This document shows positions 1 to 64,000 of a DNA stretch of 64,000 nt, one piece after another. Source of the DNA: Thermodesulfobacteriota bacterium (GTDB lineage Bacteria; Desulfobacterota_D; UBA1144; Nemesobacterales; Nemesobacteraceae); assembly GCA_965204665.1 (NCBI GenBank), contig OZ242002.1, positions 1,285,865 to 1,349,864 of the forward strand. The letters run 5' to 3'. Positions within the stretch are counted from its first letter, which is position 1. Every line of letters begins with the position of its first letter. Position numbers and translations under genes: made by a program. The notes below the pieces were generated by a model, which saw only the letters and a program-made list of their open reading frames with translations, was not told the origin of the DNA and did not search any database.

Positions 1-194
1 AGGATTTTCAATGTGAGATGCAAACCGGATGGAGGGTTTTCCGGGTTCCGATTCAGGATTTGTTCGTTTCATTTAAGAACTTGGTCGCACATATTGCGCA
101 GGCGCGCTTTGCCGGGCGATCCGCTGCTGTGTTTTTACGGTCATCGGTTCTTGATCGCGGTCCGTGAGAATCTGAACCTCTGGCGCGGAGAAAT

Positions 195-995
195 TCAACT
201 CCGCAGACCGCCCGCGACCACATGGTTTACGAGATTCCCGATTCCGCCAATCCGTACTTCCACTATGTCCCCGGGCCGCATGGGACTTACTCCGGAAGGA
301 GTCCCGGTCGCTATTACGTCTCCGGGAAGAAGCGTCATTACGCTTGATATGAAGCTTACTAGTTCCGGTACGTTGAATATGAGGTTGTTCGTACTTGAGT
401 TCTGCTTTACCTCACCGTTCAGAATTGTTTTTATTTTCAGATCAGAGGGGTCGGCTTCCGTTTCTATGAAGGGTCCGATCGGAGCAAACGTATCAAAACC
501 TTTTCCTCTTGTGAACTGTATGTCTTTCGCCTGAAGATCTCTTGCCGTTACGTCGTTTACGCAGGTGTACCCGAATATATAATCAAAGGCTTTTTCTTCG
601 GGAACCATATGGGCTTTTTTCCCTATTACGACTCCCAGTTCTCCCTCGTAGTCCACTCTTTGCGACATGTGGCCGGGATAACGTATCTCGTCACCACTGC
701 CTGTGACCGAGGTTGAGGGTTTCAGAAACAGCATGGGATCTTCGGGAGGTGTTTTTTTCATTTCTCTCGCATGGTCCGCGTAGTTGAGACCGACTGCTAT
801 AATTTTCGTCGGGAGGCATGGAGCAAGCGGTCTTATATTTTCAAAATCATATCTTCTTTCAGTTATCGAGTAGTCGCCGAACGCATTGCCTTCTATCTCG
901 AAAACCGAACCTTCGGAATACGTTCCGAATACCTGGCGGTGTTCGGCGTTTTCAAATCTCAGAAATTTCATCGCAGCATCCGTTGTCCGAACCAC
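195..995 (-). CDS. fumarylacetoacetate hydrolase (FAH) family protein, 2-keto-4-pentenoate hydratase-like
   Basis: 266-aa ORF with FAH-fold motifs (VGLNYADHAREM, EGELGVVIGK, TGTPSGV). Confidence 0.8.
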   Translation of the reverse strand: MVRTTDAAMKFLRFENAEHRQVFGTYSEGSVFEIEGNAFGDYSITERRYDFENIRPLAPCLPTKIIAVGLNYADHAREMKKTPPEDPMLFLKPSTSVTGSGDEIRYPGHMSQRVDYEGELGVVIGKKAHMVPEEKAFDYIFGYTCVNDVTARDLQAKDIQFTRGKGFDTFAPIGPFIETEADPSDLKIKTILNGEVKQNSSTNNLIFNVPELVSFISSVMTLLPGDVIATGTPSGVSPMRPGDIVEVRIGGIGNLVNHVVAGGLRS

Positions 996-1021
996 TCTTT
1001 ACGGAACACGGTTCCGCATAT

Positions 1022-1795
1022 TCAGTAGACAACTTTTTTGAGAAAAAGTCCATGAGCCGGAGCGGTCAAAATGTTTTTCGTTCTTCGTCTTCCTTCAAGC
1101 ATTCGGGTTATTTCTTCAGGATCAAGTTTCCCTTTACCTGTTTCAACGAGCGCTCCTGTAATAATTCTAACCATTCTTTTGAGAAATCCGTCGGCTTCTA
1201 TTTCAAAGAGTATTATGCCTTGCCGGGTTTTTCTGACCGCTGCGCGCTTTACTGTACGCACGGAAGTTCTCACTGTTATGTCCGCCGCAGCGAAAATGGA
1301 GAAATCATGCGTTCCTTCAAAACAGCGGGCGCCCTGCTTCATTTTCCCGACATCAAGATTTTCTCTTACATGCCATGCCCTGTTTCTCTCGAGAGCGGGG
1401 GAGTAGGGCATATTGAAAATCCTGTACCGGTATATTTTGCTTCGGGAACTGAACTGCGCATCGAATCCTTCAGCAACTTCTTGCGCGCTGACAATCGATA
1501 TGTCATCCGGCAGAACGCCGTTGAGCGCCTTCTGTAAAGTCCGGGGTTTTATTTTCGTTGCAGTCGTAAAACTTGCCACCTGCCCTATTGCGTGTACTCC
1601 CGAGTCTGTTCTGCCGGAACCCCGGGTCTTCACTTTTTCTCCTGTGATCTTTCCGATAGCGTTTTCTATCGTTTTCTGCACTGTCGCAAGCCCTTCGGTC
1701 TGGCATTGCCAGCCGTGATAGTTGGAACCATCGTACTCGATGACTATTTTCATGACTTTTTTCTTTTCAGACATTTCTTTCGCATTAAACAGCAA
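1022..1795 (-). CDS. truA: tRNA pseudouridine(38-40) synthase TruA
   Basis: IEYDGSNYHGWQ, RTDSGVHA (catalytic Asp) and YRYRI motifs. The true start is probably an internal Met (M8 or M15), which would remove the overlap with the upstream permease gene. Confidence 0.85.
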   Translation of the reverse strand: MLFNAKEMSEKKKVMKIVIEYDGSNYHGWQCQTEGLATVQKTIENAIGKITGEKVKTRGSGRTDSGVHAIGQVASFTTATKIKPRTLQKALNGVLPDDISIVSAQEVAEGFDAQFSSRSKIYRYRIFNMPYSPALERNRAWHVRENLDVGKMKQGARCFEGTHDFSIFAAADITVRTSVRTVKRAAVRKTRQGIILFEIEADGFLKRMVRIITGALVETGKGKLDPEEITRMLEGRRRTKNILTAPAHGLFLKKVVY

Positions 1796-2720
1796 CTTCC
1801 TGCTTTCTGAGTTCTATTCTGGGGTCAAGAACCGCGTAGAGAATATCAACGACAAGATTTGCGATTACCAGTAAAACGGCGTACACGACCGTTATTCCCA
1901 GCACTACCGAGTAATCTCTGTTGGCCACGGCGAACACAAAGAATCTTCCCATTCCCGGTATCGCGAATATGTGTTCAACGACGAACGACCCCGTAATCAG
2001 GTACGCCGTCAGAGGACCCAAAACGGTTACTACGGGTATCATGGCGTTTTTCAGCACATGCTTGACGAATATTCTGGTTTCTCCGAGTCCCTTCGCTCTT
2101 GCGGTTCTCACGAACAACTGCCCGGAAACATCAAGCATATTGGAGCGCACGAGTCTTGATATGTAAGCAAACGGAGCGAGGCTCAGGGTGATAGCGGGCA
2201 GTACGACGTGTCTAGGTTCGCCCCAGAGCGCGGCCGGCAAGACCCCCCATCTTACGGAGAAAAAATATATAAGCGCCGCCCCGACAACGAATCCCGGTAC
2301 CGACACCAGTGAAGTCGAAATCAGTACCGATACCGCATCGTGGAGGCTTCTCGGGAAAAGAGAGGAGATCATTCCGGCTGCGGTGCCTGCGAAAAACGCA
2401 AGAATAAGCGATACCAACCCAAGACCCATTGAGACGGGAAGAGTCTGCTTTATTATTTCAGAGACAGGTCTGTCGTCGTATTTGTATGAAGGTCCGAAAT
2501 CCCCTTGAGCGATATTTCCCATATAGATGAGGTATTGTTGAAGAAGCGGTTTGTCGAGGTGGTACTTTTTTTCTATATTCTGCAGTATTTCGGGAGGAAT
2601 GCTTTTCTCCGCATCGAACGGCCCTCCCGGAAGCACTCTCAGCAGGAAGAACGTTATAGTCGCGACTGCGACGACCACAAGCACTCCGGTCAACATACGG
2701 AAAAAAACAAATTTAACCAT
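1785..2720 (-). CDS. ABC transporter permease, OppB/DppB family
   Basis: 311-aa protein with 6 TM segments and a typical N-terminal OppB permease signature; no other opp genes are adjacent. Confidence 0.8.
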   Translation of the reverse strand: MVKFVFFRMLTGVLVVVAVATITFFLLRVLPGGPFDAEKSIPPEILQNIEKKYHLDKPLLQQYLIYMGNIAQGDFGPSYKYDDRPVSEIIKQTLPVSMGLGLVSLILAFFAGTAAGMISSLFPRSLHDAVSVLISTSLVSVPGFVVGAALIYFFSVRWGVLPAALWGEPRHVVLPAITLSLAPFAYISRLVRSNMLDVSGQLFVRTARAKGLGETRIFVKHVLKNAMIPVVTVLGPLTAYLITGSFVVEHIFAIPGMGRFFVFAVANRDYSVVLGITVVYAVLLVIANLVVDILYAVLDPRIELRKQEVAV

Positions 2721-2754
2721 GATCGGGTTTTCAAAACATGAGCATTGAGAGCTC

Positions 2755-5658
2755 TCAGGAAAGATCTCTTCTTATGGCCAAGTTCTTCCTCGACATCATT
2801 CCGTTTTTGTCCTTGGCCACTATCGTGAAAAGATTCATTTCCTCTTCAAGCGAAAGCGGAAAAGAGATGAAGACGTTGGTTTTTCGGGGAGTAAGAAGTC
2901 TTATCTTATCGTCTTTTCTCCAGACAGAAATACTTTCTATACGGTCCGAGTCCATGACCGACCCTTCTATCACCACCAGGGATTCATTGGTATGTAGAGG
3001 AAATTCAGATAATTGTATGGAGGGCGGGTTTTCAAATGCTTCTGCGAGAGCCGTTATCTGTGTTTCCCGCGTTTCATCAGGAAGTACTCCACGGGTTTCG
3101 ATCTCAGCCGTTTTTTCATCTATCCAGCCCGAGATGCCGTTTTTCCCCTCAACCCGCACCCAGTTTCCTGATTTTCCCAGAACCCTGAGCCTGGAATCTG
3201 CCTGCGCGACGGCTATCGTCCCCGCTTCGACGAAGGCGCCGCCGAAGACGGGAACGGAATCAGGAAGCACAGCGCTTCTTTCCGGATCAAAAGAGACGAA
3301 TTCGATTTTGTCCGTGTACGCGGGCAGAGTTATTCTGTGCGTTCTTATTTCACGCAGGTCCTCGTCCATTACCGAAAACTCAAACTCCGTCTCACCGCCT
3401 TGCCCGTTTTGCCTGAAGCGAAACGGAGCTGCGCGAATTTCTCCGGGACGAAAATTTTCGAACTCAAACCTTCCTTTTTCCAGAAACACATCTTCGCCTG
3501 AGAGATTCTTGAGAGATACGACGGTTTTTCCGGACACTCCTTCGCCTGTGTTTTTTAACTTCAAGTTCAGTACAACGGTTTCCCCTATTTCAGTCCGACC
3601 GTTCGAGTTGCCCTCGCTTCCGAATCTTCCGTCGTCTACCGTTTCATAGTGATGGGAGTATCCGGGGTATTCGGCCGCTGCGGTTGTTATCAGAAGAGTT
3701 TTTTCCGTAAACGATTCCTTTTCCGAACCCGACAGAATGAACTTGAGTTTATCTTCGCGGGTCGTCATCCATGCAGGTACGAATACGCTCACTTTGGAAA
3801 TTGCGCTCTGTCCCGGAAACAGTTTTCCGAAAAGAAACTCCTTATCGGCGTAGATACTGTTTTCGCAGTCCGTGACCGCACTTAACCTGTATATGGAGTT
3901 TTCGCCGATGTTGGTCACCTTCACCTCAAGAACATTCTCTTCTCCTGCCTGCAGTGCCGTCTCGGAAGGAATTAAAGTTATCTCCACTTGAGGGTCTTCC
4001 GTCCTTCCACCGGACCAATCAGTGTCTGTTTTCTGAATCTGTTCTTGTATTTCTTCGAGTTGGGTTTCCGCCATATCCTCCGCCACGCCGCGCATCTGTT
4101 CCCGCGTTTCAGTTAGAAGCAGGTTTTTTGAAAATTTCACATAGAAATCATTCTTGATTTTCTCGAGTTTTTCTTCTTTTGTCAGAGATTGATCTGATAT
4201 GATCTCCTCTTGATCTTCAGTCTGCGGCAGCAGGGATTCATCAATATATTTGATAGTAAAAGCGGGGTCTTCAAGTTCTCCTACAGCCTCTCTTTTCTCA
4301 GGCAAGGGGTTATATACGACCTTTTCTTCAGTTACGATGGACCCCTGCAGAAGTATGTCGGGAGTTACTCCGACATCCTGTATCGAAACATCTCCGGGAA
4401 GATAGTACTTGGCTACCGTAAGTTTCAGCGCTGAACCGTCTTCCATCTCAAAGATCTTTTGAACGGACCCTTTTCCATACGATCTGTTTCCCAAGACCCA
4501 CGCCCTTCCGTTGTTCTTGAGGGCACCTGCGGTTATTTCCGATGCGCTTGCGCTTCCTTGGTCAACCAGCACGACAAGATTGCCGTCGTACAGAGTGTTT
4601 TCCGTCGCTTTATAGGGAATTGAATCTTTTTTAGACCTTGTCGACACTATAATTCCGGAGGAAAGAAAGAAATCAGCTACATCTTTTGCCTGGTTGAGAA
4701 GTCCTCCGGGGTTTCCTCTCAGGTCAAGGATTATCCCTCTGATCTCATAAGGACGTTTTGTTATTTCATTTTTGAAATGGGATGCGGTGTTTTTCTGGAA
4801 GTTCTTTATCTTTAGATAGACGATATTGTTTTCAAGATCGTGGGATTCAACGCTTTCTATCTCTATGATATCTCTTATTATCGAGAATTTCAGGGGTTTA
4901 CTGGCCGTCTTCCTGGAAACCAGTATATTTACTCGGGTTCCTTTTTCTCCTCTGAGTTTTCCGACTGCCTCAAGAAGCGGCATGTTTACGGTGGACTCGT
5001 TTTCTATCTGCACGATTCGGTCTTTTGTTTTCAACCCGGATCTGTAAGCGGGAGTTCCTTCTATCGGGGATATTACAGTCAACTGCCCGTCTCTTATTCC
5101 CACGACTATTCCGAGTCCTCCGAAACTTCCGCGGGTATCTACAAGAAATTCCTTGTATATATCCGGTGGAATTATCGCGGAGTGAGGGTCCAGCACCTTG
5201 AGCATGCTGTCCGACATCAGATACTCTATGTCTTCCTTCGCATCTTCTTCAGCTTGGGTATTGGAAAGAACAAACGACATGACCTGGTCTATCATGCCCG
5301 CGACATCCCTCACGGAAGAAAGCCTCGCCATCTTAAAGATTTCGGTTTCGGAGTTTACTTGAACTGTAAAAGTATCTTCCCGGTTTTCCGGAAATTCCAC
5401 CATCACGTCATCCAGTTTTATTTCCAGGCTCGAGACGGCTGTCTCAAGTATTTTTCGATAATCAATCTTGCTTTCATCAACATAAAAGTTGTTTGCTCGA
5501 TTGAGAATATTTTCGGTTAACCGGGCGCTTCGGCTGTCGTGGCGGCTGTCAAAACTTATCTGGTCCGCTATTAGAAAAAAGGACGGGATGCCGACTATCC
5601 CAATCAAAAAGGGGATTATGTATCCGTTTCTTAGGAAATTTGAAAATTTTCGAGACAA
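2755..5658 (-). CDS. large S41-family C-terminal processing peptidase with a PDZ domain and a ~500-aa C-terminal beta-rich extension
   Basis: PDZ segment (GIVVGIRDGQLTVISPIEGTPAYRSG) and S41 core (LDLRGNPGG ... VVLVDQGSASASEITAGAL ... GKGSVQ). The reading frame starts with TTG at 5658. Confidence 0.8.
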   Translation of the reverse strand: MSRKFSNFLRNGYIIPFLIGIVGIPSFFLIADQISFDSRHDSRSARLTENILNRANNFYVDESKIDYRKILETAVSSLEIKLDDVMVEFPENREDTFTVQVNSETEIFKMARLSSVRDVAGMIDQVMSFVLSNTQAEEDAKEDIEYLMSDSMLKVLDPHSAIIPPDIYKEFLVDTRGSFGGLGIVVGIRDGQLTVISPIEGTPAYRSGLKTKDRIVQIENESTVNMPLLEAVGKLRGEKGTRVNILVSRKTASKPLKFSIIRDIIEIESVESHDLENNIVYLKIKNFQKNTASHFKNEITKRPYEIRGIILDLRGNPGGLLNQAKDVADFFLSSGIIVSTRSKKDSIPYKATENTLYDGNLVVLVDQGSASASEITAGALKNNGRAWVLGNRSYGKGSVQKIFEMEDGSALKLTVAKYYLPGDVSIQDVGVTPDILLQGSIVTEEKVVYNPLPEKREAVGELEDPAFTIKYIDESLLPQTEDQEEIISDQSLTKEEKLEKIKNDFYVKFSKNLLLTETREQMRGVAEDMAETQLEEIQEQIQKTDTDWSGGRTEDPQVEITLIPSETALQAGEENVLEVKVTNIGENSIYRLSAVTDCENSIYADKEFLFGKLFPGQSAISKVSVFVPAWMTTREDKLKFILSGSEKESFTEKTLLITTAAAEYPGYSHHYETVDDGRFGSEGNSNGRTEIGETVVLNLKLKNTGEGVSGKTVVSLKNLSGEDVFLEKGRFEFENFRPGEIRAAPFRFRQNGQGGETEFEFSVMDEDLREIRTHRITLPAYTDKIEFVSFDPERSAVLPDSVPVFGGAFVEAGTIAVAQADSRLRVLGKSGNWVRVEGKNGISGWIDEKTAEIETRGVLPDETRETQITALAEAFENPPSIQLSEFPLHTNESLVVIEGSVMDSDRIESISVWRKDDKIRLLTPRKTNVFISFPLSLEEEMNLFTIVAKDKNGMMSRKNLAIRRDLS

Positions 5659-5768
5659 TCTAACTCACACCCCGGGCACCTTTATTATCAGATATACTGC
5701 GATTATATCAAGCCGGAACTGCCAGAAAATGTAAAGGAACCTCTCTTAAGAAATGAAAAAATGTTGCT

Positions 5769-5778
5769 GGGGGGGGGG
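5769..5778. repeat. G10 homopolymer tract (C10 on the minus strand)
   Basis: Counted directly: ctgg+gggggggg. Lies between the AmiS-like gene terminator and the S41 peptidase promoter. Confidence 0.9.
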
Positions 5779-5785
5779 AGAATAG

Positions 5786-5822
5786 AAAAAAACAACAATG
5801 ACAGGATGAGAAACATCCTGTC
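5786..5822 (-). terminator. rho-independent terminator downstream of the AmiS/UreI-like gene
   Basis: Minus strand has GACAGGATG-ttctc-CATCCTGTC followed by attgttgTTTTTTT. Confidence 0.6.
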
Positions 5823-5851
5823 ATTGTCGCTGAATCTTTTAGACTAACACC

Positions 5852-6385
5852 TCAGCCGGGTACTCCTCCGAGCGGATTCCATTTATCGGTGAGAAGAAGC
5901 ATTCCGGGAAGCAGAAGGGTCAGTACCGACTCTATAATGAACAGATACGCTATCGGCTTGCCGAGGTCCTTGCCCTGGGCAAACGCAAAGAAGCAGAGAA
6001 GCACCAGCAGAGCCCAAGCCCAGCAGAAATAAGCAAATTCCGCAAGCCCGAGACCGTTGAAATGCAACCCGTACCATATGAATACCACAGTCGCGAAAAG
6101 ACAGTACACTCCGAGCCCCTTTGCATCATGACCATGCACAAACACCGCGTACACGAGCAGATATATAAGAGCAAACACACTTACAAGCGCCGTCGCCGCC
6201 GTCAAACCTAGAGTATGCAACTTCCAGGCGGCGATCGCTATCAGCACGCCTACGCCCAGATTGAGCACACCGACTTCCTTTGCGCCGGTTTTCCCCAGAA
6301 GGGTCATCCCATTCGCAAAAAAGACAAAACCAACCAACAACAGTACATAACCTAATAAAGCTTCTACTGGAACCATCGAAACCAT
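5852..6385 (-). CDS. AmiS/UreI-family membrane channel (putative urea or amide transporter)
   Basis: 177 aa with 6 TM; N-terminal pattern LLGYVLLLVGFVFFANG...K..K..GVLNLGVGVLIAI resembles AmiS/UreI. Confidence 0.65.
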   Translation of the reverse strand: MVSMVPVEALLGYVLLLVGFVFFANGMTLLGKTGAKEVGVLNLGVGVLIAIAAWKLHTLGLTAATALVSVFALIYLLVYAVFVHGHDAKGLGVYCLFATVVFIWYGLHFNGLGLAEFAYFCWAWALLVLLCFFAFAQGKDLGKPIAYLFIIESVLTLLLPGMLLLTDKWNPLGGVPG

Positions 6386-7038
6386 ACCTCCTTATGTTTG
6401 ATAAAAGTTCCTGCGCCCCCATGCTCAGGGGTTCTATACACCTTTTATCACAGTTCGGACATAAATGTCAAGCAAAAAATTGCAAATGATTAATTATTGT
6501 AAATATATAACTTACTAAGTTCTGATCTTCTGAAAGTATCAAGTCGGGTTCGATTTTGTCTCTCAAATGACTATTATCGGACACCGAGCAGACTTCTGCT
6601 CAAGTTTGAATTCGTACAGCGACGCATACCGGGCGATGTCATCAGACACCGCTTGCGCACCCGTAACGACAAACTGTTCTCTACGGTTAACGTCAGTAAC
6701 ATCCGACATCCTTTTCGCCTTGCCGCCCTCCGCGCATATTCCGGCAGTTTACTGATAAGGCTTTACAGCATTTGTATTGCTGAATTATTCAGCACAGAAC
6801 ACTCCGCTCCCCCGAAACTCATACGACCCATTTTCAATCTCACATTAAGTTGTCGTAGATTTCCGGTTTTCAGGAAAAATTCGTCCTGCAGTGTCAGAAA
6901 AATCCTGACTTGATACTCGGTATTTCACCGAAATTTTTTGCCGACACGTTTGCTTGCCGGGCCGGCAATTCTTTTACCGCAAGGTTTGAAATTGCGGCGA
7001 ACATAAATACGGAACTTCTTAACTTTCTGTTTCTTCAG

Positions 7039-7047
7039 TGTTATAAT
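7039..7047 (+). promoter_or_regulatory. extended -10 element TGTTATAAT upstream of the 7086 gene
   Basis: Exact match to TGnTATAAT about 38 nt upstream of the ATG. An RBS GGAGGG lies at 7070-7075. Confidence 0.5.
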
Positions 7048-7085
7048 TTCACTTGAGAACCGTATTCCGGAGGGTATGATAAAAA

Positions 7086-7466
7086 ATGGCGAAAAAAAAA
7101 TCAGCCGGCGGGATACCCGCCGATATATGGAGGAAACAACCAGAGAACGGAGCAAGGAGCGCCGGTATAGCGGGCACGGCACTAGGTATTCAGACCGATG
7201 TGCTTCCTAAATACAAAACCTTCGATGTTATCACACTGAGGATAAGCAGGGCGGATTTCGAGTTTCTCCACAATCTCGAGAGAGACATAATGAAAAATCG
7301 TTCCAGCGAGAATAAAAAGGAGAGAATAACCAAGAACACTGTTGTGAGGGCCATGCTTTCCTGCTTTAGAAACATAAAATTCGACAAAGATGAAATTCCT
7401 AATGAAGCTGAACTTAGGGCGAGGATAATGAAAGGTTTGAAGGAGCACCCTTCCTGGTTGTTTTGA
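7086..7466 (+). CDS. hypothetical 126-aa basic protein, possible small DNA-binding or regulatory protein
   Basis: Good promoter and RBS. Lys/Arg-rich. Convergent with the PLD-helicase gene. No recognisable family. Confidence 0.45.
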   Translation: MAKKKSAGGIPADIWRKQPENGARSAGIAGTALGIQTDVLPKYKTFDVITLRISRADFEFLHNLERDIMKNRSSENKKERITKNTVVRAMLSCFRNIKFDKDEIPNEAELRARIMKGLKEHPSWLF

Positions 7467-7555
7467 GGAGTCACTTTATCGTATTTTGCAACAGTCGACT
7501 TGATGTAGGGAGGTCTTAAATCACGGTGCTTGTCAATCAAGCGGGGACAACATCT

Positions 7556-10500
7556 TCAACCCGCGGCTGTCTTTGCGGCCTGATAAAGCCACCCCGGCAT
7601 TGGACGTTTTAGTTCCCACAGTATTTTCATGGGATGTTCAGACTCGTGGCTTCGGTATCGGGCGTGGCCGAGGCAGTGGTATGGAAGGGTCCCGCCTCCG
7701 CTACCCTTTTTGCGTTCACGCACAAACAAGATGACATTCGTATTACCTTGTTCAACGTACCGGAGACCGGTAGGCGTATCAGGTGATGTGGTATTCTGCG
7801 ATTCCCAGTGAAACAGTGTCGGCGATATTGGATAGTCGTTGTAGCGTGTAGAGGGCGAGAAATCTTGGTCAGATTTCTCCAGCGTGATGAACAAGAGATC
7901 TGTTTGCGTTTTCTTATTCCATAGAACACCACCTTGCGGAAGGGCAATCGCGTTGCGTCTGTCGGTGTGTCTGTATGCCGCCATGATCTCACCGAGTGTA
8001 TAAGTTGCATGGCTCGCCAAGGGAATATCACCTTTCGGGTCAATCGGTTCGGGAACTGTGCGGATGCGGTCGGCGAGAATTTCCAGTAGGTCGAGAATCT
8101 CGCGGTGCAACTCTGATGACTCGCAGATTTTTTCTAATGTCTGGTCGGCTTCTTCAATTGATTGCCCACGGCTACCAAGAATGGCAAACAACATGAGTCC
8201 TAGTCGATGTTTGCGGCCCTGCAGTCTCGAAATCCTGTCAGAACGACTCGTTTCCAAGATGTCGCGCCATGCTTCAATTCTCTCGTTGTCGTCTATGTGG
8301 ACCAGTCTACCGAAAGTTTTGAGAACAGGGTTGTCGGTTGACAGACCGGTGTTTAGATCAAAACCCGCTCGCTTGCGGAGTTCAGTAAAACAGTGCCCTG
8401 AACTAGGTCGCGCGTAGATATCTTCTAATGCTGCGTCGGCGTCACGTATGAAAGCACGGAGTCCCGCACTTGGTCCGAGGGCGCGTAAATCGTCGATGAG
8501 ACGCGCACGGGAGTTATGAACGGCTTTTTTAAGATTTCGCAGTACTGTGTTTTTGGAAATGCGGTCCAGTTTGAAAGCGCATCCCGGGGGTAGAAGCGGG
8601 AAGTCGTTTTCTAAGGAGCGCAGTACCTGATGACGGGTGCCTCCCAGTAGAACTCGATAACGTACATCGTAGCGATACTCACGGCGAACTTGATCAACGA
8701 AGTCCAGGACGGTAAGAACCTGCTTTCCTTCTGCCCAGCGAAGTCCTCTTCCCAGTTGCTGGAGAAACACCGTAGCGCTTTCGGTTGGTCGAAGCATCAG
8801 CACGGTGTCGACTTCGGGGATGTCCACTCCCTCGTTGAACAGGTCCACGGTGAAGATGGCGCGGAGTTTGCCCTGTCGCAGGTCCTCAAGCGCATTGCGA
8901 CGGTCATCTTGTGGAGTCTTTGAATCAAGCGCTCGTGCCGGGTAGCCGAAGCGGATGAACTCGCTTGCCATAAAGTGAGCATGGTGGACACCCGCGCAGA
9001 ACCCTAGGGCGCGCATTCGGTGCGGGTCCGTCACCCATTCCTCTATAGCTCGGCAGACCCGCATAGATCGAACATGGTCGCCGGTAAGCAGGTTGTCAAG
9101 TTCGTTTGTTATATATCTCCCGCGCTCAAAACCGACCGTAGAAAGGTCTGTCGCGCTATTCACCCCAAAATAGTGAAACGGACAGAGCAGTCCTTGGTCA
9201 AGTGCGTCCCAAAGCCGAGACTCTGATGCGATGCGGCCGTCGAACCACTCGAGAACCGACTGGCCGTCGGAGCGTTCGGGCGTAGCTGTGAGTCCAAGCA
9301 AAACTTCCGGTTTCAAACGAGACAGCAGTCGTTTGTAACTCTTAGCCGCGGCATGGTGGAATTCGTCCACGATAACCACGGCGAATCCATCCGGGTCAAT
9401 ATCATCAATACATTTGCTGAGGGATTGTATCGAGGCGAAAACATGGCGACCTACTTGTGGATGCTCACCCCCGACCAACAGCTCACCGAATTCCGGTTTT
9501 CCCAGAACCAGTTTAAAAACCCTACGACTCTGACGAAGAATTTCCTCTCTGTGCGCGACAAAGAGCAGAGAATCCAAACCTTGATTGTGCAGTCTCTTGA
9601 AGTCGAATGCCGCAATCCAAGTCTTGCCGGTGCCTGTGGCTGCCACCACGAGATTGCGGCGGTGTCCACGCATCCGTTCCGCTTCAAGTGCTTCAAGTGT
9701 CGTAGATTGATGCGGTTTGGGCGTAACATCCACCAGTAAATGCCGTGTGTTCACCTCATTTGGTGAATCACCTGGTCGCTGTCCTGAGAGTGCCTGATCT
9801 ACTCGGTCAGCATCACGTTCGGGTTCATAATCCTCAAATTCGGGCTCATGCCAATACTGTTCGAAGGTTGTCTTAAATCTTTCGATTACTTCGGGGTTCT
9901 CGACTGCGCTCACGCGCATGTTCCATTCAAGGCCCTCAACCTGTGCTGTACGGGTAAGGTTAGACGAACCGATATAGGCGGTGTGCATTCCACTGCGACG
10001 GTGGAACATCCATGCCTTGGCATGAAGGCGAGTCCGAGCGACTTCGAACGAAATCTTAACTTGCGCGCCGAGATTGATAAGCGCGTCTAGCGCGCGACGC
10101 TCTGTCGACCCTGTATAGACGCTTGTGATCACGCGTATCTGCGTTCCCTCCTGCACACGTTTCTCAAGCTCAGATTGAAATAGACGCAACCCTGAGTAGC
10201 GTACAAACGCGCACAGCAGGTCAATCCGGTCGGCACTTGGTATTTCCCGCTCAATCTCGCTTGCGATCTGAACATCGCGCCGTCCGTTGACGAGAAGCCC
10301 GGTTCGGCGAAGAGGTAGCGCCGGACGAGCGGTAGGCGTGGGATTGTCGTCTGGAGTAAGGCATTTGACAACTTCAGCGATGATGCGGACGGTATCTGTG
10401 ACTTGGTTGTCAGTCGTCACGCCATGTTTGAAAAGCACCTCTACGAGCCGGTTAACAAGGGCGATTTGTTCGGTGGATTGAGTATTTTCATTGCCTGGTA

Positions 10501-10738
10501 TTTCTTCAAGGGCGCATCGAAGGAGTTTGTATATGTGCCGGGCTAATATCTCGGGACGGACGGTTCTGTCGGTCGAACGGACATCCACCCACCAGCCCTG
10601 CGTTTTTCGGGCATTGATTTCCGCCTCCAGAGCAGAGGTGATCAACTCTTCGTAAAGTCCAGAATGAATCAGACGTGTCATAACTGACCTGAACGGAGGA
10701 GAACAAGCGGCAACATCTGCACCGCTATCAAATTTCAA
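7556..10738 (-). CDS. PLD-like (HKD) nuclease / SF2 DEAH-type helicase / C-terminal DUF3427-like fusion protein (COG3886+COG1061 architecture)
   Basis: HKD motif RLHAKAWMF...YIGSSNLT. Helicase motif I VVAATGTGKT, motif II VIVDEFHH, motif III TATP and motif VI QQLGRGLR. A long C-terminal region of ~330 aa follows. Confidence 0.8.
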   Translation of the reverse strand: MKFDSGADVAACSPPFRSVMTRLIHSGLYEELITSALEAEINARKTQGWWVDVRSTDRTVRPEILARHIYKLLRCALEEIPGNENTQSTEQIALVNRLVEVLFKHGVTTDNQVTDTVRIIAEVVKCLTPDDNPTPTARPALPLRRTGLLVNGRRDVQIASEIEREIPSADRIDLLCAFVRYSGLRLFQSELEKRVQEGTQIRVITSVYTGSTERRALDALINLGAQVKISFEVARTRLHAKAWMFHRRSGMHTAYIGSSNLTRTAQVEGLEWNMRVSAVENPEVIERFKTTFEQYWHEPEFEDYEPERDADRVDQALSGQRPGDSPNEVNTRHLLVDVTPKPHQSTTLEALEAERMRGHRRNLVVAATGTGKTWIAAFDFKRLHNQGLDSLLFVAHREEILRQSRRVFKLVLGKPEFGELLVGGEHPQVGRHVFASIQSLSKCIDDIDPDGFAVVIVDEFHHAAAKSYKRLLSRLKPEVLLGLTATPERSDGQSVLEWFDGRIASESRLWDALDQGLLCPFHYFGVNSATDLSTVGFERGRYITNELDNLLTGDHVRSMRVCRAIEEWVTDPHRMRALGFCAGVHHAHFMASEFIRFGYPARALDSKTPQDDRRNALEDLRQGKLRAIFTVDLFNEGVDIPEVDTVLMLRPTESATVFLQQLGRGLRWAEGKQVLTVLDFVDQVRREYRYDVRYRVLLGGTRHQVLRSLENDFPLLPPGCAFKLDRISKNTVLRNLKKAVHNSRARLIDDLRALGPSAGLRAFIRDADAALEDIYARPSSGHCFTELRKRAGFDLNTGLSTDNPVLKTFGRLVHIDDNERIEAWRDILETSRSDRISRLQGRKHRLGLMLFAILGSRGQSIEEADQTLEKICESSELHREILDLLEILADRIRTVPEPIDPKGDIPLASHATYTLGEIMAAYRHTDRRNAIALPQGGVLWNKKTQTDLLFITLEKSDQDFSPSTRYNDYPISPTLFHWESQNTTSPDTPTGLRYVEQGNTNVILFVRERKKGSGGGTLPYHCLGHARYRSHESEHPMKILWELKRPMPGWLYQAAKTAAG

Positions 10739-10868
10739 TTGTCCTCTCAGTTCTAAACCATACCGAGTGTACGTAATTTTACGCGGAATTCACAACATAA
10801 TATTGGTGAATTAGCAGTATGCGGAGTAGCTGGGTGCGGAAAAAACAGTTCGGTTTGAAAAAAACTGC

Positions 10869-10898
10869 TTGACAACATGCGGTGAGGTTTGATTAAAT
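10869..10898 (+). promoter_or_regulatory. putative sigma70 promoter for the ADC-like operon (TTGACA, 17-18 nt spacer, TTAAAT)
   Basis: Read in the divergent intergenic region; followed by a ~160-nt GC-rich structured leader. Confidence 0.35.
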
Positions 10899-11061
10899 AA
10901 ATAACGGGTGAGGTCGCCCCCGCGGCGACCGTCGGATTGTGAGGCTTGATCACGTATACAGAGGGGAGAGGGTTAGGGAGACGGGGGTTGAGGTTCTGGA
11001 GTGTGCGGGTTCCGGATTACTTGCGGTCCGGCCTGAAATCTAATTGTAAGGAGGCTGCAAT

Positions 11062-12042
11062 ATGAGCCATAGTCATTTAAACGTCCCGTTGAAGTACTGG
11101 GAGTTGACGAAAGAGGTCCCGCCCCCTCCGATAGAGCGGGATATAAAGTCGTGGATCATAGCGAATCCGTCGGATCCGCTGTGGGACATAGATGTGCTGC
11201 CGTTGACGTATACGGACAGCAGGTGGTCGGCGTTCGTGGTGAGGTGCGACGAGGCGACGAGGAGTCGTCTGTGCCCGAATCCTCCGTTGGAGGTGTGGGA
11301 CGGGGAGAATGCCGATCTGGTGGAGTTCTGGTATGTGGATCATAAGAACACGATGCTGGGTCCGTATCTCGAGTTCGGAGTGACGATATCGGCGACATAC
11401 AAGGATCCTCAGGGCAATGTGTGGAAGGCGGGGTACTATCCGTATATGTATCTGACGGGTGATGCGCCGGTGGATGCTGGCAGGGTGCTTGGATTTCCGA
11501 AGAAGATGTCGTACATCAGATGTACGGTGCACGGCGGGGAGAAGGGGACGGACTTTTTCGGATTTGCGATGAGTCGTAACGGGTATCTGATGCACAGTGC
11601 GACGGGTCAGTTCGACGACAAGCAGGTTACGCCGCCGTTTTTCTACGGGAAGACGGATTGGGGCAAGTTCAACATGAAGGTTATAACGAGGCCCGACGTA
11701 TCGAGTTCGGAGTGGCAGTTGACGTATCTGCCGTCGGCGCTGCCGCCGCCGTTCGACACGATGATACAGGGGCACAGGTTCAAGATAAAGCCCGAGCACA
11801 CGAGGACTGCGTCGGGGGATGCGGTGAACTGGTTCATGCAGGCTACGCCGTTCGACAACATGGGGGCCGAGTTGAAGATACAGGAGGTTACGGGATTGAT
11901 ATCGTTCGTGTTCGATCTTGTGATACCGCCTGCGCAGGTGCTGTGGACGGAGACGTATGAGAGGCCGGCCAGTTACAGGGGTTATGCGACGCCGTACAAG
12001 TACGGGTTGAGGCAGCAGTTCCCGATAAGTCAGGGGTCATAA
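11062..12042 (+). CDS. acetoacetate decarboxylase (ADC) family protein, paralogue 1
   Basis: Shares the ADC signature with Clostridium ADC (VVPEP-like region, GNVWKAGYYPYMYLTGD, GFPKK). The Schiff-base lysine position is conserved. Confidence 0.75.
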   Translation: MSHSHLNVPLKYWELTKEVPPPPIERDIKSWIIANPSDPLWDIDVLPLTYTDSRWSAFVVRCDEATRSRLCPNPPLEVWDGENADLVEFWYVDHKNTMLGPYLEFGVTISATYKDPQGNVWKAGYYPYMYLTGDAPVDAGRVLGFPKKMSYIRCTVHGGEKGTDFFGFAMSRNGYLMHSATGQFDDKQVTPPFFYGKTDWGKFNMKVITRPDVSSSEWQLTYLPSALPPPFDTMIQGHRFKIKPEHTRTASGDAVNWFMQATPFDNMGAELKIQEVTGLISFVFDLVIPPAQVLWTETYERPASYRGYATPYKYGLRQQFPISQGS

Positions 12043-12074
12043 AAAGAAAGGAATTTTCAAGGAGGTAAGAAATA

Positions 12075-13046
12075 ATGGGATTACAAGCGAATGAGTACAG
12101 TTATCCGTGGTTGGACGAGGGAGAGGTGCCGCCGCTGCCGTTGGACAGGGACAGGATACACATAATAAGTCAGGGAGTGGCGGATCCCGTGTTCGACTAC
12201 GACATCGTACCGTTGACGTATACGGAGAGCAGATGGATGGCCTATGTGATAAGGGCTGACATCAATGCGATGAAGGCGGTGGTGCCGGAGCCGATAGAGG
12301 TTACGGATGACGTGATAGAGTTCTGGTACGTGATACATAAGAACACTATGCTGGGACCGTACATGGAGATGGGAGTGACGTTTTCCGCTACAGTGGATTC
12401 GGGGGACGGGCAGATATACAAGGCGGGGTACTATCCGTATATGTATCTGTCGAACGATTCGCCGATATTCGCGGGTAAGGAGCCGTTCGGGTTTCCGAAG
12501 AAGGCTGCGTACATAGCGGGATTCGAGCACGGAACCAACAACAATTATTTCAATCATCTGATGGAGCGCAGGGGATACATACTGCATACGGCGAACGGGC
12601 GTTATTCGGACAAGCCTTTGTCCGCGAGGCCGACGTTTTACGGCAAGACGGACTGGGGCAGGATGAATTACAGGATAACGACGAGGCCCGACGTATCGAA
12701 CAGCATCCACGAGGTGACGTATCTTCCGTCGGATCTTCCGCCGGGATTCGGGACGGGTCACAGGTTCCAGTTGAATCCCGAGAGTGTGAGGACGGCGGTG
12801 GGGGAGGATGTGCGTTCGTGGTATATGTCTGGGACGCCGTTCGACTATATGGGAGGTCAGATACCTGCGACGGAAGTTGTAGGGCTGATAAGTTTTACAT
12901 TCAATCTGATAATACCGCCTGCGTTGACGATCTGGAGCAGGACGGTGGAGAGGAGTACGGACGACATGAGTCATGTTGTGTATTCCACGCCGTTCGAGTA
13001 TACGATGCGTCACAGGTTCCTGCTGCCGCAGTACAGCCAGGGATAA
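12075..13046 (+). CDS. acetoacetate decarboxylase (ADC) family protein, paralogue 2
   Basis: AMKAVVPEPIEV, YKAGYYPYMYLSND and GFPKKAAY motifs; about 45-50% identical to paralogue 1; RBS AGGAGG. Confidence 0.75.
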   Translation: MGLQANEYSYPWLDEGEVPPLPLDRDRIHIISQGVADPVFDYDIVPLTYTESRWMAYVIRADINAMKAVVPEPIEVTDDVIEFWYVIHKNTMLGPYMEMGVTFSATVDSGDGQIYKAGYYPYMYLSNDSPIFAGKEPFGFPKKAAYIAGFEHGTNNNYFNHLMERRGYILHTANGRYSDKPLSARPTFYGKTDWGRMNYRITTRPDVSNSIHEVTYLPSDLPPGFGTGHRFQLNPESVRTAVGEDVRSWYMSGTPFDYMGGQIPATEVVGLISFTFNLIIPPALTIWSRTVERSTDDMSHVVYSTPFEYTMRHRFLLPQYSQG

Positions 13047-13089
13047 AGGCGTGAGGTCTGCAGCTCGGAGTTGCGGACACTGAAGAAAC

Positions 13090-13130
13090 GGAGAGGAGGG
13101 ATGCAGAAAGGTTCTCCCTCCTCTTTTTTT
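13090..13130 (+). terminator. rho-independent terminator after the ADC pair
   Basis: GGAGAGGAGGGA...TCCCTCCTC followed by TTTTTTT. Confidence 0.7.
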
Positions 13131-13222
13131 GTAGAACGGGATTTAAACAGGGGGGGTGCTGTGCTACAAGATTTTTTGGTTATATCGCTACTATTCGAAG
13201 AAGTTTTATTCGTAAGTTCTAT

Positions 13223-14719
13223 TTAAAATTGACCTGCTTGTTCGCCAAGCGGTGTAATCTCCGATTGTCCACGCGGAACAGTCTCGTAATCACATCCCAA
13301 AGCCCTGGCAAGTGATCCTAGTCGTCGCCTGACGGTTTCACAGTGAGGCAGCTGATCCGGCATATGAAGAACCATCTTTCCCGGCAAATACTCAACCTTA
13401 GTGTTTTCAAGAATTCGCGCGACACCGCCGGAAACTGTGTACGCGAGACGAAGAGCAAGCCCGATAACCTTGGATCTCGCAATACCGTCCTTATCAAGAA
13501 GACCGGTCTCCTCCCAGCGGCGGACAAGATCTGCAACCGCAGCATGACGCGATGCTACGGAGAGTGCAATCTTTATCCTCTCGGAATGACCGATACCCAC
13601 AAGAGGCATCCTAGATATCCTTAGAAACACTTGCTCCGCTCTGTACTCGGGATGCTCTGAAATACCTATATCGGAAAGATGACAGATGGCAAGCATAAGC
13701 CTCGGGTTTGCGGTGCTTATATCAGGGAGAACTGCAGAAATCCAGCGGTAAAGAGCCTCTCCGGACTCACTTGTTCTTCCCGCCCGACGCACAACCTCCT
13801 CACACATAACTACAAGCGGGTCGAGTCTGCGCTGTTCCACCGAGAGATCACCATGTATGCATCCTTCCCTCAGTCCGTAAGTGGAAAAGACAACCTGACT
13901 TACTGCAGTCTTTCGAATTATGCTTTCCATAACCGCCGCGGCGTAAGGAGCATGCTCAGATCTTGCTCGACCGAAAATCTCAAACGCTTTCGCCGAATCC
14001 GGCGGGATTTCTGAAACATCGGAAAGCATCTCAATTGCTTCCTCGCTGGATAGACTGTAAGCGTGAACTATACGAAGCGGGTAGTCTTCAGTCTCCATAT
14101 GGTTTTTAGCGAGAGACCGCCATGAGCCGCCGACTGCGTAAAAAGTTTTGCCGGCGGCCTTTTCCAGCCAGGAGATTTCGTCAAGCAACGGGGATGCGAG
14201 TTTTCTTTGAGCCTTTTGCGGATTAAATCCGCTTTCAGAAAGAGCAATAGTACCAAGAGGAAGAGTTACAAGGTTTTCTATCCTTCCCCCGTGGACCTCG
14301 ACAAGTTCAAGACTTCCTCCTCCCAGGTCTCCCACTATACCGTCCGCATACGGGATTGAGTACAGCACACCATTTGCGGAGAGCCTCGCTTCCTCTTCAC
14401 CTGTGAGCACCCGAAGCGGAATTCCGCACTCATTCTCAACTGCCTTCTTGAACTCTTCGCCGTTCAGAGCCGCTCTGACTGCAGCTGTTGCAACAGCCTT
14501 TATACTGGAAACCTTCATTGAGTGCGCAATATCTACAAAACGACTTATGGTTCGCATAGCAAGGTCGACGCTTTGCGGCGACATCGTTCCACGGGAATCC
14601 ATCCCTCTTCCCAGTCCGCATTGAACTTTTTCATCAAGCACTGGAAGAGGAGCCCGACGCGGACCTTTATAGACCACAAGACGGATGGAGTTTGAGCCCA
14701 CATCGATCACGGCTGTCAT
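13223..14719 (-). CDS. ppx: exopolyphosphatase / guanosine pentaphosphate phosphohydrolase (Ppx/GppA family)
   Basis: AVIDVGSNSIRLVVY and DLGGGSLEL motifs of the Ppx/GppA ASKHA fold. The start is probably the internal Met at 14719. Confidence 0.85.
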   Translation of the reverse strand: MTAVIDVGSNSIRLVVYKGPRRAPLPVLDEKVQCGLGRGMDSRGTMSPQSVDLAMRTISRFVDIAHSMKVSSIKAVATAAVRAALNGEEFKKAVENECGIPLRVLTGEEEARLSANGVLYSIPYADGIVGDLGGGSLELVEVHGGRIENLVTLPLGTIALSESGFNPQKAQRKLASPLLDEISWLEKAAGKTFYAVGGSWRSLAKNHMETEDYPLRIVHAYSLSSEEAIEMLSDVSEIPPDSAKAFEIFGRARSEHAPYAAAVMESIIRKTAVSQVVFSTYGLREGCIHGDLSVEQRRLDPLVVMCEEVVRRAGRTSESGEALYRWISAVLPDISTANPRLMLAICHLSDIGISEHPEYRAEQVFLRISRMPLVGIGHSERIKIALSVASRHAAVADLVRRWEETGLLDKDGIARSKVIGLALRLAYTVSGGVARILENTKVEYLPGKMVLHMPDQLPHCETVRRRLGSLARALGCDYETVPRGQSEITPLGEQAGQF

Positions 14720-14765
14720 GTCGTGCGACGGGGGAGAATTCCGAGAGAGAATGGTGCTCATGAAT

Positions 14766-16925
14766 TTATTTCCGGACAAGTTCGGCCGGCATCATCGGCC
14801 TTGATTCGGCAATAGCTTTCCCTCTCCCCGAGAGGCTGGGGTTGGTCATAAAATACTCGTGGGCTGAGAAACCCCCGGAGCCGTTTTGAAGTTTGGTAAA
14901 TGAACCGTCAGGCTGCATTTCCCAACTTCCCGCCACATCGTTGAGGTTGGCGACCATCACCTGCTCGACAATATGCTTTTTAACTGTGGCGTTTTCTATA
15001 GGGATAAAGGATTCAACCCTGCGGTTAAGATTGCGCGGCATCCAGTCGGCGGAGGATATAAACACCCTGCATCCTTCGGAAGGGAGTCCTTGTCCCGCTC
15101 CAAAGCATACGACCCTGCTGTGCTCGAGAAAACGTCCGACCATGCTCTTCATCCGTATATTTTCTGAAAGATCCGCTACCCCCGGCCGCAGGCAACATAT
15201 GCCTCTCACAAAAAGTTCAATTCGTACTCCCGCACAACTTGCGCAATAAAGAGCGTCTATGATTTCTCTGTCCACAAGAGCGTTCATCTTGGCCCATATA
15301 ACGGCCGGAAGTCCATTTTCCGCATGGGAGATCTCCTGATTTATAAGTTCGAGAATACAGGGCCTCAGAGTTTCGGGAGAATAGAAAATCTTCTCCATTT
15401 TCTCCGGAGTCGCATAGCCTGTCATGTAGTTAAAAAGCTTTGCCGCATCGCGGCCCAGAGCGTCATCCGAGGTGAAGTAACTGAGATCTGTATAAATCTT
15501 CGCGGTAATCGGATGGTAATTTCCAGTGCCGAAATGCGTGTAGGTGCGGGTATCGCCACCCTCTCTTCTTACGACAAGAGAAACCTTGGCATGGGTTTTA
15601 AGTTCAATGAATCCGTAAACCACTTGGACCCCTGCGTTTTCAAGATCCCGCGCCCAACGTATATTCGCTTCCTCATCGAAACGCGCCTTAAGTTCTACAA
15701 GCGCCGTGACCGATTTCCCGGCTTCCGCCGCCTCTATAAGCGTCTTCACTATCGGGGAATCATCCGATGTGCGATAAAGGGTCTGTTTTATGGCGACAAC
15801 TGCGGCATCTTGTGCCGCCTGCTTGAGAAATTCCACTACCACATCAAAACTCTCGTACGGATGATGGACGACGAAATCCTTCTGCCTTATTGCGGCGATT
15901 ACGTCGCCGCCGAACTCCCTCACTCTTTCCGGGTAGCGTATTTTCATCCGCCTGTAAAGAAGGTCGCTTCTTTCGCCGAGTACTATCTCGCTTATATTTC
16001 TAAGTCCCAACATCCCTTCTATTCTGAAAAAATGAGCGTAATCGGCGTTAACCTGAGTCATTATGAAATTGACCAAGTCCTCAGGCATATCGGTGTCCAC
16101 ATCCACCCTGATGATATAACCTCCCCTGCGCTGTTTAAGCGCGGTCTCGAAAGTCTTGACCAGATCTTCCGCTTCCTCATCTATTTCAATCTGACTGTCC
16201 TTGGTTATCTGAAAAATTCCGTGAGATTCCACTTCAAAACCTGGAAATAGAGAACCCATGTGATGCGCGATCGCTTTTTCAATAGGAATAAACTGGGTGT
16301 TTTCCCCGGGAATTCTGACAAAACGATTAACCTGCGGCGGGAGCAGGATAAGACCTTTCATTTGTTTTTCATCCTCAGCCCTATTAAGAGTTACTGCGTA
16401 CACGAGGCTTCCGTTATGTATGAAGGGAAACGGATGAGCCGGGTCTATGGCAAGCGGGGTCAGAACGGGAAAAAGTTGTGTGGAGAACCACGATGAAAGC
16501 CATCGGGAATCCATAGAGTTGAGTTTCTCCGGGTCAACTATGCTTATACCCGTGTTTTGACACAGAGAAAGCAGTTTTTTTTCGCATTCGTACTGCCGGT
16601 CAATCAGGGATTTGACCTTTTCCCTTATGGCTTTAAGTTGCTCGGATGGAGTAAGTCCATCAATGCTTCTGTCCGTGACTCCCGCCATTACCTGCCCCAC
16701 AAGGCCCGCAACGCGCACCATGTAGAACTCATCAAGATTGCTTGCGGAAATGGAAAGAAACCTGACTCTTTCAAGAAGAGGAATTTCCTGGTTCGAGGCC
16801 GTTTCGAGAACCCTGAGATTAAAATCCAGCCATGAAAGTTCTCTGTTGAGAAATCTCTTAGGCAGATCAGGTAAAGAATTCTCGCCCGCAATCCCGAGTG
16901 CGGAATCTGTAGAAAAAAAAGACAT
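14766..16925 (-). CDS. ppk: polyphosphate kinase 1
   Basis: 719 aa with the PPK1 N-terminal, head and two PLD-like C-terminal domains (RFLSISASNLDEFYMVRVAGL; HAKVSLVVRRE). Confidence 0.9.
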   Translation of the reverse strand: MSFFSTDSALGIAGENSLPDLPKRFLNRELSWLDFNLRVLETASNQEIPLLERVRFLSISASNLDEFYMVRVAGLVGQVMAGVTDRSIDGLTPSEQLKAIREKVKSLIDRQYECEKKLLSLCQNTGISIVDPEKLNSMDSRWLSSWFSTQLFPVLTPLAIDPAHPFPFIHNGSLVYAVTLNRAEDEKQMKGLILLPPQVNRFVRIPGENTQFIPIEKAIAHHMGSLFPGFEVESHGIFQITKDSQIEIDEEAEDLVKTFETALKQRRGGYIIRVDVDTDMPEDLVNFIMTQVNADYAHFFRIEGMLGLRNISEIVLGERSDLLYRRMKIRYPERVREFGGDVIAAIRQKDFVVHHPYESFDVVVEFLKQAAQDAAVVAIKQTLYRTSDDSPIVKTLIEAAEAGKSVTALVELKARFDEEANIRWARDLENAGVQVVYGFIELKTHAKVSLVVRREGGDTRTYTHFGTGNYHPITAKIYTDLSYFTSDDALGRDAAKLFNYMTGYATPEKMEKIFYSPETLRPCILELINQEISHAENGLPAVIWAKMNALVDREIIDALYCASCAGVRIELFVRGICCLRPGVADLSENIRMKSMVGRFLEHSRVVCFGAGQGLPSEGCRVFISSADWMPRNLNRRVESFIPIENATVKKHIVEQVMVANLNDVAGSWEMQPDGSFTKLQNGSGGFSAHEYFMTNPSLSGRGKAIAESRPMMPAELVRK

Positions 16926-17025
16926 TACTAACCGCCGCTCTTAATTATACCGTATCGGGAGAAATCAGTCTGCTCCGTCGAAATTGTTGTCGGTCACGGA
17001 AAAATACTTCCGAATTTGCCTGAAC

Positions 17026-18531
17026 TCAAATTTGCCAGAAAAGTTCGAACTTACGCAGGTCCCTCCACCTCGGTTGGGCGGGACCGAGACATTTCGTCAC
17101 TCTGGCCTGCGACCAGTCGTGAACAAGACGGACGGTGGAAGAATCAAGCACGCCCGGTTTTACAGTGGCGATTACCTGACGGGCGGCAGCGGCGTCATTG
17201 GCCTGTCCTAAACTATCTTGAAAATTCGACATGGATTTCATAAAAGGCCTTACTGTCTCCGACCCTTCCCACAGAGAGCCGAAGAACTGAGTTGCGTAAC
17301 GAGTTTTCTTTCCCCGCTTTCTCACCTCGTGAAGATCATCCCCAGTAAGACGGGAAAGAGGACGCGTATCTTCAAGAAAATAACGCCAAGTTCTGCAAAG
17401 CACATCCCGCGCAAACGGTTTTACCGGCCGGGAAAAAGAACCACATTCCGACAGAGAGGCTATCCATCGTCCGAATTGAAGCACAAGACGGGCATAGCGT
17501 CGGCTCGCAAGACACTCTTTCACATCTTTTATCGCTCTGCGGCGGTGTCTGCGCGCTGTGCTGCGCAGACGCTCAATCATCCTGCCGTCTCCCCTGTGAA
17601 ACGACTCTATTCTGGGCAATGTTCCGCTTAGAAAAACTTCCCAGTCACGCGCGGGAGCGAGCTTCTGCTGAAACCATCTGAATTCTCCGTTGAATGCCTT
17701 GCGCTTATCATAGGGAAGTACTTTCTTAAACGCTCGCAGCGCAGAGCGCACCCGCCTCATCGCAACTCTCATTTGATGCACGCCTTCCGGTTTTCCCTCG
17801 AGCGCGGGGATTTCATTTGCGAACATATGACCAAGAGCGCCTGATATGATGGATTTAAACGCATCTCCGACGCTTGCGTTGTCAGCAAGAAGCACCCTGG
17901 GAGCTTTAATAGGTTTCGGGCGCAGTGAGGGCATCGCAATAGCGTAACCTCTTTGAGCCTTTGTTCTGTGGGACGGACGGATATCGCAAGTCTCGCAGAG
18001 TTGTAATGCCATATCGAACATCTGTGCCGGGTCTCCTGAGAGAAGTTCAAGTTCCGCCTCGCATATTGGTTCTTCTACATGACCCTTGCTGGTCTCCGCT
18101 CGAATAAACCCTCGGTCAACGGCAAGTTCAAACTCCGTTCCGCGGCTTCTTATCCGTACGGCCCGGCGCTCAAAGTCCGTGGTGAAAACAGGACGAAGAT
18201 TCTTCTGATAACGTCTGCGGGAAAAATAACGGCCGAGGTCGGGCACGGATTCGTTTGTGGAAACCGTCCACTCCCTGAAATTCTGAAGTCCCGCAGGTCC
18301 TTGAATCGGAACCTTTAAAGTCTGTTCCCGCAAAGTTCCGTTGTCCCGGACGCGAAGAGCTGCGCCTGATTTTCTCAACGCGTGACGAGGGGTATCAAAA
18401 TACGTACTCACGAGCCGACATTCTTTATAATGATGGATCTCTTCTCCTGATGACTGAAAACGCCTGCCGCGCAGAATTTTCCGCGCCGCCTGCGGCGACA
18501 GGGAAAGATTTAGTTCTGTTTCCTCATACAT
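17026..18531 (-). CDS. CYTH (triphosphate tunnel metalloenzyme) plus CHAD domain protein
   Basis: N-terminal acidic CYTH-like motif, ~300-aa helical Arg-rich C-terminal region, and adjacency to ppk-ppx. Confidence 0.65.
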   Translation of the reverse strand: MYEETELNLSLSPQAARKILRGRRFQSSGEEIHHYKECRLVSTYFDTPRHALRKSGAALRVRDNGTLREQTLKVPIQGPAGLQNFREWTVSTNESVPDLGRYFSRRRYQKNLRPVFTTDFERRAVRIRSRGTEFELAVDRGFIRAETSKGHVEEPICEAELELLSGDPAQMFDMALQLCETCDIRPSHRTKAQRGYAIAMPSLRPKPIKAPRVLLADNASVGDAFKSIISGALGHMFANEIPALEGKPEGVHQMRVAMRRVRSALRAFKKVLPYDKRKAFNGEFRWFQQKLAPARDWEVFLSGTLPRIESFHRGDGRMIERLRSTARRHRRRAIKDVKECLASRRYARLVLQFGRWIASLSECGSFSRPVKPFARDVLCRTWRYFLEDTRPLSRLTGDDLHEVRKRGKKTRYATQFFGSLWEGSETVRPFMKSMSNFQDSLGQANDAAAARQVIATVKPGVLDSSTVRLVHDWSQARVTKCLGPAQPRWRDLRKFELFWQI

Positions 18532-18639
18532 TCCAGACGGAACCGTCCGTTTTTACGTCAGTACCAACCTCAGATTATACTTGTTAGGAATCTTATCACA
18601 TCAACAGCCATCTGAGACTGTTCGACATCACGAAGTTTT

Positions 18640-18775
18640 TCCTCAGGAGTTAAGGCTGATACGGTTCGACTCCGCAGGGAAAGTGATGACGGATGTGAAA
18701 TTCAAAGACGGGATTGAGAAGATGAACGAAGAAAACGAAAAGGTGAATTCAGATAACCGGAACGCTGCTTGATAA
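18640..18775 (+). pseudogene. remnant of the C-terminus of an IS256-family transposase
   Basis: RFDSAGKVMTDVKFKDGIEKMNEENEKVNSDNRNAA closely matches the C-terminus of the intact transposase at 44999-46390; downstream flank is also related. Confidence 0.55.
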
Positions 18776-18863
18776 TGCAGACACTAAGAGTTGAGAACAA
18801 CTCCCGACCGACAACCGTAAAGCATCCATCAGAACAGCCGAATACTCCCTGGGTTTGGAGTGG

Positions 18864-19130
18864 TTACTGCTCTTTTGATTGAGAGGAGTCTTTCTGGTAC
18901 TTGCGGCGGAATTTCTCGACTCTGCCTTCTTTTTTGTAATGTTTTTCCTTTCCGGTGAAAAAAGGGTGGGAGTCGCTTGAGATTTCCACAGTTATCAATG
19001 GGTATTCATTTCCGTCTTCCCAGGTCGCTACCTCCTGAGATGTTCTTGTAGATCTCGTGAGGAACATGTGCCCGGTAAAAGAATCTTTGAAAATTACATA
19101 ATTGTAATCAGGATGAATGTCTTTTTTCAT
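18864..19130 (-). CDS. rpmE: 50S ribosomal protein L31 (type B)
   Basis: [10 protein letters not shown]...FLTRSTR signature. Confidence 0.85.
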
Positions 19131-19176
19131 TTTATCTGTCCGCCGAGTGTTTTTTGACCGTAAAACTGTATCCTGT

Positions 19177-20238
19177 CTAAGGATTTTGTAAAGTGCGACC
19201 CGTTTCTGTCAGAAGAGATGCCGCTTTTTTCGCAAAATAGGTGATTATGATATCGGCTCCCGCCCTTTTTATTCCCAGCAGGCTTTCGATAATCACTTTA
19301 TCCTCGTCAAGCCATCCCGATTCTGCGGCCGCCTTTATCATGAGATACTCTCCGCTTACCTGATACACTGCCACGGGAAGGTCACTGTTTTCACGGAACA
19401 TGTGAACCAGGTCCAGGTAATACCCGGCAGGCTTTACCATGACTATATCCGCGCCTTCCTCCTCGTCCGCCAACAGTTCCCGGAGAGCTTCTCTGGAGTT
19501 TGCCGGATTCATCTGATACGTCATCTTGTCCCCTCCTCTAGGTTCTGAGTCGAGTGCTCCTCGGAAAGGTCCGTAAAAAGCCGATGCGTACTTGGCCGTA
19601 TAAGACATAATCGAAACATCCGTGTACCCGTCTTCATCAAGAACTTCTCTCAGAGCACCGACGCGACCGTCCATCATATCGCTCGGAGCTATAATGTCTG
19701 CGCCCGCCGCCGCATGGCACAGAGCCTGTTTGCAGAGCACCTCCACTGTGACGTCATTGAGTATCTCTCCACATGGAGACACCACTCCGTCGTGACCTTC
19801 ACTTGAATAGGGATCAAGCGCCGCATCTGTTATTACAGTTATTTCAGGAATCTCTTTTTTCAGTGCGGAAACTGCTTGTGGAACAAGTCCGTTTGGATTA
19901 TAACACTCTTCGGCCAAGGGAGATTTGAGGCGATTCTCAATTGCGGGAAACAGCAGCAACGCCCCGATACCGATACTAAACGCATCCCGCGCTTCCTTTA
20001 CAAGCCCACTGATGCTCCATCTCTTGCATCCCGGCATCGACTCTATTTCCCGGTCTGTGTTTTCGGCGTGGATAAAAAGTGGATAGATCAAGTCACCCGC
20101 CGAGATCAGTGTCTCTCTAGTGAGATTTCTCACGGAAGGCGACTTGCGATTTCTTCTGGGTCGTGAAGGCAGATCAAGGAAGGAAGTATCTTTCTCGGGA
20201 ATATCTGTCTTCCGATGCTTTATTTTTTCATTTTTCAT
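19177..20238 (-). CDS. hemB: porphobilinogen synthase (delta-aminolevulinic acid dehydratase)
   Basis: [23 protein letters not shown]-terminal signature; HemB length. Confidence 0.85.
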
Positions 20239-20608
20239 GGATCAGTCCACATTGTTCTGCCGCGCAGAAAACATATTTACACAAAATATCACGGAAAATA
20301 ATAGAAACCTCGCGACAATAGTCAACATTAAGGTATTTAGGATGTCGACTATATACAAATTAAGAGTTTCGGGGAAGAGATGAAAGTTCTCAGTCTTCAT
20401 ACTTTCAGAGAGTCAATGCACTTATACTGCAGGATACCCGCCTTCAGAAAGGACACTACGCAACCGTTTTTGAGGAAGTTTAAGAAGTGAAGTTGTATTG
20501 GGATTTTACAGTCGAGGTGAGACCAACTCAAGAGAAGCAGTATTTAATTTCTTTCCTGTTTCTCAAAATTATTGAAGCGCGAGACATTCCCGTAAGGTTT
20601 GACACAAG

Positions 20609-21463
20609 GTGAAGAGTACTCTAAATTCTTGGAGGAACAGGCAGGCAGGAGGATTGGTTCTTGTAATGGACTGGGGAATGCAGAACAGAATGGCGCGCAT
20701 CATAAGGCCGGATACGGGAAGGGCGGTTATGCTTGCCCTTGACCATGGCTATTTCCTTGGCCCCACGCACCGTCTTGAAGTTCCTGCCGAGACCATAACC
20801 CCGCTTATTCCCTATGCGGATACAATAATGCTGACCAGGGGTGTGCTCAGGACCTCGGTTGATCCCGACTCCGGAGCAAATGTGGTCCTGAGGGTTTCCG
20901 GGGGAACCAGCATTGCGGGTCCGCATCTGGAAAACGAGGGACTGACCACCGATTTCGAGGAGGCTGTAAGGCTTAATGTTGCTGGAGTTGGTATCTCTGT
21001 TTTCGTCGGAACCGAATTTGAGAGACAGACGCTTTTAGGACTTTCCGAACTTGTTAACAAAGGTGAGAGATATGGAATTCCTGTTCTCGGGATAACGGCT
21101 GTCGGCAAGGAACTTGAAAAAAGAGATGCCAGATATCTTGCGCTCTGCTCCAGGATATGCGCAGAGCTCGGGGCGCGCGTCGTAAAGACATATTACTGTG
21201 AAGATTTTGAGAGAATCACCCGAAGTTGTCCTGTCCCCGTAGTGATAGCAGGCGGTCCGAAACTTGAAACCGAGATGGATGTCTTCAACATGACCCACAA
21301 GGCAGTATCCCAAGGCGCCGCGGGAGTTGATATGGGAAGAAATATATGGCAACGAGAAAACCCGGTCGCTATAATAAGGGCGATTCGTGGGATAGTCCAC
21401 CAGAACATGTCTCCACGGGAAGCGCATGATCTTTTTACGGAACTCAGCCGAAAGGATTCCTGA
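20609..21463 (+). CDS. DhnA-type class I aldolase family protein (FBA / LsrF / ADH-synthase-like)
   Basis: DeoC/LacD-type TIM barrel with the RVVKTYY lysine motif. Confidence 0.7.
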   Translation: MKSTLNSWRNRQAGGLVLVMDWGMQNRMARIIRPDTGRAVMLALDHGYFLGPTHRLEVPAETITPLIPYADTIMLTRGVLRTSVDPDSGANVVLRVSGGTSIAGPHLENEGLTTDFEEAVRLNVAGVGISVFVGTEFERQTLLGLSELVNKGERYGIPVLGITAVGKELEKRDARYLALCSRICAELGARVVKTYYCEDFERITRSCPVPVVIAGGPKLETEMDVFNMTHKAVSQGAAGVDMGRNIWQRENPVAIIRAIRGIVHQNMSPREAHDLFTELSRKDS

Positions 21464-21496
21464 CCGCCTTCCGTATGTTTTCTGCCGACACAGTTC

Positions 21497-22519
21497 ATGC
21501 TCGCAGCCGTTTACCACAGTAACGACGATATAAGAATTGAGGAATTTCCCTTGCCGGAGCCCGAAGAAGGGGAAATTCTCATCAGAGTTCGCGCAAGCGG
21601 TATCTGTGGAAGCGACCTTATGGAGTGGTACAGACTGCCGAAGGCTCCTGTTGTTCTCGGTCATGAAGTTTCCGGAGAAGTAGTCGAGACGGGGGAAGGA
21701 GTAAGAATGTTTTCCAAGGGAGACAGAGTAGTGGCTACTCATCACGTTCCCTGCGATGCGTGCCGTTACTGTCGCACCGGTAAACACACGAACTGCCCCA
21801 TGATAAAAAAATCCGGATTTACCCCGGGCGGTTTTTCCGAGTATCTGGGTATAGCTTCTCCCAATGTCGAGCGGGGGGTTTTTCGTCTTCCCGACCATGT
21901 CTCTTTCGAGGAAGGGGCGTTCGCCGAACCTTTGGGTTGCGTTATAAGAGCTGTTCAGGCTATGGGTGTCAGTCCCGGAGAAAGCGTTGCGATTCTCGGC
22001 GCCGGTACCGCGGGGCTTCTGTGTCTTCAGTATCTGCTTTATCTGGGATCAGGTCCGGTGTTTGTAACGGATTCAAGCCGGTTCAGACTCGGTCTTGCGA
22101 AACAGTTCGGCGCCGCGGAGATCTTTGATCCGAAAGAAGACCTGGTTTCTCTTCTGACAGAGTGCAACTCGGGTTATCGGCCCGATGCGGTAATAGTCTG
22201 CACGGGAGCGTGCTCTGCGGTAAAAAGCGCATTCAATCTTGTTTCTCCGGCCGGGAAGGTACTTTTCTTCGCTCCCTCGGATCCGAATTTTACTCTCGAC
22301 ATTCCCTTCAACGAGTATTGGTGGTCGGGATTGAGAGTCACTAGTTCGTATGCCGCAGCTCCTAGAGATATGGGAAATGCTCTTTCTCTGATAGAAAAAG
22401 GCTGTGTGGACGTAAAGAACATGATTACCCATAGGTTTTCTCTCACGGATGCCGCAAAAGGATTTGCTCTTGCACGAAATCCGGGGGAAAGTCTCAAGAT
22501 AATCATCGAGGCTCAATAA
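21497..22519 (+). CDS. zinc-dependent medium-chain alcohol/threonine-type dehydrogenase
   Basis: GICGSDL, GHEVSGEV, a Cys-x2-Cys-x2-Cys-x7-Cys structural zinc motif, and a GAGTAG Rossmann motif. Confidence 0.8.
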   Translation: MLAAVYHSNDDIRIEEFPLPEPEEGEILIRVRASGICGSDLMEWYRLPKAPVVLGHEVSGEVVETGEGVRMFSKGDRVVATHHVPCDACRYCRTGKHTNCPMIKKSGFTPGGFSEYLGIASPNVERGVFRLPDHVSFEEGAFAEPLGCVIRAVQAMGVSPGESVAILGAGTAGLLCLQYLLYLGSGPVFVTDSSRFRLGLAKQFGAAEIFDPKEDLVSLLTECNSGYRPDAVIVCTGACSAVKSAFNLVSPAGKVLFFAPSDPNFTLDIPFNEYWWSGLRVTSSYAAAPRDMGNALSLIEKGCVDVKNMITHRFSLTDAAKGFALARNPGESLKIIIEAQ

Positions 22520-22676
22520 ACCCCGCAAAAAATATTTGCTGTGAAATGATTTTTCGGCGACACCCGTTTTCCGTAAGTGTGTATGTAATAAGAGTTATTA
22601 TATATCCGATACCGGCTGGTGTAGGTCTATGGAGGAATGATCAACAGCAGTTCTGACTGCTTGTTCGGATTTGCGT

Positions 22677-23888
22677 TCATTGATGTCGGGATTTCTCTCC
22701 GGACACCTGCTTTATTCTGTCGAGGATTCTGTTTGCAAGCTCGAACTTGCTCATAAGAGGAAGTTGTTCTGTCTTTTCCGAGTCTATCAACCATGCGGCG
22801 TTTGTATCTTTTGCGAATCCGGAATCCGGATCGGTTATGTCGTTTGCGACCACCAGGTCAAGATTTTTTTCTTCAAGCTTTTTCCTTGCGTTCAAAATAA
22901 TATTTTCCGTCTCAGCCGCAAATCCCACTAAAAATTTCTCTCCCTTGTTTTTCCCGAGCGCCGCGAGAATATCTCGGGTTTTTTCCAGACAGATATGAAT
23001 TTTTTTCTCTGATTTCTTTATTTTCTGGTCAGATTGACTGTTTGAGGAGTAATCGCTTACCGCCGCCGCTTTTATGACTATATCCGTCGAGGGGAAGAAT
23101 CTGTGCATCTCTTCGTACATACTGGCGGAGTCTGTTGCCGTCACCACTTTAACTCCGTAGGGATACGGTACAGCGGAATATCCTGAAACCAGGGTTACAT
23201 TTGCGCCGCGGAGCCGTGCCGCGCATGCTGCGGAACAGCCCATCTTACCTGTGGACGGGTTGGAGATGAATCTCACGGGATCTATATGCTCTCTCGTAGC
23301 GCCCGCGCTGACGAGTATGTTTTTTCCTGCGAAGTCTTGCCGGGTTACCGCCTTGGCGACCTCAAGAACGATAATCTCGGTTTCCGGAAGTCTGCCTGTG
23401 CCCGTCCATCCGCAGGCAAGACGGCCGTCATCGGGTTCTACGATGATGAATCCGTGTCTTCTGAGTTTCTCCATGTTCTCGCGCACTATGGAGTTAGAGT
23501 ACATATTCGAGTTCATGGCCGGGCAGATGACCACCGGCGCTCGGGTTGCCAGTATGACCGCCGCGGGCATACTGTCCGCTATACCGGCCGCTATCTTTCC
23601 TATAAAGGATGCGCTTGCGGGCGCGATTACTACGGCATCCGCATCATCCGCCGTCTTTATGTGTCCTATCTCGGATTCGTAGGCGAGGTCAAACGGGTCG
23701 GAAGCGACTTTGTTTCCCGATAGGGTCTGTAGCGTGAGGGAGGTTATAAACCGCGAGGCGTTTTTCGTAATTGCGCAGTGAACTTGAGCACCTTTTTTTA
23801 CAAGTGACCTTATAAGTTCACAGGATTTGTAGGATGCGATGCCTCCTGTTATCCCAACTACGATGTTTTTTCCCGAAAGAGCTTCCAT
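22677..23888 (-). CDS. coaBC: bifunctional phosphopantothenoylcysteine decarboxylase / phosphopantothenate-cysteine ligase
   Basis: GITGGIASYK flavoprotein N-domain plus a CoaB C-domain. Confidence 0.9.
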   Translation of the reverse strand: MEALSGKNIVVGITGGIASYKSCELIRSLVKKGAQVHCAITKNASRFITSLTLQTLSGNKVASDPFDLAYESEIGHIKTADDADAVVIAPASASFIGKIAAGIADSMPAAVILATRAPVVICPAMNSNMYSNSIVRENMEKLRRHGFIIVEPDDGRLACGWTGTGRLPETEIIVLEVAKAVTRQDFAGKNILVSAGATREHIDPVRFISNPSTGKMGCSAACAARLRGANVTLVSGYSAVPYPYGVKVVTATDSASMYEEMHRFFPSTDIVIKAAAVSDYSSNSQSDQKIKKSEKKIHICLEKTRDILAALGKNKGEKFLVGFAAETENIILNARKKLEEKNLDLVVANDITDPDSGFAKDTNAAWLIDSEKTEQLPLMSKFELANRILDRIKQVSGEKSRHQ

Positions 23889-23897
23889 CGGAGATTC

Positions 23898-25589
23898 CTA
23901 CACCGTGTCGGTTATAGCCCCGCGGGATGCCGAGGAAACAAGTCTTGAGTATTTAGCGAGCACTCCGTTTTTTTCCTTTACAGGCGGTTTTTTCCACGCC
24001 CGCCTTCTTTTTTCAATCTCTTTTTCCTCTACGTTAAGCGTTATTTTTTTCGCTGTAGCGTCGATCGTTATCTCGTCTCCGTTTTTTATAAGCGCGAGGG
24101 TTCCCCCCGATGCTGCCTCCGGGGTTATATGTCCGACGACAAACCCGTGGGTTCCTCCTGAAAAACGTCCATCCGTTATAAGCGCTACGTCACCTCCGAG
24201 ACCCTTGCCCATCACGGCGGCTGTGGGCGCGAGCATCTCTCTCATGCCCGGACCGCCCTTAGGTCCCTCATATCTGACCACGATCACATGACCTTTTTTC
24301 ACTTTACCGCTCAGAATCGCCTTGAGACTCTGTTCCTCGGAATTAAAAACTACGGCCTTTCCGGTAAAAGATGTTCCCTCCTTACCGGTTATCTTGGCCA
24401 CTGCTCCCTCGGAAGCTATGTTTCCCTTGAGAATCACAATGTGAGAAGATTTCTTTATGGGCTTTTTTACCGGCCAGACAATTTTCTGGCCTTTCGGGTA
24501 TCTTTTCACCCCTTTCAGGTTCTGTTTCATCGTTTTTCCGGTCACAGTCATGCAGTCTCCGTGAAGAAGTCCTTCGTCGAGCAGAATCTTCAGTAGCGGA
24601 GTGATTCCCCCGATCTTGCAGAAATCCGACATCATGTATTTTCCACTGGGTCTTAGATCAGTGATTACGGGAACTTTTTTTCCTATCCTGTTAAAGTCGT
24701 CTATTGAGAGTTTAACCTTGGCGGCATTCGCCATTGCGAGCAGATGTAGAACGGAGTTTGTGGAACCTCCGAGAGCTGCAACCACGGTGATGGCGTTTTC
24801 AAAAGCTTTTTTCGTCATTATGTCTCTCGGCGTTATCTCCTCTCTGAGCAGATTCACTGTTGCCGCGCCGGCGTTTTTGCAGTCTTCGATTTTGTCTTTT
24901 GACACGGCCGCCTGCGCGGAACTGTTCGGAAGGCTCATACCCATAGCCTCTATGGCGGAAGCCATGGTGTTCGCCGTATACATTCCGCCGCATGATCCGG
25001 GTCCCGGTATGGCGCGGGATTCGATTTCCCTGAGTTGGGAATCGTTGATGTCGTTATTCGAGTGTGCGCCCACAGCTTCGAATACCGACACCACATCTAT
25101 ATCGGTTCCGTTATAGTTGCCGGGAAGTATAGTTCCTCCGTACACGAAAACAGAAGGTCTGTTGAGTCTCGCCATGGCCATCAGACACCCCGGCATATTC
25201 TTGTCGCATCCCCCTATTGCAACCATGCCGTCAAATCCTTCCGCCGCAGCTACAGTCTCTATTGAATCGGCGATCACCTCTCTTGATACAAGCGAATATC
25301 TCATGCCGGGAGTTCCCATTGATATTCCGTCGGATACCGTGATGGTGTTGAAAATTACGGATTTGCCTCCGGCCCTGTCGGTTCCCTCCGCTCCGTACTT
25401 CGCCAGCTGGTCTATATGCATGTTGCACGGCGTGACCATACTCCAAGTTGAGGCTATCCCAACAACGGGTTTTCCGAAATCACCGTCCGTAAAGCCTACT
25501 GCTCTCAGCATAGAGCGGCTGGGTGCCCGGTGGGCTCCTTCCACATAGATGGAAGAGTATTTTCTGGATGTTTTCTTTTTCGTTACCAA
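23898..25589 (-). CDS. ilvD: dihydroxy-acid dehydratase
   Basis: 563 aa ILVD/EDD family ([15 protein letters not shown] motifs). Confidence 0.9.
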
Positions 25590-25716
25590 ATGAACATTCC
25601 TCCTTTAATATGAATCGCGCGGTTCTTTGAACAGGTTCCGTTTCTGGGAAAATTGTAACTTAAAAACCCTTTCAGTGCGATATGAACGAAGGGACAGGCG
25701 GATTCAGTGGCAACCG

Positions 25717-25894
25717 TTCGGTCAAGGCGTGGATGACGTTTTCACAGCCGGATGTCCTTTTCGGGTTTGCCCGATTGACTGAACCGGCTGCAGCATCCGA
25801 GTCCCTGCGTGGTTCCGACATGTATCCATCCCGAGTCAAGGTGGACGGTGCCCGCGCAGGTCGGAATCTCGACAAGTGTTTCTATCGGCACTGG
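25717..25894 (+). repeat. copy 1 of the TTCGGTCAAGGCGTG repeat family (non-coding)
   Basis: Aligned by eye to the copies at 46492, 49310(-) and 41235(-). Shared blocks: GGATGTCCTTTTCGG and GGTTCC...ATGTATCCA.CCCGAG...TCGGAATCTCGACAA. Confidence 0.6.
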
Positions 25895-26010
25895 TGTGAT
25901 TTCCGCAGGGCAAATGAGACATTGCGCTTACGGGAATACGGTATTCTCCATCACAATATAAAAGGTATCGGGGAAATTCATCGGTCGGACTTCGTATCTA
26001 CTCACTGCAG

Positions 26011-26044
26011 AAAACCCGGGTTCCGATCTTTCGAAGCCCGGGTT
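26011..26044 (-). terminator. rho-independent terminator of RTX lipoprotein paralogue 1
   Basis: AACCCGGGCTTCG...CGGAACCCGGGTT followed by TTTTCT on the minus strand. The stem is conserved by compensatory changes in the paralogue-2 copy. Confidence 0.6.
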
Positions 26045-26125
26045 CATCTGAAAAAACAAACAGAATCCACCTGATATCAAGGTTGTTCCTTCTGCGGAAA
26101 CAACTTCACCGAAAAGACAGTGAAC

Positions 26126-27658
26126 TCAGTCTACAAACTCATACTTGTTCTGACTGATGATGTTTCCCGCCTTGTCGTTGTCCGCCGTGCTGCCTATCTG
26201 AACAACTTCAGTTCCTCCCACGGAAATCTTGCCGGCAGCGTTGGTCAACGCTCCGGCCCCAGCCGCGAAGCCCCTGAACTGAATCCTGTCGTCCGCCAAT
26301 GTGAAGTCCGTAATGATGTCCACACCGCCGTCGGCTTTTCTGATGAGGAAAGTGTCGTTTCCGGCTCCGCCGGTAAGGTTGTCGGCGCCTTCTTCACCTA
26401 TGAGAACATCATTCCCTGCTCCTCCGTCAAGAGTGTCGGTACCTTTACCGCCTCTGAGGGTGTCGTTCCCTCCTCTGCCTTCAAGAGTGTCGTCGGCGTT
26501 TCCTCCTCTGAGAGTATTCGCCTTGCCGTCCCCTTTAAAAGTAACGGCGGTAGTACGAGGACCGAACCTTGACACAGCAGTAAGGTTCTCGAAGTTGGAA
26601 GCAAAACTGGGAGGATTCGCAAGATCGAAGGTACTAAGCGCGTTACTGCCCCATGAAGCGGCAGTACTCCCACCAGCAATGAGATATGTACCTCCATACA
26701 CTACAAGGGTATCATTTCCCGGCCCGCCATCTGTTGTACCTGCTCCGGCGTTCCCGGTGGGTGGAGAGGGGTCGATTGTGTCATCTCCGGCTCCACCCTT
26801 TATAGTGTCGATACCGAACCATCCATCTATAATATTGTCTTTATCGTCTCCGATAATAGTGTCGTTACCGATACCGCCGACAACATCCTCAATACCCGTA
26901 ATTTTATCACTCCCATATGTAGCATGCGTCGAAGAGCCTAGGCTGAGGTCTACAGTATGACCCGCTGTAATGAAACTTGTGGGTGGGCGACTGGTGGTCC
27001 CGGGTGCAAGAGGAGGAGCAAAAACCAGCCTGTCATGGTCTCCGGCACCACCGATAAACGTATCGTCACCCGGGTCGGTAATGAGAAATTCATCATTACC
27101 GGGTCCGCCGTAGATCGTATCATTACCGGGTCCGCCGTAGAAAAACCCCCTCCCCTTTCCACCGTAGAGAGTGTCATTTCCGTCTCCACCCCGGAAATGG
27201 TCGTTCCCGTCTTCGCCGTAGAGAGTGTCATCGCCGTTCTCACCGTAGAGCAGATCATTACCTCCTCCGCCGTAAACAGTATCATCACCATCACCGGCTT
27301 TAATGTCGTTGATGTATTGATTTCCGCAGATGACATCGTCATCCGCAGTTCCCGTGACATCATCGGAGACACCGGGAAGCGCATTTATACCGTTGCTGAC
27401 GTCGCATCTGGGATCACCGAAGGACTTTCCCGGATCTCCCTGCAGACCCGTCGCTCCCGGTGCTCCCGAGTCTCCTTTATCTCCCTTATCCCCCTTATCT
27501 CCTTTCGCCCCGTCTTTCCCTGCCGGTCCCGCAGGCCCCATGTCTCCTTCACAGGCGGCAAAGAAAACCGCTCCGCCGAGCAGAAACAACAAAACTAAGA
27601 AATTACGTAATTTCATAATACAACCTCCTTTGATAAGATGTTTTTTATTAATAAGCAA
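26126..27658 (-). CDS. lipoprotein with collagen-like Gly-X-Y repeats and RTX (hemolysin-type calcium-binding) nonapeptide repeats, paralogue 1
   Basis: Signal peptide plus lipobox (LFAAC). GPAGPAGKDGAKGDKGDKGDKGD collagen-like region. Many GGxGNDxxY repeats. Confidence 0.8.
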   Translation of the reverse strand: MLINKKHLIKGGCIMKLRNFLVLLFLLGGAVFFAACEGDMGPAGPAGKDGAKGDKGDKGDKGDSGAPGATGLQGDPGKSFGDPRCDVSNGINALPGVSDDVTGTADDDVICGNQYINDIKAGDGDDTVYGGGGNDLLYGENGDDTLYGEDGNDHFRGGDGNDTLYGGKGRGFFYGGPGNDTIYGGPGNDEFLITDPGDDTFIGGAGDHDRLVFAPPLAPGTTSRPPTSFITAGHTVDLSLGSSTHATYGSDKITGIEDVVGGIGNDTIIGDDKDNIIDGWFGIDTIKGGAGDDTIDPSPPTGNAGAGTTDGGPGNDTLVVYGGTYLIAGGSTAASWGSNALSTFDLANPPSFASNFENLTAVSRFGPRTTAVTFKGDGKANTLRGGNADDTLEGRGGNDTLRGGKGTDTLDGGAGNDVLIGEEGADNLTGGAGNDTFLIRKADGGVDIITDFTLADDRIQFRGFAAGAGALTNAAGKISVGGTEVVQIGSTADNDKAGNIISQNKYEFVD

Positions 27659-27692
27659 AGTCTTGTCATAAGACTTTTATTTTATGGATTTG

Positions 27693-27720
27693 ATTCTACC
27701 CCCCCCCTAACTAAGTCAAG
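27693..27720 (-). promoter_or_regulatory. sigma70-like promoter with a G9 tract in the spacer (TTGACT-tagtta-G9-TAGAAT); candidate phase-variable switch
   Basis: Read directly on the minus strand. Spacer is 15 nt, so G11 would give the optimal 17 nt. ATG lies 35 nt downstream with an AGGAGG RBS. Confidence 0.55.
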
Positions 27721-27879
27721 GACAGATGCCTGACCACATATCTGACCGAGTTGAGAATCAGACTTGATTTCGGATGTTCTTGAGCGTGGAGGTGAGTTTT
27801 CGGCCGGACGGTCAAAACAACTCGCCCATTAAACTTCAAAAACAGGTGGATTTTTCTGGAAGTTCAGGAGACCCGTAAT

Positions 27880-28407
27880 CCTCTGCCGGAGACGGCGGAA
27901 TATCCGCAGCGGGTCGACTACGAGTACGAGCGGGCCGGCACGGCGACGCTGTTTCTGTTCTGCGAACCGCCGGCGGGTTGGAGAGCGGTGAATGTCCGCC
28001 CGAGACGTACGAAGCGGGACCGGGCGCAGGAGGTGGCGGACCTGCTGGAAGGTCGCTATGCGGATTGTGAGAGGATAACGTCGGTGCCGGACAACCTCAA
28101 CACGCACAAGCCGGGGGCGTTCTACGAGACCTTCAGTCCGGAGAGGGCGGAACGATTGATGAGGCGCATCAAGTTCTGTTATACGCCGAAGCACGGCAGT
28201 CGGCTGAATACGGCCGAGTGTGAATTAAGTTGTATGACACGGCAGTGCCTGCAGGAGCGGCGTATCGGGGATTCGGAAGAATTGAGGAAAGAGGTGACTG
28301 CGTGGTTCACGAGCGTGAATGCGGGTCAGCGCGGTGTGAGCCGGCATATGACAGTCGCTGATGCCCGTTGTAAACTCAAGTACATCTATCCGAAAAACGT
28401 TGTATGA
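27880..28407 (+). pseudogene. truncated IS630-family transposase (C-terminal ~175 aa only)
   Basis: DYEYERAGTATLF ... PDNLNTHK ... FCYTPKHGSRLNTAECELS motifs of the IS630/Tc1 DDE transposase. The N-terminal half is missing. Confidence 0.6.
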
Positions 28408-28497
28408 CGGAGCACTGGTTTTCCCTTGTCCGTAATTTTACGGATCAGAAAACGAACAGATGTTTTCCGGCCCTTCATAATGTAAATCCGTCAGTCT

Positions 28498-30027
28498 CTA
28501 CTCATCTATTCTTGAAAACAGGTTTCTTCCTTTGCTTACTCTTGTCCCCGCCTGCATGCATCCCCACTCCCTTTCATCGGTGTTGATGTCCGACAGGACT
28601 CCGATTCTTCTCCGGATCTCCAAGGATGTTTCGGGAAGAAAGGGGTAGATGAGAATAGAAGTTGCCCTTATGCTCTCAGTTAAGGCCCACAGTACGGTTC
28701 TCAGCCGTGCGTGCTGGTCATCCCGCTTTGCAAGTGTCCAGGGAGACTCGCTGTCGACATATCTGTTAACGAAAGCTATAAACTCCCATATGCGGGAAAG
28801 GGCCTTGTTGAAGGCGAGTTCATCCAGTTCTGAAGATACCCAACTTGCCGTTTTCCCGTAAAACTCCTTTATTTCCTCTTCACGGCTAGTGAGTTCCGAC
28901 GGTTCCGGAACTACTCCTCCGAAGTACTTCTCCACCATTCCGAGTGATCTGCTTACAAGGTTGCCGAGCCCGTTCACCAGTTCTCCGTTCACCCTGCCTA
29001 TGAGCGATTTTCTGGAGTAGTCTCCGTCCTGTCCGAAAGGAATTTCCCGGAGAAGGAAATAACGAAACACCTCCGAACCAAACTCCTCCACCACCTGATA
29101 AGGGTCCACTACGTTTCCAAGCGACTTCGACATCTTCTCACCCTCCACCGTCCACCATCCGTGAGCGAAAACGGTTTTCGGAAGAGGTAGCCCCGCCGAC
29201 ATCAGAAATGCGGGCCAGTAGACTGCATGAAACCTCAGTATGTCTTTTCCGACCAGATGTATGTCCGCCGGCCAGAATTTGTCGAAATTCTCTGATTTTT
29301 CCGGAAAGCCCAGAGACGTGAGATAATTTGTGAGGGCATCGAACCAGACATATATAATATGTACGGGAGCCCCCGGGGCGGGAATTCCCCACGAGAAGTT
29401 CGTTCTGCTTACGCTTAGGTCTCTGAGACCTCCTTCAACGAAACTTATCACTTCATTCCTTCGATAATCGGGTTTTATGAATTCGGGGTGTTCGCGATAA
29501 TGGCGGAGCAGCGGCTCCTGGTATCTCGAAAGTCGGAAGAAGAAGCTTTGCTCCTTTATTTTTTCAAGTTTCGGGCGGTTCGCCTCCGGAAGTTTCATGA
29601 TTTCATCAAGTTGGGTGTCGGTTAGAAACAGCTCGTTTCTTACGTCGTACCATCCCTCGTACTCATCGAGATATATGTCTTCGTTCTTCTCGACGAGTCT
29701 CCATATCTCGGAGACCGCCTTATAATGGCGGGGTTCGGTGGTTCTTATAAAATCGGTGTTTGAGATGCCGAGAAGTTTCCAGAGATCAATAAATTTACTG
29801 AATACTCTGTTGGCAAGATGTATCGGGGTTTCCCCGGTTGCTTTTGCCGTTTGTTCTATTTTGCGACCGTGCTCGTCTGTCCCCGTAAGGAAGTATACGT
29901 CATATCCGGCGGCCGCTTTGTACCTTGCGACCGTGTCTGCGGCTATTGTTGTATAAGCATGCCCTATGTGCGGCACATCGTTCACGTAATATATGGGCGT
30001 TGTTACGTAGAATTTATTTTTTCTCAT
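28498..30027 (-). CDS. metG: methionine--tRNA ligase (short form)
   Basis: HIGH motif (PHIGHAYT), KMSKS motif and class I fold. Confidence 0.9.
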   Translation of the reverse strand: MRKNKFYVTTPIYYVNDVPHIGHAYTTIAADTVARYKAAAGYDVYFLTGTDEHGRKIEQTAKATGETPIHLANRVFSKFIDLWKLLGISNTDFIRTTEPRHYKAVSEIWRLVEKNEDIYLDEYEGWYDVRNELFLTDTQLDEIMKLPEANRPKLEKIKEQSFFFRLSRYQEPLLRHYREHPEFIKPDYRRNEVISFVEGGLRDLSVSRTNFSWGIPAPGAPVHIIYVWFDALTNYLTSLGFPEKSENFDKFWPADIHLVGKDILRFHAVYWPAFLMSAGLPLPKTVFAHGWWTVEGEKMSKSLGNVVDPYQVVEEFGSEVFRYFLLREIPFGQDGDYSRKSLIGRVNGELVNGLGNLVSRSLGMVEKYFGGVVPEPSELTSREEEIKEFYGKTASWVSSELDELAFNKALSRIWEFIAFVNRYVDSESPWTLAKRDDQHARLRTVLWALTESIRATSILIYPFLPETSLEIRRRIGVLSDINTDEREWGCMQAGTRVSKGRNLFSRIDE

Positions 30028-30597
30028 GTGTGCATATCCGCCGTGGAAAGTATACGGAATGCAGGTTATTAAAACACAATAAGAGTCATATTCAAACTGA
30101 ACCTCTGCTTGCGCCGGATCCGACTATGGTTTATCTCTGCCGATATTTCTGTTGATTTTTCGGTTTTGACTGTCCCTGAACGAGAATTGTTCTGTAATCG
30201 ACCTCGACTTGCGTTTCGTACCGCGAACAATAAGGTTTTGTTTCAGCCGTTCTTGATCCTCCGTAGATTGATTTTCCGCGCAGACCGTAGTATGAGAGGC
30301 TGGAGACGAGCGGTTGTCCAGAGATGAAAATGCCGGTGTATCCGATGTGGAACTTAAGAGCATTGCTCTGTTTGACCGCCTGGATGACGGCACACCCGAG
30401 ACCCGATTCTCGGATACATGGTCCGGAGGCGGCGGGAAATTGAGAATTGTTTGTTGCCGAAAGCGTCATCACAACAGTTGACGGACGACTGCTTGACAGC
30501 GAAGTTATATTGTACTGACGCTACATGCAGTAGAGGGAAGCGTTCCGATTTACCTTCTCTCTACTGCGCAACAAAATTCCATCGGGATAATCGGCTG

Positions 30598-31254
30598 CTA
30601 AGCAAAGTCGCGGGTAAGTCTGCAGGGCTTCCAATTTTCCGTCCAGTGTTCGTCACTTTGTACATGTCCGTCGCGAACACTCTTGCAGATATTGATCGGA
30701 AATTCCGATTCGGAAAAGCCCGACGCCACTCGCATTACAACGCCTTCCCGCTCGCCTCCGAGTACGGAAGGCTCAGCGTGAGCATGGTTCAAAAACGTCT
30801 GCGCTTCCTTGACCGATCTGAAGACTCCTCTGAACAGGACAGGAACTGTCGGGATTCCGTTCCGGTTCGCATAACTCTCCATATCGGCGAACGGGGCGAA
30901 TGCTCCGGTCTTGTTCCCAAGAGCGAAGGCGTAGAATGTTCGGTCCTCGGGAACCGGTCCGTACGCAATACTGTGCACACCATATATATCCTCTCCGTAG
31001 AGATAGATATCGAATCCGGTCACTTTCCAAGCATGGTGCTTTTTCACCATCGCCGTCCATTTCCCTTCAGATGGGGCGGACACGCTGCGTTCATAAACCC
31101 TGCCGTCATGCAGAAGAATGTTGCTGCCGTCTAATTTCTCGGTAACCACTACAGGTACACCCGCAAAATGAGACGGGTCGGGGTGGATTCTTTCATCCCG
31201 ACCAATAGCCGGAGAGTGTGGCCAATACGGCGTTCTGGGATATTTACGGTTCAA
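30598..31254 (-). CDS. Rnl-type RNA ligase family protein (nucleotidyltransferase with KxDG motif)
   Basis: Motif I TEKLDGSN (Lys40), motif IV-like EGVVMRV, and a lysine-containing motif V-like segment. 218 aa. Confidence 0.6.
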   Translation of the reverse strand: MNRKYPRTPYWPHSPAIGRDERIHPDPSHFAGVPVVVTEKLDGSNILLHDGRVYERSVSAPSEGKWTAMVKKHHAWKVTGFDIYLYGEDIYGVHSIAYGPVPEDRTFYAFALGNKTGAFAPFADMESYANRNGIPTVPVLFRGVFRSVKEAQTFLNHAHAEPSVLGGEREGVVMRVASGFSESEFPINICKSVRDGHVQSDEHWTENWKPCRLTRDFA

Positions 31255-31292
31255 ATCTGTTGTCCTCTGTATCCGCTCTAGCCCAAGTCATA

Positions 31293-31769
31293 TCATTTGC
31301 TTGCGTAGTGAGGACAAAGCTGGCTGATCTTCAAGCACAGACGTTTCATTAAAGAATCTTGTTGCCGCCAGTCGCTGTCCGTCGCGTTCAGCACAACCGC
31401 ATTCGCTTTCACTGCTACCGCAAGAAATTTCCGGTCGCTCGGGTCAAAGTTGTTTCGGGGCAACTCTTCAAAACTTCTCCGGTCATCCTCCGACGGAGTA
31501 ATGACAACTCTCCGTACGCGGCCATTCGGCAAGTGTTGGTTATCCCATAGATATTTGAAAAACATGTCACCTACTCCCGGTTTGCCGGAGAGAGACAGGT
31601 GATTTCTATATTCTTCGATGATCAACCCTCTTTCATCGACCGCTACAGTTTCTCTCTCGACCACTTCCTGCAATTTTTCCACGCAGCTCAGTTGACATTT
31701 AAAGTCAATATTTTCGTTGCCGCCGTTAGCCACGACGGCAACATTGGTATCAACGACAAATACATTCAT
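31293..31769 (-). CDS. PIN-domain nuclease
   Basis: FVVDTNV (Asp7), acidic residues around 38-40, and DRKFLAVAVKANAVVLNATDSDW (Asp112, Asp131/133). The start codon overlaps the stop of the upstream ATPase gene. Confidence 0.65.
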   Translation of the reverse strand: MNVFVVDTNVAVVANGGNENIDFKCQLSCVEKLQEVVERETVAVDERGLIIEEYRNHLSLSGKPGVGDMFFKYLWDNQHLPNGRVRRVVITPSEDDRRSFEELPRNNFDPSDRKFLAVAVKANAVVLNATDSDWRQQDSLMKRLCLKISQLCPHYASK

Positions 31770-33139
31770 CAGGAATGTCCTATTCTTCTTTTCAAAGAAG
31801 CTTTGGCTATAGCTGCTACTTCTCCCATTTCATCGCCGAAGAAATTCTTCGGCCAGTTCTCCACCTCTCCCCACTCATTGAGGGACAGATCGGAAATCTG
31901 CGCTTTATGTCCTCTAGTCGATACAAAATACAATTTGATGTTCTCCGGAGATTCCTTTCCCTCTGCCACCCTGCGCTGCAGGCGGCGCAACAGATATTCG
32001 CTATGGCTTTCCACGATGATTTGCACATCTCGGACATTGGAAACTTCCAACATCAGATCTGCAAGTCCGCTCTGCACTGCAGGATGGAGATGTATCTCGG
32101 GTTGTTCCATCAGCACAGTGGAGCCTTCCGGGACATAGTAAAGAAGTACCAACGCCGGCAGAACTTGCGATACGCCGAATCCAACATCGGTTAATGCGGT
32201 TTGCGGACTTGACCTGGATGTCTTCACGATTGCCCTGTACAGATTAGTTCCCTCGGAGATCTCCTCGATGCTGAATTCGTGAATAAGCCCCAGTTTTTTG
32301 AGCCAGTGTGCGATCACTTCCTGAAATGTTTTTTCTGGATAATATTTGATACGTTTCATTTCTTTATTGCGGGTAGCGGCGAGAATCGCTTCGACCGTGC
32401 GTTCACCTCGTTGTCCGACATCGCAGGGGCCGGAACCGGCCCAATTATATTGTCGTTGCGGATATTCCCGCAGAGGACCGAGGTAGTAGATGGAGTCCAT
32501 CAAATTTTCGTATTCCCACTCGAAAAGATTCAGAAACTCGGCGTTCTGATAGTGAAAACGCATGTCCGGAAACAGGTGTGTCTTGATCGGGCGGGGAATA
32601 GTGTTTGCTTGACCTTTGTTGCGTACGAATTCAAAATCGTCAGCAGTTGTCTTCAGGTCGAATTCATTATCCGACCTAGGCTTGGATTTCAACCGGAAAT
32701 CCGCCCCGGCGAACCTGTAGGCTAACTCATATGTCCAAGGAAGGTCGTTCTTCATGCCGACCTGGCATCGAGTCTGAAGAGAGTTACCTTTCAGTTGAGG
32801 GATGGAAGGTCCGGTCTGCATGTTCATCTCTCTCATCATGTCTGAGAGTTCGAGAGTATCGGATAACGACCAGTCAAGGAGCCAGCCGATCCGCTTTTTT
32901 TCATCATGAAGGTGCACTATATCACGAAAGGACCTGAGGCTTACTAAGTCGGAAGGACCTCCGAAATGGAGCACCAACCGGCGGTCTGTCGCATTCTTGG
33001 TCTGTTTAAGCAGGAGTAGAAATTGTAGAAGACTGCTCTTGCCCGCACTGTTTGTGCCGAAAAATCCGGTTACTTTTCCGAATCGTATGTCCGCTTCCTT
33101 CCACGCCTTGAAATTTGAGAGTTGCAGTTTGTTTATCAT
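31769..33139 (-). CDS. ABC-type AAA ATPase (AAA_15/AAA_21-like) with a C-terminal DUF3696-like motif
   Basis: Walker A GTNSAGKSS. Walker B / D-loop VLMEQPEIHLHP. H-loop ESHSE. C-terminal WPKNFFGDE. Confidence 0.7.
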   Translation of the reverse strand: MINKLQLSNFKAWKEADIRFGKVTGFFGTNSAGKSSLLQFLLLLKQTKNATDRRLVLHFGGPSDLVSLRSFRDIVHLHDEKKRIGWLLDWSLSDTLELSDMMREMNMQTGPSIPQLKGNSLQTRCQVGMKNDLPWTYELAYRFAGADFRLKSKPRSDNEFDLKTTADDFEFVRNKGQANTIPRPIKTHLFPDMRFHYQNAEFLNLFEWEYENLMDSIYYLGPLREYPQRQYNWAGSGPCDVGQRGERTVEAILAATRNKEMKRIKYYPEKTFQEVIAHWLKKLGLIHEFSIEEISEGTNLYRAIVKTSRSSPQTALTDVGFGVSQVLPALVLLYYVPEGSTVLMEQPEIHLHPAVQSGLADLMLEVSNVRDVQIIVESHSEYLLRRLQRRVAEGKESPENIKLYFVSTRGHKAQISDLSLNEWGEVENWPKNFFGDEMGEVAAIAKASLKRRIGHS

Positions 33140-33400
33140 TCGATTTTCCTGATCTATACTTCAAAAGTCCGGACAAGTTCAATGGAATTTTACACCTATA
33201 AGAGATGTATGTTCAAATCAGGAGCATCTCAAAATCTCTGTGACAACCGACAAGAAACCCGCAATCCTACTGGTTATGAATGAGCCGTGGAACAGAAAAC
33301 AAATATTCGTTATCGACTACTTGCTGTGCTATAATAAGATTTCCATGAAGTTTCGGCGTTAGATGAGTGCTGTTTGAGAAACAGGTCAGGAGGGTAGGAA

Positions 33401-33823
33401 TTGGAAGAAGGCGCATCTCTTTATCACGTATCGATTGCTGTCAGGGACATTGCCGAGGCGGAGCAGTTGTACTCAAAACTTATAGGACTTGAAGTTGTCC
33501 ACAGAGAGGTTGTGGAAGAACAGGGGGTCAGCACCTCAATGCTCAGGTCTCGGGATGGGAAGGGAACCGCGATTGAACTTGTCGAGCCCCTTGATGAAAA
33601 TTCGCCTATAACGAAATTTCTTGAAAGGAGGGGTGAAGGCATTCATCACATATGCTTCATGGTGGATGACATAGAGGCTTCTCTTGAAAAACTCAAAGAG
33701 CAGGAAGTGAAACTCATCGACGAGCATCCCAGAGACGGGTCTTACAACTCGAGAGTCGCCTTTATACATCCCAAGGCTATGAACGGGGTGCTGGTGGAAC
33801 TTGCCGAGATAAAAAAGGACTGA
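33401..33823 (+). CDS. methylmalonyl-CoA epimerase (VOC/glyoxalase family)
   Basis: HVSIAVRDI...GEGIHHICFMVDDIE signature; TTG start with an AGGAGGG RBS. Confidence 0.8.
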   Translation: MEEGASLYHVSIAVRDIAEAEQLYSKLIGLEVVHREVVEEQGVSTSMLRSRDGKGTAIELVEPLDENSPITKFLERRGEGIHHICFMVDDIEASLEKLKEQEVKLIDEHPRDGSYNSRVAFIHPKAMNGVLVELAEIKKD

Positions 33824-33825
33824 TT

Positions 33826-34017
33826 TCAGTTCCCGGAATCCGGTCCGTTCTGTTTCCCCCCTGTATCCGCGGAGTCTTCTTCCTTGAGAGATCTGCGGAA
33901 CCCTCTTATTCCCTTTCCGAGAGAAGACCCAAGATCAGCGAGTCTTCGCGGACCGAAGACGAGCAGCAGAATCAGCAGTATTACGATAAGTTCCCATATG
34001 CCGGGCGTCCATGACAT
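33826..34017 (-). CDS. tatA: twin-arginine translocase subunit TatA/E
   Basis: GIWELIVILLILLLVFGPRRLADLGSSLGKGIRGFR matches the TatA consensus. Confidence 0.8.
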   Translation of the reverse strand: MSWTPGIWELIVILLILLLVFGPRRLADLGSSLGKGIRGFRRSLKEEDSADTGGKQNGPDSGN

Positions 34018-34079
34018 AGTCTTAAAAAACTACCCGAATTCCTTTTTATCTCAAATATTTCGGCGGACGGCGCAGAGTC

Positions 34080-36170
34080 TCAGACTTTTGAAAAGTCGGC
34101 GATTCTGAAAAAAAGGTTCTTTATATCGCTGAGAAGAAGAAGTCGGTTGTTTCTTATCTTCTCATCCTTGTCCATAACCATTACGGCGTCAAAGAAACTA
34201 TCTATGGGTTCTGCGAGCGTCCTTATCGCCGCAAGGCAATCTGCGTAATCATTTTCCGAAGGTGCTTTTCCTGATCCGCAGAGTTTTTCAGATACTGCGC
34301 TTCTGACTTCGCAGAAAATCTCCCGCAATTCTTTTTCCTCTTTCTGCGCAAGAAGTTTTTCATTGAATTCCGCGGATGGTCTGGTTTTCGCGATGTTGAA
34401 GACCCTTTTGAAACCGGTGGACAGCATGTCGAAATCTGAGCGCCCGGCAAATTCTTCAACCGCTTTTATTCTTCGCAGCGCGTCAAGCGGATTGTCGAAT
34501 CCCGCTTCGACCACGGATTCGACAATGTTTCTCTCATGGGCAGTTTCGGTCATGAGGTTCCGAAACCTTTCAGAGAAAAAACCGAGAATGGTCCGTTCAA
34601 GTTCGCAGCGGGGCTTACGTGTTGAACCGGCTTTTTCCACGTCAATCGAGTCAAGAACGAGTTTGGTGCTGCGATTTATAATTTCCGTGAGGGAGATATC
34701 GAGGTTTTTCTCTATCGCTATTCTCAGTATTCCGAGAGTCTGTCTTCTGAGCGCATAAGGGTCCGACGACCCTGTGGGAGCGAGGTTTGCGATAAAGCAG
34801 GAACAGATGCTGTCCATCTTGTCCACTATGCTCAGGAGGGCTCCGGTTTTAGTCTCGGGGAGCTTATCCGTTCTCGATAGGGGCATGTAGTGTTCTTCCA
34901 ATGCGGCAGCAACGGACTCTTTCTCCCCGGAGATAAGGGAATAGTATTTTCCCATTACGCCCTGAAGTTCAGGGAATTCAAAAACCATCTGGGTTGCCAG
35001 ATCTGATTTCGAGAGTTCAGCGGCCCTCCCGAGATCGGGATCTGTGAACATCTCCTCGGCAAGTGCCTTCATCCTCTTCACTTTAGTTCTGTAACTTCCT
35101 ATTTCCGAGAGAAACACCATGCTGTCGAGGGCTTTTGTGTAGTGTTCCAATTTGTTTTTCGTATCTTCCGAGAAGAAAAATTCCGCGTCATTCAGTCTCG
35201 CTCTTATGACTTTCTCATTTCCTCTTATGACAACGCTTTCGTCACTGATCGGGGTTCCGCAGACAAAGACGAAATTTGAAACCAGGTTGCCGGTTTCCGC
35301 TGAACGGACGGGAAAATATTTCTGGTGGCCTTTCATAACGCTTACAAGCACTTCTTCGGGAAGGTCGAGGTATTTTTTCTCGAATTTCCCGACGAGTACG
35401 GTCGGGTGCTCCACCAGGTTCGCAACGATCTCGAGCAACTCCTGATCCCGGTCTATTCTGCCCCCTGTTTTTTCCGCAGCCGCATCAGACTGTTTTTTTA
35501 TAATTTCTTTTCTTCTCTCCGGGTCGAGTATGACGTCCCTTTTCCTGAGGGCGTTCATATAACTTTCCCAGGATGAGATTCGGAAAGGTTTCGGGGAAGT
35601 AAATCTGTGTCCGAAACTCAGACCGCAGTTTTTTACGTTTTCAATACTGAAATCAATTATCTTCGCGTCATAGACGGCGGCTATCCATCTGATGGGTCTT
35701 GCGAAAGTGGTTTTTCCCACCCCCCATTTCATCGATTTCCTGAACGGAATTGAAAGAATCGCTCTGGGAAGAATATCCTTGAGTGCAGAAGATGTCGGAG
35801 TTCCCTTGACGGTTTTTTTCGCGCACAGGAATTCACCGTTCTGCCGTTTCGTCACTGTGAGTTCCGACACGCCCACCCCCTGTGCCCTGGCAAAACCCAA
35901 AGCCGCTTTTGTCGGTTCTCCGCTTTCGTCAAACGCCATGCGTACGGGTGGTCCGAAGTTTTCTGTTGTGCGGTCCCGTTGCATCTCTTCCAGTTCACTT
36001 ACCCTCACTGAAAGTCTTCTGGGAGTGTGGAAAACTTCTATTGAGCCGAACCCGATACCCTGCCCGCGAAACTCCGCGTCAAGGATACTGCGCAATTGAT
36101 TTCTCGCATTTTCAAGAAACAGTGCCGGTATCTCCTCTGTTCCGATTTCCAGTATCAGTTCTTTTTCCAT
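34080..36170 (-). CDS. glyS: glycine--tRNA ligase beta subunit
   Basis: Around 700-aa GlyS. The likely start is the internal Met ([15 protein letters not shown]). Confidence 0.85.
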
Positions 36171-37051
36171 GGGCTGTTTTTCAAAAGAGGAAATCCGAGT
36201 TTCTCTCTGGTTTCCAAGTAGCCTGCGGCGCACAGATTGGCAAGAGACCGTACTCTTGCTATGTAGGACGCTCTCTGCGCTACTCCGATGGCTCCTCTCG
36301 CGTCAAGCAGATTGAATGCATGCGAACTCTTAAGGCAGTACTGGTAAGCGGGCAGCGGAAGTTTTTTTTCTATAAGAGACCGGCACTCCTGTTCGTACAT
36401 ATTGAACATTTGACGAAGCATATCCGGGTCCGATTCTTCAAAGTTGTATGTTGAAAACTGAAATTCGTCCTGATGATGTATTTCCCCGTAGGTTATTCCT
36501 TCTGTCCATTGAAGATCATAAACGCTTTGAACTTCCTGCAGATACATGGCTATTCTTTCCGTTCCGTAGGTGATTTCCGCGGATATGGGGTTAAGGTCTA
36601 TTCCTCCGGCCTGCTGAAAATATGTGAATTGGGTTATCTCCATGCCGTCGAGCCACACTTCCCAGCCCAGCCCCCAGGCTCCGAGAGTGGGAGATTCCCA
36701 GTCATCCTCGACAAATCTTATATCGTGCTCAAGCGGGTTTATTCCGAAGGACTTCAGACTGTCGAGAAACAATTGCTGGATGTTGTCGGGAGACGGCTTT
36801 ATGATCACCTGGAACTGGTAGTAGTGCTGAAGCCTGTTGGGGTTATCTCCGTATCGGCCGTCAGTGGGTCTCCTCGACGGCTCAACATAAGCCGCATGCC
36901 ACGGCTCGGGGCCCAGACACCGCAGAAAAGTGGCCGGATTGAAAGTCCCTGCTCCTTTCTCCGTATCGTAGGGTTGAACTATAAGACATCCCTTGGAAGA
37001 CCAATAGTTCTGCAGAGATAAAATGAGTTTCTGATACGTCATCAGCGGCAA
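36155..37051 (-). CDS. glyQ: glycine--tRNA ligase alpha subunit
   Basis: [18 protein letters not shown] ... highly conserved GlyQ sequence. Confidence 0.9.
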
Positions 37052-37171
37052 GATACTACCATTAAAACAGAAGAATCAAACATCAGAACAGAACATTTGG
37101 GGAAATCAGCCGGTTCAGTAATTTTATTGTCCGATGCCCGAAATTGTAAAAGAGATAATTTCGGATGCCGC

Positions 37172-38503
37172 CTACAGCGCGTAAGGATTATATCGTCTGA
37201 TACCACAAAGAGCACGCCGTGCCGCAAACGCGCGGGCTTTCGTTTTTCCCGTTTTCTGCTCCGCTTTCGGAGAAAGCCCGAAATTCATGTTCATCGGCTG
37301 AAAGTCCGTTTTTTCTCCGGAGCAGATATACTCCGGCAGAGAACCTATGGATGTTTCTCTCGGAACAGTTGTCGGAGGCAGTCCCAGAGCTTTTCTCGCA
37401 GCGTTTATACCGCACACCATTCCGGTGGCTGCGGACTCCACGTATCCTTCAACTCCGGTTATCTGCCCCGCAAAGAAAACGTCGCCGCGATTTCTGAGCG
37501 AAAGGTCGTTCTTGAGCAGTTTCGGGGAATTTATGTAGGTGTTTCTGTGCACGCTTCCGTACCTGAGGAATTCCGCTTTCTCCAGACCGGGAATCTTTCT
37601 GAACACACTTCTCTGCTCCGGATATCGCAGTTTCGTCTGGAAGCCGACCATATTATACATGCTCTGCTCCGAGTTCTCCGTCCGGAGCTGCAGAACCGCA
37701 AAAGGAGTTTTTCCGGTTCTCGGGTCCGTAAGTCCCACGGGTCTTAACGGACCGAAACGCAGGGTATCTCTTCCCCTCTCGCACATTACTTCAACCGGCA
37801 TGCAGCTTTGAAAATATATCGCCTTTTCAAACTCTCTGGTTTTCACTTTCTCCGCCGAAAGCAATCCGTCCACAAGTTCGTAATACCGCCGCTCGGATAT
37901 AGGGCAGTTGAGATAGTCCCCATGCAGTGAATCCCTCCGGTCATATCTGGAAGCTCTGAAGGTTTTCAATTGGTCAATCGTGTCCGCGTCGATTATCGGA
38001 GATATGGCGTCGTAGAAATAAAGGCGGTCGGATTCCGTAAGCGAGGAGATGCTTGCGCACATATCATCCGACGTAAGAGGCCCCGTAGCTATTATGGTTA
38101 TGCGTTCATCCCGCTTCGGTATTTCTTTCGCCTCTTCCCTTATTATATCGACGAGTTCGTTCTCTTCCGTTCTCCGCGTTATGTAGTTTGAAAACATATC
38201 TCTGTCCACAGCCAGCGCCTTTCCCGCGGGAACCCTTGAAGCCTCCGCCGCTTCAATAACCAGCGAACCGAGATGTTTCATTTCCTCTTTCAATATTCCC
38301 GATGCGTTTTCCGTGGATGACGATTTAAGGGAATTGCTGCACACAAGTTCGGCAAGACCTGAAGTTCTGTGAGCTTCCGTATTTCGTACGGGTCTCATTT
38401 CATAGAGTTTCACACTCACTCCGAATTTCGTGACCTGATTCGCCGCCTCGCCGCCGGCAAGACTGCCGCCTATCACCGTTATGGAAGTTTGTTCCGCGTT
38501 CAC
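37172..38503 (-). CDS. trmFO: methylenetetrahydrofolate--tRNA-(uracil54-C5)-methyltransferase TrmFO
   Basis: FAD-binding VIGGSLAGGEAA, a ~440-aa Gid/TrmFO family. Confidence 0.85.
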   Translation of the reverse strand: MNAEQTSITVIGGSLAGGEAANQVTKFGVSVKLYEMRPVRNTEAHRTSGLAELVCSNSLKSSSTENASGILKEEMKHLGSLVIEAAEASRVPAGKALAVDRDMFSNYITRRTEENELVDIIREEAKEIPKRDERITIIATGPLTSDDMCASISSLTESDRLYFYDAISPIIDADTIDQLKTFRASRYDRRDSLHGDYLNCPISERRYYELVDGLLSAEKVKTREFEKAIYFQSCMPVEVMCERGRDTLRFGPLRPVGLTDPRTGKTPFAVLQLRTENSEQSMYNMVGFQTKLRYPEQRSVFRKIPGLEKAEFLRYGSVHRNTYINSPKLLKNDLSLRNRGDVFFAGQITGVEGYVESAATGMVCGINAARKALGLPPTTVPRETSIGSLPEYICSGEKTDFQPMNMNFGLSPKAEQKTGKTKARAFAARRALCGIRRYNPYAL

Positions 38504-38652
38504 TGCGAGATCCCCTGATATTCACCCGGTTCCGGTGAGAATTCTCCACCGCATCCCCGAGCCGGCGAGCATCCGGAGAAAAATACATTATTTCCGTCCG
38601 TCGTCGGAATTGTTTTCTGCTCTGAGATTAGTTATTTAATTCCCGAAGGATA

Positions 38653-39309
38653 ATGAGATATAGAGCAGTTGTATTTGACCTTGACGGGACCCTGATTGAC
38701 TCTCTCGAGGACCTTGCCGATGCTGTCAACCAGGCGCTTTTAGTAAACGGCTTCCCGACTCATGAAACCGGATGCTTCCGTCATTTCATAGGAAGCGGAG
38801 CATTTGTGATGGTAAAAAGGGCTCTTCCGGAAAGAAACAGAGATGAGATCACCGTCGGCAAATGCCTTGACGATTTCAACTCCATTTACAGCCGCAGCTT
38901 CGATACGAAGACCACCCTGTATGAAGGAATACCGGAACTTCTCGACGAGCTTTTAAGAAGAAATATGAAAATCGCCATCCTGACCAACAAACCTCAGGAA
39001 TTTACGGAAAAATACGTGAGGAATCTGCTTTCCAGCTGGAGTTTCGAGGTGGTTCTGGGTCAGAGGGATGAGATTCCCAGGAAGCCTGACCCTTCGGGAG
39101 CTATCAGAATACTGGAAGAGCTCGGCATTGAGTCTTCCCAGACGGTTTATCTGGGAGATTCCGGTGTGGATATGCTTACCGCCGTGGGAGCCGGTATGCT
39201 TCCCGTAGGGGTTCTATGGGGTTTCCGCACCGGAGACGAGCTTCGCAGAAACGGTGCGCGGCATCTTATAGAGACTCCGATGGATTTGTTTTCAATCATA
39301 GACTCGTAG
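38653..39309 (+). CDS. HAD-family hydrolase (phosphoglycolate-phosphatase-like)
   Basis: VVFDLDGTLIDS motif I and the other HAD motifs. Confidence 0.8.
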   Translation: MRYRAVVFDLDGTLIDSLEDLADAVNQALLVNGFPTHETGCFRHFIGSGAFVMVKRALPERNRDEITVGKCLDDFNSIYSRSFDTKTTLYEGIPELLDELLRRNMKIAILTNKPQEFTEKYVRNLLSSWSFEVVLGQRDEIPRKPDPSGAIRILEELGIESSQTVYLGDSGVDMLTAVGAGMLPVGVLWGFRTGDELRRNGARHLIETPMDLFSIIDS

Positions 39310-39321
39310 TGTTTTCTGCAT

Positions 39322-40476
39322 GTGGCATCCATGAACTTTCAGGATATGAAACTCGGAATTTTGGGAGGCGGACAACTCGGAAAGATGCTCTGTCTCGCCG
39401 CGGCGCCTTGGAATCTGAACACCTGTGTACTTGACCCTTCCCCGGATTGTCCCGCTGCGTCCGTGTGCACGGAGTTTCACCATGGTGATTTCAGAAACTA
39501 CGAAGATGTTCTGCAGTTCGGAAAAAATGTGGATGTTCTAACTATAGAAATTGAGCATGTGAACTTGGATGCGCTCGTGCGTCTGGAAAACCTCGGAATT
39601 ATTGTAAGACCCGAGCCCCGTGTACTTAAAATCATACAGGACAAATCCGAGCAGAAAAGATTCTACTCCTCGAACGGACTTCCGACAGCGGATTTTTCGG
39701 TTTTTCCAGGGAAAGATGCGATAACGGATGCCGTATCCCTCGGGAAGATTGAGATTCCTTTTGTCCAGAAACTTGCAAGAACAGGTTACGACGGAAGGGG
39801 GGTGCTGGTTGTAAAGGAGAAAAAACAACTGGAAAATCTGCTTGAAGGTGAATCCGTGGTGGAGGACCTGGTTCCGATGGAAAAGGAGATCTCCGTAATA
39901 GTCTCCCGTAATTCCCGTAAAGAAACAAGAAGTTTTCCTCCGGTCGAGATGTTGTTCAACAGTCATGCCAATCTTGTGGAGTTTCTGATAAGTCCGTGCG
40001 ACATCCCCCAGGAACTTGCCGGAGAGTCCGTCACTCTTGCCGAGCGCACCATAGAATCTCTGGACATGTGCGGAATACTCGCCGTGGAGATGTTTATTTC
40101 GAAAAAAGGGGAAATTCTTATCAATGAATCGGCTCCGAGACCGCATAACAGCGGACACCACACCATAGAAGCAGCTTTCACTTCTCAGTACGAGCAGTGT
40201 CTGAGATCAATCCTTGATCTTTCTCCCGGTGATACCGGAGTGAAAATTCCCTCCGTCATGATCAATATGCTCGGACAGCCCGGTTATGAAGGTGAGGCGA
40301 AATACCGGGGAATTTCCGAGTGTATGAATGTTCCGGGAGCTAAATTTCATATATACGGCAAAACTCTGACCAAACCCTACAGAAAAATGGGTCATGTCAC
40401 GGTTATCGACGACAATGTTTCAGCCGCGCTTGAAAAGGCCAGATTCATAAAGGACAATTTAAAGGTGGTATCATGA
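39322..40476 (+). CDS. purK: N5-carboxyaminoimidazole ribonucleotide synthase
   Basis: KLGILGGGQLGKM, ATP-grasp fold. Confidence 0.85.
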   Translation: MASMNFQDMKLGILGGGQLGKMLCLAAAPWNLNTCVLDPSPDCPAASVCTEFHHGDFRNYEDVLQFGKNVDVLTIEIEHVNLDALVRLENLGIIVRPEPRVLKIIQDKSEQKRFYSSNGLPTADFSVFPGKDAITDAVSLGKIEIPFVQKLARTGYDGRGVLVVKEKKQLENLLEGESVVEDLVPMEKEISVIVSRNSRKETRSFPPVEMLFNSHANLVEFLISPCDIPQELAGESVTLAERTIESLDMCGILAVEMFISKKGEILINESAPRPHNSGHHTIEAAFTSQYEQCLRSILDLSPGDTGVKIPSVMINMLGQPGYEGEAKYRGISECMNVPGAKFHIYGKTLTKPYRKMGHVTVIDDNVSAALEKARFIKDNLKVVS

Positions 40477-41024
40477 AATCGCCTTTAGTCAGCGTTATTA
40501 TGGGTTCTGATTCCGACCTGCCGGTAATGGCGGATGCGGTCGATATTCTTGAGCAGTTCGGCGTCAGTTATGAGACTACCATAGTGTCTGCGCACAGGAC
40601 CCCCGAGCGTCTTTTCAATTTCTCGGCGAAAACGCATAAAAGAGGGGTGCGGGTGATAATAGCGGGCGCCGGAGGAGCTGCGCACCTGCCGGGAATGGTG
40701 GCGTCGCTTTCACCACTGCCGGTCATAGGAGTTCCGATAAAATCGTCCAACTCCATCGACGGCTGGGACTCTGTACTTTCCATTCTTCAGATGCCTCCAG
40801 GCGTTCCGGTCGCCACCGTGGCTTTAGGAGCGGCGAGAAATGCTGGAATACTGGCCGTACAGATACTCTCCGCCTCAGAACCGGAGTTTCTGAGGGCGAT
40901 TATAGAGTACAAAGAAAATCTCCGCTCCGACATAACAGAAAAAGCCGTGAGGCTTGAGGAACTCGGAACTTCGGACTACCTTGAACAGACGGGCAGAAGC
41001 GACGCTTCAGATTCCAAGCGGTAA
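40473..41024 (+). CDS. purE: N5-carboxyaminoimidazole ribonucleotide mutase
   Basis: VSVIMGSDSDLPVM...GAGGAAHLPGMVAS; start overlaps the purK stop. Confidence 0.9.
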   Translation: MKSPLVSVIMGSDSDLPVMADAVDILEQFGVSYETTIVSAHRTPERLFNFSAKTHKRGVRVIIAGAGGAAHLPGMVASLSPLPVIGVPIKSSNSIDGWDSVLSILQMPPGVPVATVALGAARNAGILAVQILSASEPEFLRAIIEYKENLRSDITEKAVRLEELGTSDYLEQTGRSDASDSKR

Positions 41025-41099
41025 GGGCAAGTAACCGCAGAAGCATTTTTGTTCGTCCTGTTCGGGCATAACCGCTTGCTTCAGGTCAGGTCATCATGA

Positions 41100-41235
41100 C
41101 CGGGAGCTCGGCCGCTGTGACAGGCACGAACAATTCGGCAAGTCCGAAAAGGACATCCGTTCGCTTCCGCTTCGGATGAACCGGAAGCGAACCGTCAACG
41201 GGGCTGAAAACGACCCGGTCCGTCATCAATTACCG
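41100..41235 (-). repeat. partial copy 4 of the TTCGGTCAAGGCGTG repeat family
   Basis: Contains TCCGAAAAGGACATCCG, flanking similarity to copies 1 and 3, and the GTTTTCAGC block. Confidence 0.45.
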
Positions 41236-41243
41236 GTCCGCTA

Positions 41244-42242
41244 CTAGCCTTGCGGGGCAGCGAAGGCCGTCAGATGAACGACGGTATCGTCGGCCACAAG
41301 TGCGCCGCCGACCAGTTTCTCTCCTGTTATACCCACATCACGGCCGAGCCCGACGGCAGGATGGTCGTCGAATGAACCGTCGAGGATACGGTCAAGGAAT
41401 GCCTGGGAATCATATTCCAGTGATTTCTCCTGGTCTCGGGGGCTGTTTCTCAACGCGTCGATAGCGTAACTCCGCACCAACTTCGGAAGTAGTGCGGCGA
41501 ATGTTTCAGGCTGGTCGAAAAGGTCCAGTCCGCAGCATCTGTTCTTCACAACGAAAACAGCCCCGACTTGGGTTGGAACGGCCTGCACCGATTCGACATA
41601 GTCATTGAGGGTTTTCCTGTGTCTGTCGAACATCGCGTGCATAGCCCCGGTTGGAGATGACGCGTCCAGATTCCTCATCTCTTCAGCCAGTGAATCCCAG
41701 ACTCGCCCTTGGTTGGACCGACGGTGCCCGCGGCGCATTGATTCTCGAACATCGGCCAGGTTTTCCGACCGACCCCGCACGGTTGAGATGTAGTCAGTTG
41801 TGTCGAAATCGGTTTTTCTGCGAGACTGTGCCTGTCGCCGCTCCTCCGAGCCGCCGTGGTCATCCATGCTGGAGACGGTCTCTCTTCTATAATGCCACCG
41901 GCCGGATTCTACGCATGAGACGGGAATTTTTGTTTCTTGGTTTGCCGCAATGAGCATGGTGAGGTTTGCAATTCGGTTCTGCTTGGCGCCGGCAAGTTCC
42001 TCTCCATCAACTATAAGTACCGGTAAATCGGCGTAGTTCTTAACGACAAGTTCCGGCACGCTACCGCTCTCGGACACTTCCTCAATTTTGACGAGATTTT
42101 TCTGCAGACCGTCACCCAAGAGCAGGTAGCGAAGAGAACTGGTATGTTTCGAAGTCAGCGGAAAGACGGACAACTCACCGTATGTTGTCGGTTCCTCTGA
42201 CTCCAGACTGGAAATCGTGGTTTTGATTTGATCCAATTTCAC
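41244..42242 (-). CDS. hypothetical protein encoded with the vWA protein (unknown family)
   Basis: 332-aa ORF with very high GC codon usage and its own AT-rich upstream gap; no family recognised. Confidence 0.5.
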   Translation of the reverse strand: MKLDQIKTTISSLESEEPTTYGELSVFPLTSKHTSSLRYLLLGDGLQKNLVKIEEVSESGSVPELVVKNYADLPVLIVDGEELAGAKQNRIANLTMLIAANQETKIPVSCVESGRWHYRRETVSSMDDHGGSEERRQAQSRRKTDFDTTDYISTVRGRSENLADVRESMRRGHRRSNQGRVWDSLAEEMRNLDASSPTGAMHAMFDRHRKTLNDYVESVQAVPTQVGAVFVVKNRCCGLDLFDQPETFAALLPKLVRSYAIDALRNSPRDQEKSLEYDSQAFLDRILDGSFDDHPAVGLGRDVGITGEKLVGGALVADDTVVHLTAFAAPQG

Positions 42243-42494
42243 TTCCTCCTTAAATGTGTAATTTTTACTTGTATTGGTTTTACTTCTGATCTTTATGTCT
42301 GACCGTATAGAGCATCAGACATGACAGCTAATCGCGATTGGAAATGCCTGAATGGATTGATCAGGTCGGGTCCATCCGGACATTTCATAACTGCTCAACT
42401 ATCGCCAGGCGGACTGCGCAAGAATGTATCCGATTCCCTTTGCTGCAATCCCGTTCGGTCCTTAGGAACTCCAGGGCATCTTAACAGCCGGTCG

Positions 42495-43823
42495 TCATTC
42501 ACCGCGTTCCATTCGAGTACTCCAGCTGTCTCTCATACCCCTGTGGTCTGCCCGACTGTTCCTGCTCTGATACGACTGATTCACCATCTCCTTGTGCATC
42601 CGCGGTGAAAACCTGCGGTCGACACGGCGCGCGAGCATCTCGAGTTCACGCACCATATCATTCCCCCGGTCAAGACCCCTCGCGTAACGACGGAAATAAT
42701 GCAGCTCCCGCTGAACATATTCCTTCGCCTCGGAATATGCTCCGTCCCGATTCATCCGAGACGCAGTGAGAACGACATCCGCGCTCCACATCCTCGCCAC
42801 TACTTCGGCAGTCTTCATGTCGCGCGGCTGATAGTTGTTGACCCTGCTGTCGGCGGCAACCAGACCGACCGTCTTCGGACCGGCCTCAAGAATGCGTCGA
42901 TCCCCGACGGAACTCGCTCTTGTCGACAGTTCAAACTCCAACACGTCTTTGGCCTTTCCGCCCGGACAGGTTACTTTGAAGACGGCGACCCGCTCTATGC
43001 CGTTCTGAATCGGCCCGAGCCGGACGAGAACGGAGTCGTCGCGAAGAACGGAGTTCTCTCTGCCCAGCGCATCGACCCGTACACCCGCAGGAAATGTCAG
43101 AGTCACCTCCGCATCCTCGACCACCGTGTTGTAGATGTCTCCGAGTTCACCCAGAAGAACGGTTGAAATTTCACCGGCGTGCTCCACATCGTGCAGACGC
43201 CCTCCTCCGTTCTCGGCCATGCCCCTCAACAGATGCTCGTCGTATCCGGCACCTATACCGAGAGCGGAAGTGAATACTCCCCGCTTTCTGAATTCACCGG
43301 CATGCTCTCTGAGTTCCGCAGGGTCCGTTATACCTGCATTGGCGTGGCCGTCGCTCAGTATGATCACGCGCGGCGTCATGCGGGCATCCTCTTCCGCCAC
43401 CCGAGCCGTGCACTCGACCCCGGCAAACCACCCCTCGGACAGTGCGGTCGAACCTCGGGTTCGCAGCCGTAAAATCTCTTCGCGTATCCGGTCCGCATTT
43501 TCCCCGCTCGCCTGCACCGCGTCGAGATGTATCCGAACATCGGATGCGAAAGAGACCAGGGTGATCCGGTCCCTGTCCGTCAGATGCCCGGTCAGACCGA
43601 CCGCCGCTTCCTTGGCCGCTTCAAGCTTTCCACCGCCCATCGACCCGCTCGCATCCATCACAAGAGCTATGTTGACGGGCATCTCCTCTCCGGAAACGCC
43701 GTCTTCCCCGCTCCGCGCCTCGAGTCTCGCAACGAGATAACGCACGGAATCTCCACCCTGCCAGTAGAATTGCCGGTCGAAGCCGGCTTCCGCAGTAAAA
43801 TTCACATCAGTCATTCTTTCCAC
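42495..43823 (-). CDS. von Willebrand factor type A (vWA) domain protein
   Basis: MIDAS motif VMDASGSMGG...LSDGHANAG, plus a ~250-aa C-terminal region. Confidence 0.8.
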   Translation of the reverse strand: MERMTDVNFTAEAGFDRQFYWQGGDSVRYLVARLEARSGEDGVSGEEMPVNIALVMDASGSMGGGKLEAAKEAAVGLTGHLTDRDRITLVSFASDVRIHLDAVQASGENADRIREEILRLRTRGSTALSEGWFAGVECTARVAEEDARMTPRVIILSDGHANAGITDPAELREHAGEFRKRGVFTSALGIGAGYDEHLLRGMAENGGGRLHDVEHAGEISTVLLGELGDIYNTVVEDAEVTLTFPAGVRVDALGRENSVLRDDSVLVRLGPIQNGIERVAVFKVTCPGGKAKDVLEFELSTRASSVGDRRILEAGPKTVGLVAADSRVNNYQPRDMKTAEVVARMWSADVVLTASRMNRDGAYSEAKEYVQRELHYFRRYARGLDRGNDMVRELEMLARRVDRRFSPRMHKEMVNQSYQSRNSRADHRGMRDSWSTRMERGE

Positions 43824-44499
43824 CTCCTGTTAGAATGGCGCGGAACTGGTCCGCAAGTTGTTCAAAAAGAATCCGCTCCCGAGGCTCGAGTTCCCCTCGA
43901 ACAGAGATCTCGAAGGCGGATGTTACGGATATTCTCGTCCAGACTTCACCCCGCGAGTGCCGGGGCGCAGAGTCTCCCAGTATCTTCTCCAACTGAAAAA
44001 TCAACCATTCAATGCTCGTCAATTCGTTCCCGCCCGGTTCGGACCGCCCGGTTCTGCGGAACTTTATCGACCTCCGGTTCAGACCCCGTTCCGAAAACGG
44101 TGCTTCCGATACATCTCCGTACGGCTCCCGCCGGGTGGTGGAATCCGTTGCGGACCGGGTCGACCCGGTAGAAGTGCCTCCCGCCCGAATCCTGCTCAGA
44201 TAATCGCGGGCAGACCCGGGCGGCGCTGAAGTCAGACCGATTCCGGTCGCCCACTCCCTGATCTGTTCTTCGGTCGCCCTGATGAACAACTGCCCGATTT
44301 CGGACAACGACAACCCCCGATGTTTTTTGAGCGCCCTGACCGCCGCCGCGCGGTCCGCGTTGCTGCTCGGATAGCGCGCTCCCCGGCCGGGCCTGAAGGG
44401 CGGAGCCAGCAGTCCCTCGCTGATCCACGAACGCAGAGTACGGACCTCGACGCCGGTACGTCTGCTGAGCTCTTCGATTGTGAGTCGATCATCATTCAT
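43807..44499 (-). CDS. MerR-family transcriptional regulator with a low-complexity C-terminal half
   Basis: N-terminal HTH LTIEELSRRTGVEVRTLRSWISEGLL; overlaps the vWA gene start by 17 nt. Confidence 0.7.
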   Translation of the reverse strand: MNDDRLTIEELSRRTGVEVRTLRSWISEGLLAPPFRPGRGARYPSSNADRAAAVRALKKHRGLSLSEIGQLFIRATEEQIREWATGIGLTSAPPGSARDYLSRIRAGGTSTGSTRSATDSTTRREPYGDVSEAPFSERGLNRRSIKFRRTGRSEPGGNELTSIEWLIFQLEKILGDSAPRHSRGEVWTRISVTSAFEISVRGELEPRERILFEQLADQFRAILTGGGKND

Positions 44500-44968
44500 G
44501 GTAATAACAGTATAACGCCGGAATCCGACATGTCAAGATGTTATTTTGTTTGAGGCAACCAGGCTTTCTAAAAAATGTAGAGATATCAAGAAGTTTGGGA
44601 AAGGGTAAATTTTTTTACCTCAAGATTCCCACCGAGAAACTCCGTCCTTAAAACCTGCAAAATCAGCTGGTTCTGGCCAAACACCGCAAATTCAGACTTC
44701 CTGACCCGAGATTTAAATGAACCGTTTTTATGGGAGCGGCAAAACTACCCTGGGAGTTCATATACAAGCCGAAGATTGGTCCTCGGATAGATCATGCGGA
44801 TTTGGTTGATTCCAGTAAATTGGAAGAAACAATTGCTGTTGTTAGTCAACCGTAGAATTAGGCGTCAAATTAAGCGTTGTGAAAGGACCACGAAATTGAT
44901 TCATACCATCATTTTGTGAATGGGCGTTGTATAATGGGCGAACCCAAACCTGAATCGTAAGCGTTCGG

Positions 44969-46491
44969 GAGTTATTGTCAAATCTGGTGTTTGCGTGATC
45001 AAGCGGCGCTCCAGTTATTTGAATTCTCCTCTTCGTTTTCCTGATTTATATCCTCAATTCCATCTTTGGATTTCACACCTGTTATCACTTTTCCTACGAA
45101 GTCGAATCCGTTGAGCCTTCGCCAGTTGTTCTCCGCACACATCCCCAACTTGAAGATCATGTGCAGCATTCCCTCGGAATTCAGACACCCTTCAGCTCTC
45201 CTGGTTCTGTGCCGTATGGTTCCGAAGGAGGACTCTATCGGATTCGTCGTCCTTATGCTTCTCCAGTGCCGAGCTGGAAAATCGTAAAAGGCCGGAAGTT
45301 GCTCACGGTCCCTCTCCAAACATCCGGCAGCCTTCGGATATTTGTCCCCGTACATCCTTATGAACAGATCAAAAGCCTTCCGCGCTTCCTCCTTCGTCTC
45401 AGCCTGCCGGATGTCATGCAGGCACCTCTTCGCTTTTCTCCGGGAAGTCTTCGGAAGACAGTTCAGCACATTCGCCGTCTTATGTACCCGGCAACGCTGC
45501 TCCCGCGTCTCCCCGTAAACTTCAGGAAGCGCAGACCAAAACCCTGGAGCTCCGTCACCGATTGCAAGCTTCGGCTCTTCCATCCCGCGAGCCTTCAGGT
45601 CCGACAACACTTCGCGCCGACTCTGCTTTGATTCCCCGACTCCGTTTTCAATGGAAAGGAAGTGCTTCTTCCCGCTCTGATCCACCCCTATCACCACCAG
45701 CGTGCACAACCCGGGATCATCTCCCCGCACCTTGCTGTGTATACCGTCCACCCGGATGTAAGCCCGGTCGTGGCCGCTGAGGTCTCTCCTGCGCCGTTTA
45801 TCGTATTCCTCAGCCCACTTGCGCTTGAGCCTGGATACCGTAGCCGCGGAAAAACCCCGAGCCTCGGGGCCTATAAGGGCTTCCAATGCGGACTTTATGT
45901 TCCCCGTGGACAATCCCTGCAGGTAAAGCCAAGACAGAGACGATTCAAGTTTCGCAGCCTTGCGTACGTACGGAGGCACAATAGCCGAACGGAACACGGC
46001 AGGCTGACCGTCTCTTGATCTCACTTCGGGTATGCGTACCGATACAGGACCTATACCCGTCTGCACATCCCGTTCCGGGTGGTATCCGTTACGAATCACC
46101 GCGGCCCTGCCGTCTTCGAGTTGTCTGTCGTTCCGGGACTGCAGGTATGCTTCCGACTCCATTTCGATTGCGGAAACCAAGAGAAGCCGAGCTGACTTCC
46201 TCAACAGATCACTGAGGTCATCGCAACACTGTTCAGGACTGCCGAATCCGGAGTCCGGTCGTCTCTGAGTGCGGGACCCGTCAATTACTGTTTGAGAGTT
46301 CTTCCCGAAGAACTTTGTAAAAATGTTTTCCAATGAATCAAAAAGCTCTTTTTGACCTTCACGGTCAAAAACTTTATATTTTCTGCCCATAGCGGCGTAT
46401 CCTCCTGTAATTGGAATTTTGGTGAATTCAAATTAACCGGATACGCCGCTTTTTTTCAAAACCTGCTGAACACCAGATTAGAGCATAACTC
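44969..46491 (-). mobile_element. intact IS256-family insertion sequence (~1.52 kb) with imperfect terminal IRs and a 9-bp target-site duplication
   Basis: IRs GAGTTATTGTCAAATCTGGTGTT and GAGTTATGCTCTAATCTGGTGTT. Direct repeat AGCGTTCGG sits immediately outside both ends (about 44960-44968 and 46492-46500). Confidence 0.75.
44999..46390 (-). CDS. IS256-family (Mutator-type) transposase
   Basis: 463 aa; DDE region with CRVHKTANVLNCLPK and NPIESSFGTIRHRTRRAEG motifs. Confidence 0.85.
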   Translation of the reverse strand: MGRKYKVFDREGQKELFDSLENIFTKFFGKNSQTVIDGSRTQRRPDSGFGSPEQCCDDLSDLLRKSARLLLVSAIEMESEAYLQSRNDRQLEDGRAAVIRNGYHPERDVQTGIGPVSVRIPEVRSRDGQPAVFRSAIVPPYVRKAAKLESSLSWLYLQGLSTGNIKSALEALIGPEARGFSAATVSRLKRKWAEEYDKRRRRDLSGHDRAYIRVDGIHSKVRGDDPGLCTLVVIGVDQSGKKHFLSIENGVGESKQSRREVLSDLKARGMEEPKLAIGDGAPGFWSALPEVYGETREQRCRVHKTANVLNCLPKTSRRKAKRCLHDIRQAETKEEARKAFDLFIRMYGDKYPKAAGCLERDREQLPAFYDFPARHWRSIRTTNPIESSFGTIRHRTRRAEGCLNSEGMLHMIFKLGMCAENNWRRLNGFDFVGKVITGVKSKDGIEDINQENEEENSNNWSAA

Positions 46492-46548
46492 AGCGTTCGG
46501 TCAAGGCGTGGTGAATGAACATTTTCAGCGGTTGAGGATCTGCACCTC
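46492..46548 (+). repeat. copy 2 (5' part) of the TTCGGTCAAGGCGTG repeat, interrupted at its first bases by the IS256 insertion
   Basis: AGCGTTCGGTCAAGGCGTGGTGAATGAACATTTTCAGCGGTTGAGGA aligns to copies 1 and 3. Confidence 0.55.
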
Positions 46549-46602
46549 TTTGAAAGATTGCAAAGCGGAGTTCTATAGCTTTTCCGCAAACACTTTCACT
46601 GC

Positions 46603-46636
46603 AAAAATCCGGGCCTCAATTTCCTGAGACCCGGAT
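46603..46636 (-). terminator. rho-independent terminator of RTX lipoprotein paralogue 2
   Basis: ATCCGGGTCTC...GAGGCCCGGAT followed by TTTTT on the minus strand. Confidence 0.6.
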
Positions 46637-46706
46637 TCTTCGAACGAAACTTACTGAATATAGGTTGTTCCTTTCGGGGAAACAACTTCACCGGAACCGA
46701 TTGAAC

Positions 46707-48005
46707 TCAGTCTGTAAATTTATACAGGGTCGGTGTCTCACGGATTGCTTTTGCTGTGGCGTCATCCTGCACATCAACTACATTGTCTGATCCTATGGTG
46801 ATCGTGCGACCCGACCCTGTCAACGTAGACCCTTTCGGAAAACCTCTGAACTCAATTATATCTTTCTGCGATGCGTTGAAGTCCGTAATAGTATCCTTGG
46901 AGCTTCTGGTCACGTGTCTGATTAGAAAGGTGTCGGCACCGGCACCACCTGTAAGATTATCAGCACCGTACTGTCCATCGAGCAGATCATTTCCGGCTTT
47001 TCCGTCAATCGTATCATTTCCATTTACCCCGATGAGATGATTTCCCAGGGCATCTCCGCTGATGGTATCGTTGCCGTGTCCAGCATAAATGTTCTCGATA
47101 CCTTCAAATGTAATCACTCCCCAACCATGAGCAGTGCCGTCAAAAGACCCCGTGGAAAGATCAATGGTTATAGCTGTCCCCACATTTCCGAAAATGGGCA
47201 ACAAAAATTGCTTCATTCTCGGCACTACACTACCTACACCGACAATTCCACCTAGGACCAGAAAATCACCATTACTATTATTACTAACAGCAGTCCCTGT
47301 CGGGGCGCCGCCGTTAAAGCTGTCATTGCCTGGTTCATTGATGTAAAAAATATCCATCCCGGCTCCGCCGTTGAGCGTATCATTGCCTTCGTCGCCATAG
47401 AGTGCGTCGTTTCCCGCATCGCCGTTGATCGTATCATCGCCGCCTGCTCCCCGGATGTAATCAGTTCCGTCTCCGCCGTAGATGGTGTTGGCGCCGGCGG
47501 TGGCCCAGATTGTATCATCTCCGTCTCCACCGTAGATGATGTCGTCGGTAGTTCCCGAGAGGTTGCCGTCAAGATGAGCATCAATGTGGTCATCTCCGTC
47601 TTCACCATATATCGTATCCGTGCCGTCACCGCCGCCTATCTTGTCGTTTCCGGCACCGGCGTAAACAGTATCATCGCCGTCTCCGGCATTAATCGTGTTT
47701 TTGTACTGATTTCCGCATATGACATCGTCGTCATCAGTCCCCGTGATATCATTGGAGATACCGGGCAGCGCATTTATACCGTTGCTCACGTCGCATCTGG
47801 GGTCACCGAAGGACTTTCCCTGACCCCCTTGCTGGCCCGGGTTTCCTTGATCTCCTTTTGCCCCATCTTTTCCTGGTGTTCCCGGATCTCCTTTCGGACC
47901 TTGAGGACCTGCCGGTCCAGCCGGACCCGTATCACCTTCACAGGCAGCAAAGAAAACCGCTCCGCTGAACAGAAACAATAAAACTAAGAAATTACGTAAC
48001 TTCAT
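46707..48005 (-). CDS. lipoprotein with collagen-like and RTX calcium-binding repeats, paralogue 2
   Basis: Same signal peptide plus lipobox, GPAGPAGPQGPKGDPGTPGKDGAKGD region, and RTX nonapeptides. Confidence 0.8.
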   Translation of the reverse strand: MKLRNFLVLLFLFSGAVFFAACEGDTGPAGPAGPQGPKGDPGTPGKDGAKGDQGNPGQQGGQGKSFGDPRCDVSNGINALPGISNDITGTDDDDVICGNQYKNTINAGDGDDTVYAGAGNDKIGGGDGTDTIYGEDGDDHIDAHLDGNLSGTTDDIIYGGDGDDTIWATAGANTIYGGDGTDYIRGAGGDDTINGDAGNDALYGDEGNDTLNGGAGMDIFYINEPGNDSFNGGAPTGTAVSNNSNGDFLVLGGIVGVGSVVPRMKQFLLPIFGNVGTAITIDLSTGSFDGTAHGWGVITFEGIENIYAGHGNDTISGDALGNHLIGVNGNDTIDGKAGNDLLDGQYGADNLTGGAGADTFLIRHVTRSSKDTITDFNASQKDIIEFRGFPKGSTLTGSGRTITIGSDNVVDVQDDATAKAIRETPTLYKFTD

Positions 48006-48047
48006 AACACAACCTCCTTCGACAATGTAGAATCTTTCATAACTTTG

Positions 48048-48074
48048 ATTCTACCCCCCCCCTTACTAAGTCAA
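48048..48074 (-). promoter_or_regulatory. promoter with a G9 spacer tract (TTGACT-tagtaa-G9-TAGAAT), second copy
   Basis: Same architecture and 15-nt spacer as the promoter at 27693-27720. Confidence 0.55.
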
Positions 48075-48149
48075 GGGATACAAGGGCAGGATCAATCAGA
48101 CCCGTCATAGGCGAGGTTGCGGCTGTTCAAGCGTACGGGAGTTTTCGGG

Positions 48150-48900
48150 TTCATGTACTGTAAGAGTGTTACTTCGACAAACGCACCGGCCGCCGGGTTG
48201 GACAACGGCTCGGAGACCAGGGTTTGGATTTTTCACCGGGAACCCTGATGGAGAGTATGAAGCGGATGCTGCTCCTGTTCAAGCCGATCTATGACGCGAT
48301 TCTCGCCCGTTCCAGCGCATATAAATGAAGATGGCCGGAGAGTCTGCCGGCAAAGTGATACTGTGCTTCTGCCGGGCGCATGTAGGAAGATATTTCATAG
48401 ATTGCGCGGCGAGTCATCCGCATCTTGAACCGTGGCGTGAAAAATATCCTGATCTCATCGGAGGTATTTATCGACTGTACAGAGAGAGGCTCAAGTACTA
48501 TGTTGCGGGGTGCAGGTCCTCGGACTTTGAACGGGTGCAGAGCAAACTGGAAGATGCGGTCGGCGGTCTGTTCACCGAAGCCGAGAGTGAGTTGGAAGGA
48601 CCGGCAGAAGATGAAGTCGCCGCGCCCGCTGATTCAGCATCACGAGGGGGCTGAGCATGTTCATTGATCAACCTCGGGTGCCTATGGACAACAACACGGC
48701 GGAGAGGTCTCTGCGCAGGGCTGTCATAGGACGCAACTGAGCTTCGGTTCAGACAGCATGGAAGGAGCTGAAATAACTGCAGTGATCCGCTCGGTGCTGG
48801 AACGGTCAGGGATAACGGTATTGATGTGCTTCGATGGTTGGAGGCATGGTTGACCGCATGTGCGGAAAACGGTCGGAAACCTCCGGATGGTCCGGTACCA
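48150..48900 (+). pseudogene. degraded IS66-family transposase (TnpC) fragment, frameshifted
   Basis: LCFCRAHVGRYFIDC (IS66 CWAHxRR motif), IGGIYRLYRERLKYY, and in another frame FIDQPRVPMDNNTAERSLRRAVIGR. Confidence 0.55.
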
Positions 48901-49098
48901 TGGTTGTCGTGGTTGAGGAACAGGGAGCACCTTCATCGGATGGACATCCCGAAAGCGGGAGCGGAATCTTCCGCTTGTCATGGACAACCCGAGATTTCTT
49001 GTTCTTCCATGGATACAAATACCCGACCTCGGGTCTCATATCCTCTCCGCTCGTCTGTCGGCGTCTGCCTGACGAGCGGAGTCGACGATACAACATAG

Positions 49099-49310
49099 CC
49101 GGTGCTGATGGAAACGTTTGTCGAGATTCCGACATAAAAGGGCACGGTCTACCGTGCCTCGGGGTGGATACATGCAGGAACCACCAAAGGACGCGGACGT
49201 TACGACCGGTACAGGAAATCCGAAAAGGACATCCGGCTGAAACCGCTTCGCAGGAACTGGAGACAAGTTCTCGACCGCTGAAAACGCTCATTCAACACGC
49301 CTTGACCGAA
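49099..49310 (-). repeat. copy 3 (most complete) of the TTCGGTCAAGGCGTG repeat family
   Basis: Reverse complement begins TTCGGTCAAGGCGTGTTGAATGAGCGTTTTCAGCGG and ends ...GTTTCCATCAGCACCGG. Internal hairpin GGCACGGtagaCCGTGCC. Confidence 0.6.
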
Positions 49311-49499
49311 TGGTTACGAGAGGGGAGGGGGAAATCAGATTCTGTAAAAACATCTCGGCTCTGATGTCTACGCTGAACAATGCGAAACCTCAGAATATCT
49401 TCACAGTCTCAACTGTCTCTGACTCTACTGCAGACCTAACTCTCCGTAGGTAGTAGAATGATAATTTGATGCAGTCACGTTATAAAGATTTTTGACGGT

Positions 49500-49928
49500 T
49501 TACTGGATGGTTCTTTTGCCGGGCTCGTAGCCGCGGACCGGAACAGGAGAAGCGTGGTGAAAGACCAGAAGCCATCTGCCGTCTTTCTTCTCGAATATGT
49601 TGGTCGACTGAGATAGGTTGAACATTACAGGGTCTCTTTTTATGTACACCATCTCCTGAAGGCAGGTGACCCAGGCTATATCTTCATTTACGTCAACGGT
49701 CACGTTGGAAATGCTGATGTCCACTTGGTCCTGAGGATCGAACACGCTTTCCCAACTCTGCCTGATCGCTTCCCAATTACGAAGAGCCGTCCATCCGGGA
49801 TGCACGCATCCTGACCTTGAGTCCTGAATCCAGACTTCCGCCATGAGTTCAAGGTTTCTTGTTCCCAGAGCTTCATAAAACAGGCTGTTTATTCTCAGTA
49901 TTTCCTTGTTGTCCGCTTTTTCAGTCAT
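49500..49928 (-). CDS. NTF2-like / SnoaL-like (DUF4440-type) protein
   Basis: 142 aa with an NTF2-fold pattern (LFYEAL..D...W). Confidence 0.55.
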   Translation of the reverse strand: MTEKADNKEILRINSLFYEALGTRNLELMAEVWIQDSRSGCVHPGWTALRNWEAIRQSWESVFDPQDQVDISISNVTVDVNEDIAWVTCLQEMVYIKRDPVMFNLSQSTNIFEKKDGRWLLVFHHASPVPVRGYEPGKRTIQ

Positions 49929-49947
49929 TTGCTCTCCCCGACTGGTT

Positions 49948-51534
49948 TTACCGGAAGAGGTCGACGATTTTTGAAAACTGCATAAGTATATCCCCCCGCA
50001 TTTTCAGAACATCGTTGTAAAGCGCCGCCGCCATAAGAACTATCAAAAATGAAAAGCCTACCCGTTGCGTTATCTCCAAGGTTTTAAAACTGAGGGATTT
50101 CCCCCTTAACTTCTCAATCGCTAGGTAAAGAATATGTCCTCCGTCGAGCATTGGTATCGGGAGAAGATTTATAAGCGCTAGATTTACGCTTATAAGAGAA
50201 GTGAACTGTAGAAGATTCGATATGCCCCCCTGGGCCGCAGACCCCGAAATCTTGGCTATGAGAAGCGGTCCCGCAACAGTCTTTCCCGCGGTCGCAAGCG
50301 CTATTTTCCCGGTCAGAAGTTTAAAGAGAAAACCGAAGAAAAGAACGGTTATCTCGACTGTCATGCGCGCGGCCTCTAAAACCCCTTTTACTACCGCTTC
50401 GAAAAATCCGTACTTCTTCACCGTGTAATCTCCATGTGGAGTAATGCCGATTACATAGCGGTCGAGCGTTTCATCCATTCGGGGCGTCACCCGGAAACTC
50501 ACTTCGCTCTTCTCCCGTTCGACTGTGAAGTCAAGCGGCGCGCCGCCGCTTCCGGATATCATTTCCGACATCCTGTTCCAATCACTTACAACCGTTCCGT
50601 TCACGGATTTTATCGTATCTCCGGAACGTATGCCCGCAGCATACGCCGGCATTGCCGCATCCACCTGATCCACTGTGGTTCCCATGGGCATTGAAAGTCC
50701 TGTTTTCACTCTGCCGTCAGGACCCGCTTCTGCGAACAGAGAAAGAGTTTTTACTTCTCCACCTCTTTCCACATCGATTTTCAGCAATGAATCGGGGTTT
50801 GTATGAACGGCGATATTCAAGTCCCGCCAAGTTTCGACTTCTTTTCCGTTTACCCTCAATATCGTATCGCCCGGGACAAATCCCGACTTCTCGGCTGGAG
50901 AGTCTTTCTGCACATGGGTGACGTACGGTGTTTTTTCCGAGTTGTCGGAGACGTTTATTCCGAGCATAAACGCAATCGGCATCAGGATAAACACGATTGC
51001 GAAATTCATCGCCGGTCCCGCGACGACCACCATAAATCTCTGCATGACGGATTTGGCGGAAAAACCTCTTTTGTATTCCTTTTCGTGATAAACTTCCACA
51101 TCTTCGAAAGAGGAAACATCCACGGTCAGTTCCAGCATTTTCCCGTCTCTCTCCACCTCTATTTCCTTTTTCGTTTCCGGCTCGGACTTCATATCGGAGA
51201 GGAGTTTTTTCCAGTTCGGGTATTTTTCGAGTTCGTATCCGCTTATCCCCGTTATTCTGTCCCCCGATACAAGAGGTGACCCCGGAATAGAGACGTTTTC
51301 AACGATTATGTTTCTCTCCGTGCCCTCTCCGTACATCTTTACGTATCCGCCGAGAGGAAAGAGTGAAATCATGTACTCGGTTTCACCTCTGGTGAAGGAA
51401 AATATTCTGGGTCCGAATCCCAGGGAAAACTTTTCGACTCTTATGTTGTTTCTTTTCGCGAGCGCGAAGTGTCCAAGCTCGTGAAAGAAAACCAAGATTC
51501 CTATTACGAAGATGAAAGCGAGAATTGAAGTCAT
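49948..51534 (-). CDS. rseP: RIP metalloprotease RseP (site-2 protease, M50) with PDZ domains
   Basis: HELGHF zinc motif, TM segments, multiple PDZ repeats, and an LDGG motif. Confidence 0.9.
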   Translation of the reverse strand: MTSILAFIFVIGILVFFHELGHFALAKRNNIRVEKFSLGFGPRIFSFTRGETEYMISLFPLGGYVKMYGEGTERNIIVENVSIPGSPLVSGDRITGISGYELEKYPNWKKLLSDMKSEPETKKEIEVERDGKMLELTVDVSSFEDVEVYHEKEYKRGFSAKSVMQRFMVVVAGPAMNFAIVFILMPIAFMLGINVSDNSEKTPYVTHVQKDSPAEKSGFVPGDTILRVNGKEVETWRDLNIAVHTNPDSLLKIDVERGGEVKTLSLFAEAGPDGRVKTGLSMPMGTTVDQVDAAMPAYAAGIRSGDTIKSVNGTVVSDWNRMSEMISGSGGAPLDFTVEREKSEVSFRVTPRMDETLDRYVIGITPHGDYTVKKYGFFEAVVKGVLEAARMTVEITVLFFGFLFKLLTGKIALATAGKTVAGPLLIAKISGSAAQGGISNLLQFTSLISVNLALINLLPIPMLDGGHILYLAIEKLRGKSLSFKTLEITQRVGFSFLIVLMAAALYNDVLKMRGDILMQFSKIVDLFR

Positions 51535-51540
51535 TGAGAT

Positions 51541-52701
51541 TTACGAGGAAGGCAGACTGCCGGCGAGTGAAACGGCAACGCTCCTAGACCACCTGTCAGC
51601 CTCTAATATATTGTCAAGACATTTCGAGTCAAGTTTTTCGTGACGGTCAAGAGTCTCTTTCACGATCGGGATTATATCCGTAAATCTTATCTCTCCGCCC
51701 AGAAATGCCCCGACCGCCACTTCATTTGCGGCATTCAGAACCGCGGGGTAGGTGCCTCCCATCTCAAGACACCTGATTGCTATTGCCGGAGCCTCGAATT
51801 TCTTCGAGTCAAGTTCCTCAAAAGTGATTTCAGGCAGGTCCCGCGGGAAAGACGATTTTCCGGGAAGATCAAGCCTGCGGGGATAGGCCAGCGCCCAGGC
51901 TATGGGGATTTTCATATCAGCTTCGGAGAGGTGAGTTACAAATGAACCGTCAATATACTCAAGGATCGAGTGCACTACGCTTTGAGGATGTATCCAAACC
52001 GATATTTTTTCCGCGGGAATGTCGAAGAACCATCTCGCTTCGATGATTTCAAAACCCTTGTTCATAAGCGTTGCGGAGTCAATGGTTATTTTTTTTCCCA
52101 TTTTCCATGTGGGGTGGCAAAGCGCATCGGCTACGGTAACTTTGTCGAGTTCGCTTTCGGGTGTTTTTCGGAAAGGCCCGCCAGAGCCCGTTATAATAAC
52201 CTTTTCGAGAAACTCGCGGTTTTTTTCTTCAAGGGTCTGAAAGATAGCGCTGTGTTCGCTGTCGATAGGAAGTAGAGTGACGTTTCTTCTTCGTGCTTCG
52301 GACATCAAAATACTTCCCGCAACCACAAGAGATTCCTTATTGGCTATAGCCACATTCTTGCCGGCTCTTATCGCGGAAAGCGTCGGAATGAGTCCGGAAA
52401 AACCCACGATGGAAGATACCACAAGATCACAATCCGTTTCCGTTGCGACCGCGACGCTTCCCTGTTCTCCGTAACATATCCGGGTTTGCGGACCCGCGAC
52501 GTTACTCAGGCGTTCCGAGTCCACTTTGGTCGCAACTGATACTATCTTCGGTGAGAACTCGGTTATCTGTTCCGCCAGAAGATCAATGTTTTTTCCTGCG
52601 CAAAGTCCCGTGATTTCGAACCGTTGAGGGAATTTTCTTACTATTTCAAGCGTCTGAACTCCGATCAGCCCGGTTGACCCCAGTATGGATATTCTCTTCA
52701 A
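51541..52701 (-). CDS. dxr: 1-deoxy-D-xylulose-5-phosphate reductoisomerase
   Basis: KRISILGSTGLIG N-terminus. The probable TTG start at 52701 overlaps the uppS stop by 4 nt; the upstream in-frame extension is unlikely to be translated. Confidence 0.85.
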   Translation of the reverse strand: MKRISILGSTGLIGVQTLEIVRKFPQRFEITGLCAGKNIDLLAEQITEFSPKIVSVATKVDSERLSNVAGPQTRICYGEQGSVAVATETDCDLVVSSIVGFSGLIPTLSAIRAGKNVAIANKESLVVAGSILMSEARRRNVTLLPIDSEHSAIFQTLEEKNREFLEKVIITGSGGPFRKTPESELDKVTVADALCHPTWKMGKKITIDSATLMNKGFEIIEARWFFDIPAEKISVWIHPQSVVHSILEYIDGSFVTHLSEADMKIPIAWALAYPRRLDLPGKSSFPRDLPEITFEELDSKKFEAPAIAIRCLEMGGTYPAVLNAANEVAVGAFLGGEIRFTDIIPIVKETLDRHEKLDSKCLDNILEADRWSRSVAVSLAGSLPSS

Positions 52702-53450
52702 CTCTTGAGTCCCCGAGATTGTATCTGTTCCCCCGTAAGTCCGAATCTTCTTTCCCTGTCGCGGTAATTTCCTATTGCTTTGCGCAGATGTCTTTTTCTG
52801 AAATTCGGCCAAGGTGTCCTGGTTACGTACATCTCAGAGTAGGCGAGTTGCCAAAGAAGAAAGTTGGAAAGCCTCATTTCTCCACCGGTTCTTATCAACA
52901 GGTCGGGCTCGGGAAGGCCGGAAGTATAGAGGTGCTGCTGGAAATCCTGTTCAGTCACCGGCTGTTTTCTGCCGGAACGGATTATGCGGTTCACGGCGGC
53001 CACTATTTCTTCTCTGCTTCCGTAACTCAGCGCGAGGGTAAGTGTCAACGAATTACAATGCTCCGTCATCTTCATCACGCTCTCAAGAAGATCGCCTATG
53101 TCCGAAGGCAGGTTCGAGAGGTTTCCGATAGCGTTTAGTCTTATATCCCGCGACAGCAGATTTTCAGCCTCGTTTTCAAGATAGTTTCTCAACAGGTCCA
53201 TCAGAGAGAACACTTCATCTTCAGGTCTTTTCCAGTTCTGAGCTGAAAAAGCGTAGAGAGTCAGGTACTTTATGCCGATTTCAATCGCCTCGCTCACCAC
53301 AGACCTCGTCGACTTCATTCCCTCTCTGTGGCCGTCTATTCTCTCCAAGTCTTTCTGTTGCGCCCATCTGCCGTTGCCGTCCATTATTATGACCACATGC
53401 CTGGGTACGGAAGTCCGGATGGAATCGTTGCGTTTTTCCTTCATAGTCAA
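52698..53450 (-). CDS. uppS: isoprenyl transferase (undecaprenyl diphosphate synthase)
   Basis: HVVIIMDGNGRWA ... cis-prenyltransferase signature. Confidence 0.9.
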   Translation of the reverse strand: MTMKEKRNDSIRTSVPRHVVIIMDGNGRWAQQKDLERIDGHREGMKSTRSVVSEAIEIGIKYLTLYAFSAQNWKRPEDEVFSLMDLLRNYLENEAENLLSRDIRLNAIGNLSNLPSDIGDLLESVMKMTEHCNSLTLTLALSYGSREEIVAAVNRIIRSGRKQPVTEQDFQQHLYTSGLPEPDLLIRTGGEMRLSNFLLWQLAYSEMYVTRTPWPNFRKRHLRKAIGNYRDRERRFGLTGEQIQSRGLKS

Positions 53451-53486
53451 GGTAGTGCGGTTATAAGTCCGGAGGACTGTAGTCTC

Positions 53487-53705
53487 TCAGTTTCCGTTCC
53501 TGTAGAGATAGGAAACGGGATAGACTACTATTGCGACCGTCATTACTACCGCCGCGGCGACGATTATAGCGATCGGGTATATGAAGAGCGCACCTGTGTA
53601 GAGAAGCGCTCTTTTGATCGGCAACCATTCCTTGGAAACCTCCGGCAGGTCGAGAACGCAACTTTTAAGAAATCCTGATAATATTCCCGTTATTAGTACA
53701 GACAT
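53487..53705 (-). CDS. hypothetical small membrane protein
   Basis: 72-aa ORF with a C-terminal TM segment, 37 nt upstream of uppS; weak support. Confidence 0.3.
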   Translation of the reverse strand: MSVLITGILSGFLKSCVLDLPEVSKEWLPIKRALLYTGALFIYPIAIIVAAAVVMTVAIVVYPVSYLYRNGN

Positions 53706-53937
53706 ATCGTTGAACCGGTCCTGCTACAATCTATCCTATTTTCCTTTTTTCATCAAGGAGACAGAAAATCTTAACGGGAATACTTCCCCGCAAACTGCTT
53801 CGGGATAACAACTCCACTGGGCAAGTTATTTGAGAAAGAGGTTTGAAGTGATGTGGAAATTGAATAGAACGATTTAAAGAATTATTTCGCACAAATCGAA
53901 GATGGCGTTTTCAATTTGTGCGAAATGTGTTAAATTC

Positions 53938-55122
53938 ATGATTATGATTGAACGTGAGATCGCGCCGCGCCTAGTCGAACTTTTTAACCAGTACCCGTTT
54001 GTGACTGTGACAGGACCGCGTCAGTCCGGCAAAACCACTCTTTGCCGAGAGACCTTTCCCCATCTTCGATATGTGAATCTGGAACTTCCCGATCAAAGGG
54101 AGTTCGCTCGCACCGACCCCAATCGATTTCTTTCAGAACTTGAAGAAGGTGCGATTCTTGATGAAATTCAGCGTGTACCTGAACTGCTGTCCTATCTTCA
54201 AGTTCTGGCCGATGAGAAAAAATGCAACAGTCTTTTTGTTCTTACCGGCAGTGAGAACTTTCAACTTTCTCAGGCTATCACACAGTCTTTGGCGGGGCGG
54301 ACAGCTTTGCTCCACCTGCTGCCTTTTTCTCTCGCAGAACGTGCGGAAACGGGAGCCGGCGATTCTTTAGACGACATTCTCTACTCCGGATTTTATCCTC
54401 GTATTTATGACCAGAGAATTGAACCCCGGCAGGTTCTGGGTGATTACTTTGAAACCTATGTTGAGCGGGATGTGCGTCGTCTTGGTGAAATTCGCAATCT
54501 GTCGAATTTCCAACGTTTTGCACGTCTATGCGCAGGGCGAGTCGGACAACTTGTCAACCTCAGTTCTTTGGGCTCGGACGCCGGAATATCCCACGCCACG
54601 GCGAGGAACTGGGTCACCTTGCTGGAAGCAGGTTATATAGTTTTTCAGTTGCCGCCCTTTCATGCCAATATTCGAAAGCGTCTGGTCAGGTCTCCGAAGA
54701 TATACTTTTACGATGTAGGGCTTGTTTGCTATCTCCTTGGTATTGAGCGAGCAGAACAAGTTGTTACTCACCCTTTGCGGGGCGCGTTGTTCGAGAACCT
54801 AGTTCTGGCCGAGGTCCTCAAATATCGTTTCAATCGCGGTGGCAGGTTTAATCTGTCTTTTTTTAGAGATAGTCGAGGTCTTGAATGTGACCTGTTTTTT
54901 GAAACCGGTCATGGAATAGGCGCAATTGAAGTCAAATCCGGCCAGACGATTGCGGGAGATTACTTCAACTCGCTTAATCGTGTTGCAGAACTCGTTCCGG
55001 AGATTTTCTCCAAGACCGTTGTTTACGGCGGGTCTTTTCGTCAATCCCGCAGCGCCGGGGATATAGTCGGGTTTCATGATTTATCCGAATTACTGAAAAG
55101 TTTTGAGGCAAATCAGAAATAG
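53938..55122 (+). CDS. AAA-superfamily ATPase with DUF4143 (COG1373 family)
   Basis: Walker A GPRQSGKTTL and the characteristic COG1373 layout. An internal Met is the probable start. Confidence 0.75.
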   Translation: MIMIEREIAPRLVELFNQYPFVTVTGPRQSGKTTLCRETFPHLRYVNLELPDQREFARTDPNRFLSELEEGAILDEIQRVPELLSYLQVLADEKKCNSLFVLTGSENFQLSQAITQSLAGRTALLHLLPFSLAERAETGAGDSLDDILYSGFYPRIYDQRIEPRQVLGDYFETYVERDVRRLGEIRNLSNFQRFARLCAGRVGQLVNLSSLGSDAGISHATARNWVTLLEAGYIVFQLPPFHANIRKRLVRSPKIYFYDVGLVCYLLGIERAEQVVTHPLRGALFENLVLAEVLKYRFNRGGRFNLSFFRDSRGLECDLFFETGHGIGAIEVKSGQTIAGDYFNSLNRVAELVPEIFSKTVVYGGSFRQSRSAGDIVGFHDLSELLKSFEANQK

Positions 55123-55572
55123 TCCTGTGGCATTCATTTGGTTTGCAGGTATTGGATTTACTGCCACCCTGTTATTAAAACGAAAGTCGACTCGTACGGT
55201 TTTACTCCTCCTAGTCAAGTTGGATACTGCCGTCAATGGATTCAATTTCGACTTCTTTATGGCGCCCCGACCGAGTCAGGTCGGATAAAGCGGTCTTTAA
55301 TGTCTACTGTTTGAGGCCATAAAGAACCGATTACCGGATAAATTATGGGCTTTTGGAGTAACAGTTCCTTCGCTGTTGTCGCACTGAATTCCCTGCCTGA
55401 ATTACGGTTTAATGGCGATGGGAAAACCCTGTCCGTCTCCAGTGCGACACACTGAAGCAGTTGGTCTGATTTTCCCGGTCCTCCCGGCCTCGTACCCGCA
55501 TCCGGTTTCGCAGGTCTCCTGCATTATCCTGAAGAGATTTCTTTCAGGTAAAATATTCATTTCTGAACCACT

Positions 55573-56691
55573 ATGAAGAAATTGTCCTTAATATGCTTAT
55601 TTCTGGTGTTCATGCTTTTTCCGGGTGCGCTTTCCGCAAAGGATGACACGTACAGAGAACTTTCCGATTTTGCGAAGGCGCTCAGCATTATAGAGGAGAA
55701 CTATGTAGAAGATATTCTCTCTGAGCAACTCGTCAGAAGCGCCATAAAGGGAATGTTTAATTCTCTTGACCCTTATTCCGCATACCTGTCCTCCGACAGA
55801 CTCAGAGACCTTGAGATAGGGACCATGGGGGAATTTGAGGGAATAGGGGTTGAGATTACAGTTAAGGACGGGATGCTGACCGTCATATCTCCTATAGAGG
55901 GAAGTCCGGCGGAAAGAGCGGGAATAAAATCCGGCGATGTGATCGTTTCCATAGACGGGAGTGAAACCGCGAAAACCAGCATAGCCGACGCCATGGAGCG
56001 GGTAAGGGGAAGGAGCGGAACCAAGGTGGATATACTGGTCAGGAGAAAAGGGGAGGCAGAGGAACTCGGTTTTTCAATCACAAGGCAGGTTGTGAAGATC
56101 AGCAGCGTTGTGTCGAAGCTTGTGGAAAAAGACATGGGATATGTAAAACTTTCGCAGTTTCATGCCAACTCGGCCGAGGAATTCCTGAATTCCTACAGAG
56201 AACTTGAAAAAGAAAACGGGGCGGAACTCACGGGACTGATTCTTGATCTCAGAAACAATCCCGGAGGGCTGCTGGAGCAGGCGCTTCTGCTTTGCGATAT
56301 GTTCATTGACAGCGGAACCATTCTCAATGTACGGGGCAAGTCCCCTAACACCTCGAAGGAGCATTTCGCGAGGGAGGAAACGGAAGTATCATCTCATCCG
56401 GTGGTTGTTATGGTAAACGGCGGCAGCGCCAGCGCCGCGGAGATTCTGGCCGGCGCGCTCAAAGAAAACGGAAGAGCCAAAATAGTAGGTACCAGGACTT
56501 TCGGCAAAGGGTCTCTTCAGCGGGTAATGGAACTTTCCCCGGATACGGGAATCAAAATAACGACGGCGAAACTATACACTCCGAAGGGGAAACTGATAGA
56601 CGGAAACGGTATAGAGCCCGACATTGAAGTTGAAGACGGTTCCGAGGATGCACAACTTGCAAAAGCCGTTGAGACGATAAAGAGCATGTAG
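55573..56691 (+). CDS. ctpA: S41-family carboxyl-terminal processing protease
   Basis: Signal peptide, PDZ domain, and LDLRNNPGG ... GGSASAAEILAGAL ... GKGS. Confidence 0.85.
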   Translation: MKKLSLICLFLVFMLFPGALSAKDDTYRELSDFAKALSIIEENYVEDILSEQLVRSAIKGMFNSLDPYSAYLSSDRLRDLEIGTMGEFEGIGVEITVKDGMLTVISPIEGSPAERAGIKSGDVIVSIDGSETAKTSIADAMERVRGRSGTKVDILVRRKGEAEELGFSITRQVVKISSVVSKLVEKDMGYVKLSQFHANSAEEFLNSYRELEKENGAELTGLILDLRNNPGGLLEQALLLCDMFIDSGTILNVRGKSPNTSKEHFAREETEVSSHPVVVMVNGGSASAAEILAGALKENGRAKIVGTRTFGKGSLQRVMELSPDTGIKITTAKLYTPKGKLIDGNGIEPDIEVEDGSEDAQLAKAVETIKSM

Positions 56692-56701
56692 GGGAAAATA
56701 A

Positions 56702-57595
56702 ATGCCCAGGAAAAAACAGACGAAAAAGAGTTCTTCTTCAGCAGGAAAAACATCGGGAGCAAGGAAGCCCGCCGGACTTTCCCACGCGGTTTTTGTACTG
56801 CTTTTCTTTCTCGCTTTTTCCATTTTCGGTCTGCGTCATATCGAAAGATTTCTTGGCGGATGGCCTCCTAGTCAGCCGGAAAAACCCGTTACTGCAGAAA
56901 AGCGGGAAACAATTTCCGCCCGTCCCAAGGTTGTGCTCATAATAGACGATCTGGGTTTTAATAAGGAATATGTGGACAGGCTCCTTCGGATCGGTCAACC
57001 GATCAATATGTCCGTACTTCCGCATCTTCCTTACTCCAAGTACTCCGCGGAAGCATCCCACCGCAAGGGTATGGATGTTCTTCTGCATCTTCCCATGGAA
57101 CCCAAGGTATCCACCGGTTATACAGCGGACGACTCGGGAGAGGGTGTGCTGCTTCTTGGACGCTCCCTGGATCAGATAAGACAGGATGTCGAGAGAAATA
57201 TTCTGGCGGTTCCCAACATAGCAGGGGTTAACAACCACATGGGTTCGAAGTTCATGGAAAATGAACAGCCCATGAAAGTGGTGATGGCGGAACTGAGAAA
57301 CCGGGGACTTTATTTCGTTGACAGCCTTACCACGAAGGATTCTCTAGGTCGCGAGGTCGCGACGAAATTAGGAGTAAGGGTGCTTGTAAGAGATGTTTTT
57401 ATTGACCGGAGCCCGAGCGATGTCAAGTACACTAAACAACAACTTGATAAACTGGTGGAGATTGCGGAGAAAAAAGGGCTTGCCGTCGGTATAGGACACC
57501 CGTACCCGAAGACCATAGACGCTTTGGAGCGATATGCCCCGAAGATTGCCAAACAGGTGGATTTTGTGAAAATATCTTCAGGCGCTTTTGATTGA
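56702..57595 (+). CDS. divergent polysaccharide deacetylase family protein (YibQ-like)
   Basis: VVLIIDDLGFN ... LLHLPMEP motifs. Confidence 0.75.
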   Translation: MPRKKQTKKSSSSAGKTSGARKPAGLSHAVFVLLFFLAFSIFGLRHIERFLGGWPPSQPEKPVTAEKRETISARPKVVLIIDDLGFNKEYVDRLLRIGQPINMSVLPHLPYSKYSAEASHRKGMDVLLHLPMEPKVSTGYTADDSGEGVLLLGRSLDQIRQDVERNILAVPNIAGVNNHMGSKFMENEQPMKVVMAELRNRGLYFVDSLTTKDSLGREVATKLGVRVLVRDVFIDRSPSDVKYTKQQLDKLVEIAEKKGLAVGIGHPYPKTIDALERYAPKIAKQVDFVKISSGAFD

Positions 57596-57799
57596 AGTTC
57601 ACAGGACTTCAATCAAAAGACAATATGCGGAGTATGTCGAGCACTGCCTTGATGGTCGCTTAAATATCCTGCGCGGAGGACAAGGATCTGCACTTCCGTG
57701 CATTTCCCTGCTGCGGGTTCGGAACTACCAGACGCGCGGGACTGAAGTGACGACACCCTCGGCGACATCAGAGATCATCTTTTTGATTGCGGGTTCGGG

Positions 57800-58192
57800 A
57801 TGGGCGTGAAAGAAATAACGGCGGGGAAAAACAAACAACTCATGATCAGCGCCGCAGGCGTCACGGAGGAACTGAAGAACTTGCCTATGGAAATTGCTGC
57901 CTGCTTGCTCCGCATATTCCAGCTTCGAATCGGTAATGTGGATAAGTTGAAGATGTCACCGAGCAGACTACATTGCCTAGTGCGGATTATGTATGAGGCT
58001 TACCGGGAGAGCACCGGTCAGAACCCGCTGTACAGACAGTCCGGGAAAAATAGGCGTTGGTGCCCGGCGCTGCTGACCCGTAAGGAAAGCCCGAACTTGG
58101 TTAATCTCAACATCCGAAAGACTTTCCTGCTACATCAAGATACCTTGTCGGGTTTCGCAGAACGCATTTTCAAGATTCACCGGAACGGGTAG
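57800..58192 (+). CDS. hypothetical protein, translationally coupled to the HTH-ImmA gene
   Basis: 130-aa ORF whose TAG stop abuts the ATG at 58193; no family recognised. Confidence 0.4.
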   Translation: MGVKEITAGKNKQLMISAAGVTEELKNLPMEIAACLLRIFQLRIGNVDKLKMSPSRLHCLVRIMYEAYRESTGQNPLYRQSGKNRRWCPALLTRKESPNLVNLNIRKTFLLHQDTLSGFAERIFKIHRNG

Positions 58193-59323
58193 ATGTCTCC
58201 GCAGAGAGTAGAAAACATCAGTCCTGAAATCCTTCGTAAGTGCCGCGAGCAGACCGGCCTTACTCTTCACGATGTAGGGAAGAAGATTCCGAAAATCGCG
58301 GATATGGAAAAAGGAGAATGGAAACCGACATTCGGACAACTGACGAAACTGGCAGGTCTTTACAGCTTGCCTCGTTGGGTGCTTGCATGTGGGTCTCTGC
58401 CGGAACAATACCAGTTTGATCAAGATACTTCTTTTCGAAAATTCTCAAGCGACCGTGAAAAAACTTTCAGCCATCCGAAAATTCGCCGTATGACGGTCGA
58501 GGTGGAAAGACTTCGCAATCTTGTTCTTGATCTGCGGGAAGACATGGATGATCCGGTTGAACCATTTAAACCGCCTGAATTGGAACCAGATGCTTCGGTA
58601 TCGAGATTCGCAGGACAGGTGCGGTGTTGGCTTGAGTGCGGGAAACGAAGTCTTGATTTCGGACAGTGGAGAGAAAAACTTGAAGAAAGGAACATATTCG
58701 TTTTTACCACAAGTAAATACCTTGGATGGTCTTTTGTCGAACAAAAACAGTTTCGAGGTCTTGCCATATACCATTCGACACTTCCCGTTATCGTAATCAA
58801 CAGTTCAGACTACAGGAAAGCTCTCACTTTTTCTCTATTTCACGAATTGGGTCATTTACTGAAAAAGCAAAGCGGAATTGATGAATGGGAAGACGATGAG
58901 CAGTGGTGTGATGAATTTGCCGCCTGCGTACTGATGCCCGACAAGGAATTCCTGGATGTTGTCCGGCGACACGATGCCGAGGATCTCGAGAATGTCCGAA
59001 AAACGGCCGCCGAATTTAAGGTCAGCGAATACGCGTGCCTTGTTCGAATGAAACAATTGCGGATAATCAATTTCAAGACATACAAACATCTTGAGGCACG
59101 ATTGAAATATTCCTATGAACAGTACGCCGCAGAATTCAAAAAGAAAAACACCAGAATCAAAAGAGTTCGTTCTAAGGAAGTTCTTGATCAATACGGTCAT
59201 ATTTACTCAAGGGCGGTAATTCAGGCTTATCGGAATCAGGAGATCGGACTTAACGGATTGTGCATGATGTTCAGTCTGAAAAAAGTATCGGACGCCTTTG
59301 AACTGGAACAGAGAATCGGATGA
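58193..59323 (+). CDS. XRE-type HTH domain fused to an ImmA/IrrE-family zinc metallopeptidase (COG2856, DUF955)
   Basis: N-terminal HTH (LRKCREQTGLTLHDVGKK) and an HExxH in the FSLFHELGHLL context. Confidence 0.7.
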   Translation: MSPQRVENISPEILRKCREQTGLTLHDVGKKIPKIADMEKGEWKPTFGQLTKLAGLYSLPRWVLACGSLPEQYQFDQDTSFRKFSSDREKTFSHPKIRRMTVEVERLRNLVLDLREDMDDPVEPFKPPELEPDASVSRFAGQVRCWLECGKRSLDFGQWREKLEERNIFVFTTSKYLGWSFVEQKQFRGLAIYHSTLPVIVINSSDYRKALTFSLFHELGHLLKKQSGIDEWEDDEQWCDEFAACVLMPDKEFLDVVRRHDAEDLENVRKTAAEFKVSEYACLVRMKQLRIINFKTYKHLEARLKYSYEQYAAEFKKKNTRIKRVRSKEVLDQYGHIYSRAVIQAYRNQEIGLNGLCMMFSLKKVSDAFELEQRIG

Positions 59324-59776
59324 ACGAAAGGTATTGCCTGGATTCCAATGTCTTTATAGATTCTTGGAAAGAGTCCTACCCTTCAGATGTTTTTCCATCT
59401 TTGTGGAAACAAATTGCCGACCACGGAAACAGTATTATTTTACTCAGGCCCATATATGATGAAATCAAAGACGATTCACTGCGTGATTGGTTGAAGGAAA
59501 ATCTTTTTTCCGTTGTTTCTGTTGATGGTGGAACAGAAGAACTTTCATTGCGTTGGGAAAAAAATACGCACTCAATCAAAAGGGGTGAGTCAGAAAGACC
59601 TTACATTGATCGCATACGCAAAGAGAAACAACAAAACAGTGGTGACTTTTGAAAAGAAGCAAGTGCAGAAACCGAAAGAGAAGTACAAGTTCAAAATCCC
59701 TCTGGTGTGCAAAGATCAGAATGTTGAATGCATTGATTTTGTGGAAATGATCAAAGAACTCGGTTTAATTGTATAG
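59320..59776 (+). pseudogene. DUF4411 PIN-like nuclease gene carrying a +1 frameshift
   Basis: MNERYCLDSNVFID...VFPSLW N-terminus in frame 1 and LIAYAKRNNKTVVTFE...KIPLVCKDQNVECIDF C-terminus in frame 2. The shift is near an A7 run at about 59560. Confidence 0.5.
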
Positions 59777-60186
59777 TCCGCGCTCCGGTCAAGATTATGA
59801 TCTGGATTGTAGAAATCGGAGGGATGGAGGATGCGGATTAGGACCCGCGGGAGAATAAGGGGTGAGTGATCTTATTCTTAAAATGTAATTTCAAAAGAGA
59901 TTGAGAGGAAAACACTGATGGGACTTGTAGATGAAATCAGGAACAGGCGCGATTCATGGATGCGCAGGTTTGAGGAGCAGAGGGTTTTTACGGAACCGTA
60001 CGACCATGAGTTCGAGAAGGAAAACGCCGAAAAGATAGAAGAGCGGATAAAGAAGAACCGCGAAATGGTGGGAAATTTTCCAATTAAGGAGAAGTCATCC
60101 GAGTGACTGTGCGTGCAGCGTGATTTGACAACGTTTTTTTAGTCCTGTAAAGTGAAAATCCCCACGAAGACGGAGGTTTTGGTTTT

Positions 60187-60375
60187 TTGCCAGGAATAAC
60201 TGTAGGCAGTAGCGAAGGCATCGATAGCGCTTTAAAAAGGTTCAAGAAACAGGTTGAGAAGGGTGGAGTTCTTTCTGAACTGAGGAAGAGGGAATATTAC
60301 GAAAAGCCGAGCGAAAGGAAAAAAAAGAAACTTTTCGCCGCAAAAAAGCGCAGTTCAAGAGGAAGAAGAAGGTAG
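60187..60375 (+). CDS. rpsU: 30S ribosomal protein S21
   Basis: [34 protein letters not shown] matches the S21 consensus. Confidence 0.85.
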
Positions 60376-60457
60376 TTTGTTCGCGCTTGCCGGGTTTACG
60401 GATTCTGTAACCGTGTTTTCTCTCTCAATACCCCTCCCCCTGTTCTAATTGCTTTGA

Positions 60458-62236
60458 ATGAAGAACTCTTCTTCTAGATTGGCTATAGACGAAGTAAAGG
60501 CGAGGCTCGGTATAGTTGAAGTTGTACAGGGTTTTGTCTCCCTCAGTAAATCCGGCAAAGACTATGTGGGTCTTTGCCCCTTTCACGACGATAAAAACCC
60601 TTCTATGCGGGTAAACGATGAGAAGGGGTTCTTCTATTGTTTCAGCTGCGGAGCCGGAGGAGACATGTTCGGTTTCCTCATGAAGTACAACAATGTCGGT
60701 TTCGGCGAGGCGCTTAGAGAACTTGCGACAAAAGCAGGAGTTAAACTTCCCTCATATGGAAAATCCATAGTCAGGGGCAAAAAATCATCTGCCGCTGAAA
60801 AATTTTTCGAGATAAATTCTCGGGTTTCTTCCTTTTACAGTGAAACTCTCCATGCACATCCAACTGCGGAGAACTACTTGAGGTCAAGAGGAATCACTCG
60901 GGAGACAGCGGAACTGTTCGGCCTGGGATACGCACCTGACAGTTGGGATTCTCTTTTAAGATTTGCCGGAGAAAACCGGATTGACGTTGAGGACATTGAA
61001 AAGCTGGGACTTGTCATATCAAGAGAAAAATCGGGCGGGCACTATGACCGGTTCCGAAACAGGGTGATTTTCCCCATACGCGAAATAAGCGGAAAGATCT
61101 GTGGTTTCGGGGGCAGAACAATCTCCGGAGACGGTCCGAAACAGGTCAAATATATAAACTCGCCCGACTCTGCGGTTTTTGACAAAAAGAATGTTCTTTA
61201 CGGTCTTTTCCACTCAAAGAGCGAGATCAGAAGAGAACAGAAAGCTGTCTTGGTTGAGGGCTACATGGACTTTATAAGACTTTACTCGAGCGGGATACGG
61301 AATGTCGTAGCCACTCTGGGGACGGCATTTACCAGAGAGCACGCAACCCTTCTGCGTCGTTTCTGCCAGGAAGTGGTGATTGTTTACGACGGAGACGATG
61401 CGGGAATAAGTTCCGCCGCGCGCGCGGGAAAAATTTTTCTGCAGCAGGGGCTTTTTCCTCAAATCTGCAGGATTCCGGAGGGACTGGACCCGGATGACTA
61501 CATAGAGAAACACGGACCCGAAGGACTAAAAGAACTTGTGGACAACGCCCATAGCGCATCTCGTTTCATAATTGACGATACGTTTGCAAAATACAGAGGA
61601 AAAAAGGTCTCTTCCGGCGAAGCGATGAAACTTCTTGCGGATACGATCTCCTTGATAACGGACCCGGTCCGGAGAGCTGAATCCGTCACTAGGACAACGG
61701 AGATCTTCGGGATAAGGGAGTCCGATTTTCTTTCCATGGTGAATAATTCAAACCCCGGGAAAAACCGCGGGTCGCTTGCGTCTTCCTCTGCCTTTCCCGA
61801 AAAGGATATTCACGAAAGGGAAATTGTCAGAATACTGCTTAGATACCCTGACCTGATGAGTCTTGAGAAAATCAGAAGCGTCAGTAATCTTTTCAGAGAT
61901 GTTGATCTGAGAACTATCGTTGAGTCGGTGGGGGAGGATGATTTTACGGGGGTTTCATCTTTAATGGGTTCTTTTGAAAGTACTGAGATGCAGCAGTTGC
62001 TGAGCGAGCTGGTTATTTCATCGGACGACTTGTTAGATGAGGATACATCAGGGGAGACGCTGCGCGGTTGTCTGCAGAAACTTGAACTCAGAGAGATAGA
62101 GTTCAGACGCAACGAGGTGATTGAAAGTATACGCAAACAACGAGGGGCGTCGGATAAAGCCGTTGAGAGAGAACTCGTCAGGCAGTACGGCGACCTTCTG
62201 AAGAAGGAAGAACATCTCAAGGGGGTTGCACATTGA
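60458..62236 (+). CDS. dnaG: DNA primase
   Basis: Zinc ribbon [11 protein letters not shown]...CFSCGAGG, a TOPRIM domain (EGYMD...DGDDAG). Confidence 0.9.
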
Positions 62237-63756
62237 GCTCGAACTACGAGAGCAGTGATTTGGAGAGCCGGTTGTCCGGGTACATGTGCGGTATGGACGG
62301 ACAATGTGAAGATTCTGTAATTTCTCATAAGGATTCTGCAAATGGAGTTCTTCCTAAATCCAAGGATGGAAGTTCTCTCAGTCGCAATTCGGACCACGAT
62401 CTCGTAAAGTCGTATATCCTCTCCATCAAGGAGCACTCCCTGCTTTCCAAGAAAGAAGAAATTGAAATCGCAAAACGAATTGAAAAGGGCGAAAAAATAA
62501 TCGCAAGAATGATAATAGAGAGCCCCTTCATGATGAAAAAGGTCCTCAAACTTGAAGAAGAGATGGTAGATTTGGGTGATTCCACCTTGACGTGCAGTGA
62601 GCGTGCTGAGAACATCACATCGGACGGAGAATTCCAGCGGCAGTCGGCAACAAAAGATTTCCGTCCCGTAAAAGAGCTTTTCGCCAAGAATCAGGAACTC
62701 AGAGAAAAACTTGATGACCCGTCGGTTTCTGAAAGTTCTAAAGCAAGAATTAGAGGAAAGATAAAGAAAAACGACGAAAAAACGGTTGAATTTCTCGACA
62801 GGATAGATTTTTCCTCTGCACAAGCAGAAAAAATATACGGACTTGCTGTTGAATACGTGGACAGAATGGAGAGAGGAGAATTCGGTTGTCCTGAATGCGG
62901 AAGCGCAATGAACAATCCATCTTCGGAACATGGAGAAAATGTCCGCCGTTGTGAATACCTGGAAGAGTGGATAGTTCTGCAGAAAAGAGTGCTCAGAAGG
63001 TTCAAGAAAGCCAAGAAGGCCACTAAGAGAGCGAGGAAACGACTTGTCGAGTGCAACTTGAGGTTAGTGGTCAGCATAGCGAGAAAATACATCAACCGAG
63101 GACTCCCTTTTCTCGATCTGGTTCAGGAGGGTAATATGGGGCTTATCAAGGCGGTTGATAAATTCGAGCACGGCATGGGTTACAAATTTTCAACCTGCGC
63201 CACTTGGTGGATAAAGCAGGCGATCACGCGCGCCATAGCCGACCAGTCGAACCTTATAAGAATTCCGGTTCACATGACCGAGAACATAAACAAACTCAAC
63301 AAGGTCACAAGATCTCTTATGCAGAAACTGGGAACCGAACCTGGACCGGAAGAGATAGCCGAGGCGATGGAACTGCCGGTCGAGAAAGTACTGAAAATCA
63401 TGAAAATTTCTCGTGACCCGATTTCTCTTGAAACTCCGGTTGGTGAAGATGACCGCAGGCTTATGGATATCCTTTCCGACCCCAGCACTGCATCCCCTCT
63501 TGAAATGCATGAAACCAAGGAACTTAACCGCATCATGCGGAATGCCCTGTGCACCAACCTCAGCGTCGGAGAGGAAGGAGTTTTAAAAATGCGGTTCGGT
63601 ATAGATGAAGACAAGGAATATACGCTTGAAGAGATAGGGAACAAATTGAATGTTACGCGGGAAAGGGTAAGGCAGATAGAAGTGAAAGCACTTGACAAAC
63701 TCAGAAGATTCAGTAGATCTTTACCCGTGTCTGCCAAGAGTTTCAATCCTGACTGA
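62233..63756 (+). CDS. rpoD: RNA polymerase sigma factor RpoD (sigma-70)
   Basis: Regions 2 to 4 ([17 protein letters not shown]; region 4 HTH). Confidence 0.9.
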
Positions 63757-63929
63757 CCGTTCGGCTTCGGTCGCGAGGTCGGGTTTAGTTTTTCTAGAAA
63801 ATTCTTGACAAATGGAAACTTACTGTGATAAGGTTATATGCGATGGAGCCGGAGGGTTTCTATTATCAGTGCGGATTAGCAATTTTACATCATACTGACG
63901 AAATTATTTTACAGAGGAGGTTGTATTAT

Positions 63930-64000
63930 GAAATTACGTAATTTTTTAGTGTTGTTGTTTTTACTTAGCGGAGCGGTTCTCTTCGCGGCTTGTGAGGGGG
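63930..64000 (+). CDS. 5' end of a third RTX/collagen-like lipoprotein paralogue (runs off the window)
   Basis: MKLRNFLVLLFLLSGAVLFAACEG is nearly identical to the N-termini at 27658 and 48005. RBS GGAGG. No G tract in its promoter region. Confidence 0.7.

Follow-up and report, generated by a model that had tools for sequence, protein, structure and literature searches.

A predicted SauUSI/ScoA3I-family Type IV restriction endonuclease gene inserted beside a resident orphan gene in a Thermodesulfobacteriota genome

One gene in the window, that is, the whole 64-kb stretch of Thermodesulfobacteriota DNA that was analyzed, encodes a PLD-family nuclease, an SF2 helicase-like motor and a DUF3427 domain in a single chain, and a small basic protein is encoded convergently with it. 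The questions addressed were what the fusion protein does and whether the small gene belongs to it. It was concluded, with a probability of roughly 0.85, that the fusion protein is a Type IV restriction endonuclease of the SauUSI/ScoA3I family, a modification-dependent and ATP-dependent enzyme made of one polypeptide, that its gene was gained horizontally, and that the small gene is unrelated to it.

In the ORF list, the longest ORF covered positions 7556–10738 of the minus strand and, with TTG as its start, gave 1060 aa; read from the ATG at 10681 to the stop at 7556–7558, it gave 1041 aa. A protein identical to this 1041-aa product was on record (P0001, protein database search), every homologue opened with MTR..GLYE at this conserved start, and nucleotide homology with the sister genome (L001) ended 6 nt upstream of the ATG. 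Therefore, ATG 10681 was taken as the true start, the gene was placed at 7556–10681 (minus strand), and all residue numbers were counted from this ATG. The motifs were located at residues 220–227 (HAKAWMFH), 238–241 (GSSN), 350–354 (GTGKT), 439–443 (DEFHH), 465–468 (TATP) and 641–648 (QQLGRGLR). The initial annotation was thus right about the ORF, its place and its motifs, but its 1060 aa was the length of the maximal ORF, and the motif II that it called DEAH-type reads DEFH. It had also described the gene as GC-enriched relative to its flanks, which held against the left flank (0.45–0.51) but not against the ADC genes on the right (0.56 and 0.54). The GC content of the gene was 0.530 compared with a window mean of 0.497 ± 0.024, 9.4% of the same-size windows were equally GC-rich, and GC3 was an unremarkable 0.53; the compositional argument is weak. 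The upstream region (10682–10850, minus strand) consisted of insert-specific DNA, as the relatives with an empty site became homologous again only from about 10780–10855. When 10682–10850 was searched, no promoter-like site was recognized and no strong match was obtained.

The domain order was determined from Pfam matches and an AF2 monomer model of moderate overall quality (mean pLDDT 66.5, pTM 0.44). The protein begins with an N-terminal extension (residues ~1–115, 10337–10681, minus strand) containing a GLYExLxT motif and four predicted helices (residues 9–27, 42–59, 65–85 and 94–106, modeled with low pLDDT), for which no Pfam match was found. This extension has no counterpart in SauUSI, whose residue 31 was aligned with residue 129 of the window protein by phmmer, or in the PADLOC model PDLC03659, whose alignment begins at residue ~113–117. 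It is followed by the PLD-family nuclease domain (residues ~129–285, 9827–10297, minus strand; PLDc_2, E 4.3e-10, and the SauUSI alignment), with predicted catalytic residues H220, K222, N241 and E252 and the HKD-like motif HAKAWMFH encoded at nt 10001–10024. The SF2 helicase-like ATPase (residues ~319–690, 8612–9727, minus strand; ResIII, 9e-35, and Helicase_C, 8e-16) contains Walker A, DExH and motifs III and VI, and was aligned to SauUSI 230–569. A helical coupler (residues ~691–880, 8042–8611, minus strand), a domain defined as in PMC7913695, was all-helical in the AF2 model, with pLDDT 75–90 from residue ~720, and collinear with the SauUSI coupler in Foldseek. The C-terminal, putatively SRA-like domain (residues ~881–1041, 7559–8041, minus strand), modeled with pLDDT 80–93, is the predicted target-recognition domain (TRD) on the basis of DUF3427 and the SauUSI TRD alignment. 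As the initial annotation had expected, DUF3427 was matched at the C-terminus (E 3.7e-21), and so the objection that this part of the protein might lack DUF3427 does not hold.

The family to which this domain order belongs was indicated by models, sequence and fold alike. A PADLOC search, which the initial annotation had proposed, matched the Type IV methyl-directed restriction model (mREase_IV, PDLC03659) almost from end to end (817.9 bits, E 2.6e-246; residues 136–1058 of the 1060-aa ORF against positions 14–944 of 945), and the SauUSI-type model PDLC03658 gave 257 bits and covered the nuclease and motor only. SauUSI (7CLG) was the only close solved structure; its chain 7clg_A was both the top PDB match by sequence (phmmer E 1.2e-79) and the top fold match (Foldseek E 2.4e-30, 945 collinear columns). 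The global TM-score of the AF2 model against 7CLG was low (0.23–0.27), which indicates that the two folds agree locally and collinearly and not as a rigid overall match. [quoted passage not shown] The window protein shares with it the domain order, the H/K/N/E residues, SF2 motifs I, II, III and VI, the coupler, the putatively SRA-like TRD and, within the 64 kb analyzed, the lack of a cognate methyltransferase, but differs in an overall identity of ~21% and in its extra N-terminal helical extension of ~100 aa. H220, K222, N241 and E252 were aligned with SauUSI H119, K121, N139 and E150 and were invariant in 46 homologues; an Ala substitution at any of the four SauUSI residues abolishes cleavage (PMC3141236). 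Moreover, when the C-terminal domain was profiled by itself and compared with the PDB, only the SauUSI TRD (839–918) was matched, at E 7.3e-5. The candidate base-flipping pocket was predicted to comprise V919, W921, F931, I932, D949 and W959. Four of these six residues (F931, I932, D949 and W959) are identical to F841, I842, D858 and W868 of the 5mC pocket of SauUSI, which is itself a prediction from PMC7913695 and includes an Asp predicted to read the cytosine.

The closest named relative, ScoA3I of Streptomyces coelicolor A3(2) (Sco2863), is listed in REBASE as a Type IV enzyme and is probably the seed of PDLC03659, the two having the identical length of 945. Through this PADLOC model, the window protein shares with ScoA3I the order PLD–SF2–coupler–DUF3427 and the solitary occurrence without a methyltransferase; both genes were also acquired, since in S. 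coelicolor the gene is part of a laterally gained stretch and in the window it is an insert. However, ~100 N-terminal residues of the window protein, and of every homologue examined (1013–1050 aa), have no counterpart in the 945-position model, and the identity of the window protein to actinobacterial members was only 41–45%. On sequence grounds, the window gene is a new member of the SauUSI/ScoA3I family and not an unclassified fusion. It and thousands of homologues, labeled only as "DUF3427 domain-containing protein" or "DEAD/DEAH box helicase", could thus be named SauUSI/ScoA3I-type Type IV enzymes.

If the window enzyme works as SauUSI does (PMC7913695; bioRxiv 10.1101/2025.10.16.682607), the SRA-like DUF3427 domain would flip a modified cytosine, with 5mC and 5hmC the likeliest candidates, into the aromatic/Asp pocket, and the flipped base would switch on the SF2 motor, leading to translocation along dsDNA. 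The PLD domains of two subunits in a dimer would then form one active site (His220, Lys222, Asn241 and Glu252), which would cut and eventually shred incoming methylated DNA. Unmethylated host DNA would be spared and a partner methyltransferase would be unneeded; across the 64-kb window, none of the real ORFs contained a DNA methyltransferase motif. A small genome (~2 Mb), probably that of a sponge symbiont, would in this way carry a barrier against cytosine-methylated DNA.

The history of the locus was read from its relatives. In the window, the enzyme gene has AmiS/UreI, the orphan gene and ADC genes as neighbors, and its surroundings are housekeeping genes. Six relatives (L002–L005, L090 and L091) lacked the enzyme gene at the syntenic site, and in the sister genome it was found at the same site beside DruA, an IS66 transposase, an AAA_15/DUF3696 ATPase and a BREX-type BrxC/PglY. 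Both findings agree with the proposal of the initial annotation that the product is a stand-alone nucleic-acid-cleaving defence protein. A single-gene insert of ~3.3 kb entered this core region of the chromosome horizontally, between the resident 126-aa gene and the promoter of the ADC operon. The insertion predates the divergence from the sister genome, and the gene has been retained under purifying selection ever since. Divergence from the sister-genome orthologue was 0.156/0.086/0.388 by codon position and equaled that of the flanking S41 peptidase gene; the ORF is intact, and this pattern points to purifying selection. The predicted barrier occupies a variable slot, which in the sister genome holds a larger defence island. 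Homologues of 64–79% identity were found in Alphaproteobacteria, Arenicellales, Acidobacteria, Binatia and other groups, in hosts that are apparently mostly sponge symbionts, and homologues often adjoin AbiEi/AbiEii, ParE, Fic or transposase genes. Defence genes are enriched in sponge symbionts (PMC5099237, PMC8163846), and the window locus fits this trend.

The convergent gene (7086–7466, plus strand) encodes a 126-aa basic protein of pI 9.9. The initial annotation was correct in describing an extended -10 element and a good RBS for it: TGTTATAAT was located at 7039–7047 with TTAACT 17 nt ahead, forming a promoter-like site at 7019–7047 (plus strand; TTAACT, 17 nt, TG-TATAAT; 10/12 match), and GGAGGG was located at 7069–7074, although promoter-like sites in the region were no more numerous than in shuffles. 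Its suggestion that the small protein is an associated regulator or inhibitor corresponds to a two-gene system whose small member would regulate the enzyme, inhibit it or serve as its antitoxin. The genes lie next to each other and converge, with only 89 bp between them, and are neighbors in the sister genome as well, and the promoter-like site is good; nevertheless, such a system is very unlikely. The slot in which the small gene lies between AmiS/UreI and ADC, divergent from the former, was kept in the same six relatives that lack the enzyme, and in the more distant relative L092 the small gene stood in a different context, again without the enzyme. Of the 80 enzyme-homologue loci, only that of the sister genome had a related small gene nearby; overall, the small gene occurred without the enzyme at 7 loci and the enzyme without the small gene at 79. 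Nor was any flanking ORF family common across the enzyme loci except AbiE in a subset, and the small protein had 36 homologue clusters compared with more than 8000 for the enzyme. As the small gene is kept without the enzyme and is absent at 79 enzyme loci, it was considered to be neither regulator nor inhibitor; judged by this distribution, it is a conserved resident orphan gene of the lineage and belongs to the backbone, outside the restriction system. That the enzyme is instead a housekeeping repair or recombination helicase-nuclease of the RadD/XPB kind is scarcely plausible. Its core partially matched RadD, XPB and UvrB, and its immediate neighbors are housekeeping genes, but the RadD equivalog scored 97.7 bits (cut-off 720) with only the motor covered, XPB scored 16.6 (cut-off 610), and PLD and SRA-like DUF3427 domains are foreign to these families. 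Moreover, the homologues are patchily spread across phyla. Because the gene is absent in six relatives and has defence neighbors in the sister genome, the concern that it belongs to a conserved repair helicase family does not apply.

The remaining alternatives concern activity and specificity. The acidic residue that ends HxK(x)4[D/E] is absent from the window protein, in which His227 takes the place of SauUSI Glu126. The HKD acidic residue is also reported as altered in ScoA3I, and Lutz et al. ascribed the inactivity of ScoA3I in vitro and in E. coli to this changed Asp (PMC6765204). The window enzyme might thus be a catalytically dead or decaying relic with no defence role or a helicase role only, but this is unlikely. 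His, or rarely Tyr, occupied the position in 77 of 77 homologous ORFs from Proteobacteria, Actinomycetota and Chloroflexi, and the position was near-invariant in alignment A1, so the replacement was interpreted as an ancestral trait of the ScoA3I-type subfamily and not as a lesion. Glu126 is not among the SauUSI residues proven essential (PMC3141236), whereas the four that are essential are invariant in the homologues; the intact ORF with its codon-position pattern also argues against decay. In addition, restriction by ScoA3I was reported to reach ~1000-fold for a Dcm+ plasmid in S. lividans (PMC6765204). The alternative that the enzyme is active in the manner of SauUSI but reads, through its TRD, another mark (for example 4mC, 6mA, another cytosine adduct or a hypermodified base of phage DNA) or another context than S5mCNGS deserves more weight, although it remains doubtful. 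Similarity between its TRD and that of SauUSI is weak, and two of the six predicted pocket residues differ (Met829 to Val919 and Tyr831 to Trp921, paired by position count and not by aligned columns), so the recognized modification and sequence context may differ from those of SauUSI; adaptation to various marks is documented for DUF3427 and PUA-superfamily domains (PMC6765204). Against this stand the four identical pocket residues, including the cytosine-reading Asp predicted in PMC7913695, and the action of the subfamily member ScoA3I on Dcm-methylated (5mC) DNA in vivo (PMC6765204, PMC3874153).

Within the preferred reading of a Type IV restriction endonuclease, the inactivity of purified ScoA3I in vitro and of ScoA3I in E. 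coli (PMC6765204) may have another cause. GLYExLxT was found ~200–212 aa ahead of HAK in nearly all of the 77 homologous ORFs. We tentatively suggest, as a possible explanation, that the ScoA3I-type branch is a distinct SauUSI variant in which an N-terminal helical domain of ~105 aa (GLYExLxT) and the invariant His/Tyr are functional, that ScoA3I failed because the constructs were N-terminally truncated (945 and 991 aa compared with a norm of ~1013–1050) and not because its site is dead, and that one clade was passed among at least five phyla or classes in apparent sponge microbiomes. The N-terminal domain and the His variant may thus offer a testable account of a published discrepancy.

Other systems with related parts were also compared. 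Type I/III restriction R subunits (HsdR, Res) gave motor-domain matches only, of ~50 bits, and no M or S genes were nearby. The initial annotation had pointed to Mokosh-like combinations, and here the sole Mokosh signal was the PLD domain against MkoB (26.7 bits); the PADLOC models for MkoA and MkoC gave no match with the window protein, which is therefore not a Mokosh relative. Type I Mokosh consists of the RNA helicase MkoA and the PLD nuclease MkoB, which are fused in type II. Mokosh (MkoA/MkoB) and NgoAVII/CglI are likewise defence systems that pair an SF1/SF2 ATPase with a PLD-family nuclease, but they have another domain order, other partners and no DUF3427/SRA domain, and NgoAVII/CglI is multi-subunit and not modification-dependent (PMC7913695). 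The McaZI group (DUF3427-PD-(D/E)XK) and YenY4I share the modification-sensing DUF3427 domain and restrict 5mC/5hmC DNA (PMC6765204). Unlike the window protein with its PLD and SF2 domains, they contain a PD-(D/E)XK nuclease and no motor, and are therefore ATP-independent.

The large open reading frame at 7556-10738 on the minus strand encodes 1060 aa when read from a TTG codon and converges with the plus-strand gene for a 126-aa protein at 7086-7466. The true start is almost certainly the ATG at 10681, giving a 1041-aa product, because an identical 1041-aa protein is already on record, the homologues all begin at the equivalent Met, and nucleotide homology with the sister genome stops 6 nt upstream of this ATG. 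All motifs quoted in the initial annotation were found and, numbered from this start, lie at residues 220-227 (HAKAWMFH), 238-241 (GSSN), 350-354 (GTGKT), 439-443 (DEFHH), 465-468 (TATP), and 641-648 (QQLGRGLR). Moreover, a Pfam search returned PLDc_2 (E 4e-10), ResIII (9e-35), Helicase_C (8e-16), and DUF3427 (3.7e-21), in that order. The GC enrichment claimed for the gene was marginal, as its value was 0.530 compared with a window mean of 0.497 ± 0.024. Equal-sized windows were at least as GC-rich in 9.4% of cases, and the ADC genes on the right flank were GC-richer. GC content was dropped as a sign of foreign origin, being too weak.

The 1060-aa ORF matched the PADLOC model PDLC03659, "Type IV methyl-directed restriction enzyme", with 817.9 bits (E 2.6e-246), its residues 136-1058 aligning with positions 14-944 of 945, and the sister model PDLC03658 gave 257 bits covering the nuclease and motor. 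The best PDB match by sequence was 7CLG, the SauUSI crystal structure (E 1.2e-79, residues 148-692). The same entry was the best match by fold when the AlphaFold model was compared with all solved structures using Foldseek (E 2.4e-30), with 945 columns aligned collinearly at 21% identity. The AlphaFold model was moderate (mean pLDDT 66.5, with a good C-terminal third). Because its global TM-score to 7CLG was low, structural support is limited to domain order; the model appears to contain the same domains in the same order as SauUSI, with no rigid superposition.

Other helicase-containing families were weighed against this assignment. RadD/XPB was rejected on score, RadD reaching 98 bits against a cut-off of 720, and the Type I and Type III R subunits were rejected as their match was confined to the motor. 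Mokosh, to which the protein had initially been likened, was also rejected on score, with MkoB giving 27 bits on the PLD domain. The earlier interpretation as a PLD nuclease/SF2 helicase/DUF3427 defence fusion was right in kind and can now be made precise, as the protein belongs to a known family, the Type IV enzymes of the SauUSI/ScoA3I group.

SauUSI, the archetype of single-chain Type IV enzymes, has a PLD nuclease (residues 1-191), an SF2 ATPase, and a helical coupler (618-805) followed by an SRA-fold target-recognition domain (TRD; 806-953, Pfam DUF3427), and it cuts DNA with S5mCNGS or S5hmCNGS in an ATP-dependent manner (PMC3141236, PMC7913695). Its residues H119, K121, N139, and E150, at which Ala mutation abolishes cleavage (PMC3141236), correspond to H220, K222, N241, and E252 of the present enzyme and were invariant in 46 homologues. 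When only the last ~165 residues were made into a profile and searched against the whole PDB, the SauUSI TRD was the sole match (E 7.3e-5). According to this profile, the predicted 5mC pocket of SauUSI, F841/I842/D858/W868 (PMC7913695), corresponds to F931/I932/D949/W959, and counting back along the sequence places Val919 and Trp921 at the positions of SauUSI Met829 and Tyr831.

The PADLOC model lengths, 953 and 945, are the lengths of SauUSI and ScoA3I (Sco2863), respectively (PMC3141236, PMC6765204). ScoA3I, from S. coelicolor, is a relative that has been catalogued as a Type IV enzyme (PMC3874153). Because the length of PDLC03659 equals that of ScoA3I, we infer that this better-matching model derives from ScoA3I. 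When a Streptosporangium homologue was used as a query with the aim of reaching Sco2863, Streptomyces proteins were absent among the best 120 matches; therefore, the connection with ScoA3I is based on the length of the PADLOC model and on published work.

By homology with SauUSI, the TRD would flip the modified cytosine into its pocket (PMC7913695; bioRxiv 10.1101/2025.10.16.682607). Base flipping would activate the ATPase, and the motor would translocate dsDNA, alone or with loop formation. A PLD dimer would cut at distal sites, at preferred sequences or at DNA ends, and repeated cycles would shred foreign DNA. In the sequence, the catalytic, motor, and pocket residues are conserved and a nearby methyltransferase is absent. 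The mark recognized, ATP dependence, dimerization, and in vivo activity are predicted, and 5mC is the favored mark given the ~1000-fold restriction of Dcm+ DNA by ScoA3I in S. lividans (PMC6765204).

Two features of the enzyme branch distinguish it from the SauUSI archetype, namely, an N-terminal extension and a non-acidic position in the HKD motif. The extension comprises ~100-115 residues with a GLYExLxT motif, has four helices predicted at low confidence, and is lacking in SauUSI and in the 945-position PADLOC model. Among 77 homologous ORFs, nearly all carry it, ~200-212 residues ahead of HAK, and the annotated actinobacterial homologues are 1013-1050 aa long. When the first 130 aa of the protein were compared with 1.84 billion representatives, 85 matches were obtained; almost all were to the N-terminal end of short proteins that are probably fragments, and no second architecture emerged. 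The acidic position of HxK(x)4[D/E] was His, rarely Tyr, in 77/77 homologous ORFs; the non-acidic residue is a conserved subfamily trait and not a strain-specific lesion. In the study of Lutz et al., ScoA3I showed no activity in vitro or in E. coli, whether as the 945-aa version or as one 46 aa longer (PMC6765204). The authors drew attention to an Asp of the HKD motif that is altered and left the discrepancy with S. lividans standing (PMC6765204). The present comparison suggests that both tested ScoA3I constructs may have lacked part of the conserved N-terminal domain.

The insertion site is bordered by housekeeping genes, with FAA hydrolase, TruA, ABC permease, S41 peptidase, and AmiS/UreI channel genes on the left and two ADC-like genes, Ppx, Ppk, and a CHAD/CYTH protein gene on the right; HemB, CoaBC, IlvD, MetRS, GlyS, and DnaG lie farther away in the window. 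In relatives with an empty site (L002-L005, L090, L091), the arrangement is AmiS/UreI <- small gene -> ADC -> ADC, the enzyme gene being absent and only a ~215-275-bp spacer present. By blastn, the backbone on both sides was homologous in relatives, and 7556-10681 was without counterpart. Because conservation of the ADC promoter and leader begins at about 10855, the insert extends from just after 7466 to about 10780-10855, is roughly 3.3 kb in size, and contains a single gene. Megablast of 6500-11500 against plasmid and phage collections gave zero matches, so nothing points to a mobile element of a known kind. No tRNA gene was detected when the window was scanned; therefore, the insert is not part of a tRNA-linked island. 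Searching the insert for repeats returned short chance repeats only, with no target-site duplication or terminal inverted repeats. No integrase marked the insert, and Rfam gave no match on 6300-11200.

In the nearest relative, the sister genome L001, a 2.39-Mb "Thermodesulfobacteriota bacterium" MAG (OZ220467.1), the enzyme occupies the same position. The two orthologues share 78% nucleotide and 79% amino-acid identity, and the backbone is equally diverged, with codon-position differences of 0.156/0.086/0.388 for the enzyme and 0.151/0.124/0.356 for the S41 peptidase. Thus, acquisition of the enzyme gene predates the split of these two genomes, and purifying selection has maintained it since. 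The slot in OZ220467.1 additionally holds DruA, an IS66 transposase, an AAA_15/DUF3696 ATPase, and a BrxC/PglY gene, and it behaves as a variable defence site. The defence content around this backbone segment is fluid. The DruA (Druantia) genes of the lineage occupy two slots, beside truA (1-690 in the empty-site relative L090) and beside the enzyme (13770-14663 in the sister genome L001). The two tandem ADC-like paralogues (11062-13046, plus strand) have GC3 values of 0.75 and 0.70 compared with ~0.5 in neighbors, and they are 85% DNA-identical to those of relatives whose other backbone genes are at 72-79%. A TTGACA promoter upstream of the pair and the leader (10855-11061), which contains GGGTGAGGT, are both kept across relatives, with no Rfam family match.

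The promoter and RBS described for the small gene were confirmed as a TTAACT-17-TGnTATAAT promoter-like site (7019-7047) and GGAGGG (7069-7074), and its product is indeed basic (pI 9.9). The gene is conserved, with 36 clusters at 57-85% identity and a length that is almost always 123-127 aa; enzyme-free genomes have it at the same position, and a more distant relative has it in unrelated surroundings. Searches detected no family or fold for the protein. The suggestion that it regulates or inhibits the enzyme proved wrong because its distribution is independent of the enzyme and its position belongs to the backbone; it is present without the enzyme and absent at all 79 other enzyme loci. It is distributed like a backbone gene specific to the lineage, and the convergence of the two genes is an accident of the insert landing site. 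A strong terminator-like hairpin on the minus strand (7105-7123; 8 bp, 7 G-C, then a T-run) lies within the 5' end of the small-gene coding sequence, ~430 nt downstream of the enzyme stop. If this hairpin is used, the enzyme transcript would be antisense across the whole small gene.

The enzyme family is very large (at least 8000 matches). The clade at 64-79% identity (L006-L044) spans Thermodesulfobacteriota, Alphaproteobacteria, Arenicellales, Acidobacteria, Binatia, Poriferihabitaceae, a "Saccharibacteria" bin, and others, and the next tier is actinobacterial at 41-45%. Most MAGs of this clade are presumably derived from sponge microbiomes, judging from record names (SB06xx, jk18x, p16x, RHO1, Porifer-) and the studies behind them, and the distribution points to recent cross-phylum transfer within the sponge habitat. 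The flanks of the homologues vary between genomes and often contain AbiEi/AbiEii (11-17 of 80 loci), ParE, Fic, DUF429, or transposases; this patchy, mobile, defence-associated distribution is the pattern expected for a restriction gene. Together with the ScoA3I lead, the cross-phylum spread is a modest extra beyond the known family.

At the AbiE-containing loci (L008, L013, and about 9-15 more), the AbiEi antitoxin/AbiEii toxin pair immediately precedes the enzyme homologue and shares its strand, the pair being at ~6270-7960 and the homologue at 8001. The carriers are mostly Alphaproteobacteria, with one Acidobacteria MAG (L024, truncated copy), and the arrangement suggests that these genes were transferred together as a defence module. 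A DUF429 gene is located immediately upstream of the homologue in two unrelated contexts, L017/L089 (6953-7681 / 8953-9681) and L086/L087 (8427-8867), one on the same strand and one on the opposite strand; this adjacency may be coincidence.

Elsewhere in the window, the PADLOC candidate defence system HEC-03 was found as two overlapping minus-strand genes at 31293-33139, HEC-03A (31293-31769, 158 aa, E 1.2e-60) and HEC-03B (31769-33139, 456 aa, E 8e-194; Pfam AAA_15/AAA_21/DUF3696). As the pair lies between the MetRS and GlyS genes, it represents a second solitary defence insert in a core region. In addition, a 510-aa protein encoded at 26126-27658 on the minus strand contains RTX calcium-binding repeats and a collagen-like repeat; it may be secreted or surface-exposed and could fit a host-associated lifestyle.

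Follow-up and report, generated by a model that had tools for sequence, protein, structure and literature searches.

The window analysed here is a stretch of 64,000 nt from a Thermodesulfobacteriota bacterium (GCA_965204665.1, OZ242002.1:1285865-1349864), and all coordinates given below are positions within it. It contains two adjacent genes whose products public annotation calls just “acetoacetate decarboxylase family protein”. The locus raises the question of whether this pair is an imported block, as the initial annotation proposed, or a core component of the genome that carries it, and of which reaction its products would catalyze. The question concerns the Dadabacteria, a widespread and uncultured group whose core metabolism has been deduced from annotation only.

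A self-contained transcription unit and its signals

Positions 10869-13130 constitute one complete, self-contained transcription unit of 2.26 kb that comprises a promoter, a leader, genes A and B, and a terminator, all on the plus strand. Subunit A (11062-12042, 326 aa) and subunit B (12075-13046, 323 aa) are encoded by ORFs with matches to the Pfam family of acetoacetate decarboxylases (ADC) and are separated by a spacer of 32 nt. The two proteins are 49% identical over 320 aa, which bears out the early description of tandem paralogues of about 325 aa with 45-50% identity, and the order A-then-B is fixed in nearly all loci inspected.

The promoter elements were read from the sequence, and the start of transcription is predicted. 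A consensus -35 box, TTGACA (10869-10874), is preceded by A-tracts that resemble an UP element (10838-10868) and followed by an extended -10 element, TG-A-TTAAAT (10890-10898), which was not picked up by a generic promoter scan. TTGAC[AT] is kept in all 67 homologous upstream regions compared, including those of distant Dadabacteria with saturated synonymous sites; a tract of at least five A lies no more than 18 nt upstream of it in 56 of them, and a correctly spaced -10 element, either TG-extended or TATAAT-like, is found in 63/67 loci. On its 5’ side, the unit duplicated within genomes is likewise delimited by the -35 box.

The leader of the window copy is about 155 nt long, is rich in G and poor in C (0.37 and 0.17, respectively), and includes a G-rich, C-poor tract at 10960-11012. 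At the predicted transcript start, the motif GGGTGAGG is followed by a 5’-proximal stem-loop (10906-10934). The motif is identical in 25/25 aligned leaders, the pairing of the stem is kept in this alignment through two-sided changes at 3 pairs, and the stem-loop folds in all six divergent leaders tried. The Shine-Dalgarno sequence of gene A, AAGGAGG (11048-11054), is present in 23 of the 25 aligned leaders, AGGAGGCT is unchanged in every one of them, and gene B has an AAGGAGG of its own (12059-12065) inside the spacer. Of the “structured G-rich leader” described initially, the richness in G and one conserved 5’ hairpin stand, while the leader as a whole is no more stable than its shuffles (z = +1.5).

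Could this leader be a riboswitch or another ligand-sensing regulatory RNA? The length of the UTR (130-160 nt) and the persistence of invariant motifs, namely GGGTGAGG and the AAATCT that precedes the Shine-Dalgarno sequence, where synonymous sites are saturated, would agree with such a role. However, covariation supports just one short hairpin, the stability does not exceed that of shuffles, the middle of the leader aligns poorly, and its architecture varies between clades; a simpler account of the conserved parts is a 5’ stabilizing hairpin together with G tracts that resemble Shine-Dalgarno sequences. We consequently regard ligand sensing as improbable. A search of Rfam 15 with the leader gave no match at the gathering score or at E ≤ 10, which rules out a known riboswitch or sRNA. 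A canonical G-quadruplex was also considered and discarded, as the four tracts of at least three G in the window copy are not kept in the leaders of relatives.

Downstream of B, folding identified a first 3’ hairpin (13054-13081) and an intrinsic terminator with a 12-bp G+A-rich stem and a T run (13090-13133). The strong terminator claimed at the outset is borne out: the two hairpins and the U7 run give z = -3.1, and 0/200 shuffles fold as well. The terminator falls inside a segment over which the two copies of relatives share 98-99.96% identity. The expression signals are conserved beyond synonymous saturation, and the A-tracts, the consensus -35 box, the TG-extended -10 element, the two AAGGAGG sites, and the double-hairpin terminator together make up a unit that is apparently built for very high output.

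Constraint, duplication, and origin of the pair

Matching stretches in GTDB species genomes number 244, and the best 80 come almost all from Dadabacteria or ‘Thermodesulfobacteriota’; the pair is found throughout Dadabacteria-type genomes of 1.4-2.4 Mb. Purifying selection on it is extreme: orthologues of A are 73-100% identical, dN/dS is 0.007-0.04 with dS between genomes ranging from 0.75 to saturated, and A remains 96-100% identical (BLAST, rounded values) where the neighboring S41 peptidase is 57-61% identical.

In the clade to which the window belongs, the 2.26-kb unit usually occurs at two loci per genome, an observation that comes from the genomes of relatives, the 64-kb window itself covering one locus. 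In 18 within-genome pairs, the duplicated segment measures 2.24-2.42 kb (2.24-2.30 kb in 17 of the 18), covers A and B with about 190 nt ahead of the one and about 95 nt after the other, and is 98.1-100% identical between copies. Between genomes of the clade pS is 0.47-0.63, as against 98.1-100% nucleotide identity within the 18 genomes, which is the pattern of concerted evolution; gene conversion would keep the two copies identical, and recombination between them rearranges their flanks. A comparable case is that of tufA and tufB of enterobacteria, which are duplicated, gene-converted, and highly expressed genes. As with tufA/tufB, two distant chromosomal copies are near-identical within a genome and diverge between genomes, whereas here two metabolic genes are duplicated together with the promoter, leader, and terminator that serve them as an operon, and the genomes measure just 1.4-2.4 Mb.

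The signals, the duplication, and the constraint suggest that the pair is probably very highly expressed. Since it is conserved above almost all of its surroundings, kept in two homogenized copies, and endowed with a codon dialect and signals of its own, it is probably one of the main enzymes of the cell.

The initial annotation had instead placed the pair and the adjoining PLD-helicase gene in one horizontally acquired GC-rich islet, perhaps with a secondary-metabolic function. The pair does differ from the neighboring genes in GC and codon usage, the helicase gene next to it is also slightly GC-richer (0.53), and near-identical proteins are found in public bins under very different taxon labels. 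We nevertheless consider the islet very improbable. The pair is conserved across the lineage, largely as a core-genome feature would be, together with the synteny upstream of it, which consists of the S41 peptidase, the AmiS/UreI channel, and c8, a small conserved protein of 126 aa (7086-7466, plus strand) that belongs to no known family, gave no match in Pfam or NCBIfam, and lies directly upstream of A-B in the same orientation in 19 loci. The values of dN/dS hold at dS of at least 0.75, and no biosynthetic genes are near the pair. Moreover, the G bias described below persists in genomes of 43-60% GC, and an odd composition that is common to a whole clade of such range is not the pattern of an unameliorated import. 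A recent transfer from a donor rich in third-position G (G3) is ruled out by the conservation, the dN/dS, and the persistence of the bias.

The PLD-helicase does not behave as a partner either. Its G3 is ordinary (0.23), it matches a type IV methyl-directed restriction enzyme along its full length (E 2.6e-246), and its gene sits between c8 and the ADC promoter in the window genome only, which indicates that it is an insertion; a tandem ADC-like pair next to a PLD-helicase was found in 0/84 other loci inspected. The odd taxon labels, in turn, fit the mis-binning of a 2.3-kb repeat. Proteins more than 80% identical across phyla, labeled as Methanosuratincola, Waddliaceae, Spirochaetia, Poribacteria, Ruegeria, Methylococcaceae, and Bathyarchaeota, were rejected as signs of mobility because the long contigs with odd labels have Dadabacteria-like flanks; those of the ‘Spirochaetia’ contig are the same as in Dadabacteria chromosomes. 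Once mis-binned into public MAGs of unrelated phyla, such a repeat can mimic horizontal transfer. Judged from these sequence comparisons, the pair has been inherited vertically in the Dadabacteria as a core operon under extreme constraint and is not an import.

Third-position G bias

The strong compositional deviation noted initially holds for codon usage, but GC content is just modestly raised (0.56 in A and 0.54 in B, against 0.49-0.53 in the neighboring genes). G occupies 0.57 of the third codon positions of A and 0.50 of those of B, versus about 0.26 in the other genes of the window pooled; the highest G3 of any other ORF is 0.38, and the bias of A and B is unique in the window. The codon choice of the pair includes GAG at 97%, AAG at 96%, CAG at 94%, ACG at 87%, ATA at 82%, and AGG at 72%. 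The bias is present in the clade genomes across their whole range of GC, is found in milder form in the linked genes for DUF35, AmiS, and thiolase, and gives way to an ordinary composition in more distant relatives. The excess of G also reaches the untranslated leader and the 3’ UTR: the UTRs of 41 leaders of the G-biased clade have on average G 0.33 and C 0.16, while in 20 other Dadabacteria G is 0.22.

On the minus strand, the frames antisense to A and B in codon-aligned register are open over 240 and 310 codons (11077-11799 and 12081-13013, respectively) and are Arg-rich, as first reported, but the high GC then proposed as the cause is not the reason. Stops in this register need the sense codons TTA, CTA, or TCA, which are nearly absent from the pair (third-position A 0.07-0.11). 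That these stretches without a stop encode a real overlapping protein is extremely improbable, given this rarity and given that relatives with nearly identical proteins carry 5-18 stops in the antisense frame (8 in the copy of locus L005, whose A protein is 100% identical in rounded BLAST values). The product would be of low complexity, rich in Arg, His, and Pro, and the open frames are not conserved in relatives, which rules out an antisense gene.

The folding energies of the mRNAs, expressed per 120 nt, are -37.0 kcal for native A and -34.7 kcal for native B. Recoding with background codons gives -27.8 and -28.2 kcal, reshuffling within the usage of each gene -34.5 and -32.6 kcal, and mirroring G3 and C3 -32.1 and -30.4 kcal, for A and B respectively. 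The native genes fold more stably than all recoded versions, and the idea that the G bias keeps the mRNA unstructured is thereby ruled out. Replication-strand skew is ruled out as well, since the same-strand genes downstream (clusters 16, 13, 7, and 12) have no G3 excess.

The bias might be explained by ordinary translational selection, with abundant tRNAs that read NNG, AGG, and ATA and with the pair as the most expressed gene sampled. Consistent with this, the bias is graded, with smaller excesses in the same three linked genes and in NuoK and SufB; it tends to rise weakly with the conservation of the protein (rho 0.38, p 0.07), and the background genome already uses ATA at 46% and AGR at 47%. 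However, translational selection generally acts most widely on the C-ending codons of two-fold pyrimidine boxes, and in the pair they are hardly favored except for Phe (TAC 45%, AAC 52%, GAC 59%). The pair also prefers ATA over ATC, its G excess extends to regions that are not translated, and its native mRNAs are more stably folded than synonymous reshuffles, which points to an effect at the level of the nucleic acid. On balance, we see ordinary translational selection as possible, though rather unlikely. In the explanation that we favor, the duplication and the transcript-wide G enrichment would be adaptations for high dosage and mRNA performance. The persistence of this enrichment across genomes of 43-60% GC offers a clean natural case for separating synonymous selection at the tRNA level from that at the mRNA level.

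Fold, neighborhood, and candidate reaction

The assignment to the ADC family is supported by Pfam PF06314, with 67.7 bits for A and 75.3 for B against a gathering score of 29.8. As initially stated, both proteins exceed the ADCs of 244 aa by about 80 aa, and the difference corresponds to N-terminal, internal, and C-terminal additions, the last one with a conserved YxxxRxxF tail. An AlphaFold2 model of B (pLDDT 84) gave, with Foldseek, 24 top matches, every one of them a structure of the ADC superfamily (E 5e-17 to 9e-12), and the best of them are the true ADCs 3BGT, from Chromobacterium violaceum, and 3BH2, from C. acetobutylicum, with TM of 0.79-0.82 normalized to the target. Acetoacetate decarboxylase (EC 4.1.1.4) is likewise the best PDB sequence match of the pair (E 1.2e-15, identity 18-22%). 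The subfamily is tight, with about five full-length representatives at 50% clustering followed by a drop to E of about 1e-14 at the 240-aa ADCs, and A and B form a distinct long branch of the superfamily. A neighbor-joining tree of A and B types does not separate in age the A/B split from the divergence of Firmicutes and Dadabacteria.

The KAGYYPYMYL motif, proposed at first as the Schiff-base block, occurs in both proteins, but its K is not invariant across the family and the catalytic lysine is in GFPKK, where K115 of 3BH2 aligns with K142 of B. The VVPEP region is found in B, whereas A reads LCPNPP. The catalytic lysine and glutamate, whose check had been recommended, are intact in both genes: K142 and K143 in GFPKK and E98 in YMEMG of B align exactly with K115, K116, and E76 of 3BH2 and are invariant in 81 sequences, A- and B-type alike. 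R29 and E61, active-site residues of C. acetobutylicum ADC by which true ADCs are recognized, align at the sequence level with S52, next to an invariant R53 at +1, and with W84, near an invariant E82 at -2. R53 and E82 may be their functional equivalents.

Loci from Dadabacteria through to Firmicutes share as neighbors the genes for an acyl-CoA dehydrogenase, for Sir2, and for a thiolase accompanied by a DUF35 protein. The dehydrogenase is Bcd/AcrC-like, and its Dadabacteria versions share 54-55% identity with those of Firmicutes or Desulfobacteria-like loci. Dadabacteria add a MaoC hydratase and the AmiS/UreI channel to this set, anaerobes add an HMG-CoA-synthase-like protein, and the anaerobe operons include a GAF-PAS sigma-54 regulator with a precomputed MimR_N match. 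Thiolase-DUF35 systems comprise the archaeal complex of acetoacetyl-CoA thiolase, HMG-CoA synthase, and DUF35 protein, as well as pairs of the BbsAB or Ltp2-ChsH2 type. The neighbors of the pair match these families (NF053570 and BbsB for the thiolase, HMG-CoA-synthase-like, OB/DUF35), all below equivalog cut-offs, and none of these described systems is known to include an ADC-like pair.

The channel of the window (5852-6385, minus strand; Pfam AmiS_UreI, E 1.1e-25) belongs to the family of UreI/AmiS channels for urea and short amides and is probably a functional partner of the pair, to judge from its linkage. A gene of this family is near the pair in 52/81 loci, in three different arrangements; the window copy is 93% identical to that of locus L035, where the adjacent peptidase is about 60% identical; and the gene has been duplicated together with the ADC-like pair, with copies 93-98% identical and a raised G3. 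Near the channel there is no urease or amidase gene. The partnership of the pair with the acyl-CoA dehydrogenase, the thiolase-DUF35 proteins, and the channel defines a testable pathway, also in sulfate-reducing Firmicutes and Desulfobacteria-like bacteria.

Taken as a whole, the evidence is explained best, and in our estimate with slightly better than even probability, by a core, duplicated, high-output operon for a heteromeric Schiff-base enzyme with a small beta-keto acid or ketone as its substrate. A and B would most likely assemble as a hetero-oligomer, in contrast to ADC, a homo-oligomer of a single polypeptide of about 245 aa; in some lineages a B-type gene occurs alone, adjoining an acyl-CoA mutase, which indicates that the family does not strictly require a heteromer. 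The enzyme would work with the short-chain acyl-CoA module formed by the acyl-CoA dehydrogenase, the thiolase and DUF35 protein, and Sir2, and its likeliest chemistry would be lysine-imine catalysis on a small beta-keto acid/ketone couple. As substrate we infer acetoacetate, or a close homologue supplied by the thiolase module, which would be decarboxylated to a small ketone able to cross the membrane via the AmiS/UreI channel, suited to small neutral carbonyl or amide molecules; the same decarboxylation could run in reverse. Against an ADC function, R29 and E61 are out of register, the scores with NCBIfam NF002614, which represents true ADCs, are 28.6 and 56.2 bits, far below the cut-off of 150, and the gene context lacks ctfAB; a CoA-transferase or thioesterase able to set acetoacetate free does not consistently adjoin the pair in the loci inspected.

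These same observations, the displaced equivalents of R29 and E61 and the scores of A and B under the true-ADC cut-off, would suit an enzyme like MppR, Sbi00515, or Swit_4259, with aldolase-dehydratase or hydratase-aldolase activity instead of decarboxylation. Its imine would be formed with a 2-oxo acid, for instance pyruvate, and the aldehyde or ketone with which this acid is condensed, or from which it is cleaved, would be one that the acyl-CoA module processes. Those enzymes share with the pair the ADC fold, the catalytic lysine in a GFPKK-type strand, and the E76 equivalent, and they show that the ADC scaffold supports imine chemistry other than decarboxylation. An aminotransferase lies directly downstream in Desulfofundulus-type operons, the Dadabacteria locus contains an aldehyde dehydrogenase, and the operons combine dehydrogenase, hydratase, and thiolase-like enzymes without a 3-hydroxyacyl-CoA dehydrogenase, which fits retro-aldol chemistry. 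However, the pair is clearly nearer in sequence and fold to true ADCs, since MppR, Sbi00515, and Swit_4259 are farther away (12-16% identity, E 0.02-0.07, TM 0.64-0.75), and R53 and E82 are displaced from the ADC positions by just one or two residues. The three enzymes are, in addition, products of single genes of about 260 aa, with MppR acting in antibiotic biosynthesis, whereas the pair is found among catabolic acyl-CoA genes. We judge an aldolase of this type unlikely, while decarboxylation remains our preferred reading.

A further proposal, distinctly improbable in our view, is that A/B is an ATP-independent ketone-activating enzyme, in which an enamine formed from acetone or a similar small ketone, let in by the AmiS/UreI channel, would be carboxylated or condensed and would feed the thiolase/DUF35/acyl-CoA module. 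Searches of the literature for this family, either in Dadabacteria or together with DUF35 or thiolase, and for its part in the anaerobic breakdown of acetone gave no relevant result. If ketone activation were true, A/B would be the main carbon-entry enzyme of these Dadabacteria, and huge amounts of it would be needed because the reaction would be near equilibrium. Hints in this direction are the ADC scaffold and a channel for molecules isosteric with acetone, to which can be added the sigma-54 regulator matching MimR_N and the HMG-CoA-synthase-like and acyl-CoA-mutase neighbors.

Transcription unit and encoded proteins

The window carries two genes in head-to-tail orientation, A (11062-12042, + strand) and B (12075-13046, + strand), whose ORFs of 326 and 323 aa show 49% identity over the 320 residues compared. 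Both proteins pass the Pfam model of acetoacetate decarboxylase (ADC), with 67.7 bits for A and 75.3 bits for B relative to a cut-off of 29.8, in agreement with the initial annotation of two adjacent ADC paralogues of about 325 aa and 45-50% identity. Upstream lie a -35 box (TTGACA, 10869-10874, +), which is preceded by A-tracts, and a -10 element (TG-A-TTAAAT, 10890-10898, +), followed by a leader of about 155 nt with AAGGAGG eight bases 5' of the ATG of gene A; gene B has its own AAGGAGG inside the 32-nt spacer. Two hairpins, the second leading into a T run, are found 3' of B in a region with a z-score of -3.1 against shuffles (0/200 as stable), which supports the strong terminator that had been proposed. 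These signals, the ORFs and the terminator indicate that the originally delimited span, 10869-13130, is exactly one promoter-to-terminator unit.

The promoter is recognizable across homologous upstream regions: TTGAC[AT] is present in 67/67, an A tract of at least five bases immediately 5' of it in 56/67, and a TG-extended or TATAAT-like -10 at the correct spacing in 63/67. The 5' end of the predicted transcript carries GGGTGAGG and then a stem-loop, whose pairing is retained through double changes at three pairs. Stabilizer hairpins are known from the 5' ends of other mRNAs, and by analogy this one probably protects the messenger. The leader was described as structured and G-rich; it is G-rich (G 0.37, C 0.17), but structure is limited to the 5' stem-loop, since the remainder aligns poorly and is no more stable than shuffles. 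A comparison of the leader with Rfam returned no match.

The catalytic residues were located by pairwise and profile alignments to the C. acetobutylicum ADC (3BH2). K115/K116 of 3BH2 align to K142/K143 of B, within GFPKK, and E76 aligns to E98, within YMEMG; all three are invariant across 81 family members of both subunit types. The Schiff-base lysine is thus present, as expected from the first reading, but not in KAGYYPYMYL, the K of which is substituted in several family members. B was modelled with AlphaFold2 (pLDDT 84) and adopts the ADC fold; structurally, the model comes closest to the true decarboxylases 3BGT and 3BH2 (TM 0.79-0.82, compared with 0.64-0.75 for MppR, Swit_4259 and Sbi00515). 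Profile searches gave the same order, with E-values of 1e-15 for true ADCs and 0.02 or worse for the other three. As the closest relatives are true decarboxylases, the default chemistry would be decarboxylation of acetoacetate or a homologue. An aldolase-dehydratase acting on 2-oxo acids is nevertheless a serious rival: two residues of true ADCs, R29 and E61, are out of register in this family, in which the invariant R53 is displaced by one residue and the invariant E82 by two, and the family scores far under the NCBIfam ADC cut-off.

Relative to true ADCs, length is added by a segment at the N terminus, by an insertion within the protein and by a C-terminal tail. The tail is modelled with low confidence, yet Y309, R312 and F315 are nearly invariant, and it would suit subunit docking. 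Searched exhaustively with a profile, 1.8 billion representative sequences yielded only about five full-length clusters at 50% identity, followed by ordinary 240-aa ADCs; judged from sequence, the family is a small, slowly evolving, separate ADC branch. We found no publication describing the family or the operon. The A-B unit is an uncharacterized ADC-like operon of two subunits, ultra-conserved and duplicated, whose transcript is unusually G-biased along its whole length and whose pathway context is conserved.

Conservation, duplication and origin of the pair

One genome per GTDB species was scanned, which gave 244 matching stretches; with few exceptions the top 80 come from MAGs labelled "Thermodesulfobacteriota" or Candidatus Dadabacteria, and many of these MAGs are complete chromosomes (1.4-2.4 Mb). 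Within the clade, that is, the G-biased group of Dadabacteria-type genomes to which the window belongs, identity to the window is 96-100% for A and 93-98% for B; the upstream S41 peptidase is just 57-61% identical to its relatives. Values of dN/dS within the clade are 0.007-0.04, with dS of 0.75-1.4 (Nei-Gojobori), and beyond it synonymous substitutions have reached saturation where the proteins are 93% identical. The order S41 peptidase, AmiS/UreI, c8 (a small conserved protein), A, B is common to about 17 relatives.

The pair had been read as part of a horizontally acquired block together with the adjacent "PLD-helicase" (PLDc_2, ResIII, Helicase_C and DUF3427; 7556-10738, - strand, 1060 aa). 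This gene, identified by PADLOC as a type IV methyl-directed restriction enzyme (full-length match, E 2.6e-246), has ordinary codon usage and stands between c8 and the ADC promoter in the window genome only. The helicase is therefore the insertion and the ADC pair the resident, and the lineage-wide presence, low dN/dS and preserved upstream synteny of the pair contradict a shared acquisition. A better candidate for a mobile insertion is the GC-richest block of the window (41244-46390, GC 0.52-0.59), which encodes an ARPP-1 domain protein, a VWA protein, a MerR regulator and a Mutator-family transposase. Two adjacent genes at 31293-33139 (-) match HEC-03A (E 1.2e-60) and HEC-03B (E 8e-194; AAA_15/DUF3696 ATPase), which together form a candidate defence pair. 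Directly downstream of the ADC pair lies a ppx-ppk-CHAD polyphosphate cluster (13223-18531, -), which is found at this position in no relative, so the 3' flank of the window genome has been rearranged.

In 18 of the 23 clade assemblies, which are mostly complete chromosomes, the pair is present at two distant loci. The duplicated segment, the counterpart of window 10869-13130, extends from about 190 nt 5' of A through about 95 nt beyond B and measures 2.24-2.42 kb (2.24-2.30 kb in 17 of the 18 pairs). Its two copies are 98.1-100% identical within a genome, whereas between genomes A and B differ at about half of synonymous sites, and the two locus types have conserved flanks distinct from each other. 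This combination indicates an old duplication whose copies are homogenized by gene conversion. In assembly CBDAUE01 (loci L033 and L035), the two units have exchanged their upstream and downstream flanks relative to other genomes, a sign that the 2.3-kb repeats recombined with each other and so rearranged their surroundings. The AmiS/UreI gene likewise occurs in two copies, with 93-98% identity.

Collapse of this repeat accounts for the many public contigs of about 2 kb that encode A/B proteins and for the assignment of A/B contigs to unrelated phyla in public bins. Copies with more than 80% identity are labelled Spirochaetia, Poribacteria, Ruegeria, Methylococcaceae, Bathyarchaeota, Methanosuratincola and Waddliaceae (including loci L037, L046, L055, L067 and L077). 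Long contigs among them have Dadabacteria-type flanks (L037 compared with L040 and L045), so these labels apparently reflect misbinning of a repeat that is present in two copies and odd in composition.

G bias of the transcript

The strong compositional deviation initially attributed to the pair is one of codon usage and not of GC content, which is 0.56 in A and 0.54 in B, compared with 0.49-0.53 in neighbouring genes. The frequency of G at third codon positions (G3) is 0.57 in A and 0.50 in B, against about 0.26 for the other window genes pooled and no more than 0.38 in any other window ORF. The original observation is largely real, although its catalytic motif was misassigned and its composition mischaracterized. 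G-ending synonyms are chosen throughout (GAG 97%, AAG 96%, CAG 94%, ACG 87%, CCG 77%, GCG 74%, GTG 72%), arginine is mostly encoded by AGG (23 AGG to 1 CGG), and isoleucine by ATA in 82% of cases and never by ATT. Even in its background, codon usage in the window genome departs from what is usual in bacteria with a GC content near 50%: across the window, 46% of Ile codons are ATA and 47% of Arg codons are AGA or AGG. The open antisense frames noted at first exist, but they reflect the near absence of sense TTA, CTA and TCA codons rather than high GC, and their interruption 5-18 times in relatives with near-identical proteins marks them as a by-product.

In every clade member, G3 is 0.36-0.57 in A and B versus 0.21-0.33 in the flanks. 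The biased genomes span 43 to 60% GC, and the clade has maintained the bias as a trait; in Dadabacteria that do not belong to it G3 is ordinary, even where the proteins are 92-95% identical (L037, L040, L045). The linked DUF35, AmiS and thiolase genes have a smaller excess (+0.06 to +0.10), and the mean G of untranslated leaders is 0.33 in 41 clade leaders versus 0.22 in 20 others.

Replication skew is excluded as the cause, as downstream genes on the same strand are unbiased. Selection for unstructured mRNA is rejected because the native A and B messengers fold more stably than in silico recodings that use background, reshuffled or mirrored codons. Classical translational selection may be the source of the bias, but C/T usage in two-fold boxes, which is close to background, speaks against it. 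We favour a cause at the nucleic-acid level, which could be a stable, compact mRNA or a G-rich, C-poor transcript on which Rho, a factor that loads at C-rich, G-poor sites, would act poorly.

Gene neighbourhood and proposed function

In Dadabacteria, the pair occurs in three arrangements (same strand, divergent and convergent) with a Bcd/AcrC-like acyl-CoA dehydrogenase (ACAD), an SCP-x-type thiolase, a DUF35/OB protein, a MaoC hydratase, an AmiS/UreI channel and, often, Sir2 and aldehyde dehydrogenase. In Desulfofundulus luciae and Desulfobacteria-like contigs, A-B lies inside one operon, preceded by ACAD, HMG-CoA-synthase-like, thiolase, DUF35, (DctQ), EtfB, EtfA and (FeS/CCG oxidoreductase) genes. 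It is followed either by aminotransferase, DctP, radical SAM protein, acyl-CoA ligase and Sir2 genes or by two DUF2148 proteins and a GAF-PAS sigma-54 activator. The ACADs of the two settings share 54-55% identity across phyla. The activator (L090-L092, about 13.2-16.6 kb) has a precomputed Pfam hit to MimR_N that our own Pfam scan did not reproduce, and its top NCBIfam match is DhaR; MimR is an acetone-responsive regulator. Some "Thermodesulfobacteriota" genomes have a B-type gene without A (L080, L082, L084 at about 7000-11500, and L069), with 79-81% identity to B, in the order TetR/FadR-like regulator, B-type gene, split B12-dependent acyl-CoA mutase; L069 also has an acyl-CoA dehydrogenase. 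One lineage showed no gene context of these kinds.

The recurring theme, as read from gene content, is a predicted short or branched acyl-CoA oxidation without 3-hydroxyacyl-CoA dehydrogenase, coupled to an imine-forming enzyme, to which Dadabacteria would add a channel for small, neutral carbonyl compounds or amides. The best-supported reading is that A and B would form a very highly expressed, hetero-oligomeric ADC-type Schiff-base enzyme for a small beta-keto acid/ketone couple; the substrate, the reaction direction, the heteromeric state and the level of expression are inferences. Its reaction would sit at the end, or entry, of the acyl-CoA module, and operation in reverse, activating a ketone, seems improbable.

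Elsewhere in the window, paralogues with collagen-triple-helix and RTX calcium-binding repeats are encoded at 26126-27658 (-) and 46707-48005 (-). An M78/IrrE-type peptidase protein that matches the PADLOC capP and RmrA models is encoded at 58193-59323 (+), directly upstream of dnaG-rpoD.

Follow-up and report, generated by a model that had tools for sequence, protein, structure and literature searches.

We propose that the collagen-RTX genes found in a 64,000-nucleotide stretch of a Thermodesulfobacteriota genome (hereafter the window) belong to a contingency family, switched at its promoters by poly-G tracts, whose products are surface proteins that carry a lipid anchor, form trimers and bind calcium; towards this reading we lean with moderate confidence. 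The on/off switching itself is inferred from the architecture of the genes. The first-pass annotation of this DNA had recognized a family of three lipoproteins, which proved to be a gross undercount: the window's genome (1.98 Mb) holds at least 29 copies, with at least 27 further members (27 clusters) on the window's own contig, and a sister genome (the 2.39-Mb chromosome OZ220467) holds 50. Both carriers are uncultured, small, Dadabacteria-like Thermodesulfobacteriota. Spread by local duplication, as envisaged in that annotation, does not agree with the layout of OZ220467, where the 50 loci are dispersed round the chromosome among housekeeping genes at spacings of 3.7-326 kb. About 94% of the copies keep a full-length reading frame, the invariant cysteines, RTX motifs, strong promoter hexamers, ribosome-binding sites and terminators, and three of the 50 sister copies are truncated. 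No members outside these two genomes were found in 185,579 species genomes or in JGI metagenomes; the metagenome scan, carried out with an N-terminal profile, returned signal-peptide-plus-collagen look-alikes and no true members, and a profile search with a 125-residue N-terminal alignment, which gave no inventory of the family, returned only short proteins, namely three truncated family members followed by generic collagen-like proteins. In the literature we found no description of a collagen-RTX lipoprotein family, including for Dadabacteria and OZ220467.

The three window genes are real and share one design. The first, P1, lies on the minus strand at 26126..27616 and encodes 496 residues plus a stop; the open reading frame extends to a TTG at 27658, and the likely start is the ATG at 27616, with a GGAGG 7 nt before it, an arrangement shared by the paralogues. 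The product comprises a lipoprotein signal peptide with its lipobox (27551..27616, minus strand; MKLRNFLVLLFLLGGAVFFAAC, Cys22), a collagen-like segment of 14 uninterrupted Gly-X-Y triplets (27422..27547, minus strand; residues 24-65) and a Cys-box (Cys71, Cys97) leading into an RTX beta-roll head (26129..27409, minus strand) with the conserved C-terminus ...KYEFVD. The second gene, P2 (46707..48005, minus strand), encodes 432 residues plus a stop with the same architecture and is 100% identical to database protein P0019; this match, together with that of IlvD to P0121, likewise at 100%, identifies the 1,980,752-bp contig carrying the 27 clusters as the source of the window. The third, P3, starts at 63929 on the plus strand and is cut by the window end, so that only its first 24 codons are present (63929..64000; MKLRNFLVLLFLLSGAVLFAACEG...; inverted repeat I2).

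The shared domains claimed at first reading are borne out by profile searches and by the family as a whole. Pfam HemolysinCabind matches P1 and P2 with E values of 4e-40 and 9e-35, and Pfam Collagen is borderline, at 28.2 and 26.9 bits respectively around a cut-off of 27.2. P2 carries 12 uninterrupted Gly-X-Y triplets and the family 8-16 (median 14), with X mostly Pro, Asp or Ala and Y mostly Ala, Asp or Lys. Applying a lipoprotein criterion of a basic n-region, a hydrophobic h-region and [LVI..][ASTVI][GAS]C with the Cys at 15-35, we found a textbook N-terminus of n-region, h-region and lipobox; the lipobox MKLRNFLVLLFLLGGAVFF-AAC satisfies the PROSITE PS51257-type rule in 97 of 98 family members, its Cys stands at position 21-22 in 97 of 98, and its variants across the family are FVAC, FAAC, FIAC and LAAC. 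Cys22, Cys71 and Cys97 are invariant. An AF2 model of P1 (pLDDT 84.7) forms an unbroken beta-roll over residues 70-496, most of it at a pLDDT above 90; the collagen-like segment is disordered in this monomer model, as would be expected of one that folds only when trimeric. The best Foldseek match of the model is to the RTX blocks of CyaA, and in the PDB the family profile finds CyaA RTX, serralysin and the chains of animal collagens. The head also ends in a serralysin-like capping region (GGAGNDTF...DxIxDF), and its C-terminus, YxF(T/V)D, is acidic/aromatic and conserved.

From these parts we would picture the product as a lipid-anchored, trimeric 'stalk and head' protein coating the cell surface. 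The SPII-type signal peptide would leave a lipid-modified Cys22, about 14 Gly-X-Y triplets would assemble into a trimeric collagen-like stalk about 12 nm in length, a neck with the two invariant cysteines would follow, and a calcium-binding RTX beta-roll of 300-430 residues would form the head. Surface exposure and a role as adhesin or antigen, both suggested in the first-pass annotation, are likewise inferences. A run of 14 triplets is short for a stable triple helix, which counts against the trimeric-stalk reading, and a diderm needs a dedicated route to expose a lipoprotein at its surface, of which none was identified. RTX domains normally leave the cell unfolded via type I secretion, not Sec. 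Genes for type I secretion (for an ABC transporter, a membrane-fusion protein or a TolC-like protein) were found neither in the window nor beside the annotated paralogue loci, and on this evidence we reject a connection with that pathway.

The copies are diverged genes bounded by conserved control sequences. P1 and P2 are 48% identical overall, with the first ~110 residues nearly identical, which marks them as diverged paralogues, as had been claimed, and rejects assembly duplication. Among paralogues, mean pairwise DNA identity is 80% over promoter and leader (the 140 nt before the start codon) and highest, at 88% among 42 sister-genome paralogues, over the part that codes for the signal peptide; identity falls to 53-57% in the protein bodies and to 25-33% beyond the cassette. 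The -35 box marks the exact start of the duplicated unit and the terminator its end; the unit is not bounded by IS ends. The duplication of the 3' flanks with compensatory stem changes could be reproduced: those of P1 (26005..26125, minus strand) and P2 (46585..46706, minus strand) are homologous with 79% column identity, each folds into three hairpins (z = -3.2 and -4.5), the last of them a terminator, and the terminator stems differ by paired changes (ACCCGGG...CCCGGGT versus ATCCGGG...CCCGGAT). A search of Rfam found no known RNA within the window, so the conserved leaders fit no described RNA family. Rapid evolution is supported by the range of triplet counts, by one syntenic site at which a paralogue is present in one genome and absent in the other, and by the mosaic make-up of P1, whose closest paralogue changes along the gene, with segments matching at 40/40 and 39/40 positions beside segments of ~55%. 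The protein bodies may diversify through segmental gene conversion. The 9-nt tandem unit within the collagen-like segment of P1 (27471..27502, minus strand; 3.6 copies by TRF), which encodes (KGD)n, is indeed present, and as the proposed source of instability it is minor; the main candidate variation device, a poly-G run between the -35 and -10 boxes, had been overlooked.

The P1 promoter (27693..27719, minus strand) consists of TTGACT (27714-27719), TAGTTA, nine G's (27699-27707) and TAGAAT (27693-27698), and the P2 promoter (48048..48074, minus strand) of TTGACT (48069-48074), TAGTAA, nine G's (48054-48062) and TAGAAT (48048-48053), each with a spacer of 15 nt. Runs of nine G's give four overlapping matches at three sites in the window, against 0.42 matches expected by chance, and a promoter scan with 16-18-nt spacing calls neither promoter. 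Across the family the -35 hexamer is TTGACT and the -10 hexamer TAGAAT or TAAACT. In the window's lineage, where paralogue promoters were sampled through five promoters on four low-coverage contigs from another sample, all seven of seven share the TTGACT-N6-G9-TAGAAT layout with exactly G9, despite divergent flanking bases. This lack of length variation speaks against a switch and could mark a constrained rather than a hypermutable element. The region upstream of P3, which keeps TTGACA, is without the poly-G, a further observation against a switch. In the sister genome, 44 of the 50 copies have the conserved hexamers around G10-G16, with spacers of 17-22 nt (one of 17 nt, seven of 18, 25 of 19, eight of 20, two of 21 and one of 22). 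At one orthologous locus the tract is G13 in one and G12 in the other of two co-occurring strains that are 99.64% identical over 5.3 kb with only two indels; long-read homopolymer errors could have contributed to this difference and to part of the range G10-G16. The pairing of strong hexamers with a non-permissive spacing characterizes contingency promoters of the PorA and Vlp type, and G runs of nine or more are hypermutable in other bacteria (PMC3899988). Taking a homopolymer of about 8 nt or more between recognizable -35 and -10 hexamers as the mark of such loci, the promoters of P1, P2 and the 44 sister copies all qualify by their layout.

Mobile elements recur beside the genes, as had been noticed at first reading. 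An intact IS256-type transposase gene lies 3' of P2 (44999..46390, minus strand; Transposase_mut, E 2e-64), and an IS630-type (DDE_3) transposase remnant lies ~110 nt upstream of the P1 promoter (27829..28407, plus strand), where the DDE_3 match is supported over 27988-28407 at E 4e-10; of the elements reported in that annotation, the IS66 remnant 5' of P2 (48325..48654, plus strand) is weak, with a DDE_Tnp_IS66 match at E 0.002, below the Pfam cut-off. In the sister genome IS66, IS4-like or IS630 reading frames occur within 2.5 kb at 23 of 45 loci, 11 paralogues are flanked by intact IS66 copies, and the IS630 family seen near P1 also adjoins paralogues. At four OZ220467 loci the G tract is interrupted by a 2.44-kb DDE_Tnp_1 element, which occurs in both orientations and is accompanied by a 9-G target duplication; at a fifth, L003, there is a diverged end of this kind. 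One such insertion is present in one strain variant, the other strain being without it.

How might these features work together? In the model that we propose, each gene would act as a self-contained cassette with the -35 box at one end and the terminator at the other. Slipped-strand mispairing would add or drop G's and alter the spacer length, and each gene would be shifted independently into or out of the 16-18-nt range required by sigma-70 promoters. Since a G9 tract with its 15-nt spacer is one G below this range, the promoters of P1 and P2 are predicted to be silent but poised. IS insertion in or near promoters may add further inactivation and rearrangement. The expected outcome would be combinatorial on/off variation of the surface coat, and its likely purpose escape from host recognition, phages or grazers, and/or variable adhesion. 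Most copies in both genomes lie outside the canonical spacer range, and the promoters could therefore instead need an unknown activator.

This last point leads to the alternative that carries most weight, although we consider it rather unlikely: the lipoprotein family is genuine, and the poly-G is a fixed regulatory or structural element, which might serve as a rigid spacer or bind a dedicated activator that offsets the abnormal spacing, so that tract differences amount to slow neutral drift or sequencing noise. The invariant G9 of the window's lineage, kept amid divergent flanks, is what such an element would give, and so is the single spacer length of 19 nt in 25 of 44 sister-genome copies, over-long 19-nt spacers being typical of activator-remodelled (MerR-type) promoters. 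The 19-nt spacers, together with a MerR gene at 43807-44499, did raise the candidate of MerR-type control, which fails to explain the 15-nt spacers of the window. More generally, the spacers of the two genomes straddle the optimum (15 versus 19), and a single activator mechanism does not readily account for both; the tracts spread over G10-G16 among promoters that are otherwise 80% identical and differ between two strains 99.6% identical, and the hypermutability of G runs of this length elsewhere (PMC3899988) is at odds with a fixed element.

The remaining alternatives concern the protein and the origin of the repeat. It is quite improbable that the genes encode ordinary secreted RTX exoproteins or S-layer-type proteins exported by a type I route, the N-terminal hydrophobic segment being something other than a lipoprotein signal. 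RTX repeats with a serralysin-like capping region and the conserved YxF(T/V)D end would suit such export, and RsaA-type RTX S-layer proteins are among the weak fold matches; yet the N-terminus is a textbook lipobox with its Cys in 97 of 98 members, it belongs to the part of the gene conserved above all others (88% at the DNA level), and none of the transporter genes accompanies the three window genes or the annotated loci. A passively amplified, mostly non-functional repeat, spread by IS in a degenerating, IS-rich small genome and with no role in adaptive variation, is very improbable. IS elements or remnants do flank P1, P2 and 23 of the 45 sister loci, several promoters are split by IS insertion, and 3 of 50 sister copies are truncated, but the intactness of about 94% of the copies and a duplicated unit delimited by -35 box and terminator, and not by IS ends, are hard to reconcile with decay.

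What would a promoter-switched family mean? To our knowledge, nearly all described cases of promoter-homopolymer surface switching come from host-adapted pathogens such as Neisseria, Haemophilus, Bordetella and Mycoplasma. Should our model be correct, the strategy would have a place beyond medicine-centred models, where it would presumably be aimed at phages, grazers or an invertebrate host, and pathogen-style programmed surface variation would extend to an environmental or symbiotic phylum without cultured members. Because long reads show tract lengths directly, the family would offer a testable handle on symbiont-host or phage-host arms races in metagenomes. A Sec-exported RTX beta-roll lipoprotein on a collagen-like stalk would be a new protein design, and an IS with insertions in G tracts would add to the cases in which mobile elements act on switch regions. 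More tentatively, and as a possibility that we hold with some doubt, we suggest that one of the largest simple-repeat contingency systems known operates in an uncultured, small-genome, IS-rich, Dadabacteria-like lineage that may live with an animal host, combining 30-50 independently switchable promoters, a previously undescribed protein design, gene conversion and a poly-G-specific IS.

The components of this system resemble, one by one, systems that are already familiar. The RTX domain of CyaA and the C-terminal domains of serralysins and lipases share with the head the arrays of GGxGxD nonapeptides and the parallel beta-roll, and RTX proteins of the CyaA/serralysin type are the best matches both in sequence and in fold; canonical RTX proteins, however, have no N-terminal signal peptide and use type I secretion, whereas here a Sec/SPII-type signal is present with no adjacent secretion genes. 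The stalk recalls Scl1/Scl2 of Streptococcus pyogenes and BclA of Bacillus anthracis, in which an uninterrupted Gly-X-Y run with Pro-rich X and charged Y positions likewise sits between a cell anchor and a globular head. With 8-16 triplets the run in the collagen-RTX family is much shorter, the head takes the form of an RTX beta-roll, and the anchor is an N-terminal lipid in place of LPXTG or the exosporium basal layer; NCBIfam gave weak Scl matches, all with scores so far below the family cut-offs that the collagen-RTX family is not an Scl member. For the promoter, the closest parallel in tract type is porA of Neisseria meningitidis, which also has a poly-G within its -35/-10 spacer. PorA expression is high with G11, medium with G10 and absent with G9, which agrees with the prediction that the G9 tracts of P1 and P2, with their 15-nt spacers, are in the 'off' state. 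In porA, one G gained or lost alters the spacing and hence transcription (PMC3899988). This is a single porin gene, while the collagen-RTX genes are a family. [quoted passage not shown] The tract is poly-A in Vlp and poly-G here, 3-8 genes in one cluster stand against 30-50 dispersed copies, the mature protein is, unlike Vlp, a collagen-like stalk bearing an RTX beta-roll, and the organism is a mycoplasma in one case and in the other a diderm, environmental or symbiotic, Dadabacteria-like bacterium. None of the sequence searches that we ran showed a relation to mycoplasma proteins, and the resemblance is one of analogy, not membership. What the two would have in common is the logic of control, for in Vlp a homopolymeric tract between the -35 and -10 boxes of each gene makes on/off expression independent and combinatorial (PMC3899988; references in PMC11868660).

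We interpret the collagen-like/RTX lipoprotein genes as a contingency family of variable surface lipoproteins, the best-supported reading of our data. Slippage in promoter poly-G tracts would switch the genes one by one, and recombination and IS activity would diversify them. The first-pass annotation had proposed a family of three in the window. The ORFs of P1 (26126-27658, minus strand) and P2 (46707-48005, minus strand) are complete, and the start of P3 is confirmed at 63929 on the plus strand, the gene being interrupted by the window end. Translation of P1 probably starts at the conserved ATG at 27616, which has GGAGG in front of it, rather than at the TTG at 27658. Over their first ~110 residues P1 and P2 hardly differ, and overall identity is only 48%, which rules out assembly duplicates and identifies them as diverged paralogues. 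The family is thus real, but three was a large underestimate. At least 27 further clusters lie on the window's own 1,980,752-bp contig, and an N-terminal profile scan of one genome per species (185,579 species) retrieved 50 loci, all on OZ220467.1, a Thermodesulfobacteriota bacterium MAG of 2,386,527 bp, where they are dispersed round the whole chromosome at spacings of 3.7-326 kb.

The lineage restriction is observed directly. In the 185,579-species scan and in JGI metagenomes no true members turned up outside the two genomes and a small number of strain contigs of their two samples; matches elsewhere were unrelated collagen-like lipoproteins only. P2 and the window IlvD are 100% identical to database proteins P0019 and P0121, respectively, both encoded on the 1,980,752-bp contig, which identifies that contig as the window's source; the nearest named IlvD relatives (78-79% identity) belong to 'Candidatus Dadabacteria' and Thermodesulfobacteriota MAGs. 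Paralogue positions differ between the window's species and the sister genome OZ220467. In a syntenic region (fmt-amt-BBP2 ... HTH-...-pilM; L067 vs L002), a family gene occupies the BBP2-HTH interval in the window's species and only a tRNA-like sequence does so in the sister genome, which indicates lineage-specific gain or loss of copies. A full-length relative, P0016 (493 aa, 43% identical), is encoded on a 6,039,457-bp contig of a much larger genome; its N-terminus is similarly hydrophobic, another residue stands in for the lipobox Cys (…FFAAREG), and the collagen-like segment is absent. This relative may represent an outgroup or a form resembling the ancestor. Adjoining one family member, the window's species encodes a smaller, distinct RTX protein (299 aa; L001:4535-5434, minus strand) that has an ordinary signal peptide without lipobox or collagen-like segment.

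Direct analysis also defines the protein architecture. The N-terminus, MKLRNFLVLLFLLGGAVFF-AAC, comprises a basic n-region, a hydrophobic core and a lipobox; the signal peptide and lipobox noted earlier are borne out by a PS51257-type PROSITE rule that fits 97 of 98 family members and by an invariant Cys22. Glu-Gly follows directly, then 8-16 Gly-X-Y triplets across the family (median 14; uninterrupted runs of 14 in P1 and 12 in P2), where X is mostly Pro, Asp or Ala and Y mostly Ala, Asp or Lys, and then a conserved box, GDPRCDVSNGI...DDDVICGN, with two invariant cysteines. The 9-nt tandem unit that the first reading saw in the coding DNA of P1 is confirmed (27471-27502, 3.6 copies by TRF); it codes for KGD repeats. 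Pfam HemolysinCabind matches P1 and P2 strongly (E 4e-40 and 9e-35), and Collagen matches at threshold (28.2 and 26.9 bits; cut-off 27.2). By both sequence and fold, the RTX blocks of Bordetella CyaA match best, followed by serralysin and lipase C-terminal domains; the Gly-X-Y part matches animal collagens. An AlphaFold2 model from a 51-sequence family alignment (pLDDT 84.7, pTM 0.79) contains a signal-peptide helix and, starting near residue 70 and reaching the C-terminus, an unbroken beta-roll; the Gly-X-Y segment is disordered in it, as a monomer would be expected to show. Type I secretion genes were found neither in the window nor beside the other paralogues inspected, the neighbours being housekeeping genes (ilvD, metG, rseP, dxr, dnaG, rpoD, glyQS, purEK, ppk/ppx). 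Together with the architecture, this points to a putative Sec/SPII-exported lipoprotein. We infer that the protein is lipidated and exposed at the surface, forms trimers and binds calcium: a short trimeric collagen-like stalk, ~12 nm as calculated from 42 residues, would rest on three lipid anchors and carry RTX heads that would bind calcium.

How might such genes be switched? Upstream of P1 (27693-27719, TTGACT-TAGTTA-G9-TAGAAT) and P2 (48048-48074, TTGACT-TAGTAA-G9-TAGAAT) lie promoters that the first-pass annotation did not notice. Since G9 gives a 15-nt spacer, a sigma-70 scan requiring 16-18 nt called neither. G9 runs occur at three window sites (four overlapping matches, against 0.42 expected from shuffles). 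The third site is an orphan G10 (5769-5778, plus strand) followed by AGAATAG and a strong hairpin (~5796-5830); it lacks both a TTGAC box upstream and a family gene downstream, and may be the remains of a family promoter, perhaps left by an IS event or deletion. In 44 of the 50 sister-genome paralogues, TTGACT is followed by 3-9 variable bases, a G10-G16 tract and one of TAAACT, TAAAAT and TAGAAT. Tract length there is diverse, and the spacer measures 17 nt in one copy, 18 in seven, 19 in 25, 20 in eight, 21 in two and 22 in one. Strong hexamers are therefore kept, yet most copies of both genomes stand just outside functional spacing, the window's species one step below the range and the sister genome one step above, the pattern to expect if these are contingency genes that are mostly silent and poised. 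Sister-genome leaders (L003-L052) carry, ~95 nt upstream of the ATG, a perfect palindrome, CCATTTATAAATGG, which could serve as an operator-like site or fold into a hairpin. Window leaders differ, P1 having AAGTCTT-ATGAC-AAGACTT, and Rfam gave no match.

The main rival explanation, that the G tract is a fixed regulatory element, we regard as rather unlikely, although it draws on the chief weakness of the contingency model: all seven promoters observed in the window's own lineage, P1, P2 and five of identical layout from another sample, have exactly G9. Furthermore, P3 has no tract; its upstream region (63790-63928, plus strand), directly after the rpoD terminator, keeps a TTGACA box, with unrelated sequence in place of the G tract and a longer leader, and P3 may be a non-switching member. 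Against a fixed element stand the length diversity of the sister genome and one strain-level difference. At an orthologous locus of two strains co-occurring in one metagenome (L029 vs L086; 99.64% identity over 5.3 kb, 17 substitutions), one of only two indels is G13 vs G12 in the promoter, although homopolymer lengths in long-read assemblies carry some error. We favour the contingency model, in which on/off switching itself and its selective agent are what we infer.

The repeated unit is, judging from identity profiles, a self-contained expression cassette, from -35 box to terminator, whose 5' end is homogenised. Across 42 full-length paralogues of the sister genome, pairwise DNA identity averages 80% in the 140 nt preceding the start codon (promoter and leader), 88% in the signal-peptide codons, 53-57% across collagen-like segment, Cys-box, body and C-terminus, 53% in the 120 nt that follow the stop codon, and 25-33% outside the cassette on either side. 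In one paralogue from two strains, ~85 nt of leader hold 12 substitutions vs 8 in the next 4 kb. P1 itself is a mosaic whose best-matching paralogue switches every 40-80 residues (P0018 39/40, P0001, P0003, P0004 40/40, P0002 39/40, interspersed with stretches lacking a close match), which indicates segmental gene conversion. The signal-peptide codons (LLGGAVFF) also contain a terminator-like hairpin with a T-run (27568-27595 in P1, 47957-47972 in P2, both minus strand); it may be a codon by-product, or it may be one reason why this segment is so unusually well conserved at the DNA level. The duplicated 3' flanks with compensatory stem changes described earlier hold up: those of P1 and P2 share 79% column identity in alignment and form three hairpins apiece (z = -3.2 and -4.5), and the last hairpin, the terminator, differs by paired stem substitutions.

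The proposed association with IS elements is both real and general. An intact IS256-type transposase gene (44999-46390) lies near P2 and an IS630-type DDE_3 remnant (27988-28407) near P1; the IS66 remnant near P2 is matched weakly (E 0.002). Of 45 sister loci, 23 have IS66, IS4-like or IS630 ORFs no more than 2.5 kb away. Short repeats (25749-25894, 41107-41185, 46496-46536, 49099-49310; 72-90% identical, both orientations) lie near P1, near P2 and at one other window site, with similar sequence in L001; one frame resembles, by eye, the C-terminal end of an integrase-type transposase, and Pfam gave no match. Insertion into a tract is directly observed between strain variants L064 and L065, where a 2,443-bp element (L065:446-2888; DruA-like, DDE_Tnp_1_assoc and DDE_Tnp_1 transposase; ends CAGGAC...GCCCTG) parts -35 from -10. 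The uninterrupted allele has G13 and the interrupted one G10 and G12 on its two sides, implying a 9-G target duplication. Near-identical copies (97-99%) adjoin the tract at four OZ220467 loci (L008, L016, L031, L033) in both orientations, and L003 has a more diverged end; the element appears to prefer poly-G tracts. Elsewhere in the window, a MerR-family regulator, von Willebrand A protein and ARPP-1 domain protein cluster (41244-44499, minus strand) may be a conflict or defence module, an AAA_15/AAA_21 and DUF3696 ATPase with an adjoining small ORF (31293-33139, minus strand) looks like an abortive-infection or defence-type pair, and two tandem diverged acetoacetate decarboxylase-like paralogues (11062-13046, plus strand) have DNA repeats 72-78% identical.

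We found no description of a collagen-like/RTX lipoprotein family in the searchable literature. New are the joining of a lipobox, a collagen-like stalk and an RTX beta-roll in one protein, the scale (30-50 dispersed copies, an estimated ~2-3% of a 2-Mb genome), the setting in an uncultured Dadabacteria-like lineage, and the IS insertions into G tracts. The individual domains are already known, as is the proposed regulatory principle, from the PorA and Vlp systems. That principle is established for hifA/B of H. influenzae, for surface proteins of B. pertussis and M. hyorhinis, and for porA of N. meningitidis, where, as in the P1 and P2 promoters, a poly-G tract lies inside the spacer (PMC3899988).

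Follow-up and report, generated by a model that had tools for sequence, protein, structure and literature searches.

Poly-guanine spacers in the promoters of a lipoprotein family of uncultured Thermodesulfobacteriota as candidate contingency tracts

Two lipoprotein genes in the 64-kb window analysed here (the whole stretch of DNA, at its full length) are each preceded by a promoter in which nine guanines make up most of the stretch that separates the -35 hexamer from the -10 hexamer, and about 55 promoters retain this design in two species, that of the window (species A, also represented by a genome of 1,980,752 bp) and that of the sister genome OZ220467.1 (species B). We consider it probable, at roughly 60%, that these G9 runs are contingency tracts in sigma-70-type promoters of a large surface-lipoprotein family, switching its genes by slippage within the spacer. 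Slipped-strand mispairing at replication would add or remove one G, altering the length of the spacer and hence the use of the promoter by RNA polymerase carrying RpoD. In the majority state the promoter would be off or very weak, at a spacer of 15 nt in species A and 19 nt in species B, and one or two slips (+1 or +2 in species A, -1 or -2 in species B) would bring it into the 16-18 nt window and turn the gene on. With a private tract for each paralogue, a population would show many combinations of lipoproteins. The architecture of the promoters, the purity of the tracts, and the differences in length between species, paralogues and strains are what a slippage switch would predict. The initial annotation had read the two promoters of the window as phase-variable; the architecture behind that reading, a homopolymer in the spacer, stands and recurs in 7/7 species-A promoters and in 48 of the 49 species-B paralogues, while the switching itself is something that we infer.

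On the minus strand, lipoprotein gene 1 has the promoter sequence cTTGACT-tagtta-GGGGGGGGG-TAGAAT and gene 2 has cTTGACT-tagtaa-GGGGGGGGG-TAGAAT (Table 1), in agreement with the TTGACT-N6-G9-TAGAAT arrangement originally described for these two minus-strand genes. At both sites, then, recognisable -35 and -10 hexamers enclose a homopolymer that reaches the length of about 8 nt or more, and at both the spacer is 6 + 9 = 15 nt, which the gain of two G would extend to 17 nt, as had been proposed. The 27-nt promoter pattern, allowing up to three mismatches, has two matches in the window and none in 100 shuffles, and G/C runs of at least 8 occur at three places in the 64 kb, two of which are the lipoprotein promoters. 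A consensus scan on the gene strand upstream of both G9 genes found no alternative sigma-70-like pair with a 16-18 nt spacer. The primary sigma factor RpoD, which reads TTGACA/TATAAT promoters, is itself encoded within the window, where the neighbours are ordinary chromosomal genes (IlvD, CoaBC, MetRS, RseP, GlyS, DnaG and RpoD).

Some details of the initial annotation required correction. Its start codon for gene 1, an ATG at 27658, is a TTG that serves as a mechanical open reading frame start and lacks a Shine-Dalgarno sequence, and the true ATG lies further downstream (Table 1); the AGGAGG-preceded start given for gene 2 was right. The distance from -10 to ATG, put at 35 nt, is in fact 76 nt for gene 1 and 42 nt for gene 2. 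The 5' untranslated region of gene 1 also contains a perfect 8-bp hairpin, which sits in a 34-nt stretch absent from gene 2 and encloses the TTG at 27658.

Table 1. Features of the window, with their positions and distinguishing marks
Feature	Position	Strand	Details
Promoter of lipoprotein gene 1	27719..27693	minus	-35 TTGACT 27719-27714; prefix tagtta; G9 27707-27699; -10 TAGAAT 27698-27693
Promoter of lipoprotein gene 2	48074..48048	minus	-35 TTGACT 48074-48069; prefix tagtaa; G9 48062-48054; -10 TAGAAT 48053-48048
Lipoprotein gene 1, 496 aa	26126..27616	minus	ATG 27616; Shine-Dalgarno AGGAGG 27629-27624; lipobox, collagen-like Gly-X-Y, RTX repeats
Lipoprotein gene 2, 432 aa	46707..48005	minus	ATG 48005; AGGAGG 48018-48013; architecture as gene 1
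Hairpin in 5' UTR of gene 1	27657-27677	minus	AAAGTCTT-atgac-AAGACTTT
Third paralogue	63806..64000	plus	TTGACA 63806-63811; no G tract; ATG 63928; leaves the window after 24 codons
Orphan G10	5769-5778	plus	followed by AGAAT; resembles G9-TAGAAT with a T-to-G change
Terminator hairpin of convergent AmiS/UreI gene	about 5800-5828		
MerR-family regulator	43807-44499	minus	beside the Mutator-family transposase
Mutator-family transposase	44999-46390	minus	directly downstream of lipoprotein gene 2
Change of sign in GC skew	about 53,500-54,500		genes mostly minus to the left, plus to the right

The two products, described as RTX/collagen lipoproteins, both show in translation a lipobox, a collagen-like Gly-X-Y stretch and RTX repeats. 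From its ATG at 27616, gene 1 encodes the signal peptide MKLRNFLVLLFL..., identical to that of gene 2, and by pattern inspection the lipobox signal reads ..AVFFAAC in both (MKLRNFLVLLFLLGGAVFFAAC); Cys22 is invariant in 51 family sequences. Each window lipoprotein has some 13-14 Gly-X-Y triplets, and the Pfam collagen model (PF01391) scores 28.2 bits for gene 1, against a cut-off of 27.2, and 26.9 bits, just under it, for gene 2. Matches to the HemolysinCabind model (PF00353) are strong (4e-40 and 9e-35). An AlphaFold model of the gene 2 product, built with the 51 family sequences, has a pLDDT of 85.8 and two RTX beta-roll blocks, its closest PDB matches being the CyaA blocks of RTX repeats from Bordetella; in the monomer, the collagen-like part is not modelled. 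By Pfam match, and for gene 2 also by predicted structure, both window lipoproteins qualify as RTX proteins, a class whose tandem GGxGxDxUx nonapeptides form a parallel beta-roll, with putative calcium-binding beta-rolls, and the family proteins would be surface lipoproteins in which a collagen-like stalk carries RTX beta-rolls, with surface exposure putative. The best database relative of lipoprotein 1 is 65% identical, and lipoprotein 2 is 100% identical to protein P0019 of the 1,980,752-bp genome, which makes this genome, or a closely related strain, the source of the window. Exact-match look-ups with both window lipoproteins, MetRS and P0019 returned no entries.

These two genes belong to a large family. 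Protein searches found at least 30 paralogues on the 1,980,752-bp contig, at least 25 on the contig of 2,386,527 bp, and a few on smaller contigs from the same ENA samples, and by these searches the family is known only from a few new metagenome-assembled genomes. The larger contig is OZ220467.1, a closed chromosome (2.39 Mb) deposited as "MAG: Thermodesulfobacteriota bacterium", in which a pattern scan of species-representative genomes located 49 dispersed paralogous loci; the same scan found one locus in OZ241855.1, a third Thermodesulfobacteriota genome, and this homologue has no tract of any kind, so that the poly-G device is not universal in the clade. A scan of JGI metagenomes returned no true family members, and literature searches on the accessions or on the lipoprotein family found no description of it. 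With about 50 paralogues in 2.4 Mb, the family takes up some 2.5% of the genome and has so far gone unannotated. In species B the 5' cassette, comprising the -35 box, the untranslated region and about 75 nt encoding the signal peptide, is approximately 90% identical among paralogues, as against 50-70% for the gene bodies; in species A the promoter island, the Shine-Dalgarno sequence and the signal peptide are conserved and the untranslated regions vary. A conserved 5' cassette joined to divergent mature regions is the pattern by which a variable surface-lipoprotein multigene family is recognised, and to judge from the sequences this family may be counted as one.

In species A, seven independent promoters were compared, from the window and from four low-coverage contigs of sample ERZ26693861 whose proteins match those of the 1.98-Mb genome exactly or nearly so. 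The pattern TTGAC[T/A]-N6-G9-TA[G/A]AAT holds in every one of the seven. In their alignment, conservation is limited to an island of 28 nt (TTGAC, the G9 tract and TA.AAT); neither the flank upstream of it, nor the six spacer bases other than G, nor the 5' untranslated region is alignable. Conservation restricted to this island implies that it is under selection as a promoter, and the retention of the G's while the other spacer bases diverged implies that they are constrained as a homopolymer and are not mere nine-base filler. The tract is G9 in 7/7, with no variation in length seen among them.

In species B, 48 of the 49 paralogues have a run of G10 to G17 lying 57-102 nt (mostly 90-100 nt) upstream of the ATG, almost always in the layout cTTGACT-(3-9 nt)-Gn-TAAACT/TAAAAT/TAGAAT. 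Over about 335 kb of this species there are 56 distinct G runs of at least 8, nearly all at family promoters: 43 are in intact promoters, seven in family promoters without TTGACT upstream (abutted by an insertion sequence (IS) or at a tandem-duplication junction), two have TTGAC and a -10 that is not TAnnnT (one cut by an IS, one an interrupted tract), and four lie elsewhere. The interrupted tract, at locus L027, is the only one in about 50. At L003 (1023-2400) two paralogues stand in tandem, and the G13 and -10 of the second begin 31 nt past the stop codon of the first with no -35 box, which places a duplication junction at the G tract. An intergenic C/G run of 15 nt at L013 (1998-2012) precedes a family promoter by about 430 nt; its sequence context is different, and no gene can be recognised next to it. 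At L081 a gene for a C5 DNA methyltransferase (PF00145; 3667-4602) contains an in-frame G12 (encoding GGGG; 4451-4462, minus strand) that comes after the N-terminal region and ahead of the GFPCQ catalytic motif, and has Vsr, an IS1595 transposase and MutS as neighbours. Its sequence makes this enzyme a candidate phase-variable methylase and suggests a wider use of poly-G contingency tracts in the lineage.

Sigma-70 promoters normally use spacers of 16-18 nt, and the modal spacers of the two species, 15 and 19 nt, both lie one step outside this range. Among the 43 intact species-B promoters the total spacer is 17 nt in one, 18 nt in six, 19 nt in 25, 20 nt in eight, 21 nt in two and 22 nt in one; the promoters at 17-18 nt, about 7/43, may be on. 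The typical G run is 9 in species A and about 13 in species B, where it varies among paralogues, yet the standard deviation of the total spacer in species B (0.89) is smaller than that of the G run (1.18), which indicates that the distance between -35 and -10 is what matters. In keeping with this, prefix and G-run length are anticorrelated (r = -0.67, permutation p<5e-5), so that TTA+G16, TTGT+G15, TATGT+G14, TTGTAA+G13 and TATGTGA+G12 all amount to 19 nt. Part of the anticorrelation comes from A-to-G substitutions at the border of the tract, which lengthen the run and leave the distance unchanged. Slippage at G12-G14 should be orders of magnitude faster than base substitution, and fast slippage combined with such tight modes implies that each species maintains its own distance, which is 19 nt for species B and 15 nt for species A. 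A loose census of TTGAC-Nx-TAnnnT motifs, made for the organism's normal spacer optimum, was too noisy and yielded no usable optimum.

Direct comparison of strains was possible in sample ERZ24894574, which contains the closed species-B chromosome together with linear contigs from strain variants that co-occur with it. Over 5.9 kb, contig ctg6754l (L081) matches L012 at 99.66% identity, and here the tract is G12 in L081 and G13 in L012 (spacer 18 versus 19 nt) with 360/360 other bases identical, although a one-base error in a long-read consensus could produce the same difference. This is what a slipped-strand mutation would leave, and it is the single clean case. Contig ctg6363l (L063) is 99.5% identical to L004 and L025 over 5 kb; one orthologous pair has TATGTGA-G12 against TATGT-G14, the total spacer staying at 19 nt through A-to-G substitution, and the other has G12 against G13 together with the insertion of an IS, which confounds the comparison. 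L004 (2400-2425) and L063 (9900-9925) differ at 8/20 positions immediately downstream of the -10, a cluster that suggests a gene-conversion patch from the 5' untranslated region of another paralogue. The comparison of tract lengths across related genomes, envisaged in the initial annotation as a check on phase variation, has thus given uniform G9 in species A and G12 versus G13 in one species-B strain pair, and leaves switching neither refuted nor proven.

The most serious competitor of slippage switching, which we nevertheless regard as unlikely, is that the G run is a fixed structural or protein-binding element, whether as G·C DNA that is rigid and A-like or as a regulator's binding site, with a geometry of 15 or 19 nt specific to each species and conventional control of expression. 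The persistence of G9 in 7/7 species-A tracts despite diverged flanks, the sharp species-B mode at 19 nt and the orthologous pair that keeps its 19 nt through substitution would all be expected of such an element. For a sequence-specific site, however, lengths from G10 to G17 would not be expected inside a single genome, nor 9 G in one species and 13 in the other; tracts of this length are intrinsically unstable in every bacterium tested (PMC3401435), and one strain pair differs by exactly one G. Nor was a candidate regulator found, the MerR-family gene of the window being unlinked to other loci and MerR operators being dyads rather than homopolymers. A MerR-type mechanism acting on a 19-nt spacer was considered separately and rejected, since there is no dyad operator, the species-A spacer is 15 nt, and that gene is unlinked to other loci. 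We also rejected a G-quadruplex in the window, as G9 should be too short to form one intramolecularly.

Still less probable, in our judgement, is that the tracts are neutral passengers, an ancestral G run having been copied by duplication or conversion and its length having settled at mutational equilibrium with no role in expression. The roughly 90% identity among the species-B 5' cassettes and a patch of clustered substitutions, which suggests conversion, lend this some weight, as does the attribution of the modal G9 of Campylobacter jejuni to mutational patterns rather than to selection (PMC3401435). In that organism the slippage rates of G8-G11 tracts are about 1e-4 to 4e-3 per division, with a bias to insertion at G8-G9 and to deletion at G11 (PMC3401435). 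By analogy, such biases would return excursions to the resting lengths, and a length-dependent bias of this type also offers a possible non-selective explanation for the uniform G9 of species A. Against neutrality, conversion tracts would be longer than the 28-nt island of species A, whose conservation implies selection, and species B holds the total spacer and not the length of the G run. Substitutions would also be expected to interrupt a neutral tract, which is the case only at L027, and it is established promoter biology that a change of spacer within a strong -35/-10 pair must affect transcription. That the runs are artefacts of sequencing or assembly we consider very improbable indeed. 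Homopolymer length is the weakest point of a long-read consensus and some of the comparison contigs are at 2-3x coverage, but the tracts lie within long contigs at homologous positions before about 55 genes, recurring in five or more assemblies or contigs drawn from two samples, and always between the same -35 and -10 boxes; an error could shift a length by one base and could not create this pattern. Slippage switching has points against it as well, among them the uniform G9 of species A and the orthologous pair that kept its 19-nt spacer and differs by a substitution instead. MutS is present in the lineage, so that slippage gains nothing from a loss of mismatch repair. With modal spacers outside the active window, almost every member of the family would be off in the consensus genome, and this requires the tracts to be "parked" at an inactive length.

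An insertion sequence of 2,441 bp has entered several promoter G tracts of species B. A copy assembled from L016 (4390-4452) and L047 (1-2400) lies at about 2,095,246-2,097,686 of OZ220467.1, and further sites are at L007, L021, L038:261, L050 and L063:1-1457. The transposase that it encodes, of 594 aa, is of the DDE_Tnp_1 / DDE_Tnp_1_assoc type, and the terminal repeats of the element are imperfect (CAGGGCTTTCTAATTTT.. / CAGGACCATTCAGTTTT..). It occupies at least six family promoters, in both orientations, and the one copy with both flanks visible reads TTGACT-tatgtga-G11-[IS]-G11-TAGTCT, the G run being duplicated on either side and the -35 severed from the -10. One of the insertions distinguishes two strains of 99.45% identity, only one of which has it. 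These sites suggest that poly-G is the target of the element. Other transposase genes or fragments, of the IS21, IS1595 and DDE_Tnp_1 types, occur near the family loci L001, L063 and L081, which fits a genome rich in mobile elements.

The third paralogue was described as having an ordinary TTGACA promoter without a tract and a start at 63930. It lies on the plus strand with its ATG at 63928, and the TTGACA and the lack of a G tract are as stated; a promoter scan of the plus strand before it, however, found no consensus -10 at 16-18 nt, the best candidate being TGtGATAAG, 16 nt from the TTGACA, so that the word "ordinary" fits this promoter only loosely. Without a tract, this paralogue may be constitutive. 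An orphan G10, overlooked by the initial annotation, has no TTGACT or other -35 upstream and no gene downstream, and runs directly into the terminator hairpin of a convergent AmiS/UreI gene. A family promoter or gene has probably been lost here, with the tract as its remnant. Near 54 kb the GC skew and the prevailing gene orientation switch in the pattern of a replication origin; no cluster of DnaA boxes was found at this switch and no dnaA gene in the window. An Rfam search of the window gave no matches. In species B, a perfect palindrome, CCATTTATAAATGG, lies in nearly all 5' untranslated regions, about 60-75 nt past the -10 (for example at L012 2420-2440), and from its sequence could be a protein-binding site. 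A riboregulator was rejected, the 95-nt 5' untranslated region of species B being without conserved RNA structure (consensus -1.1 kcal/mol, no covariation).

Taken further, slippage switching leads to a bolder proposal that we advance tentatively, judging it somewhat less likely than not to hold in full. The lineage may run the largest known switchboard of promoter homopolymers, with about 35-50 dispersed genes parked by selection just one slip from the active window, at 15 nt in one species and 19 nt in the other; the default cell would be nearly "naked", rare cells would display random sets of lipoproteins, and the homing of the IS to G tracts would add a second, irreversible form of silencing. 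Phase variation through promoter homopolymers is textbook knowledge in a few pathogens (Neisseria, Treponema, Mycoplasma and Bordetella). If slippage switching is correct, combinatorial surface variation extends well beyond the medically studied bacteria, to a lineage with genomes of 2-2.4 Mb in which dozens of paralogous surface-protein genes carry the device, and it points to strong fluctuating selection on the surface by phage, grazers or a host. With 15 nt in one sister species and 19 nt in the other, nature provides a test of the way in which contingency tracts come to be parked with respect to the active window, and the tracts mark spots where the consensus of a metagenome-assembled genome hides heterogeneity in the population.

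In porA and in tp0126 of Treponema pallidum, a poly-G tract lies between -35 and -10 with an optimal spacer of 17 nt (PMC7864442; PMC3899988), and in tp0126 G9 is the commonest length, with 7-11 found within isolates (PMC7864442). The promoters described here share with porA of Neisseria meningitidis the base, the position and the logic, the number of G setting the -35/-10 distance. Unlike porA, which is a single porin gene, they serve a whole family of paralogues, and at essentially all loci the consensus is 2 nt short of the optimum, or 2 nt long in the sister species. With tp0126 and the tpr genes they have in common several outer-membrane protein genes with poly-G promoters in a small genome; most tpr tracts, however, overlap or follow the -10, whereas here the tract fills the spacer, and the families of T. 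pallidum are unrelated and much smaller. C. jejuni likewise has tens of G/C tracts per genome with a modal G9 (PMC3401435), but these are mostly coding, lie in unrelated genes and act by frameshift, in contrast to tracts in the promoters of a single family. In the vlp genes of Mycoplasma hyorhinis each promoter has a poly-A tract, and indels switch each gene independently (PMC10502178). Here too, there is a conserved 5' region and signal peptide, a divergent mature part and one promoter homopolymer per gene; the differences are that the tract is poly-G rather than poly-A, that about 35-50 genes are dispersed where vlp has a handful in one cluster, that the host is a Gram-negative-type Thermodesulfobacteriota known as a metagenome-assembled genome and not a mollicute, that the collagen-like/RTX proteins are unrelated to Vlp, and that switching is here deduced from sequence. 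By these analogies the mechanism would be closest to that of porA and tp0126 and the organisation closest to that of M. hyorhinis vlp. What is unusual is the combination of about 50 independently equipped paralogues, an uncultured thermodesulfobacterial lineage, a collagen/RTX cargo, and putative resting lengths of 15 and 19 nt that mirror each other about the active window.
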